In this document: piece by piece, positions 1 to 35,231 of the stretch
Layout: each line of letters opens with the position of its first letter
Position numbering within the stretch: the first letter of the stretch is position 1
Source: Candidatus Coprovivens sp.
Lineage (GTDB): Bacteria; Bacillota_I; Bacilli_A; RF39; UBA660
Assembly (NCBI GenBank): GCA_051892935.1
Contig: JBJFGS010000041.1
Span: 1-35,231, forward strand
DNA length: 35,231 nt
Direction: 5' to 3'
Program-made: the position numbers and the translations under genes
Notes under the pieces: generated by a model
Told to the model about the DNA's origin: nothing
The model's database searches: none
The model's input: the letters and a program-made list of their open reading frames with translations, nothing else

Positions 1-159
1 TCATTATACAATATAAATTAAAAAAAATAAAGTGCCGACTTTGTCGACACTCTGAGAAAGAAAAAGTAACTTTTTCTTTTTTTGTGCCAAGTTTATGTCA
101 AATTACAAAGAATGTTTATGTTTTTTATGAAAAGTTATATAATATTTCTAGGTGGTTAT

Positions 160-1239
160 ATGAATTTTGATGTAAACGGACATAATGTTTTTATTATAGT
201 TTTAGTTACATTTTTAACTAGTGCTATTTTGGTTCCATTAGTAATTAAAGCAGCTAAACATGCTGGAGCTATGGATATTCCTAATGCTAGAAAGGCTCAT
301 ACTGTACCGATGCCTAGAATGGGTGGTTTAGCAATTTTTGGGGCTTTTTTACTGGGATATATGTTATTTGCTAGGATGTCAATGCAGATGACAGCTATAT
401 TATTAGGAGGTTTCGTTATTATATTAACAGGTTTATTTGATGATATAAAACCTATATCTGCTAAAGTAAAGATGTTATTACAAATAATAGCTGCTTGTAT
501 TGTTGTATTTTATGGTAATATTGTGTTAAATCATGTGGATATGTTAGGAATTAATTTAGATTTTCCTGAGCCATTGAATTATATTATTACAATAATATTT
601 ATAGTTGGAATAACCAATGCAATTAACTTAATAGATGGGTTAGATGGTTTAGCATCTGGTGTTTCCTCTATATACTTTGCAACTATTGCTATAATAGCTT
701 TTATGATTAATAAAAATCAAGGCTTAGATACAATACTTTCATTAATAATGCTTGGTTCAACTTTAGGCTTTTTAATACATAATTTTAATCCTGCTAAGAT
801 ATTTATGGGGGATACTGGTAGTTTATTTTTGGGGTTTATAATAAGTGTTATAGCTTTATTAGGATTTAAAGCTACTACTTTAACATCTTTAATTGTTCCA
901 ATATGTATTTTGGCAATACCTATATTTGATACAGCTTTGGCAATTTTTAGAAGAATATTAAAAGGTGAAAAAATAACGGCTCCTGATAAAGATCATTTTC
1001 ATCATCAATTATTGAAAATGAAATTTGGAGTTAGAGGTACGGTTTTAATAATATATGGAATTAATATATTATTTGCTGCTGTATCGATTTTCTTTGTTCT
1101 TGGTGATAGTAAGATGGCAATGGCTATATATGTAGTATTAATGTTATTATTGTTATTTTTAGTTTTAAAGACTGATATATTATTTAATCATCATAAAGAA
1201 GAAATTAATAAGAAAGTTGATAATAAAAAGAAAAGATAG
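160..1239 (+). CDS. tagO: Undecaprenyl-phosphate GlcNAc-1-phosphate transferase (TagO/WecA, MraY-like glycosyltransferase family 4)
   Basis: Polytopic membrane protein with family motifs D.P..RK.H..P.PR.GG, GLFDD, NAINLIDGLDGLA, FMGDTGS and D..H.HH. Start moved to ATG160 (GGTGG RBS; TATAAT upstream). Confidence 0.88.
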   Translation: MNFDVNGHNVFIIVLVTFLTSAILVPLVIKAAKHAGAMDIPNARKAHTVPMPRMGGLAIFGAFLLGYMLFARMSMQMTAILLGGFVIILTGLFDDIKPISAKVKMLLQIIAACIVVFYGNIVLNHVDMLGINLDFPEPLNYIITIIFIVGITNAINLIDGLDGLASGVSSIYFATIAIIAFMINKNQGLDTILSLIMLGSTLGFLIHNFNPAKIFMGDTGSLFLGFIISVIALLGFKATTLTSLIVPICILAIPIFDTALAIFRRILKGEKITAPDKDHFHHQLLKMKFGVRGTVLIIYGINILFAAVSIFFVLGDSKMAMAIYVVLMLLLLFLVLKTDILFNHHKEEINKKVDNKKKR

Positions 1240-1252
1240 TCTTTTCTTTTTG
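1227..1252 (+). terminator. Possible intrinsic terminator after tagO
   Basis: AAAGAAAAGA-TAG-TCTTTTCTTT inverted repeat followed by T's; AT-rich stem. Confidence 0.4.
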
Positions 1253-1271
1253 TTAAAAGTTGGGTGTAAAA

Positions 1272-2288
1272 ATGAAGTTAGACTTATATGATTTTGATGG
1301 TACTATTTATGATGGAGATTCTGGAGTAGATTTAGTATTATTTGCAATTAAAAAGAAACCAAAGATTATTTTTCATTTAATTAGTTCTTTAGGGATAGTT
1401 TTTCTATATTTACTAAAAATTAGAAGTAAAGAAGAAATGAAAAATAAGATATTTAGTTTCTTGAAATATTTTCCTGATACTGAGAGATTTGTAAATGAGT
1501 TTTGGAAAGAGAATGAGTATAAAATAAAGAATTTTTGGCTTGAAAAGAAAACTCATAAAAATGATATTATCATTTCGGCATCAGGAAGATTTTGGCTAGA
1601 ACCAATTGCAAAGAAATATAAAGTAAGAGATTTGTTTGCTACGGAAATAGATCCTCATACTGGCCAAGTTTTAGCTAATAATTGTCATGGGAAGGAAAAA
1701 GTTAGAATATTTAGAGAAAAGTACCCTGATGCTAAAGTTATGAAAATGTATACAGATTCTAAACATGATTTGCCTTTGATAGAAATTGCGGAAGAAGGAA
1801 TATTGGTTAAAAGAAATAAATTATATAGTTATTATGAATATAAACCAAATATTATTGTGAGATTTTGGAATTGGGGGTGGGGAATATATCATAAGAATGA
1901 AGAATTATGGAATTATTTAATTGTTGGATTTTTAACAACAATTGTTAGTTTAATGACATATTTTATTTGTACTGAAACTTTTTTAAATCCCAATGATAGT
2001 ATTGAATTACAAATGGCAAATGTTATTGCTTGGTTAATTGCTGTTGGTTTTGCTTATGTTACTAATAGGGTTTTTGTTTTTAAGAGTAAAAATAAGAATA
2101 AAATAAAGGAAGCTGCTTCATTTGTTGGGTCAAGAATAATTAGCTTATTAATGGATATGTTGGCTATGTTTATTATGGTATCAATATTTAAATGGAATGA
2201 TAAAGTAGGAAAACTTATTACACAGGTTATAGTTACAATAGCTAATTATATTTTTAGTAAGTTGTTTGTGTTTAAAAGGAATGATTAA
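1272..2288 (+). CDS. HAD-IB family phosphatase fused to C-terminal GtrA-family (flippase-like) membrane domain
   Basis: N-terminal DFDGT HAD motif I, ISAS motif II, NCHGKEK, and YTDSKHDLPL motif IV. C-terminal 4-TM region has the GtrA pattern YLIVGFLTTIV...ANVIAW...FAYVTNRVFVF...NYIFSKLFVF. Start ATG1272. Confidence 0.8.
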   Translation: MKLDLYDFDGTIYDGDSGVDLVLFAIKKKPKIIFHLISSLGIVFLYLLKIRSKEEMKNKIFSFLKYFPDTERFVNEFWKENEYKIKNFWLEKKTHKNDIIISASGRFWLEPIAKKYKVRDLFATEIDPHTGQVLANNCHGKEKVRIFREKYPDAKVMKMYTDSKHDLPLIEIAEEGILVKRNKLYSYYEYKPNIIVRFWNWGWGIYHKNEELWNYLIVGFLTTIVSLMTYFICTETFLNPNDSIELQMANVIAWLIAVGFAYVTNRVFVFKSKNKNKIKEAASFVGSRIISLLMDMLAMFIMVSIFKWNDKVGKLITQVIVTIANYIFSKLFVFKRND

Positions 2289-2325
2289 GTCCTTTTTTTT
2301 ATGTTATAATTATTATGGTGATAAT

Positions 2326-3450
2326 ATGAGAGATATAACAAGAATAAATCCTGCTTATGTAAATTCTGATGGAAGATATTTTAATCCTAATACTACGAGT
2401 ATGTTTAATTTGACTCTTGAAGAAATATATTATTTAAGGAAATATTATAATGATGATATGGATAATCCTAAAATTGCTAAAAATGTGAGAATAATAGTTA
2501 AAACTAATAGAACTCCTGTTAATAACGCTAATAGTAATTATCGATTAACTAGAGAACAAAAATATAATAATGGATTATATAAGTTAAAGAAACAAATAAA
2601 AAGAGAATTGACTGCTTTTTTGGTTATTGGAGGGATTGTTGTTTCTTTAGTAGGAGCATTGAATTATTTTACTGAGAAAAACGATAATTATATTGATTCT
2701 TTTGAAGAACCTATTTTTGTAATAGAATCTAATGATTTAAAAAGAGATGTTGTTTTAAATGTTGAAGATGTGAGTAGGAAAGAATTGATAAAGAAAATAT
2801 GTGATATTTATCAAGTTAATTATGATGTTGTGTATAAAGTTATAGAAAAGATAACAGAAAATTTTTCAAGTATTGGTTATTTAGAAGGAAAAATAGATGG
2901 AGTTACTTGTAAGGGTGGAGATGTTGTAGCTAAAACGGATGAAGAATTGTTTATATATATTATAAGAGTTATTAAGCAAGATCCTTCTAGATGGAATATA
3001 GATACTAGTAATTTGTATATTAATAATGGTTATGATTCGGGGGAAGATTATTGCAAGCAAATTGATTATGTTTCAAATGTTTTAGGTGTTGATAAACATT
3101 TAATGTATGCTATAGTTCAATCTGAGTGTGGTTTTGATTCGCAAGTATTCAATGAGTTGAATAATCCAGGTGGTATTAAAAATAACGATGGTAATTGGTG
3201 GAAATTTGATACAAAAGAAGAAGGATTTTTAGAATTAGGAATGGAGATTTTAAAGTATTATCGTTGGATTGGGGAACCTTCTTCTAGATTAGATGAAGAA
3301 ACAATATCTAAAATTAGAGATATTCATGCACCTTTAAGTGATGGAAATATTTATTGGTTATCAAATGTACTTTCAGTGCTTGAATATGCACAAGATAATA
3401 GTGATGAATTATTTGGAAGCGAAATGCAAATTAATGGACTTTTACACTAG
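2326..3450 (+). CDS. Membrane-anchored protein with C-terminal lysozyme-like (glucosaminidase/SLT-type) domain
   Basis: Single TM (FLVIGGIVVSLVGAL). C-terminal YAIVQSECG...NNPGGIK...F.TKEEG resembles lysozyme-fold peptidoglycan hydrolases. Start ATG2326 after GGTGA. Confidence 0.55.
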   Translation: MRDITRINPAYVNSDGRYFNPNTTSMFNLTLEEIYYLRKYYNDDMDNPKIAKNVRIIVKTNRTPVNNANSNYRLTREQKYNNGLYKLKKQIKRELTAFLVIGGIVVSLVGALNYFTEKNDNYIDSFEEPIFVIESNDLKRDVVLNVEDVSRKELIKKICDIYQVNYDVVYKVIEKITENFSSIGYLEGKIDGVTCKGGDVVAKTDEELFIYIIRVIKQDPSRWNIDTSNLYINNGYDSGEDYCKQIDYVSNVLGVDKHLMYAIVQSECGFDSQVFNELNNPGGIKNNDGNWWKFDTKEEGFLELGMEILKYYRWIGEPSSRLDEETISKIRDIHAPLSDGNIYWLSNVLSVLEYAQDNSDELFGSEMQINGLLH

Positions 3451-3483
3451 AAAAGTTTTATAATAATTGAGGGAGGAATTGTA

Positions 3484-6400
3484 ATGTATAAAATAATTGA
3501 TGGAAATAAAGCATGTGCTGATGTTGCTTACTTATTTAGTGAAATAGCTAGTATTTATCCTATAACACCAAGTAGTCCTATGGCAGCAGAAGTTGATGTT
3601 TTAAGTCATAGTGGTAAAAAGAATTTATTTAATGATGAGGTTAAAGTAATAGAAATGCAAAGTGAAGCAGGGGCTGCTGGAACTATGCATGGGGCTTTAT
3701 TGGCTGGAAGTTTAGCAACAACTTTTACAGCTTCTCAAGGTTTACTTTTAATGATACCAAATATGTATAAAATGGCTGGGGAGTGTTTACCTGCTGTAAT
3801 ACATGTGGCAGCAAGAACACTTGCTACGCATGCTTTATCAATATTTGGTGATCATTCAGATATATATGCGACTCGTGGTACAGGATTTTGTATGTTAGCA
3901 TCAACAAATGTTGAACAAGCTAATCATATGGCTGCTGTAGCTCATTTAAGTGCTATTAAAGGAAGTTTGCCTTTTGTTCATTTCTTTGATGGATTTAGAA
4001 CTAGTCATGAAGTAAATAAAGTGAAAGAATTAAAAGATGAGGATATTATCAACTTAGTTGATTTTGATAAGATAAATGAATTCAAAAAGAGAATGTTAAA
4101 TGTTGATTCTGGAATACAAAAAGGAATGGCTGAAAATGAAGATATTTATTTTCAATCAGTTGAAGCTAGAAATGAATTATGTAATGTAATGCCGGACATA
4201 GTTTATAACTATATGAAAGAAATAAATAAATTAACAGGAATGGAATATAGACCATTTAATTATTATGGTTCTGATGATGCAAAAAATGTAATAGTTGCTA
4301 TGGGAAGTGTTTGTGATACTGTAAAATTAGTAGTAGATGATTTAATTAATAAAGGAGAAAAAGTTGGTTTAATAGAAGTACATCTTTATAGACCATTTAG
4401 TTCTTATTATTTAAAAAAAGTATTACCTAATACAGTAGAAAATATTGCTGTATTAGATAGAACTAAGGAGTCTGGAAGTATTGGGGAACCTTTATACTTA
4501 GATGTTGTTAGTTCGTTAAAAGATACTAAAATAAAAGTAGTTGGCGGTAGATATGGATTATCTAGTAAAAATACTACTCCTAATCAAATATATTCTGTTT
4601 ATGTAATGTTAAATAGTGAATTAAAAGATAATTTTACTATTGGTATAGTAGATGATGTTACTAACTTGAGTTTACCAAAATATGATTATAGTATTGAATT
4701 AGATGCTCAAGAAATAAAAATATTCGGTTTTGGTAGTGATGGAATGGTAAGTACTAGTAAGGATATTATGAAGATAGTTGGAGCTGGTACTGATAAGTTT
4801 GTTCAAAGTTATAATCAATATGATTCTAAAAAAAGTGGTGGAGTTACTATTTGTAATCTAAGAATTAGTGATAAGCCAATTAATGCACCATTTTATGTTA
4901 CGAATCCTGGAATCGTTGTATTAACTAAAGATGAATATTTATTTAAATTTGATATGATTAATGATATTAAAGATAAGGGAATATTTGTAATTAATACTAC
5001 TAAAAAGCAAGATGAATTAGATGGATTCTTACCTAATAAAGTAAAAAGAATAATAAAAGATAAAAATGTTAAATTATATATTATAGATGCTGATAAAATA
5101 GCAATGGATTCTGGTATTAAAGGTAAAATAAGTAAAGTAATGCAAATGGTTATTATGTCTTTAATGGATTATCCAGATGCAATTAATGTAATTAGTCATT
5201 CTATAGAAAAGCAATTTGCTACTAAAGGCGATGAAGTAATTAATGCTAATAAGAAAGCTATTCAAGAAGCAATGAAGAATTTAGTGTTTGTTGATACTGA
5301 ATTTACTATAGTAGATGAAAATGTTAATATAGAGAAAAATATATTTGATGAAATAAATGCTCGTAGAGGGGATGATTTAACAGTTAGTGAATTGATTCCT
5401 TTTAGAGATGGAACATTCCCTTGTGGTTTATCTAAAAATGAAAAAAGAAAAACAAGTACTTTTGTACCAAAATGGAATAGTGAAGCTTGTATTCAATGTG
5501 GTCAATGTTCAATGGTGTGTCCTCATGCTGTAATAAGACCTATTGTACATACTGATAAAAATGCTGGGGTTTCTATGATTGGAAAACCAGAGTATAATTT
5601 TGAAATAGTTGTTAGTGAAGCAGATTGTACAAGCTGTGGATTATGTATTAATGCATGTCCTGGAAAAGCGGGAGTTAAAGCATTAGAATTTGGAGTATAT
5701 GATCAATCTATTCAAGATAGAGCTACTGAATTATTTGAAAATCATGAGAATCCTAAAGACTTATTTCCTAAGTATACTATTAAGGGAAGTCAATTAATTA
5801 AACCTAAATTTGAATTTAGTGGTTCATGTGCAGGATGTGGAGAAACTCCATATATAAAACTATTAACACAATTATTTGGAGATAAATTAGTAATAGCTAA
5901 TGCTACAGGATGTTCTTCTATATATGGTGGAAGTGCTCCTAGTACTCCTTATTCTATTCCTTGGGCTAATTCATTGTTTGAAGATAATGCTGAATTTGGA
6001 TTTGGTATGTTATTAAGTTATAACAAATCAAGAGATAGAATTGAAAAGGTAATGAGAGAATCACAAGTAGATGGAGAAGTTAAAGAACTATATACTAAGT
6101 GGTTAGAGAATAGAGAGGACTTTGAAGTTACTAAAGATATTAAGAATAAACTTTTAGAAATTGGTGTACCTGAAGAATTAAGAAACTTGATAGATTATGT
6201 TCCAGCAAGAAGTGTATGGACACTTGGTGGAGATGGTTGGGCTTATGATATAGGTTTTGGTGGTATAGATCATGTATTATCTAGTGGAGAAAATGTTAAT
6301 ATTTTAGTACTTGATACTGAGGTATATTCTAATACTGGTGGTCAAGCTAGTAAGTCTTCGAGAATAGGACAAGTAGCACAATTTGCTGATAATGGTAAGA

Positions 6401-6849
6401 AAACTGCTAAGAAAGATTTATTTAAAATAGCTATGGGATATCCTAATTGTTATGTTGCTAATGTATCATTAGGAAGTAATTTTATGCAAACTATTAAAGC
6501 ATTTAAGGAAGCTGAAGAACATATTGGACCATCTATTATAATTGCTTATTGTCCTTGTATTGAACAAGGTATTAAGGGTGGTATGTGTAATGCTACTTCT
6601 GAACAAAAGTTAGTTGTTGAGTGTGGATATACTACTTTAATGAGATATAATCCTAGTGATGATAAATTAGTTATAGATAGTAAGGAACCTGATTTTGATA
6701 AATATGAGTTATTACTTAATAATGAGGTTAGATATAATAGTTTAGTTAAGAAGAATCCTGAGTTAGCAAAAGAAGTTTTGAAACTTAATAAGCAGGATGC
6801 TATTAAGCGTTATAATTATTATAAGAAGTTAAGTGAAGAAATTAAGTAG
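3484..6849 (+). CDS. nifJ: Pyruvate:ferredoxin (flavodoxin) oxidoreductase
   Basis: YPITPSS, EMQSEAGAAG, GGRYGLSSK, two CxxCxxCxxxCP ferredoxin motifs, FSGSCAGCGETPY, TPP-binding GGDGWAYDIG and YSNTGGQ; GGAGG RBS. Confidence 0.97.
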   Translation: MYKIIDGNKACADVAYLFSEIASIYPITPSSPMAAEVDVLSHSGKKNLFNDEVKVIEMQSEAGAAGTMHGALLAGSLATTFTASQGLLLMIPNMYKMAGECLPAVIHVAARTLATHALSIFGDHSDIYATRGTGFCMLASTNVEQANHMAAVAHLSAIKGSLPFVHFFDGFRTSHEVNKVKELKDEDIINLVDFDKINEFKKRMLNVDSGIQKGMAENEDIYFQSVEARNELCNVMPDIVYNYMKEINKLTGMEYRPFNYYGSDDAKNVIVAMGSVCDTVKLVVDDLINKGEKVGLIEVHLYRPFSSYYLKKVLPNTVENIAVLDRTKESGSIGEPLYLDVVSSLKDTKIKVVGGRYGLSSKNTTPNQIYSVYVMLNSELKDNFTIGIVDDVTNLSLPKYDYSIELDAQEIKIFGFGSDGMVSTSKDIMKIVGAGTDKFVQSYNQYDSKKSGGVTICNLRISDKPINAPFYVTNPGIVVLTKDEYLFKFDMINDIKDKGIFVINTTKKQDELDGFLPNKVKRIIKDKNVKLYIIDADKIAMDSGIKGKISKVMQMVIMSLMDYPDAINVISHSIEKQFATKGDEVINANKKAIQEAMKNLVFVDTEFTIVDENVNIEKNIFDEINARRGDDLTVSELIPFRDGTFPCGLSKNEKRKTSTFVPKWNSEACIQCGQCSMVCPHAVIRPIVHTDKNAGVSMIGKPEYNFEIVVSEADCTSCGLCINACPGKAGVKALEFGVYDQSIQDRATELFENHENPKDLFPKYTIKGSQLIKPKFEFSGSCAGCGETPYIKLLTQLFGDKLVIANATGCSSIYGGSAPSTPYSIPWANSLFEDNAEFGFGMLLSYNKSRDRIEKVMRESQVDGEVKELYTKWLENREDFEVTKDIKNKLLEIGVPEELRNLIDYVPARSVWTLGGDGWAYDIGFGGIDHVLSSGENVNILVLDTEVYSNTGGQASKSSRIGQVAQFADNGKKTAKKDLFKIAMGYPNCYVANVSLGSNFMQTIKAFKEAEEHIGPSIIIAYCPCIEQGIKGGMCNATSEQKLVVECGYTTLMRYNPSDDKLVIDSKEPDFDKYELLLNNEVRYNSLVKKNPELAKEVLKLNKQDAIKRYNYYKKLSEEIK

Positions 6850-6860
6850 TTTCTTTTAAT

Positions 6861-6893
6861 AAAAAAAACTTATCGTTTTTGATAAGTTTTTTT
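6861..6893. terminator. Bidirectional intrinsic terminator between convergent nifJ and the 700-aa ORF
   Basis: AAAAAAAACTTATC-GTTTTT-GATAAGTTTTTTT inverted repeat with A/T tails on both sides. Confidence 0.8.
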
Positions 6894-8986
6894 TATGCAG
6901 CTCTTTCTTGATCTTGGTTAAGTTCTGGTTTGAGGATTTTTTGATGTTTTTTGGTTTTTAGACGATATTTTTCTAGTATTTTGTTTCTTTTCATAAGGTT
7001 GTTGTATTTTTTGTTTAAGTTAGTTTTTAATCTTGTTACTTGATTTATAAATTGGGGATCATAAGCTAGTTCTGGATATTTTCCTAATGCTCTTTGTTCT
7101 AAGTATTCTAGTTCTACTATGTTTTTATATGTTATGTCTAAAGCACTATTTAGAGCATCTTGGCCTTGTTTTATTTGTTCAAGGTCTGCAGGTTCATATC
7201 TATTATATTTTCTGTTAAAAAAGGCGTTTATGAAGTTGAAATGGTTATCTATTACTAATCCTATTGTAAAATAAAAGAAATATTTATTTCTTATGAATGG
7301 AAGAGCTAGTAAAGATGTCATTTCTAAAAGAATATTAGCTTTATTAAATCTTTTAAGCATTATTCTTTTATCTACATTTGCTACTTGTTCAGCTGTCATT
7401 CCTTCAAGTCTTTTCATTCTATCAAGAAGACTATTACTTACTTCTTGTTGATTTTCGTTATGTATTTTTAAAAGTTCATTTTGAAGTCCGTCGATTTCAG
7501 ATTGTTTGATTGTTTCATCTAATTGAATTTGTTCAGCATGAATATCATAACTTTTTTGTTGCTTAATTCTTTCTTTGGTATTACGTAATCTTTCTTCTTC
7601 TGCTTTCAATTTTTTCTTTTGTTTTTCAGATAATTTACCATCATATTTTAAGTATGTATTTGTTAAATCTTCTAACATTTTATCTATTTGTCTTTCAATA
7701 CGTTCATAATCTTTTTCAAAAAAGTCTTCTTTTTTTATTTCTTCTTGTGAATTACTTATTATTTGATTTGATACTTCGGTTAGAGATGATATTTCATGTT
7801 CTTTTTTTTCTTCAATTATTGCTTTTTGTTCTTCGTCTTTTTTTTGTTCTTGTTTTAGTTCTTCTATTTTTTTCTCTACTTTTTCTTTTAGTTCTTCTAG
7901 TTCTTTTTTATTTTTTTCTTCTATTATTTTTATTTCTTCTTCTAGCTTTTTTTCTGATATTCTTTCTAATTCTTTTTCTGGTTCTTCTTTTAATATTGTT
8001 GCTTTTTCTTCTAATGGCTCTTGTTTAGGAATTTCATTTGTTTGTTTTCTTTCTTTTTGTTCTAGTATTGGATTATCTTTTTTGTCCTCTTTTGGCGGTG
8101 TTATAATTTCAGAAATAACGGCTGTAGTTGTAACTGCTCCAATTATCGCAGCATCTTTTAAATTATCTTTTAATGTTGGTTTAGGTATTTCATCTATTAG
8201 GGGGACCATTATGGTACTAATTGTTTCTGTTTTTTCTTCTAGTTTTTCCTTTTTTTCGGTGGTAATTTTTTTAATAGCTTGTTTTTTATTTGCTTTTTGA
8301 GTTGATTTTTTGATATTAAGATCTTTTTTCTTAGGATGGGCAAGTGTATATATTTGTTTTTGTTTTTTTTCTTGTTCTTTCTTTTCAGTATTTCTTGGTG
8401 GAAATAGAGGATTTTTTATTAAATCATCTTTTAATTTTGTGACTACTTCTTCACGTATTATTTCATCTGTTCTTAATGTTTCATTTTCGACTCTTGTAAT
8501 AATTTCTGGAAAAATTCTTTCTTTTATTTGTTCTACTTTTATTAATTTGCTAGTAGGAGCTGTTTTTAATTTAAAACCTTCTATTTTATAAATTCGTTCT
8601 AATTCTTCTTTTATTATTAAATCAAGAAGTTCTTTTAATGGAAGATATTTTAACTCATTATCTTTGGTATATACTTTATACAATTTTTGATTTGGTATTT
8701 TTAGTATTTTGTTTGATTCATTAGTTGAATCAGATGTAGTGGTTTCTGTATTATGAGGATTAGCTTTAATGTTATCTTCATCTGGTAAAGATGTGTTATT
8801 ATTACCTATATTAATATTCTCTTTTTTTAATTGTTCTTTATTAGTATTTATTTTTTCTTCTTTTGTTATATTTATTCTAGGTTTACCAAATAACGATCTT
8901 ATTAGATTTATTATCATAATAAAGAATATTAAAATATATTTTTTTAATATAGATAATATTTTTTTTAATATTGATTGTTCTTCCAT
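6893..8986 (-). CDS. Hypothetical membrane-anchored Lys/Glu-rich coiled-coil protein
   Basis: Long ORF with N-terminal hydrophobic stretch (YILIFFIMIINLI), charged central coiled coil and a late hydrophobic segment. ATG8986 with AAGGTGA RBS. No family recognised. Confidence 0.75.
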   Translation of the reverse strand: MEEQSILKKILSILKKYILIFFIMIINLIRSLFGKPRINITKEEKINTNKEQLKKENINIGNNNTSLPDEDNIKANPHNTETTTSDSTNESNKILKIPNQKLYKVYTKDNELKYLPLKELLDLIIKEELERIYKIEGFKLKTAPTSKLIKVEQIKERIFPEIITRVENETLRTDEIIREEVVTKLKDDLIKNPLFPPRNTEKKEQEKKQKQIYTLAHPKKKDLNIKKSTQKANKKQAIKKITTEKKEKLEEKTETISTIMVPLIDEIPKPTLKDNLKDAAIIGAVTTTAVISEIITPPKEDKKDNPILEQKERKQTNEIPKQEPLEEKATILKEEPEKELERISEKKLEEEIKIIEEKNKKELEELKEKVEKKIEELKQEQKKDEEQKAIIEEKKEHEISSLTEVSNQIISNSQEEIKKEDFFEKDYERIERQIDKMLEDLTNTYLKYDGKLSEKQKKKLKAEEERLRNTKERIKQQKSYDIHAEQIQLDETIKQSEIDGLQNELLKIHNENQQEVSNSLLDRMKRLEGMTAEQVANVDKRIMLKRFNKANILLEMTSLLALPFIRNKYFFYFTIGLVIDNHFNFINAFFNRKYNRYEPADLEQIKQGQDALNSALDITYKNIVELEYLEQRALGKYPELAYDPQFINQVTRLKTNLNKKYNNLMKRNKILEKYRLKTKKHQKILKPELNQDQERAA

Positions 8987-9022
8987 AAGAATCACCTTTA
9001 TAATTTTATCATAAATTTATAG

Positions 9023-9124
9023 CAAAAAAAATAGGAGTTGTCCCCCTGAGAACAACTCCAAAAAGAATAAAAAGGGGTTGGCTAGTGTGATACTAGCACC
9101 AATTCGCCGTAAAGTGAATTGGTA
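9023..9124 (-). ncRNA. Candidate ~100-nt small RNA or terminated leader (two hairpins, C-rich linker, terminator)
   Basis: Minus-strand promoter TTGACA-17-TAATAT. Hairpins at 9098-9123 and 9081-9097, AACCCC linker, terminator stem GGAGTTGT/ACAACTCC (9034-9059) plus T-tract. GC-enriched relative to its surroundings. Confidence 0.55.
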
Positions 9125-9130
9125 CTTCAT

Positions 9131-9159
9131 ATATTAATTGTTAAAGGTACTTTTGTCAA
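9131..9159 (-). promoter_or_regulatory. Sigma-A-type promoter for candidate sRNA 9023-9124
   Basis: TTGACA (9159-9154), 17-nt spacer, TAATAT (9136-9131). Confidence 0.6.
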
Positions 9160-9326
9160 CTTTTTTAAGTAAAAAAAATCGTTTTTTTTAATCTTTTTTT
9201 ATTTGCTATAAATTTATTTTTGTTAGTATTAATTTTATATAAATATTTCTTATTACAAAGTATAAAAATTGACTATTTTTATATAAATAAAAACAAATGT
9301 ATGCTATACTATTTATGGTGATAATT

Positions 9327-11327
9327 ATGGATATTAATGTAATTAAAGGCGTTGGTGATAAATCAATAGAACTACTTTCTAAGATGAATTTATTAACTAT
9401 TAATGACTTAATTATGTATTATCCATATAGATATAATGTAATAAGAGTTATTCCTTTAAATGAAGCTTTAAATGGGGATGTTTGTACTATAAAAGGAATT
9501 GTTGATACTGAACCAAAAGTAAGTTATATAAATAAAAGCTTTAATAGAATGTCTTTTAAATTGAGAACTGATAGTTATTTAATAAATGTTACGATATTTA
9601 ATAGAGCTTTTTATAAACAGCATTTAAAGCTTGGGAGAATGATAAATCTAGTTGGTAAATATGATAAAGAAAAGAATTCTTTTACAGCTAGTGATATAAA
9701 GTTTGAATTAATTAATGGAGTTAAAATAGAGTCTGTTTATCATTTGGTTAAAGGTGTTAAGTCTAATGGTTTATCTAAATTAATACAGGAATGTTTAAAA
9801 ATGAATGTTGATTTAGAAGATTATATTCCTGATTATTTGAGTAATAAGTATGGTTTTATGAAAAAAATAGATGCTGCTAGAAATATTCATTTTCCTACTG
9901 GAACTGAAAATTTAAAGAAAGCTAGATTAAGAGAAATATATGAGGAATTTTTTGTTTTTATGTTTAAAATGAACTATTTAAAATATAAATATGATTTAAA
10001 TAATGAAGGTTTAGGGAGAGTAGTTGATAGAAGAAAAGTAGATGAATTTATAAATGGTTTGCCTTTTCAGTTAACTGACGATCAAATTAAAGCTGTAGAT
10101 GATATATACAATGATTTATTAGAACCTAAGAGAATGAATAGATTAATACTAGGTGATGTTGGTAGTGGTAAAACTTGTGTAGCTGAAATAGGTATATATA
10201 TTAATTATTTATCTGGTTATCAATCAAGTATGATGGCACCTACAGAGATATTGGCACGTCAACATTATGAAGGAATGATAAAACTATTTAATAATACTTC
10301 TGTTAAAATTGGATTACTTGTTGGTAGTATGAAAAAAAGTGAAAAAGATAAAGTGTATAAACTATTAGAAAATGGAGAAATAGATGTATTAGTTGGGACT
10401 CATGCTTTAATAAGTGAGAATGTTAAATTTAAAAATTTAGGACTTGTTATAACAGATGAACAACATAGATTTGGAGTTAACCAAAGAAGTAATTTACAGA
10501 ATAAAGGAATAATGTGTGATGTTTTATATTTAAGTGCTACACCAATACCTAGAACATATGCTTTAACAATATATGGTGATATGGAAACATCTATAATAAA
10601 AACTAAACCTAATGGAAGAAAAGAGATAATAACAAAAGTTTTAAAAGAAAGTGATTTAAAAAAAGTATTATTTCATATGTTAGAAGAAATTAAGAAAGGA
10701 CATCAAATATATGTGGTTGCACCTCTAATAGAAGATGAAGAAGGCGAATCAAATATGAATGATGTAGTAAAATTAAAAGAAAAATTTGATATGGCATTTC
10801 AAAATAAATTAAGAGTTGAAATACTTCATGGAAAAATGAAAAATCAAGAAAAAGATGAAGTAATGGAAAAATTTAAAAATGGAGAAATAAAAGTATTAAT
10901 AAGTACTACTGTTATTGAAGTAGGAGTTGATGTAAAAAATTCTACTATGATGGTAATATTTAATGCTGAAAGATTTGGGTTAGCAACATTACACCAATTA
11001 AGAGGACGTGTAGGAAGAAATGATTTACAATCATATTGCTATTTAATAAGTGATAAAGATACTCCGAGATTAAAAGTAATGGAAGAAAGTAATGATGGAT
11101 TTTATATTAGTGAAAAAGACTTTGAATTACGTGGAGAAGGAGATTTATTTGGTACAAGACAGAGTGGTGATATGAAATTTAAATTAGCAGATATAAGGAG
11201 AGATTTTAAAATACTATATCAATGTAAGCAGGATGCTAGTAAGTTTATTAATGATAATATTGTTGATAACTTTAGTAGATATCCACAATTTAGAAATATA
11301 ATAAAAGAATTAGAATTTATTGATTAG
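9327..11327 (+). CDS. recG: ATP-dependent DNA helicase RecG
   Basis: N-terminal wedge/OB domain, GDVGSGKT Walker A, MAPTEILARQH, DEQHRFGV, SATPIPRT, TTVIEVGVDV, QLRGRVGR and TRG motif DFELRGEGDLFGTRQSG. Start ATG9327 after GGTGA. Confidence 0.97.
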   Translation: MDINVIKGVGDKSIELLSKMNLLTINDLIMYYPYRYNVIRVIPLNEALNGDVCTIKGIVDTEPKVSYINKSFNRMSFKLRTDSYLINVTIFNRAFYKQHLKLGRMINLVGKYDKEKNSFTASDIKFELINGVKIESVYHLVKGVKSNGLSKLIQECLKMNVDLEDYIPDYLSNKYGFMKKIDAARNIHFPTGTENLKKARLREIYEEFFVFMFKMNYLKYKYDLNNEGLGRVVDRRKVDEFINGLPFQLTDDQIKAVDDIYNDLLEPKRMNRLILGDVGSGKTCVAEIGIYINYLSGYQSSMMAPTEILARQHYEGMIKLFNNTSVKIGLLVGSMKKSEKDKVYKLLENGEIDVLVGTHALISENVKFKNLGLVITDEQHRFGVNQRSNLQNKGIMCDVLYLSATPIPRTYALTIYGDMETSIIKTKPNGRKEIITKVLKESDLKKVLFHMLEEIKKGHQIYVVAPLIEDEEGESNMNDVVKLKEKFDMAFQNKLRVEILHGKMKNQEKDEVMEKFKNGEIKVLISTTVIEVGVDVKNSTMMVIFNAERFGLATLHQLRGRVGRNDLQSYCYLISDKDTPRLKVMEESNDGFYISEKDFELRGEGDLFGTRQSGDMKFKLADIRRDFKILYQCKQDASKFINDNIVDNFSRYPQFRNIIKELEFID

Positions 11328-11381
11328 AGTTAAAATTGATTTTTAACTCTTGTTTATGTATAATAAGAAATCATTAGAGGG

Positions 11382-12248
11382 ATGGTTTTGGAAATGTTAA
11401 GTATTTTAGATAATGAAAAAAGTAAGAAATTATTAAAGAAAGCAGGATGTTTAGTAGTATGTGGATCTTTGGTATTTAGTTTGACAGGATGTTTTAGTAA
11501 AGAAGTATCTACTAATGCTAATACTAATTATGATATTATTGATACTACTAGTACTGATGCTTTAGAAAATGGTATTACTCAATTAATTGATGTCCCTGGG
11601 CAATCATTTAAACTAGTAATTAATTATCAATGTGAGTTACAAGATGATGAAAGATGGACTGTTACATCAGATAAACAAATGAATATGGAAATAAGAACTG
11701 ATGGATTACCCGATGGAGTTCAAGTATATATAGATAATGTTCATACAGATACTACGATATGTTCTTATTACCCACAAGTAGATGGTATTACACAAGATAC
11801 TATGGATGATAGAATACATAATGCACAAATGTTAGGTTTTCCAATAAGTGATAGTAATGCTTATTATGGTATTAATCAAATAGAAGGACAAAATGAAACA
11901 TTTATATCAGGTACTGTTCATGGATTTAATGGTTATAGTTCGGGTAGCGTAAGTGAAAAGAGATTCTTAGAATCTGATTATTTACAAAAGGCTGTATTTG
12001 CTAATAAGATTACTAGTGTTATTGATTTAATTGTTGTAAATGGGGAAAAGGTTACTTGTGTAAGTGTTCCTTCAGAAGTACAAGTTTCTGTTTGGCCATT
12101 TATTCAAATGCAAAAGAGTGATGGAACAATTTATTATAGATATTATTACTTAAAAGATAGTAGTGGTACTATGGTTTATGATGAATTAAGTGAAGATGAA
12201 TACTTAGTTAAGACACAAGTAGAGGGATTAAAAAAAGATAAAAAATAA
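11382..12248 (+). CDS. Putative lipoprotein, unknown function
   Basis: Basic N-region, hydrophobic stretch and lipobox SLTG-C. The start may be ATG11394. Confidence 0.7.
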   Translation: MVLEMLSILDNEKSKKLLKKAGCLVVCGSLVFSLTGCFSKEVSTNANTNYDIIDTTSTDALENGITQLIDVPGQSFKLVINYQCELQDDERWTVTSDKQMNMEIRTDGLPDGVQVYIDNVHTDTTICSYYPQVDGITQDTMDDRIHNAQMLGFPISDSNAYYGINQIEGQNETFISGTVHGFNGYSSGSVSEKRFLESDYLQKAVFANKITSVIDLIVVNGEKVTCVSVPSEVQVSVWPFIQMQKSDGTIYYRYYYLKDSSGTMVYDELSEDEYLVKTQVEGLKKDKK

Positions 12249-12305
12249 AAGTTCTAGGAGAACTTATTGATAGATTTCTATATGTAGTAAATAGTTCTAA
12301 TTGTG

Positions 12306-12336
12306 ACTACAGCGATATTTTGTGGCTGTAGTTTTT
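12306..12336 (+). terminator. Intrinsic terminator after lipoprotein gene
   Basis: ACTACAGC...GCTGTAGT stem followed by T-run. Confidence 0.55.
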
Positions 12337-12520
12337 AGTTTGCTTTTTATTACATTATTAGTGAGTTTATTTTTTGGAAGGAACTTTAATAATTTTTAAA
12401 TTAGGAATATTTCTTTATGATGATGGGTAAGCTTTATTGAATAATTAACCTGGTTGACTTTTTATTAAAAATAGGTATAATTACCTAGTATGAAAGAAAG
12501 AGAGAGAAATTTAAAATTTT

Positions 12521-12931
12521 ATGGAAAAACAAACAAGTGACGAGTACTCGTCGAGAATAAGTAATTATGATAAGTTAGTATTAGGGGATCCAAATAAATT
12601 GGAAATTATTATTGCTGGCATGGGTAATTCTCAATTAATTGAGTTTTATGAATATTGTCAGGATAAGATTGAAGAAGATAATGATAAGAGTGATTTTTAT
12701 TGGTTTGCTTCATCAATTTTGGAAGAAACATCTGTTGTAAAAATGTATAGAAATGGTCAACTTTACGTTAGTGCTACATTAGGTAATTCTAATGAAACAA
12801 TGGGAGTTGAAGATGTTCTTACAGAAGAAGATATAAATCAGATAAATGAGATTATTTCTCTTATAAATCAAAGGAAAGAAGAAAGACATAATCCTATAAA
12901 GAAGTTTTTAAGAGTAATAAAAAGAAAATAG
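12521..12931 (+). CDS. Hypothetical protein (136 aa)
   Basis: ORF preceded by TTGACT-16-TATAAT (12454-12481) and followed by a terminator; no family recognised. Confidence 0.65.
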   Translation: MEKQTSDEYSSRISNYDKLVLGDPNKLEIIIAGMGNSQLIEFYEYCQDKIEEDNDKSDFYWFASSILEETSVVKMYRNGQLYVSATLGNSNETMGVEDVLTEEDINQINEIISLINQRKEERHNPIKKFLRVIKRK

Positions 12932-12937
12932 ATATGT

Positions 12938-12970
12938 AAACATTTTGATAGATTGTCAAAATGTTTTTTT
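12938..12970 (+). terminator. Intrinsic terminator
   Basis: AAACATTTTGA...TCAAAATGTTT stem followed by T-run. Confidence 0.7.
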
Positions 12971-12990
12971 ATAATTTTACAAAATCTTGA

Positions 12991-13019
12991 TTGACAAAAT
13001 TTTTGAAATAATATATCAT
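12991..13019 (+). promoter_or_regulatory. Sigma-A-type promoter for candidate sRNA 13025-13118
   Basis: TTGACA (12991-12996), 17-nt spacer, TATCAT (13014-13019). Confidence 0.7.
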
Positions 13020-13024
13020 TGAAT

Positions 13025-13118
13025 TAGCATGATAGATGTCATGCTAGATTGCTCTTACGATTGAAGTGAGAGTGAATCAACCAAAACCCCCTGAAGGAGC
13101 CGAAAGGCTCCATTTTTT
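13025..13118 (+). ncRNA. Candidate ~95-nt C-rich small RNA; integration target of the element
   Basis: Has its own promoter. Hairpin 1 TAGCATGA/TCATGCTA; hairpin 2 GATTGCTCTTAC/GTGAGAGTGAATC with G-U pairs on this strand; single-stranded AACCAAAACCCCCTGAA; terminator GGAGCC-GAAA-GGCTCC-ATTTTTT. No RBS-led ORF. Confidence 0.65.
13087..13117 (+). repeat. attL (left terminal direct repeat)
   Basis: CCCCCTGAAGGAGCCGAAAGGCTCCATTTTT; matches 29095-29126 with 3 mismatches and 1 indel. Confidence 0.75.
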
Positions 13119-13157
13119 GTTGAATTTATAGGGGTTTTTAATAAAAGTAGTAGAACG

Positions 13158-13190
13158 CTACCCATCATTTACCCATCAAATTGATGGTTT
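13158..13190 (+). repeat. Left integrase arm-type binding repeats
   Basis: TACCCATCA at 13159 and 13170 (11-bp period), followed by AATTGA and a partial inverted copy; same arrangement at 28968-28994. Confidence 0.8.
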
Positions 13191-13208
13191 ATATAAATTT
13201 AATATAGT

Positions 13209-14351
13209 TTATTCAGAAGACTTTTCGTTAAAGTCTTTTTCTAATGTGTCAAAGAATTTTGGAACATTTGCAAGATCTTTTTTGAACATATGAGTATAGG
13301 TTTCTAGTGTTTCAGTAGTTTCAGAATGACCTAAGAAATTAGATACAGCAGTTATTGGAGCTGCACCTGATATCAATGCTGATGCACATGAATGTCTAAA
13401 GTCGTGTAATCTAATTCTTCTTATTCCAGCTTTTTCAGCATACTTATCTCTATAGAAATACATTCTGCCAGTAGCCATAGGAACATCATCACCAAGTACA
13501 AACCAAGTTTGTTTAAATTTTGATAATCGTTCGTTAGTTTTCTTTAACTCAGCTAAATCATTTAATAGAGTAGTTGAAATTGGAATAGTTCTATTTGATG
13601 CTTCTGTTTTAGTGCTGGATATATACCATTCAGTACTAGCATTTGAATTAGATGGATTTAATACTTGTTGAGAAACAGTTAATATTTTATTAATGAAATC
13701 TATATGTTTCCATTGTAATCCTCTAGCTTCAGATCTTCTTAATCCACAGTAATATAATAATTCAAAGAAACATTTATATCTTAAATCATCAACTACTGAA
13801 ATAAATTTAAAAAATTCTTCAGGTTCATAGAAATCCATTTCTTTTTTTAAAGCACCTGGAGTTTTAAATGGTTCTAATTTATTATAGAATTTTCTTAAAT
13901 TAAAATCCCATTGTTTTTCAGCAAAGTTGATTACTTGCTTAATAAATTTTTGAATATCAGTTTTATATCTATCACAAAGGTTAGTTTTATTCATTTGTGC
14001 TCTCCATTTTTGATATAAATCCCAATTTAAATTTACTAATTCTACATTATCAAGTAAACCCATATATTTGATTCTATCTCTATAAGTTTTTAGAGTAGAG
14101 TCTTTTATTTTATCTTTTTGATAATCATAATAAATAGTATAGGCTTCTTTAAATGTCATATGAGGATTAACTTCAACATCTTTATATTTGTTTAAATATA
14201 TTTTTTCAGCTTGTATAGCTTCTTCTTCAGTCATATATGCTTGTGATTGATATTGATGTCTTTTACCATCTAAACCTTTACTATATTGTATAAATACCCA
14301 AGATCTTCCATCTTTTGTTATTTTATTTTCTTTAAGTTGTCTTACGGACAT
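13209..14351 (-). CDS. int: Tyrosine recombinase / integrase (phage/ICE type with N-terminal arm-binding domain)
   Basis: Catalytic residues in GLRRSE (R), TKT (K), LHDFRHS (HxxR), LGHS (H) and TYTH (Y). Start ATG14351 with GGAGGT RBS. Confidence 0.95.
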   Translation of the reverse strand: MSVRQLKENKITKDGRSWVFIQYSKGLDGKRHQYQSQAYMTEEEAIQAEKIYLNKYKDVEVNPHMTFKEAYTIYYDYQKDKIKDSTLKTYRDRIKYMGLLDNVELVNLNWDLYQKWRAQMNKTNLCDRYKTDIQKFIKQVINFAEKQWDFNLRKFYNKLEPFKTPGALKKEMDFYEPEEFFKFISVVDDLRYKCFFELLYYCGLRRSEARGLQWKHIDFINKILTVSQQVLNPSNSNASTEWYISSTKTEASNRTIPISTTLLNDLAELKKTNERLSKFKQTWFVLGDDVPMATGRMYFYRDKYAEKAGIRRIRLHDFRHSCASALISGAAPITAVSNFLGHSETTETLETYTHMFKKDLANVPKFFDTLEKDFNEKSSE

Positions 14352-14460
14352 TAATTTATTACCTCCTTTATTAATCCGTAAAATATCGACATACATCTAT
14401 ATTTTACCATTTATTTATAATTTTTAATAATCAATAGATTTTTTTATCATTTTTATCAAG

Positions 14461-14493
14461 AAAAAAGATAACTATTTCGTTAATAGTTATCTT
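14461..14493 (-). terminator. Intrinsic terminator of fic1
   Basis: AAGATAACTATT/AATAGTTATCTT stem with T-tract on the minus strand. Confidence 0.7.
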
Positions 14494-14523
14494 ACTTAAC
14501 TCTTGCTTAATACTTACTTAAAT
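14488..14523. repeat. 3 x 11-bp tandem repeat (CTTRCTTAAnn) downstream of fic1
   Basis: CTTACTTAACT CTTGCTTAATA CTTACTTAAAT; direct copy at 15576-15611. Confidence 0.85.
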
Positions 14524-15518
14524 TAATTTTTATAATACATTTGATTTTTACTTGTTGGTTTATCAGGAATAGTTAAACTAACTAAACCTTGTTTAATAGC
14601 AGGATCAAGATATTGTCCTCTTAAAGTTTCTTTAGATTTAATTCCTAATTTTTCCATTATTTCAGTTGCTGTCATTGGTTTACCAGATTCCATAACATCT
14701 AATAATTTGTTTATATTAATTGTTTCATTGGTAATTGGTAGGTGAGAAGTAGATATTGCTTCATCTAAAGTTTCATCTATCATTTTTAACATAAATTCAA
14801 TAAATACATTTGAGTTAGCATTTTTATGACACTTAGCTATTGAATCATAGTATTCATCTTGATATTTATGAATTTTAGATTCAATTGGTAAATATTCAAA
14901 AATATCTTTCCATTTATAAAGAATTGAATTTTGCCATAATCTAACTGTTCTACCATTACCATTTGTAAATGGATGAATAAATACAAATTCATAATGGAAT
15001 ATACTTGATAAAATTAAAGGATGAATTGTATCCTTATTTTCATTCAACCATTCAAATAAATCATTCATTAATGAATTGACTCTATCTCCTGGTGGACATA
15101 CAAATATACAATTTCCATTATCATCAAATACACCTTCTGAAGAAGTTCTAAATTCTCCAGATACTTCTTCAACTAAGAAAGTCATAACTCCATGAACTTT
15201 TTTTAAATCATCAATAGAGTATGGGTTAATATCTTTTAACATTTCATAAGCTTTATAAGCATTTTTAACTTCTTGAATGTCCTTTTGTTCACCAATAACT
15301 AATTTACCATTGATAACATCTTTTACTTGTTCTAAACTAAGTGGATTATTTTCAATAGCAACAGAAGAGTGAACTGAATTGATTTTAGTTTGTTTTCTTA
15401 AATATGGTGTTTTATCTAAATTAGTAAAAGAATCCAATTTACCGATTTTTTCCATAATATCAGAAACTTTTTTTAACATTTCATTTGATATCTCAAATGG
15501 TGGAATATATTTATCCAT
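14523..15518 (-). CDS. Fic-domain protein (class II, autoinhibited) with C-terminal winged HTH
   Basis: Fic motif HPFTNGNGRTVR, N-terminal inhibitory SVAIENN, C-terminal wHTH ending TIPDKPTSKNQMY. Start ATG15518 with GAGGTG RBS. Confidence 0.92.
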   Translation of the reverse strand: MDKYIPPFEISNEMLKKVSDIMEKIGKLDSFTNLDKTPYLRKQTKINSVHSSVAIENNPLSLEQVKDVINGKLVIGEQKDIQEVKNAYKAYEMLKDINPYSIDDLKKVHGVMTFLVEEVSGEFRTSSEGVFDDNGNCIFVCPPGDRVNSLMNDLFEWLNENKDTIHPLILSSIFHYEFVFIHPFTNGNGRTVRLWQNSILYKWKDIFEYLPIESKIHKYQDEYYDSIAKCHKNANSNVFIEFMLKMIDETLDEAISTSHLPITNETININKLLDVMESGKPMTATEIMEKLGIKSKETLRGQYLDPAIKQGLVSLTIPDKPTSKNQMYYKN

Positions 15519-15575
15519 TAAAATCACCTCATTTTGTTATTTATATTATACCATTTTATTGGAAAATATACAATA

Positions 15576-15611
15576 TATCTTACTTAAATCTTGCTTAAAT
15601 TCTACTTAAAG
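15576..15611. repeat. 3 x 11-bp tandem repeat upstream of the fic1 promoter
   Basis: CTTACTTAAAT CTTGCTTAAAT TCTACTTAAAG, immediately upstream of minus-strand TTGTAT-17-TATAAT (15573-15545). Confidence 0.85.
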
Positions 15612-17054
15612 TTCATAATCATCAGATTTATCTTTTTCATATTTTTTATTTATTTTTTTACTTAAACTTTTAAATGAGTATGAATCATATTCTTGATTTT
15701 TATCTACATCAAAACCTAAAGTTCTTTTTAATGCTTTATACAAATCTATAGCTACATTTTTAACACTGTTTATTATTGTATCGATATTTTCTTTTAATTC
15801 AGTTAATTCATTTCTTAATGAACTAATTATTGTATTTTGAAAATTAATAGTTTCATCTTTTTCTTTTATAATTAGTTTTTGATTTTCAATTATTTTATCT
15901 TTTTCTTTTATAGTTTTACCTGATTTAAGTTTTTTTATTTCGGTATTTAGTTTATCAATTTGTTTTTGTTTAGATTCTAATTTTATTTCATTTTGTTCAA
16001 TTATTTTATCTTTATTTAAATTATCTTTAGTTATTTGTTTGGAATAGTTGGAAAGGTTAGTAATATCTTTCTCTTTATATCCTATTATTTTGCCTTTTTC
16101 TGGATTTAGAAGAGGATTTGTATCTACATCAGATATTTTATCCATATACTTTAATTCAGTGTTGTTTAAAGCTTTATTTTTGATTAATTCGATTTCTAAT
16201 AATTTATTTTGCTCTTGTAAATCTTTTAATTGCTTTTCTGCTTTGGTTAAATGATGTTTATTAGCACCAACTTCACCTCTATCAAGATTAAAACCTTTTT
16301 CGTTAATAAATTTGTTATAGTCATCCTGAATTTTTGCATAAGATGTTTTAAATCCTTTTTCTTTCCAAAATTGATCAGAATTAAGAAAATTACCATATTC
16401 AATTTCATATACATTTTTACCGTTTTCATCTTTCTTTTGAATAGGAATCATTTTTTCTATACCATCTTTTGTTATATATGGTTTTAATATTTGATGACCA
16501 TCTTTATCAGTTTCAAAAACTTTTCTTTTAACTTCATGAACTACTGGAGTAAAGTAGAAATGCATATGAGGAGTATTTTCATCAAAATGAATAGCAGAGT
16601 AGATAACATTCTCTTTACCAACTAAATTACACATAAATTCATTTGAACAATTAAAATATTCTAAAACTTTTTCTGGAATATCTTCTTTTGATTTTATTAA
16701 TGCTTTTTGAATTGGTTCACCTTTATGTTTTCCTTCAGTATGAAATTCACCAGTATCTTCAAATTTCATTCCTAATGATTTGAAAAATTCTTGACCACTT
16801 GTTATTACACAACCATTTAATAAATTTATCTTTTTATTATTTTTATTAAATTCTATATTATTCTTATATAAATTTTTATATGTTGAACTAGCTAAATCTG
16901 AACTACATAATGGAACAAATTCTATATTGTATTTAGTTCTTTCTTTATCATAATTACCTGTACCAATTCTATTAGTAAGTTCTTTACTAAGTCCTCCGAT
17001 GTCTGATGATTTAATCTTATTTGTAATGGTCAATACTTGATATCCATCAAACAT
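15606..17054 (-). CDS. MobV/Pre family relaxase (plasmid recombination enzyme)
   Basis: D.ERT.YN motif, VITSGQEFF, HUH motif HFDENTPHMH, LDRGE and C-terminal coiled coil. Confidence 0.85.
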   Translation of the reverse strand: MFDGYQVLTITNKIKSSDIGGLSKELTNRIGTGNYDKERTKYNIEFVPLCSSDLASSTYKNLYKNNIEFNKNNKKINLLNGCVITSGQEFFKSLGMKFEDTGEFHTEGKHKGEPIQKALIKSKEDIPEKVLEYFNCSNEFMCNLVGKENVIYSAIHFDENTPHMHFYFTPVVHEVKRKVFETDKDGHQILKPYITKDGIEKMIPIQKKDENGKNVYEIEYGNFLNSDQFWKEKGFKTSYAKIQDDYNKFINEKGFNLDRGEVGANKHHLTKAEKQLKDLQEQNKLLEIELIKNKALNNTELKYMDKISDVDTNPLLNPEKGKIIGYKEKDITNLSNYSKQITKDNLNKDKIIEQNEIKLESKQKQIDKLNTEIKKLKSGKTIKEKDKIIENQKLIIKEKDETINFQNTIISSLRNELTELKENIDTIINSVKNVAIDLYKALKRTLGFDVDKNQEYDSYSFKSLSKKINKKYEKDKSDDYEL

Positions 17055-17077
17055 ATTTATAATCCTTTCATAAATTT

Positions 17078-17320
17078 TGTGACATTATGACGTTAATGAG
17101 TTGGGTATCATCGTGAGGATGGTCATTTTATGACCTATCTCACTAGGGCATAGCCCGATGTGAGTTAAGGGAATCCCTTAAAATCCCATTCTTGTTTAAG
17201 CAAAGACTTAAGATTAACTTAAGCCTAAGCAATAAACAAGAGATTATTTATTTCATCAATAAATAATCAGAAGATGATTCATTATCGCCACTTTCATTTC
17301 TTCGAAACAAAACGTGCCCC
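17078..17320. other. Hairpin-dense intergenic region upstream of the relaxase (candidate oriT / single-strand origin)
   Basis: Nested inverted repeats: GTGAG..GGTCAT/ATGACC..CTCAC, GGGC/GCCC, TTAAGGG/CCCTTAA, TCTTGTTTA/TAAACAAGA, GATTATTTA/TAAATAATC. MobV oriTs typically lie directly upstream of mob. Confidence 0.5.
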
Positions 17321-17321
17321 A

Positions 17322-18287
17322 TTATTCATCTTCATCTTGCGAAGGTTCTATAAATGTAGCATGATATGTTCTACTATCAGCAGTTCTACATTTAGTAATG
17401 TGAACACCTTCGCTTTCTAAAAGTTCGATACTATTATTTAGTAGTCTACCGAATCTCTTAGGTGACATCGGTATATTAGCTTTTAATACAATATCAGTAC
17501 AAGTGAAATCTACATCTTTTTGACTAGCAACATATTTAATAAATGATGTCATTTCATATGACAGTTCATCTTCTTCAATAGAATTAATTTTTTTAAATAT
17601 AAGATTGTCTAATTTCTTTAATTGAATATCTAGTTCTGGAAAATCTCTATTAATTGTTTGTAATTTAACATATTTTTTATTAGCTTTATTTTCAATTAAA
17701 GTTATTCTTCCATCAACTGTTGCATCAAGTGCAATACTTCCTAAAGTTTTACCTGTTTTATTTAAATGATGTGTAACTAAAAAAGTTACATTGTATTTAT
17801 CACAATAAGTTCTTAATTTTGGAAATACTTGTTGAGCAATATCTTGATAGTTATTAATATCGTATTGGACTCCAAAATCAATATCCTTTAACATATCTAA
17901 TATTATAAGTTTACCATTATAATCTTCAGCAAAAGTTTTTATATCATATTCTAAATCTCGTAATGATATATTTGATTTATTTTGTCTATCTATTATAAAT
18001 AAAGAGTCTTTTTTTGCCGAAAGTTCTAGGAACTCTAAACGTTCCTTCAATTGACCTTCATCAGATTCTGTGGTAACATATAAGACAGGTGAGGGATTTA
18101 CTTTGTGTCCTAAAAATGGTGTTCCGTTAATAACGGAGCAGGAAAGTTGCAGTGCCAACATAGACTTTCCTACTTTTGGATTAGATACTAAGAGATACAC
18201 ACCTTTAGACTTCATTATGTTGTTTATGATGATGTCTTTTTTTATGCTTGTATCTACTTGTTCAATTGGTTTAAGCAAGTTTAACAT
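17322..18287 (-). CDS. AAA_25 / RepA-like (RecA-fold) ATPase, putative replicative helicase of the element
   Basis: Walker A SNPKVGKS, VLYVTTE, Walker B LIILD, VTHHLNK and LGS motifs; possible C-terminal wHTH. Confidence 0.75.
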   Translation of the reverse strand: MLNLLKPIEQVDTSIKKDIIINNIMKSKGVYLLVSNPKVGKSMLALQLSCSVINGTPFLGHKVNPSPVLYVTTESDEGQLKERLEFLELSAKKDSLFIIDRQNKSNISLRDLEYDIKTFAEDYNGKLIILDMLKDIDFGVQYDINNYQDIAQQVFPKLRTYCDKYNVTFLVTHHLNKTGKTLGSIALDATVDGRITLIENKANKKYVKLQTINRDFPELDIQLKKLDNLIFKKINSIEEDELSYEMTSFIKYVASQKDVDFTCTDIVLKANIPMSPKRFGRLLNNSIELLESEGVHITKCRTADSRTYHATFIEPSQDEDE

Positions 18288-18525
18288 CTCCCTTCATATT
18301 TTTGCTTCTAGATTCTAAATAATCAATATCTATATTTAAATACTTTACGACTTCTTGCATTGGTACAGCGTTCTTTGGAACATAATATCCTTTGCTTTCT
18401 AAGTCGTTTTTAATTTTACTTTTAATAGCTAGTGCTGAATTTCTTCCTATATTTGCTAGTTTCATTAAATCTGATAAATTGCACCATTGTTGTGCAATTA
18501 ATTTTAAAGTTTCATCTACGGTCAT
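18271..18525 (-). CDS. Small DNA-binding protein, putative excisionase (Xis-like)
   Basis: 84 aa; HTH-like WCNLSDLMKLANIGRNSA; GGAGGTG RBS; lies in the repressed leftward operon. Confidence 0.55.
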   Translation of the reverse strand: MTVDETLKLIAQQWCNLSDLMKLANIGRNSALAIKSKIKNDLESKGYYVPKNAVPMQEVVKYLNIDIDYLESRSKNMKGDVKLA

Positions 18526-18537
18526 ATTACACCTCCT

Positions 18538-18861
18538 TTATCTTTCTAATTCTTTTAATTTTTTATGTTCTAAATCAACTAAATTCTTAAATTCATCAGT
18601 TGGTTGTACTGAAACATGAAGACCAAGATATGAATCTTTATCTACACATTCTTCTAAATTATAAAAATGTGCATAATCATATTTTTCTAATTCTTTAGAA
18701 CTATTAATAGTTTCTTCTCTAGTATTTTTGTCTATTAATAATCTTCTAAGTGATTTAGTTAAGTCATAACAGATTAAACAATATAATCCTTTAGCACTTA
18801 ATGATAAATCTGGATTATCTAAAACATCTTTTCTTACTAAAGTGAAATATTTTTGATCCAT
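18538..18861 (-). CDS. Small protein with replication-initiator-like N-terminal HTH
   Basis: FTLV...VL.NPDLSLSAKGLYCLI resembles the N-terminus of phage/ICE replisome-organiser HTH proteins; strong AAGGAGGT RBS. Confidence 0.6.
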   Translation of the reverse strand: MDQKYFTLVRKDVLDNPDLSLSAKGLYCLICYDLTKSLRRLLIDKNTREETINSSKELEKYDYAHFYNLEECVDKDSYLGLHVSVQPTDEFKNLVDLEHKKLKELER

Positions 18862-19020
18862 TTTTAATACCTCCTTTACTTACTTCAAAAGGGTAGAGTT
18901 CTCCCTGGGTAATTGTCCTTTGTGAAATTTTAGTTATTTCATAACTCCCGTGCCAATAGGGTTATTTCTGCCTTGCATTTTTTTACTTAATGGCATAACG
19001 GCGATTTCCACTAAGACTAA

Positions 19021-19033
19021 ATTTTCAAAGAAC
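19021..19033 (-). promoter_or_regulatory. boxA-like antitermination sequence in the leftward operon leader
   Basis: Minus strand reads GTTCTTTGAAAAT, resembling the Bacillota rrn boxA, ~40 nt downstream of the predicted transcription start. Confidence 0.5.
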
Positions 19034-19054
19034 AAATTTAACTAAATATATCAC

Positions 19055-19130
19055 GTCCGATATATCAGTCAATTAAATAATAACACTGTCCGGAAAACTT
19101 GTCAATACTTTTTTGTCCGAAAATATAGAC
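19055..19130. promoter_or_regulatory. Divergent control region: leftward promoter with three putative repressor operators
   Basis: Minus-strand TTGACA(19105-19100)-17-TATTAT(19082-19077). 16-bp boxes GTCCGATATATCAGTC (19055), GTCCGGAAAACTTGTC (19088) and GTCCGAAAATATAGAC (19115). Confidence 0.7.
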
Positions 19131-19194
19131 AAATTAAATTTTAAATGATAAAATGGATTTATAAAGGAATAATTAGGAAGAAAGTAGGGATGAT

Positions 19195-19713
19195 ATGAAT
19201 TCTGAAAAACTACAAAATTTAATATTAACTGCGATAGAAAAAAAGAAAATTTCTCAAAGAGAACTTGCAAAATTAACTGGAATAAGTAGAAGTACATTAA
19301 ACGATATACTTAATGGTAAAATAAAAAAGATCAAATTAGATGATCTTTATCAAATTTCAATTCCATTAGAATTAAATTTAGAAAATTTACTTGAAGCTTG
19401 TGGTTTTAATAGTGTTTTAAAATCATTAAGTACAGATAGATATGCAGGAATGTCGGATAGACAATTAAAAGAAAAATTGGATGAATATCAACAATCTGAA
19501 TTAAGTTTGTTAGATTGGGATGCACAAAAGAGAAAAAAATCTAATGAAGTAGGTAAAAGACTTTTTGATATTCAAAATAAAATCGAAATGTCTGAACAAT
19601 TAAATAAGAATTATACTAAAAAAGAAATAGCTGAAGATATAAAAGAAGTAATTGAAGAATTGAAACCATTACAACAAAAATATGATTATTCTCAATTACC
19701 AAGAAATAAGTAG
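19195..19713 (+). CDS. XRE/Cro-CI family HTH transcriptional repressor
   Basis: ISQRELAKLTGISRSTLNDILNG HTH; divergent from the xis/rep/mob operon. Confidence 0.9.
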   Translation: MNSEKLQNLILTAIEKKKISQRELAKLTGISRSTLNDILNGKIKKIKLDDLYQISIPLELNLENLLEACGFNSVLKSLSTDRYAGMSDRQLKEKLDEYQQSELSLLDWDAQKRKKSNEVGKRLFDIQNKIEMSEQLNKNYTKKEIAEDIKEVIEELKPLQQKYDYSQLPRNK

Positions 19714-19724
19714 GAGGTAAAATA

Positions 19725-21410
19725 ATGGCTAATAAGTTAGAGTTGACTTGGGTAGGGAAAAATGAACTTAAAAATATAGAACCTAGAATTTTAATTGAAG
19801 ATAAATCAAAATCTTATGGTGAAAGAAACACTGATAATATGTTAATTCATGGAGATAATCTTTTAGCTTTGAAAGCGTTAGAAAAAGATTATGCTGGAAA
19901 AATCAAGTGCATATATATAGATCCTCCATATAATACTGGTTCTGCATTTGAACATTATGATGATAATTTGGAACATAGTATATGGCTTAATTTAATGAAA
20001 GAAAGACTAAATATACTAAATAATTTATTATGTAACAATGGAGTAATTTGTGTGGAGTGCGATGATAATGAAATGGCTTATTTGAAAATATTGTGTGATG
20101 AAATTTTTGGAAGAAAAAATTTTTTGAATATGTTAGTTATAGAAACTGGCGAGGTATTTGGGACAAAAGCTGCACATATTAATAAAACTTTTGTTAAAGT
20201 TAAAGACTATATTTTGGTTTATGTAAAAAATAAAAATCAGGAATTTAGAATTAAACCTTTATGGACTAAAACAAACGAGGTTTTTGATACACATTTTAGT
20301 AACTATATAGAAAATAATCATAGACAAAGTTTGATTTCTTTTTTGTTAGAAAAAGACTGGATAAATAAAATATATGAAAAATATAATCAAAAAAAAACAT
20401 TAAACAATTTATCAATGTTAATGAATTTTGAGCCTGAATTAAAAAGGTATATATGTGAAGAAATATCATCAAATATATATCAAGATCAACCCTTCACTCA
20501 AAAAATACCAGAAGAAATAGTTGAAAAATTAAAAAGTGTTAGTATTGTTGAGTATAATAGTTTTTTATTATTTATGACATCATCTGGAAGTGTAAGATAT
20601 TATAAACCTTTTTCTGATACTCTTAAAATAACTGATGATTATATTAATGAATATACACGTTCTACTGCAAGAGGAGATTTATGGAAAAATTATCATATAG
20701 ATATGAGAAATATTGATGATGAAGGCTCTGTAAAATTTAAAGCAAGTAAAAAACCAGAAAGATTAATAAGAGATATTATTTATTCATTTTCCAACGAAGG
20801 TGATATAATTTTAGATTCGTTTTTAGGAAGTGGAACAACTGCAGCTGTAGCTCATAAAATGAATCGTAAGTGGATTGGAATTGAAATGGGTGAACATTGT
20901 TATAGTCATTGTATTCCAAGATTAAATTCTGTTATTGATGGTAAAGATTTTGGGGGAATTACTAAGAATATAGGATGGAAAGGTGGAGGAGGTTATAAAT
21001 TTTATGAATTAGCTCCTTCACTTATTGAAAAAGATGCGTTCGAACAAGAAATAATTAATCCAAAGTATGATGAGAAAATGCTGAGTGAAGCAGTAGCATT
21101 GCATGAAGGATTTGATTATGAACCATCAAATGAATATTATTGGAAACAATCAAAAGGTAATGAAAAAAGTTATTTATATGTTACTATAAAGTTTGTTGGA
21201 GAAGCTACATTGGATAATATTAAGTCTGAATTAAAAGAAGATGAATATTTAATAATTGCTTGTACATCATATGATGAAAATATCGAACATAAATATAAAA
21301 ATATTAAGATAAAAAAGATACCAGAGATGCTTTTAAGTCAGTGTGAATATGGAGTAGATAATTATGACCTAAATGTAGTTGAAGAAGAGGAGGTTTATGA
21401 AGATGAGTGA
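19725..21410 (+). CDS. mod: Type III restriction-modification methyltransferase (N6-adenine, beta class)
   Basis: LIHGDNLLALKAL, catalytic IYIDPPYNTG, central TRD, KKPERL, SAM-binding DSFLGSGTT; AGGAGGT RBS. Confidence 0.95.
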   Translation: MANKLELTWVGKNELKNIEPRILIEDKSKSYGERNTDNMLIHGDNLLALKALEKDYAGKIKCIYIDPPYNTGSAFEHYDDNLEHSIWLNLMKERLNILNNLLCNNGVICVECDDNEMAYLKILCDEIFGRKNFLNMLVIETGEVFGTKAAHINKTFVKVKDYILVYVKNKNQEFRIKPLWTKTNEVFDTHFSNYIENNHRQSLISFLLEKDWINKIYEKYNQKKTLNNLSMLMNFEPELKRYICEEISSNIYQDQPFTQKIPEEIVEKLKSVSIVEYNSFLLFMTSSGSVRYYKPFSDTLKITDDYINEYTRSTARGDLWKNYHIDMRNIDDEGSVKFKASKKPERLIRDIIYSFSNEGDIILDSFLGSGTTAAVAHKMNRKWIGIEMGEHCYSHCIPRLNSVIDGKDFGGITKNIGWKGGGGYKFYELAPSLIEKDAFEQEIINPKYDEKMLSEAVALHEGFDYEPSNEYYWKQSKGNEKSYLYVTIKFVGEATLDNIKSELKEDEYLIIACTSYDENIEHKYKNIKIKKIPEMLLSQCEYGVDNYDLNVVEEEEVYEDE

Positions 21411-24057
21411 TAAGTACATTCAATATGATATTGATTATATTTCAGGAGTTATGTCTTTGAGAGAACCGCAAAGGAAATCTTTGGAAATATTAGATGATAT
21501 TATGAAAAATTCTGATATTAGAAAAGATAGTAAAGAACAAGTTCTTGAATATATAAATAGTAAATATCCTATTTGTACAGATTTTGAAAGAAATTTTATA
21601 TCATTAACTTTTGCCTTAGCTACTGGAGTAGGAAAAACTAGATTAATGGGGACATTTATTACATATTTGTATACAAATCATAATATTAAGAATTTTTTAG
21701 TAGTTGCTCCAAATACTACAATTTATGAAAAATTAAAAATGGATTTAGGTGGTGTAGGAAGTAGTAAATATGTATTCAATGGTCTAGGGTGTTTTAATAC
21801 TCCTCCAAGAATAATTACAGACGATAATTATGCTTATTATCGTAATGATATTTTTAATTCAGATGTAAACATTTTTATATATAATATTAGTAAATTCGAC
21901 AAAGATAATACAAAAATGAAAGCATTTAATGAAACTCTTGGAATGTCATTTTATGATTTGTTAGCTGAAATGAAAGATTTAGTTATCATTATGGATGAAT
22001 CTCATCACTATAGAGCAGATAAAGGAATGACAGCAATAAATGAGTTAAAGCCTGTTATTGGTTTAGAACTTACTGCTACTCCAATAGTAAATTCTGGCAG
22101 CAAACAAATTCCTTTTAAAAATGTTGTATTTGATTATCCTCTTGGGAAAGCAATTAGTGATGGTTATACAAGAGTTCCTTATGCTGTAACTAGAACTGAT
22201 ATAAATTTTCATGATTTTGGCGAAGAAGCAATAGATAAATTGATGTTAAATGATGGAATTATTTGCCATAAACTTATAAAGGAAAAATTAAGAAACTATG
22301 CATTTATAAATAATAAAAGACCAGTAAAACCATTTATGATGGTTGTATGTAAAGATATAAATCATGCTATGACAGTTGAGAAATATATCAAGTCAGATAG
22401 TTTTGAAAATGGTTTTTATGCTAATAAAACAATTATTATAAATTCGAAAATGTCTGGTGCTGAATCAGAAATGAATACTAAAGCCTTATTAAGTGTGGAA
22501 GATTATAATAATCCAATTGAAATTGTTATACATGTTAATATGTTAAAAGAGGGTTGGGACGTTAATAATCTATATACAATTGTTCCTTTAAGAACTGCTA
22601 CATCAAAAATATTACGAGAGCAAATGGTAGGAAGAGGATTAAGATTACCTTATGGTGAAAGAACAGGAGAAAAAGAAATTGATTCTGTTATGTTAACTGC
22701 TCATGATAAATTTGCAGATATATTAGAAGAAGCTTCACGAGGAGATTCAATTTTCAATAAACAAAATATTATTGATTTAAATGAATTAGAAAATAATAAG
22801 GTTGTTGTAACCCAACTTAATTTAGAGTTTTCAAATAACGATGAATTAAGTAACATAATTCAATCTCCTGACCAAAATGTTAAAAATAAATTTAGTAATG
22901 ATTTATTTTCTATAATGGTTAAAGAAGTAGAAAAACATATATATAGTAATCCGAGTGATGACACAATTACTAATGAAAAGAAAGAAGAAATTAAAAATAA
23001 TATTGAAAATGAAATAAAAAATAATTTGGATTATGGAGTTATATATGAGGCAAATAAAGAACCACTTGAGCAATGGATAAAAGATAATATTGTATCTACA
23101 CATGAAAAAGTAGTAGAAAAGTATATAATGATACCACGAATTAAGACAGAAAAAGAGGATGGAGAATATTATTTCGAAGATTTTGATTTAGATCTTACAA
23201 ATTTTAATAAAAAACCAATTGAAAATGATTTGTTAATAAGAAATTTAATTAATTCATCTGATGAAGAAGTTATTAAAGCTGGATATATTAATTTTGAAGC
23301 TACAAATCCAGGAAAGTTAATTGTTGAACAACTTAGAAAAAGACCTGAAATTAATTATGAAGAAAATAGTCAATTAATCAATAAGCTAGTAATGCAAGTA
23401 ATTAAACATTATGAAGAAGAATTTGATAATGAAAGTATGAAAAATATTGTTATGATGTATAAACAAGAAACAGCAAAAGAAATTTATACTCAAATGATGA
23501 AACACTTTGTAAGAAATGAAGGCATATTAAAAGAAGAAGTATTCTATGATAGAAAATATAATTTAAAAACTGAATATACTTATAATATTATAAAAAATAT
23601 TTTTGAATTATATACATCAGATAGAGATGGTAAGATTACAAGTATATTGTTTGATGGAATAGAAAATGGTGTATTTAGTGAAGCAAAATTTGATAGTGAG
23701 CCAGAGTTATTATTAGCACGTCAATTAGAACGAGAAAAGGATTATGTAGAAACGTGGTTGAGACCAAATATAAATGAATTTAGTATTACATATAATTATG
23801 GAAAAAAATATGAACCTGATTTTGTCGTTGAAACAGAAAAATATATTTATTTAGTTGAGGTTAAAGCTGATAATCAAATGGATAATGATGATGTAATTGC
23901 TAAAATGAGAGAAGCTATTAAGTATTGTAAAACTGTTTCCGAATATAATGGTATTCTTAACATAAAAAAATGGAAATATGTTTTAATACCAGCTACTAAA
24001 ATAACCCAAAATTCAACTTTCAAAAATTTAGTAGATCAATATACGATGGAAGAGTAA
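21403..24057 (+). CDS. res: Type III restriction endonuclease subunit (SF2 helicase + PD-(D/E)xK nuclease)
   Basis: LATGVGKT, DESHH, LTATP, LKEGWD, QMVGRGLRL and C-terminal YEPDFVV...LVEVK. Start ATG21403 overlaps the mod stop. Confidence 0.93.
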   Translation: MSDKYIQYDIDYISGVMSLREPQRKSLEILDDIMKNSDIRKDSKEQVLEYINSKYPICTDFERNFISLTFALATGVGKTRLMGTFITYLYTNHNIKNFLVVAPNTTIYEKLKMDLGGVGSSKYVFNGLGCFNTPPRIITDDNYAYYRNDIFNSDVNIFIYNISKFDKDNTKMKAFNETLGMSFYDLLAEMKDLVIIMDESHHYRADKGMTAINELKPVIGLELTATPIVNSGSKQIPFKNVVFDYPLGKAISDGYTRVPYAVTRTDINFHDFGEEAIDKLMLNDGIICHKLIKEKLRNYAFINNKRPVKPFMMVVCKDINHAMTVEKYIKSDSFENGFYANKTIIINSKMSGAESEMNTKALLSVEDYNNPIEIVIHVNMLKEGWDVNNLYTIVPLRTATSKILREQMVGRGLRLPYGERTGEKEIDSVMLTAHDKFADILEEASRGDSIFNKQNIIDLNELENNKVVVTQLNLEFSNNDELSNIIQSPDQNVKNKFSNDLFSIMVKEVEKHIYSNPSDDTITNEKKEEIKNNIENEIKNNLDYGVIYEANKEPLEQWIKDNIVSTHEKVVEKYIMIPRIKTEKEDGEYYFEDFDLDLTNFNKKPIENDLLIRNLINSSDEEVIKAGYINFEATNPGKLIVEQLRKRPEINYEENSQLINKLVMQVIKHYEEEFDNESMKNIVMMYKQETAKEIYTQMMKHFVRNEGILKEEVFYDRKYNLKTEYTYNIIKNIFELYTSDRDGKITSILFDGIENGVFSEAKFDSEPELLLARQLEREKDYVETWLRPNINEFSITYNYGKKYEPDFVVETEKYIYLVEVKADNQMDNDDVIAKMREAIKYCKTVSEYNGILNIKKWKYVLIPATKITQNSTFKNLVDQYTMEE

Positions 24058-24124
24058 TAAAATTTCAGAATAGTTGTGTGATGATAGAATTTTTAAGAAA
24101 ATATAAAAAAATGTATATGGTTTT

Positions 24125-24173
24125 AAAGTGCAATATTTTTAATTTCAAAGTGCAATTTTTGCACTTTGAAATT
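24125..24173. repeat. Operator-like site upstream of fic2: half-site plus palindrome
   Basis: AAAGTGCAAT at 24125, then 22 bp later AAAGTGCAA-TTT-TTGCACTTT (perfect 15-bp arms 24141-24173); abuts TTGTTT-17-TATACT promoter (24172-24200). Confidence 0.85.
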
Positions 24174-24222
24174 GTTTTTTTTATTAAAATGTGGTATACT
24201 ATTAACAGTTAGGAGCTTTGAT

Positions 24223-25281
24223 ATGAATAAAAAAGAAAAATGGAATTTAGAATTATCAAAATATATAATACAAGGAGAACCTAGTCGTGTTGAAAAAACA
24301 AAAACTTGGGGAACTGCAATTGGATTACAAGAAGTAGATGGGTTAAAACCTTCTGAATATTTAATTGAAACTGCAAAAGAACATATTGAAGGCAATATAG
24401 ATTTAAAAGAAGTTGAAAATAGAATAAATAACTATTATAAAGTATTAGATAATAGAAAAGCAGAAGAAGTAGAGAATAGTGAAGAAGCAGATAAAGTGGC
24501 TGTTAGAATTACAGAATTACTTTCTGAAAAATCATTTAATTTTAATCCAACTGAGTTAATAAATATTCATAAAAGATTATTTTCAGGAGTATATAAACAC
24601 GCAGGTAAAATAAGAGAATATAATTTTTCAAAAGAAGAATGGATTTTAAATGATGATACTGTTGTTTATGCTCCATATGAAACAATATTACCAGCCTTAC
24701 AATATGATTTTGAAAAAGAAAAAGAATTTTCTTATAAAGACTTATCATTAGAGGATTCAATAAAACATTTATGTCGTTTTACATCAGATATCTGGCAAGT
24801 TCATCCATTCTGTGAAGGCAATACAAGAACAACAGCAGTATTTATTATTAAATATTTAAGAACATTTGGATTTGATATAAATGATGATGTTTTTGCAGAA
24901 CATTCATGGTATTTTAGAAATTCATTAGTTAGAGCTAATTACAAAAATTTTGAAAAAAATATTTTTGAGGATATATCATTTCTAGAAAAATTCTTTTATA
25001 ATTTATTAGCAAATGCTAATTTTGAGTTAAGAAATAGATTTACTCATATTGATTATGAACAAAGTGCAATCCAAGAAATTTTAAAGTGCAATGATTGCAC
25101 TTTAGAAGAACAAGCAATAATAAATGTAATTAAGGTTAATCCTAGTATTAAACAAGAAGAAATAGCTAAAGTGATTAATAAATCTTTAAGAACAGTTAAA
25201 ACAAGAATGATTGAAATGCAAGAAAAAGGTCTTATTGCTAGAAAAAATGGAAAGCGTAATGGTGAATGGGTAATTTTATAA
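24223..25281 (+). CDS. Fic-domain protein with N-terminal VbhA-like antitoxin domain and C-terminal HTH
   Basis: TAIGLQEVDGLKPSEYL VbhA-like N-terminus, Fic motif HPFCEGNTRTT, C-terminal wHTH (PSIKQEEIAKVINKSLRTVK...GEW). ATG24223 with AGGAG RBS. Confidence 0.9.
   Translation: MNKKEKWNLELSKYIIQGEPSRVEKTKTWGTAIGLQEVDGLKPSEYLIETAKEHIEGNIDLKEVENRINNYYKVLDNRKAEEVENSEEADKVAVRITELLSEKSFNFNPTELINIHKRLFSGVYKHAGKIREYNFSKEEWILNDDTVVYAPYETILPALQYDFEKEKEFSYKDLSLEDSIKHLCRFTSDIWQVHPFCEGNTRTTAVFIIKYLRTFGFDINDDVFAEHSWYFRNSLVRANYKNFEKNIFEDISFLEKFFYNLLANANFELRNRFTHIDYEQSAIQEILKCNDCTLEEQAIINVIKVNPSIKQEEIAKVINKSLRTVKTRMIEMQEKGLIARKNGKRNGEWVIL
25061..25104. repeat. Intragenic copy of the fic2 upstream site
   Basis: AAAGTGCAAT at 25061, then 22 bp later AAAGTGCAA-TGA-TTGCACTTT; lies in the Fic/HTH linker. 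Confidence 0.85.
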
Positions 25282-25296
25282 AAATGAGGTGTTAAA

Positions 25297-25959
25297 ATGA
25301 ATGACAATATAGTAGGTAAAATTTACATATTAACAAATCCATCTTTCCCAGATTATGTTAAGATTGGATATTCAAAGAATGTTGAAAATAGATTAAATCA
25401 ATTAAATAATTCTGAAGCAGTTCCTTTTGCCTTTAGATTATATGCTACTTATGATGTAGAAACACAATCTGCAGATAAAGTTTTACATAAAATAATAGAT
25501 AAATTAAATGCTGATTTAAGAAGTATAGATACAGTTAATAATAAATTAAGAGTAAGAGAATTTTATTTGATATCTCCAGAAGATGCTTATGAATTATTAG
25601 AAGATATTGCTATTATTAGTGGTACTAAAGAAAGACTTCATTTATATAAACCAACTAAGGAAGAAGTTATTGAAGAAGAAACTGCAGAAAAGAATAGAGA
25701 ATTAGCTAAGAATAGGCATCATTTTAAAGATATTAGATTTAAATCTAGTTTAACCAATAAAAATTATTATTCTAGAACAAAAGATGATGGAACTTTAGGA
25801 ATATATGAAGAAGATACAAATGAAGAAGTTTCTAATAATAGTAATCCATCAAAGAAACAAATTTTATTACAAGCTGTTAAAGATTTAAATGTAGAAGTAG
25901 AGAGTAATATTACTTTATATCAATTACAACATAGATTAGAAAAATTGATTAATAAATAA
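25297..25959 (+). CDS. GIY-YIG nuclease family protein (T5orf172-type domain)
   Basis: GKIYILTNPSFPDYVKIGY...RL.QLN...PF.F...REFY pattern; GAGGTG RBS. Confidence 0.85.
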   Translation: MNDNIVGKIYILTNPSFPDYVKIGYSKNVENRLNQLNNSEAVPFAFRLYATYDVETQSADKVLHKIIDKLNADLRSIDTVNNKLRVREFYLISPEDAYELLEDIAIISGTKERLHLYKPTKEEVIEEETAEKNRELAKNRHHFKDIRFKSSLTNKNYYSRTKDDGTLGIYEEDTNEEVSNNSNPSKKQILLQAVKDLNVEVESNITLYQLQHRLEKLINK

Positions 25960-26022
25960 TCATATATAGATATAATGTCATAACGTCATTGTATATAATG
26001 ATATATTTGTAGGAGGATTTAT

Positions 26023-28662
26023 ATGGATGATGAACAAATAGAAAATAATAACTTAATAAATGAAGAAATGAAAGAAAATAATTATTCAGATTATTTTAAA
26101 TGTGATTTACATATTCATACTAATTATTCAAGTAAAACCAAAACAAATGATTATAAAGGTGATTTTGAACTAAAAGAATTAATAAACAAAATTTCTGAAC
26201 CACAATATGATATAAAATTATTGTCTTTTACAGACCATAATATTATAAATGTACCAGCATATGAAGAATATTATAATGATAAATCCCTAAATATAGAAGA
26301 TAGATGTCTTTTAGTTGGAATTGAATTAGATATCATAGTTGAGGCTTTTTTATTAGAAAAGTTGAAAGCAAATCTTGAACATACAGAATGTGATAAGAAA
26401 AAATATCATTCACTAATAATATTTAAGAGTAATAATGCAAAAAAATTAAATGATACTCTTAACAAAATGTATAAGAATATATCTGATGAATATAATGAAA
26501 AAAATAATACTAATATTGATTTGAATGATGAAAATAAAGATTTAAAATCTAGAATAACATCTTTTGACAGATTTGCAGAATATTTTATTGATGAAGATTA
26601 TATTGTAATATCTCATGGAAAAAAAGAAGCAAATATAGTTGAAGCATATAAATCCTATAATAATGGTTTAACTGAAGCACAAGTAATGGTATTAATGGGT
26701 ATTATCAATGCTGTAGAAATGTCACCAGGCAATAATGCAAAAGTTATTAATCATTTTAATAATGGATTTCAAGCTTTGCTAAGTGAAGATTTCTCTGCAA
26801 AAAAAGAAGTGCCATATGTTGTGTTCTCTGATAATCATCAAATAAGTTGTTATCCAAAGCATGATAGTGCACAAAATTTAGAAAAAGAAATATTTACTTG
26901 GATTAAAGGAGATTTATCATTTGAAACACTAAGAATGGCATTTGTAGATCCTACAAGTAGAATTTTAGTTTCATCAGATAAACCAAATTTACCAGAAAAG
27001 TATATTGAAGAAATTAAGTTTAATACTATTAAAGATGGAATTGAAAAAGTACAAATAGTTAAATTATCGCCAGGGATAAATACGATTGTTGGTGGTAGAT
27101 CGTCAGGTAAAAGTTTATTATTTAATTCTATACTTTATTCATTATCTTCAGGAAAAGATAAAAGTAAGATTGATGATTATGTAAAGGAATCAAATAAAGT
27201 ATTAAAATTAGAAACTATTCAAAGTAAATTAAACTGTGAAGAAGAGTTCAAAGATAATAATATTTGTGAAATTAATGCTTTTACGCAGGAAGAAATAATT
27301 GAATTATTTGAAAATAATGGAGAAGGATTAAAAGAACATTTAGATTTTCATAAATTAGATGCTATTGAAATCAATGAAAAAATTAGTGCTTACAATTTAG
27401 CAATTGATCGTTTTACGAGTGCCTATTCAGATTTATTAAATAAGAAAAATGACAATAATAGCAGTCTTCCAATAACAACTTTCAAAGAGGCCTCTAAAAC
27501 ATTAACTGAAAAATATGAATATAAATCTGCAATAGAAACAATTAAAAATAATATTGATTTATCTTCTACTGAAATTGATAATGTAATAAAAAAAGTAAAT
27601 ACTGAAATTCAAAATGCTATAATAATTAAAGAATTGAAACTTAAGGAAGAACTATTATTTAATTTAGATGAATTAGAGATTATAGATAATTACATAAATA
27701 TTTTAAAAAATAAATCTGAAGAATTAAAAAAATCATATAATAAAACATATGTAAAAGAAAAATATCTAAGCAATCTAGAATCGTCATTAAATGAAATATC
27801 TAATAAATACCTTACAAGTGAAACCGAAAAAATATCTTACGCAAAAGAAAATGTTAAAAATGAATTGAGTAAAATGTATAATTATTTTAAAACAAAATTA
27901 TTTTTTAAAAAGTATGCAACTGATTTGGAGAATTTAAACATTAAAATTGATGAAAAAAATAATCAGATTTCAGATAGTTATACATTAAATACAAAAGTTG
28001 ATTGTGAAATAAATAAAGAATTTTTATATAACATTATTTCTGAAAAGATTCGTGATTTAGATAAGGAAAAATCCATTGAAAATAATTTTATTGATTTAAT
28101 GAATGATGATATAAAAATATTTAGAAAAGATAATTCTTATGAAAATGTAGTAGGATTATTTTCTCTAGTAAAAAATTCTATAAATGAATCTTTAACGCCA
28201 AAATATACAATTATTGAAAATGATAATGATATTTCTTTAAATTCAGATAATATGTCTCAAGGAAAGAAAGCTTCTATATACTTAGAGATAATATTGGAAA
28301 AATGTAAAAGTAATAATTCTATAATAATGATAGATCAACCAGAAGATAATATTGATAATGAATTTATTACAGATGTTATGATAGATAAAATAAGGGATTT
28401 AAGAATGAAAAATCAAGTTATTCTTGTAACGCATAATGCAGCAATTGCAATTAATAGTGATTCTGAGAATATTATTATTTCAGAAAATAAAGATGGGATT
28501 TTTAAGTACGACGTAGGCGGATTGGAATTAGAAAAACATCGAAAAAAAATCTGTAAATTACTTGATGGTGGTAACTATATTTTTGATAATAGATATCACA
28601 AGTATAATATTATCAATACTAAAGTATGTGAGCCGATAAGAAAGGGAGAAATAAATGAATAA
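26023..28662 (+). CDS. PHP-domain phosphoesterase fused to SMC/ABC-type ATPase (Ppl/TrlF-like defence protein)
   Basis: PHP metal ligands DLHIHT, TDHN, GIE and SDNH, plus TWIKGDLSFETLR. Walker A GGRSSGKS, coiled coil, signature MSQG, Walker B/D-loop IDQPEDNIDN, H-loop VTHNA. Confidence 0.88.
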   Translation: MDDEQIENNNLINEEMKENNYSDYFKCDLHIHTNYSSKTKTNDYKGDFELKELINKISEPQYDIKLLSFTDHNIINVPAYEEYYNDKSLNIEDRCLLVGIELDIIVEAFLLEKLKANLEHTECDKKKYHSLIIFKSNNAKKLNDTLNKMYKNISDEYNEKNNTNIDLNDENKDLKSRITSFDRFAEYFIDEDYIVISHGKKEANIVEAYKSYNNGLTEAQVMVLMGIINAVEMSPGNNAKVINHFNNGFQALLSEDFSAKKEVPYVVFSDNHQISCYPKHDSAQNLEKEIFTWIKGDLSFETLRMAFVDPTSRILVSSDKPNLPEKYIEEIKFNTIKDGIEKVQIVKLSPGINTIVGGRSSGKSLLFNSILYSLSSGKDKSKIDDYVKESNKVLKLETIQSKLNCEEEFKDNNICEINAFTQEEIIELFENNGEGLKEHLDFHKLDAIEINEKISAYNLAIDRFTSAYSDLLNKKNDNNSSLPITTFKEASKTLTEKYEYKSAIETIKNNIDLSSTEIDNVIKKVNTEIQNAIIIKELKLKEELLFNLDELEIIDNYINILKNKSEELKKSYNKTYVKEKYLSNLESSLNEISNKYLTSETEKISYAKENVKNELSKMYNYFKTKLFFKKYATDLENLNIKIDEKNNQISDSYTLNTKVDCEINKEFLYNIISEKIRDLDKEKSIENNFIDLMNDDIKIFRKDNSYENVVGLFSLVKNSINESLTPKYTIIENDNDISLNSDNMSQGKKASIYLEIILEKCKSNNSIIMIDQPEDNIDNEFITDVMIDKIRDLRMKNQVILVTHNAAIAINSDSENIIISENKDGIFKYDVGGLELEKHRKKICKLLDGGNYIFDNRYHKYNIINTKVCEPIRKGEINE

Positions 28663-28945
28663 TAATATGGTTTTAAAAACCGAAGATGGAAAAATAATTA
28701 GCATAGAGTTTAATAATAAAAAATATGAGTATTCAACTGATTCTTTATCAATAGACACTAGTTCATTAATTAAAGATTTAGCGGATAGTGAATTAGTTGA
28801 AGAAATAGAAATAGATGATCAATCAATTATTGATTATCAGGTAGATAATGAAGTGACAGCAGAATTCAATGAATTACATAAATTCTTAAAAAATATTCCT
28901 AAAGCATATAATAAAGCGGTAAATGAAATGTTAAGTTTGGAATAA
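28655..28945 (+). CDS. Small acidic hypothetical protein translationally coupled to the PHP-ATPase
   Basis: ATGAATAA start/stop overlap, AAGGGAG RBS, 96 aa. Confidence 0.75.
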   Translation: MNNNMVLKTEDGKIISIEFNNKKYEYSTDSLSIDTSSLIKDLADSELVEEIEIDDQSIIDYQVDNEVTAEFNELHKFLKNIPKAYNKAVNEMLSLE

Positions 28946-28967
28946 TTAAAATAGCTGATAAGTATTT

Positions 28968-28994
28968 CTACCCATCAGCTACCCATCAAATTGA
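28968..28994 (+). repeat. Right integrase arm-type binding repeats
   Basis: CTACCCATCAGCTACCCATCAAATTGA; 25/27 identical to 13158-13184. Confidence 0.8.
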
Positions 28995-29094
28995 ACTAAA
29001 TTTATCAATTTTTAGTTAAATTTTATTAAACTCTATATGAGTTGTATGTCGGTATTACAGGGCTTTTCAACAAGCCTCTTTTTTGATGTAATAG

Positions 29095-29126
29095 CCCCCT
29101 GAAAGATCTGAAAGGGCTCCATTTTT
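29095..29126 (+). repeat. attR (right terminal direct repeat; degenerate sRNA 3' end)
   Basis: CCCCCTGAAAGATCTGAAAGGGCTCCATTTTT. Confidence 0.75.
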
Positions 29127-29190
29127 ATGTCTTTATGTATGTTATATATGTTATAATCTTTATAGTATATAATAAATAGTTGGTGGTAAC

Positions 29191-30852
29191 ATGAGTAATA
29201 CAGGTTTAATTAAGAATTTTACATTAGAAAATGGTTATTCTTTTGAAGCATATATTCCAAATAATGTTAATTCTGATACGAAAATAATAATTTATGAACA
29301 TGGTGATGGTGGATATACTTCAGATTGGGATAGATTTACACCTCAATTTAATAGTGGTTTGTGTAATGCAATAGTAATTCATGCCGATAGAAAATATACT
29401 ACTGATTTAGCAGCTTGTGTTGCTAGTCAATATAATATAAATATAGATAATGCTATACCTGTAGGTTTTAGTGGTGGTGGAGTTTATGCTTGTTATTCAG
29501 CAGCTGATATTGCTTCACAAAGTACATCGGGAGAACCAAATTTAGCAGTTTTATTAGAAGGTTCTTGTCCTTTTTATTATTTAGAGAGTCAAGGTGTAGT
29601 TGATGCTTATAAGAATAATAATACTGTATTTTTATATTTTGAAAACGATTCAGGATATCAACAAACACAATATGCTAAGGCGATGGCAGAATCTGGGGTT
29701 AATGTTTTAATTTTCGAAGATTATGTTGCAAATGGTCACACTGATATAAGTGCTAGTTTTATAACCTCTGGTTTATTAGATTTTGCAATAGGTGAAGGAG
29801 CATTGCCAGAAAGATACGTTATTAAAGCTTACAATAAAGATGAAGGATGGCATATTGTTGATCCATCTACTATAACAAATATTGATTTGATTTATAACTT
29901 ATTTGGGTTAGAAACTGGTACAGTAGTAGAATTAACAAATTATACTTTAGCAGATTTAGCAAAATTAAAAGATTTAACTTTGAATTCTAGTCAGAAAGAT
30001 TTAGAAAGATATTTAAATGGTATTAGGGGAGCGATAAGAAGTACTAGTATTTCGACAGCGGGGATTACAGGGGGATTTTCTAGTACAACAATGATGCCTA
30101 GTCAAGTACCTGCAATTGTTAGTAGATATATAGAATCTACAACTAGTTTTTTATCAAAGTTAGCTAATGAAACTGATCAATTTGCAATGATTGGTGAATC
30201 AATTAAAAGAATGGATTTTAATTTAGAAAGATTAGCTAAAGAAATAAATAATATAGATATTGTTTCAGCTGTATATGGCAATTCTAGTCAAACTACAACA
30301 GATGTATCTAATAATGGAAATAATAAAGATAGTGATGTTGTGTCAACACTTAATGAGGTTATTAAAGAAGGTACAACATCTAATAATACTGCTTGGTCTG
30401 CAGCTAGTTCTATTACTAATTCGAACACTACTCCGAGTGTTTCTCAAAGTAGTGGAAATTATATTTCTGGTAATAATGATAAAACTTATATTACAAGTGG
30501 TGTTGTTGAAGAAAAGAATGAAAAGTTATATGAGTTTTATGATTATGATGATCTTGTAACTAATGATGAAAGATTAGTAGTGGAGTGTTTTGAAGGTTAT
30601 AAGATTGTTGTTCATAATGAAAATGGTAGTATTACGGGTGTTGAACATTATTACGATTTTGGTACTGAAAGTAATGCTAATAATATGTTATCTAGTATTA
30701 AAGCAAAATATGAAGATAAGTACTTTTTTGAAGAAGTATTGCAAGAAGGACAATATATTAAAGTTATTTTAAATAATGATGTTTATAAAGATTATACTAT
30801 TTCAAGTTTAGAAGAATTATATTCTAAAGTTAATGGGTATGCAAAAGTATAG
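29191..30852 (+). CDS. Multidomain protein: N-terminal alpha/beta-hydrolase-like domain, helical middle region, S/T/N-rich linker, C-terminal domain
   Basis: HGDGG oxyanion-like motif, GFSGGG nucleophile elbow, later GHT His; no signal peptide. Confidence 0.6.
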   Translation: MSNTGLIKNFTLENGYSFEAYIPNNVNSDTKIIIYEHGDGGYTSDWDRFTPQFNSGLCNAIVIHADRKYTTDLAACVASQYNINIDNAIPVGFSGGGVYACYSAADIASQSTSGEPNLAVLLEGSCPFYYLESQGVVDAYKNNNTVFLYFENDSGYQQTQYAKAMAESGVNVLIFEDYVANGHTDISASFITSGLLDFAIGEGALPERYVIKAYNKDEGWHIVDPSTITNIDLIYNLFGLETGTVVELTNYTLADLAKLKDLTLNSSQKDLERYLNGIRGAIRSTSISTAGITGGFSSTTMMPSQVPAIVSRYIESTTSFLSKLANETDQFAMIGESIKRMDFNLERLAKEINNIDIVSAVYGNSSQTTTDVSNNGNNKDSDVVSTLNEVIKEGTTSNNTAWSAASSITNSNTTPSVSQSSGNYISGNNDKTYITSGVVEEKNEKLYEFYDYDDLVTNDERLVVECFEGYKIVVHNENGSITGVEHYYDFGTESNANNMLSSIKAKYEDKYFFEEVLQEGQYIKVILNNDVYKDYTISSLEELYSKVNGYAKV

Positions 30853-30863
30853 GTGGTGTTTTT

Positions 30864-31469
30864 ATGGCTAAAGCAGTAAAAAGTGAATTATCAGGAGGAA
30901 GTATTGCAGGAATGATTTCTTTATTAGAAGGAGAAGCAACGAATACTGATAATTTGATAAGTTCAATAAATAGTTTTATAAATGATTCTACTACTACTTT
31001 GATTGGTGAGAGTTATAATGCTGTACGTCAAAAACTTGGATTATATTTGCAAGATGTTCAAACGCGTCAGAAGATATCTGCAGAATTAGCATCTGCTATT
31101 TCACAAGGTGCAGCATCATTAGCATCTTATATGGAAGAATTTGCTGTTTTGGATGATTCAGAAATTCAAGATATTGAGAGTGAAATTAATACTCTTAATA
31201 CACAGATTTCTAATGCACGGGCTACCATAAGTAGATTATCATCAACGAGTGATGAGGGAACGACAATTGATACGTCTACTTATACACAACAAATAATTAG
31301 TTGGGAAGCAACAAAAACTGAATTAGAAAGAAAATTAGATAAACTTATTAATTTAGGCGGAGCTGATTCTTCAGCATTTGGACAAGTACAATCTTTGGCT
31401 GGTGAAGTTGCAAAATATGGGGCATCAGTTGATGGAATTCAAGTTAGTTCAATTACTTTGAATTCTTAG
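30864..31469 (+). CDS. LXG/WXG100-like helical protein (putative type VII secretion substrate)
   Basis: Helix-turn-helix layout with central L-I-G-E-S-Y-N-A turn resembling the LxG motif; coiled coil; no signal peptide. Confidence 0.5.
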   Translation: MAKAVKSELSGGSIAGMISLLEGEATNTDNLISSINSFINDSTTTLIGESYNAVRQKLGLYLQDVQTRQKISAELASAISQGAASLASYMEEFAVLDDSEIQDIESEINTLNTQISNARATISRLSSTSDEGTTIDTSTYTQQIISWEATKTELERKLDKLINLGGADSSAFGQVQSLAGEVAKYGASVDGIQVSSITLNS

Positions 31470-31485
31470 AAAGCCGGTGCTATTA

Positions 31486-31866
31486 ATGAATCTGGAAGGT
31501 ATTGTCTTAGAAAAAGATGAACAATCATCGAATGAAAAAAGAAAAAGAAAAATAAATAATGTAACCAAAAGAATAGATGCAGAGAATGAAAAAAAAGTTT
31601 TGTTAGAGCAATTACAAATAGAATTTTCATTAATAAATAAAAGTGTTGCTAGATGTGTAGATTTAATGTCTTCTGCGATACAAAGTGAAAAAACACCTAC
31701 ATTGTATGAAGATTTGCATAATTTAAATAATAGATTATATAAAGAATCTTGTCAAAATTTTGAAAGAGATTTATCTGATGTTAATGAAAAATTAAATAAG
31801 TGTTATGAAGAATTAAAAAGAATAAAAGATTCTGAAGATAGAGAAAAGAAAACATCTGATTTTTAA
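31486..31866 (+). CDS. Small coiled-coil hypothetical protein (possible T7SS chaperone-like)
   Basis: All-helical 126-129 aa ORF directly downstream of the LXG-like gene. Confidence 0.55.
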   Translation: MNLEGIVLEKDEQSSNEKRKRKINNVTKRIDAENEKKVLLEQLQIEFSLINKSVARCVDLMSSAIQSEKTPTLYEDLHNLNNRLYKESCQNFERDLSDVNEKLNKCYEELKRIKDSEDREKKTSDF

Positions 31867-31888
31867 GTGTGATTGAAATCACACTTTT
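31865..31888 (+). terminator. Intrinsic terminator
   Basis: AAGTGTGATT-GA-AATCACACTT stem followed by short T-run. Confidence 0.6.
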
Positions 31889-32187
31889 AAAATATCTTAA
31901 AATAAGAGAAATAAAGTATACCAAATCTATTCTTTTAATGTGTTTAGTTAGATAATTTATTCCTTTGTAAATTCTGTTATGACTATAAATTTTTTCATTT
32001 TATTTGTTGTATGTTAATTTATATTGTTAATATCGTTTTTTAAAATAGGATTATATTGTGAAAATGAAAAGCAAGAAAGGATTTTTATGAATAATAATTT
32101 TTTTGTTAAAAGGTTGTTAATATTATTATTCAATATAATTATTAAACTTATGTTATAATAATGCGTAAAGATTGGGGATATTTTGGT

Positions 32188-33174
32188 ATGAAAAAGATAC
32201 ATGAAAGTAAAAATAATAAAAAATTTAATGCTACTGTTGATAAAGTACATGAAGAAATGGAAAGTGTAAAAGAATTAATAGGTGATTGGAGTTTACGTTG
32301 GGAAGAAAAATATTTCGATGTATATTGTTATGATTTGCAATTTTTATTAGAAGATGATATTGATTTATTGGAAAGTAAATATGATGGTACTTATGATTTA
32401 AGTAGATGTTATGATGATTCTAAAAGAGAAGGTCAAGCTTTAGAAAGAGTTGTATTAGAAGATTATTGTGGGGAAGAATATAATTGTGAATTTAGAGGAG
32501 TAAAATGGGAATTATATAATAGTAGATTGTTTAGAAAATTTATTTTTTATAGTAATGGTGATGTAGTTTATTCACAGCACAAAAGAAAAAGGACTTCTTC
32601 GGATCAAAGTTATGATTATTCTGCTAATTATAATATAAATCATAATAATCTTTATTTAATTCTTAAAAACGCATTGGATAAATTTAGTTTAGTTATAGAT
32701 GGTGAAAAAAGAGGTTTATTTGTTAATGGTATTGTAATTAGTGAAAATGAAAGTAATATAGAAATAACAGAAAGTAAGAATGATGTATCTAGTTATACTA
32801 TTAATTTAAATTCTTATGGTCAAGTAGAGTCGAGAGTTTATGTAACTAATGATGATACTTATATATTTTCTAATGGTGAATTGATTGATGCTTATAGAAT
32901 TGTTGGCCAAGATAAAGTTGAATTAAATATTAGTGAAGAAAGTTTGGAAACATTGAAGCAGAAGATTGCTAATTTTGCTTTTGGTTTAGTAGATGATTAT
33001 AGTGTGTTAGATGAATTATCAAAATTAAAATATAAGCTAATTAATGCTATAAAGTCAATTAAAGGTGATGTTGTTGCTGATGGTTTATTAAGAAGAATTG
33101 ATATAGCACTTTCGATGATTAATACTAATAAAAAATCTATATTAGCTGATACTAAAGAATTAAAGAAAAAATAG
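32188..33174 (+). CDS. Hypothetical protein
   Basis: Long ORF; ATG32188 after GGGGA RBS and TGTTATAAT extended -10; no family recognised. Confidence 0.7.
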   Translation: MKKIHESKNNKKFNATVDKVHEEMESVKELIGDWSLRWEEKYFDVYCYDLQFLLEDDIDLLESKYDGTYDLSRCYDDSKREGQALERVVLEDYCGEEYNCEFRGVKWELYNSRLFRKFIFYSNGDVVYSQHKRKRTSSDQSYDYSANYNINHNNLYLILKNALDKFSLVIDGEKRGLFVNGIVISENESNIEITESKNDVSSYTINLNSYGQVESRVYVTNDDTYIFSNGELIDAYRIVGQDKVELNISEESLETLKQKIANFAFGLVDDYSVLDELSKLKYKLINAIKSIKGDVVADGLLRRIDIALSMINTNKKSILADTKELKKK

Positions 33175-33283
33175 TATTTTAATTAGAAAAACTTTATAAT
33201 AGTTGTATATATAAAATAGATGAATTAAATGATGATGTTATGTATATTTAGTTATTTTAAGATACTAGAAATTTTTGAATACG

Positions 33284-33318
33284 AAAATAAGAAAAATTAG
33301 TTTTTCTTATTTTTTTTT
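33284..33318. terminator. Possible terminator
   Basis: AAAATAAGAAAAA-TTAG-TTTTTCTTATTTT plus T-run. Confidence 0.5.
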
Positions 33319-33414
33319 AATAATATCGACTTTAAATTTAGAAAATTCAACTATAAATTGATTGTTATTAAAAGTCTTTTTTTTTAAAATGTTTTTTGTA
33401 AAGGAGGTGTTTGT

Positions 33415-34116
33415 ATGAAGAAAAGAATTTTTATATTTTTAATATTAATATTGTTTTTCATATCAGGTTGTAGTATTAAAGAAAATTCTGAAAATGAAAA
33501 TATTAATAAATTTAAAGAAGATTATGAATCTTTAAATGGGAAGATTACAAGCTCTGGGAAAAATTTTCGTAATTTATCAATTGATGAAGAAAATCCATTT
33601 GTATATATTACTGCAGATGATTTGTTGAAAAAGATAGAAAATAACGAGTCTTTTTATGTTTACTTTGGTTCTAAAAAATGCCCATGGTGTAGAAGTGTAA
33701 TAGAAGTAGCTATTTATATGGCAAAAGAAAATAAAGTATATTATGTTGATATTTGGGATGATGAAGGAAATGAAATATTAAGAGATAAATACTCTATAAA
33801 TGAAGATGGAGAGTTAGAAAAAATAATTGATGGTACTGATGCCTATTATAGGTTACTTGAGTTATTTGATGAATATCTTGAAGATTATACTTTAACAGAT
33901 TATGAAGGTAAAAATATAAAAGTTGGAGAAAAGAGAATTTATGCACCAAATTTTATATATATTTCTGATGGAAGAGTTAAAAATTTAGTAACAGGAATAT
34001 ATGAAAAACAGAAAGATGCATATGATGAATTGAATGATGAAATATTAGAAGATGAAAAAGGAATATTTAACGAGTTTTTTTCATCACATTTATTTTGCTC
34101 TGATACTATATGTTAA
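33415..34116 (+). CDS. Thioredoxin-fold lipoprotein (CxxC)
   Basis: Lipobox ISG-C, VYFGSKKCPWCR redox motif, cis-Pro-like YAPNF; AAAGGAGGTG RBS. Confidence 0.8.
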   Translation: MKKRIFIFLILILFFISGCSIKENSENENINKFKEDYESLNGKITSSGKNFRNLSIDEENPFVYITADDLLKKIENNESFYVYFGSKKCPWCRSVIEVAIYMAKENKVYYVDIWDDEGNEILRDKYSINEDGELEKIIDGTDAYYRLLELFDEYLEDYTLTDYEGKNIKVGEKRIYAPNFIYISDGRVKNLVTGIYEKQKDAYDELNDEILEDEKGIFNEFFSSHLFCSDTIC

Positions 34117-34171
34117 TTATTAATATGTCTTTTAATATATGATATACTAATTATAGTAGGAGATGTTGTAA

Positions 34172-35074
34172 ATGAAAAAGAAAATAGGATATATTTTAAT
34201 TGTTCTATTATGTAGTATATTATTTTTGTTGTTAGGAATAGGTATTGGAAAAAGGAATAATTCTAGTGATAAATGTGAAAAAGAAATAATAAAAGAAGAA
34301 GGAAAAGAAGAAAATGTTTCTTCTGAAGATTTGTTTATTGGTAATTTTGATGAGAAATTTAAAGTATCTGAAATCTATAGTACTAATGATTATTTTGTTA
34401 TTGCTGGATATAGACAAAATTCTTCTAATGAAGAGATACAGAGTATTTATGTTTTTGATATGTTTGGAAAATTAATAAAAAATATTGATAATGCACATTA
34501 TATAGATAAAGTGAATATTGGGAATGATATTGGTTATCAAATAGATATAGAATTAGGTAGAGGTGGTGAGCATTCTACTACTTATATATTAAATGAAGAA
34601 TTTGAAATTATTCTAGAATCTTCAAAATTACCTGAAGAATTTGAAGGAATGGATAATGGATTATTTACTCCACGCTATAATAGTGATGGTACTATTTCTG
34701 TAATGATTAATGATATTTATGTTTATGATTATGATGGAAATTTGATTAAAACTATTAAGAATGAAAATGAATTTATTAAAGGAATAACTAAAGATTATTA
34801 TTTAATTAATGAAAATGGTAAAATCAGTTTAGTAAAAATTGCTGATGGTAGTAAATTATTAGTTTTAAACAAAAAGAATGCTAATATTGCGTATTTACCT
34901 ATTAGTGGTGCAGCACCTTTGATTTATTGGGATGAAGATGAATTAGTTGTTTATATTGTAGAAGATGAAGAAAATAATCGAGATATTGCTAGTATTTATA
35001 AATTTAAGGAGAAAAATGGTAAATTAGTACAAATTAGTAAAGAAACTGATGTAGAAGTTGGAGATTGGTATTGA
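34172..35074 (+). CDS. Membrane-anchored/secreted beta-rich hypothetical protein
   Basis: N-terminal signal/TM; repeated YVFDMFGKLIKNI / YVYDYDGNLIKTI beta-propeller-like blades. Confidence 0.7.
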   Translation: MKKKIGYILIVLLCSILFLLLGIGIGKRNNSSDKCEKEIIKEEGKEENVSSEDLFIGNFDEKFKVSEIYSTNDYFVIAGYRQNSSNEEIQSIYVFDMFGKLIKNIDNAHYIDKVNIGNDIGYQIDIELGRGGEHSTTYILNEEFEIILESSKLPEEFEGMDNGLFTPRYNSDGTISVMINDIYVYDYDGNLIKTIKNENEFIKGITKDYYLINENGKISLVKIADGSKLLVLNKKNANIAYLPISGAAPLIYWDEDELVVYIVEDEENNRDIASIYKFKEKNGKLVQISKETDVEVGDWY

Positions 35075-35120
35075 TAATAAAAAAATACATTTTCCAAAAT
35101 AATGTGATATAATTTTAATA

Positions 35121-35206
35121 TATCTTATAAAGAGTGATGGAGGGACTAGCCCTTAGAAGTCACACCAACCTATTAAATTAGGTGGTAAAGCTAGAACGAT
35201 AAGATA
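35121..35206 (+). ncRNA. SAM-I (S-box) riboswitch aptamer
   Basis: P1 ATCTTAT/ATAAGAT, AAGAG..GGAGGGACTAGCCC..GAAG kink-turn P2, CAACC...GGTG P3, pseudoknot CTAG/CTAG; TGATATAAT extended -10 just upstream. The regulated gene lies beyond the window. Confidence 0.9.
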
Positions 35207-35231
35207 ACTTTAGTACTCAAGGTTATCTTGG

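Follow-up and report, generated by a model that had tools for sequence, protein, structure and literature searches.

The C-rich unit at 12991-13118 of the DNA analysed here (the window, a stretch of 35,231 nt from Candidatus Coprovivens sp.) is very probably a chromosomal, independently transcribed small RNA gene of an undescribed family that serves as the attachment site (attB) of tyrosine-integrase elements, this being the reading that best explains the evidence as a whole. The gene is termed sRNA-1, and an element of 16.0 kb (13097-29103) is inserted at its 3' end.

The predicted sRNA-1 gene lies on the + strand at 13020-13118 (~100 nt), its 5' end being placed by a sigma-70-type promoter at 12991-13019 in which TTGACA (starting at 12991) and TATCAT (ending at 13019) are separated by a 17-nt spacer, a near-consensus arrangement that scores 11/12. 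Folding of 13018-13118 gives hairpin 1 (13025-13046), hairpin 2 (13047-13078), an unpaired invariant region AACCAAAACCCCCUGAAG (13079-13095) and the terminator GGAGCC-GAAA-GGCTCC (13096-13111), which is followed by a T run that would give the transcript its terminal U run (13113-13118). The fold has an energy of -36.8 kcal/mol (z = -6.9), equalled by 0/200 shuffles. A first-pass annotation had read 12991-13118 as a unit of promoter, two hairpins, C-rich single strand and terminator, which the promoter score and the fold bear out, and such a unit would give a transcript of ~100 nt.

The same annotation held that the unit is not a tRNA, tmRNA or SRP RNA, and this stands. ARAGORN finds 0 tRNA or tmRNA genes in the window, and the SRP RNA, the tmRNA and a 6S-like RNA of the same genome sit on other contigs (C27, C24 and C25 respectively), thus sRNA-1 is none of these three RNAs. 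The search of Rfam that had been suggested places sRNA-1 in no known family, as in Rfam 15 at gathering scores the sole match in the window is a SAM riboswitch (35122-35205). When the threshold is relaxed to E <= 10, all matches in 12900-13250 stay far below their gathering scores, with the top + strand match being ES205 (14.9 vs 86 bits) and with no match to RF01820 (RsaE). The unit had further been called an undescribed class of RNA; the family does appear to be new, given that Rfam has no match for it, but the class is not, as C-rich-box sRNAs of Firmicutes have the same architecture in the account that Geissmann et al. 2009 (PMC2790875) give of them. According to that account the C-rich-box sRNAs (RsaE/RoxS, other Rsa RNAs and the loops of RNAIII) bind Shine-Dalgarno regions, and they have in common with sRNA-1 a hairpin at the 5' end, a classical terminator and, where conservation is highest, an unpaired C-rich motif. 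The motif of sRNA-1 differs from that of RsaE, being CCCCCU rather than UCCC.

Within the genus sRNA-1 is carried by 17 genomes, an alignment of which predicts 26 pairs, 9 of them with compensatory changes that fall in hairpin 1, in hairpin 2 and above all in the terminator, whilst CAACCAAAACCCCCUGAAG is invariant and AUCAACCAAAACCCCCUGAAG is likewise without variation. A covariance model of sRNA-1 (R1) matches the window at 13020-13119 with 114.4 bits, a full-length match that marks an intact RNA gene at the integrase-proximal junction. With one genome per genus, R1 matches 113/150 other genera of the family, with a single match per genome except in G160; many of the 37/150 genera with no match are represented by incomplete genomes, and the filters of this search were stricter. 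Counted by genome, there are matches in 120/149 genomes of the family and in 1/1 genome of the second family of the order, and in 0/136 genomes from 25 other families of the class, where 1 genome could not be scored. By these sequence matches, conservation of the RNA family extends over a single order of gut Bacilli with small genomes.

A scan of GTDB species genomes for an exact 18-mer returned at least 120 stretches, of which 80 loci from named metagenome-assembled genomes (MAGs) were taken further, and 77 of the 80 among the matches listed also match R1. Their labels are those of uncultured Bacilli, Tenericutes, Mycoplasma and Erysipelotrichaceae MAGs from animal and human guts, including 'Clostridium sp. 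CAG:302'. The few loci with other labels (Muribaculaceae, proteobacteria) probably reflect binning errors, because most of them still match R1; two loci that lack an R1 match, L131 and L151, look like chance matches to the 18-mer. Directly 5' of the R1 match there is a TTGAC-N15-19-TANNNT promoter in 60/68 of the loci from other species that have enough upstream sequence (among the matches listed), and the genes upstream of sRNA-1 are syntenic in G004, G006 and G003. The proposal that sRNA-1 is a conserved, structured RNA of the host is thus upheld by its distribution over genera, its compensatory pairs and its promoters. A further match, on contig C10 of genome G000, was set aside, as it is just a similar GGAGCC-GAAA-GGCTC terminator.

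The ends of the inserted element are marked by two copies of a short core. The attL core CCCCCTGAAG lies at 13087-13096, where the invariant single strand ends and the crossover is placed, and the attR core CCCCCTGAA at 29095-29103, both on the + strand. CCCCCTGAA, which begins at 13087 and at 29095, has 2 matches in the window where 0.03 are expected, a number reached by 0/100 shuffles, and there are 3 copies in the entire 1.81-Mb genome. The first-pass annotation had described a duplication of ~31 nt at a distance of 16 kb, and the duplication is real, with 28/33 aligned columns in agreement between 13087-13118 and 29095-29127 (4 substitutions and 1 indel). The functional repeat is nevertheless the core of 9-10 nt, the exact identity between the two copies being confined to the 9 nt of CCCCCTGAA, and the remainder of the right copy would be a displaced native terminator. 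In keeping with this the terminator at 13097-13118, probably supplied by the element, folds at -12.7 kcal/mol, whereas the right copy at 29104-29127, which appears to be the displaced and decayed native terminator, has lost its hairpin and reaches -4.2 kcal/mol, a value equalled by 147/200 shuffles. The att repeat was located by reading and by pattern search; in a survey of repeats over 12500-30000 it is absent from the top 20 families, which are AT-rich.

Just inside both ends, and absent from the first-pass annotation, are direct repeats of the arm type, two copies of TACCCATCA on the + strand at 13158-13184 in the left arm and again at 28968-28994 in the right arm. The tandem 9-mer as a whole, CTACCCATCAnnTACCCATCAAATTGA, has 2 matches against 0 expected. 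Analogous tandem repeats are present in other elements, and these 9-mers are putative arm sites of the integrase.

The tyrosine integrase (395 aa, 13209-14396, - strand) matches PF00589 with an E-value of 3.4e-27 (95.7 bits vs a cut-off of 27.1), and its R220, H331, R334, H357 and Y367 are invariant in 12 homologues (alignment A3), so that the catalytic R..H-x-x-R..H..Y set is complete. The integrase gene runs towards sRNA-1 on the opposite strand, with 90 nt between the two 3' ends. Beyond it on the - strand follow a Fic/Doc-family protein that is SoFic-like (14523-15527), a MobV/Mob_Pre relaxase (15606-17054), an AAA_25 (RepA/DnaB-like) ATPase (17322-18287) and three small ORFs of 84, 107 and 74 aa (18271-19297) without a family match. 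The relaxase exceeds the cut-off of PF01076 (51.3 vs 25.5 bits) and falls under that of NF041497 MobV (83.5 bits vs 100), and the same AAA_25 gene follows the integrase in L086, L108 and L138. On the + strand are an HTH regulator of the Cro/CI type (19195-19713) and a type III restriction-modification system (19725-24057) made up of Mod (19725-21410; MTase_III, 6e-153) and Res (21379-24057; REase_III, 8.5e-123). These are followed by a Fic-HTH protein (PADLOC PDC-S72) and a T5orf172 protein (PDC-S57) at 24166-25959, and by an 879-aa TrlF/Ppl-like AAA ATPase with a 96-aa ORF at 26023-28945, for which all matches are under the curated cut-offs. No T4SS or coupling-protein family was found among the 14 ORFs of the element. 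As it has an integrase and a relaxase whilst conjugation genes are absent, it is best classed as an integrative mobilizable element with a cargo of defence genes, in which the relaxase has a putative role in mobilization and the SoFic-, PDC-S72-, PDC-S57- and Ppl/TrlF-like proteins are four candidates for defence.

The arrangement seen in the window recurs in other genomes. In G022 and G014 integrases 41-42% identical to that of the window face the 3' end of sRNA-1, and the same geometry is present in 7 of the 28 loci of the genus and family whose downstream sequence is 1190 nt or longer, with an identity of 41-49% overall (42/63 listed ORFs were scanned in this survey, short overlapping ones being dropped). 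An HMM built from the integrase of the window and six homologues matches 14 of the 80 named loci among the matches listed, always 3' of sRNA-1 and on the opposite strand, and has 0 matches upstream of sRNA-1 at these 80 loci; in 7 of the 14 the integrase is less than 200 nt from the core. The first-pass annotation had proposed to map the homologous integrases, and within the matches listed all of them map to this one side of the RNA gene.

Second cores are found 1.2-9.7 kb downstream in L086, L116, L117, L145, L153 and L155. The terminators at attL and attR differ in L086, L145, L155 and the window, and in L086 and L145 they are unrelated, with CCCCCTGAAG alone common to both ends; in related elements the right end has the sequence ..AATAG|CCCCC. 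A comparison of the flanks of 118 distinct loci, measured over 45 nt on each side of the core, gave 6903 pairs, of which 51 are at least 90% alike 3' of the core yet at most 70% alike 5' of it; the reverse pattern, in which the 5' side is alike and the 3' side is not, occurs in 28/6903 pairs, and both sides are alike in merely 2. L101, L113 and L094 have near-identical RNA bodies that diverge directly after the core, which is followed in L101 by 149 nt up to the end of recG, in L113 by a 0.96-kb stretch with a SocA-like gene, and in L094 by at least 4.8 kb with an integrase fragment. MAG contigs also tend to end here, at most 210 nt 3' of the core in 23 of the 80 loci and at most 5 nt in 6 of them, with just 4 of the 80 ending within 300 nt 5' of the core (among the matches listed); breaks on this side are the effect expected of strain-variable insertions on assembly.

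In the nearest relative, G004, sRNA-1 is followed by 1.76 kb between perfect 67-bp repeats that start at TGAAGG and enclose a single gene (SLFN/AlbA_2-HATPase_c_4), after which comes an orthologue (87% identity) of the right-flank gene of the window at 29191-30852. No bare site was found among the close relatives, G004 being occupied and the contig of G006 ending at sRNA-1; contig C36 of G006 was considered as a source of attR and set aside, as its synteny differs and it has no attR. Nor is there a join of ~13.1 to ~29.1 kb, from an empty-site allele or an excised circle, in the contigs of four public runs (rat, pig and chicken gut DNA and one gut metatranscriptome), which mainly contain the backbone at 13.2-19.7 kb with 90-99% identity. 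In the contigs of the metatranscriptome the depth over the bin 12967-13533 is 0.31. These contigs weigh neither for nor against excision or expression.

As no empty site was found for the species, the argument for the crossover is comparative. The geometry of the integrases, the second cores, the uncoupled flanks, the near-identical relatives, the ends of contigs and the case of G004 together place the crossover inside CCCCCUGAAG and support an element-borne terminator downstream of it, and the junction predicted in the first-pass annotation, ~13095 to ~29104, fits this mapped position in CCCCCTGAA(G). The proposal that elements with tyrosine integrases use sRNA-1 as attB and rebuild its 3' end is therefore borne out by the geometry across many genomes, by the cores and by the uncoupled flanks, and it is probably the integrase of the window that catalysed the recombination there.

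The mechanism that may be envisaged is as follows. The 10-mer CCCCCUGAAG, at the end of the invariant single strand of sRNA-1, would serve one subfamily of tyrosine integrases as attB core, and the attP of an element would consist of this core with a terminator hairpin and U run of the element behind it. Because attP has both the core and a terminator, integration would leave a gene in which the RNA body and C-rich motif are those of the host and the terminator at attL is that of the element. The native terminator would be shifted to the far end, at attR, and decay there.

Some relatives of the integrase use other sites. More distant paralogues (28-33% identity) in the same genus lie beside tRNA-Ala, tRNA-Cys and tRNA-Pro genes in the same geometry (3/8 loci checked), which makes the sRNA-targeting integrases a branch of ordinary tRNA-targeting ones. 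Among relatives in viral contigs the core is absent near 45/47, and a tRNA is near 0/14 of those checked. One viral contig, L231, contains sRNA-1 and attL. The record L230 was considered as a possible attP and rejected, as the whole record has two cores 34.9 kb apart and is an integrated provirus of 35 kb, bounded by CCCCCTGAAGAGAG and with arm repeats of its own. Its left flank is not the body of sRNA-1, therefore the core may be present or usable outside an intact sRNA gene.

A survey of the first three ORFs 3' of sRNA-1, 145 ORFs in all from the 52 named loci that extend 1500 nt or more downstream, suggests that across the order this site is a hotspot where elements and their remnants accumulate. 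Among the matches listed, 27 of the 52 loci have integrase, defence, toxin-antitoxin, restriction-modification or IS genes. In 7 of the 52 the integrase adjoins sRNA-1, in 6 it lies at a distance of 2.7-6.3 kb, beyond AbiE, Fic, KAP, nSTAND3, OLD-like or NERD genes, and 14 more begin with an IS110 transposase, AbiEi/AbiEii, Fic, HamA with a helicase, a SocA-like gene, DpnII or HinP1I restriction-modification, or an AAA_21/RloB/SAVED set (all among the matches listed). In the remaining 25 of the 52 listed the first three ORFs are housekeeping or unknown genes with no recognisable mobile or defence function. The 27/52 is a floor, since the repeat-flanked segments in L116, L117 and L145 match no named family. 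At the loci of the genus and family there are also YhcG nucleases, a reverse transcriptase, a PvuRts1I-like enzyme, ApeA-HEPN, an EcoRI methylase and Abi_2, and att-flanked segments that have no integrase are found in G004, L117, L145 and L155.

A second C-rich RNA gene, sRNA-2, lies on the - strand of the window at 9025-9159 (promoter 9159-9131, predicted transcript ~9125-9022), between an ORF at 6893-8995 and recG, so that recG separates it from sRNA-1. It was found, on the strand opposite to sRNA-1, through copies of CCCCTGAA that occur 2.3-3.5 kb upstream of sRNA-1 in 9 of 52 loci (among the matches listed). Its layout comprises two hairpins, an invariant CAACCCCUUUUUAUUCUUUU and a terminator, the stem of which covaries whilst the loop keeps UCAGGGGG. 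It has no family in Rfam 15 (RsaE scores 16.2 bits vs a cut-off of 79), and its own model, R2, matches 136/150 genera. In ~61 genomes sRNA-1 and sRNA-2 are on one contig, mostly 2.2-2.9 kb apart and with recG between them in most. UCAGGGGG complements CCCCCUGA of sRNA-1 exactly, about a quarter of the loops extend the complement to 10 nt, and the exact pair AACCCCTTTTTATTC...TCAGGGGG is present in 87/150 genera and in G000, with 0 matches for the control.

What sRNA-1 does can be approached by analogy. The likeliest role, though somewhat short of an even chance, is that it acts in trans, with the unpaired C-rich box binding to G-rich ribosome-binding sites in the manner of RsaE/RoxS-type sRNAs. 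Of the 185 GGGGG positions considered in the genome, 75 precede the start of an ORF (at least 50 aa) by 3-15 nt, compared at the same spacing with 324/928 for GGAGG, 1239/20000 for random positions and 2/185 for CCCCC. GGGGG thus serves as a Shine-Dalgarno-like motif, and a CCCCCU seed has a plausible set of targets. No mRNA is an outlier when duplex energies of the seed are computed against the 1251 GGGG-containing windows of the genome, the best duplexes being at -21.6 to -21.1 kcal/mol and the bulk at -17 to -19. Two apparent leads were dropped: 8-nt matches to the seed in tRNA-Ala and tRNA-Val, which were judged to be chance, and a triplicated 21-aa hydrophobic ORF on contig C31 with CUUUCAGGGG, as that part of it is not conserved and the family matches span ~165-250 of the query.

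Other readings of sRNA-1 have to be weighed against that of a host gene used as attB. The unit might be part of the mobile elements, for example a regulatory RNA that they carry at their left end, given that it very often adjoins element DNA and that its terminator is element-derived. This is very improbable, as genomes that have the RNA almost always have one copy, the flanks 5' and 3' of the core are uncoupled, the upstream genes are syntenic in the three relatives named above, sRNA-1 is linked to sRNA-2 around recG, no integrase is found upstream of it at the 80 named loci, and in L101 it sits at just the short distance from recG given earlier. That the conserved unit is a cis-acting leader or a DNA-level site for proteins acting on its neighbours, and no free-standing sRNA, is also quite unlikely. 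The invariant stretches could equally be DNA bound by a protein, but almost every locus has a promoter and an intrinsic terminator that belong to the unit, the compensatory changes, which fall in both hairpins and in the terminator, point to a structured RNA, and there is no constant gene for it to regulate in cis because the downstream genes vary by genome.

The duplication itself could be a chance likeness of two terminators, the island having arrived by another route; this draws on the brevity of the exact match, on the imperfection of the attR copy beyond it and on the similar terminators that exist elsewhere, such as that on C10. It is disfavoured, to the point of being barely tenable, by the rarity of CCCCCTGAA in shuffles and in the genome, by the matched arm repeats inside both ends, and by the same core bounding elements of other genomes. 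A different matter is whether sRNA-1 mainly pairs with sRNA-2, one RNA sponging or gating the other instead of or besides mRNAs. The presence of sRNA-2 and of the exact motif pair in so many genera, the covarying stems with their conserved loop and the linkage of both genes around recG would favour this, yet the complementarity is in part a selection effect, because sRNA-2 was found via that motif, and the G run of sRNA-2 is partly paired internally in the predicted folds: in the minimum-energy fold of the window copy UCU pairs with GGG and the loop is reduced to CAGG, and RNAalifold pairs the G run with the CCCC of sRNA-2 itself. Such pairing as the main role is on balance rather doubtful. 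The reading of sRNA-1 as a host small RNA gene that serves as attB is thus the one retained here.

Islands with tyrosine integrases at the 3' ends of tRNA and tmRNA genes are textbook knowledge. The elements at sRNA-1 resemble them in having a convergent integrase next to an RNA gene, a direct repeat of a 3' segment and a restored 3' end, as well as in tandem accretion and remnants, and differ in that the core lies in an unpaired, regulatory-type motif before an intrinsic terminator and not in an anticodon or T stem-loop, and in that the part replaced is the terminator, the sequence of which is free to differ among elements. Integrative mobilizable elements, and cis-mobilizable remnants (CIMEs) that accrete at one att site, are likewise described for streptococcal ICEs, and the elements at sRNA-1 are similar to these in combining an integrase and a relaxase without conjugation machinery, in the att-flanked segments that have no integrase and in the tandem arrays, although the relaxase of the window is under its NCBIfam cut-off and mobilization and trans-excision are putative activities here.

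Small RNA genes as attachment sites have precedents. In the part of their study that concerns sRNA genes, Bobay et al. 2013 (PMC3603311) describe phage attachment sites at ryeB/SdsR in Salmonella and ryeE/CyaR in E. coli, together with 11 and 4 further integration sites less than 1 kb from conserved sRNA genes, and cite Wassarman 2001 and Balbontin 2008 for such sites. As in sRNA-1, the targets in these enterobacteria are sRNA genes that are also hotspots; the phylum, the RNA and the integrases are different, and the 10-nt core of sRNA-1 is used across >100 genera. The mechanism of integration is therefore not new, as phage insertion into sRNA genes and islands at tRNA and tmRNA genes are both documented. 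What is new is the RNA family of sRNA-1, its sibling sRNA-2 and the lineage, along with a core at the boundary of seed and terminator, the free swapping of terminators and an order-wide 10-mer landing pad for defence islands. A literature search on the lineage name 'RF39' found no paper with that name.

A more far-reaching scheme can be put forward as a long shot. In it recG and the sibling C-rich sRNAs that flank it form an order-wide module, sRNA-1 represses ~70 mRNAs with GGGGG ribosome-binding sites and is gated via CCCCCUGA:UCAGGGGG, and the elements have evolved to target precisely the 10-mer, the most constrained part, and swap the terminator. If this were true, terminator swapping by elements would alter how stable or how abundant a global regulator of the host is, and the gain of a defence island would rewire the control of translation in the host.

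To our knowledge no regulatory RNAs have been described for this order, and the two conserved sRNA families reported here, both outside Rfam 15, belong to a large order of uncultured gut Bacilli. They illustrate that integration sites can serve to discover functional non-coding genes. As a precise, order-wide landing pad CCCCCTGAAG aids the finding of defence systems and explains breaks in MAG contigs, and the site may possibly be useful for genetic tools if members of the order are cultured. The replacement of the terminator offers a testable way in which mobile DNA may alter a regulator of its host.

The sequence CCCCCTGAAG of the attachment core occurs a third time in the genome that holds the window, at about 1359-1400 of contig C12 (locus L203), where it adjoins the end of a 241-aa ORF and is followed by a good terminator (GAGACGC..GCGTCTC), with no sRNA body before it. 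The same contig also encodes a C5 methylase, ClpP, a RecA-like protein and a serine recombinase, and this copy of the core may mark where another element ends on its right side, or it may be a strain variant. A further arrangement is found in the L230 record (loci L276 and L278), a 35.1-kb IMG/VR provirus that lies between copies of a 14-bp repeat, CCCCCTGAAGAGAG, and carries TTAGATACGA twice in each of its two arms. As its integrase-side flank is not the sRNA body, this provirus is either part of a tandem array or inserted at a secondary site.

In the nearest relative, G004, a perfect 67-bp direct repeat, made up of the sRNA terminator and 39 nt, is found on both sides of 1.76 kb (locus L038, contig C15, 770-2598). 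The segment between the repeats has GTCCGG-type tandem repeats at its left end and contains a single SLFN/AlbA_2-HATPase_c_4 gene without an integrase, and after the second repeat there is a further 190 nt with two copies of ACGGCATTT; the segment looks like a cis-mobilizable remnant.

The conserved motif TTTAYARGGGTTT is found at 13126-13142 of the window and at the left ends of many elements, 10-25 nt 3' of the terminator that the element supplies. This motif repeats, imperfectly and in inverted orientation, the AAACCC..T.A of the core region about 45 bp away, and it could serve as an additional integrase site or mark where the transcript of the integrase gene, int, ends. Outside the element, at 12421-12429 (minus strand), the arm 9-mer TACCCATCA occurs a fifth time, about 600 nt upstream of sRNA-1, the small RNA gene at the attachment site, and on the strand opposite to it; this copy may be due to chance. 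The orientation of sRNA-1 relative to recG differs between close relatives, being convergent in locus L101 and co-directional in locus L094 and the window, a flip that could have come from inversion between oppositely oriented cores.

On the far side of recG is a second C-rich, conserved small RNA gene, sRNA-2 (9022-9159, minus strand), flanked by recG and an ORF at 6893-8995. It is found in 136 of 150 genera and has no family match in Rfam. The loop of its terminator is conserved and reads UCAGGGGG, the complement of CCCCCUGA in sRNA-1. Complementarity to sRNA-1, in this case to its seed, is also found in CUUUCAGGGG, at the 3' end of a unit present three times on contig C31 of the window's genome (locus L279; 55463-55671, 57379-57629 and 65892-66091). 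Each unit encodes a 21-aa hydrophobic, type I toxin-like peptide and has its own terminator; a DNA search with the ORF part gave no match in other genera. The window's right edge holds a SAM-I riboswitch (35122-35205, plus strand, 62.4 bits).

The backbone of the element, from int to HTH (13200-19700), is present at 90-99% identity in gut metagenome contigs from rat, pig and chicken and in one gut RNA library, whereas the cargo half (19800-29000) is little represented in these same contigs. Modular exchange of backbone and cargo thus seems to take place.
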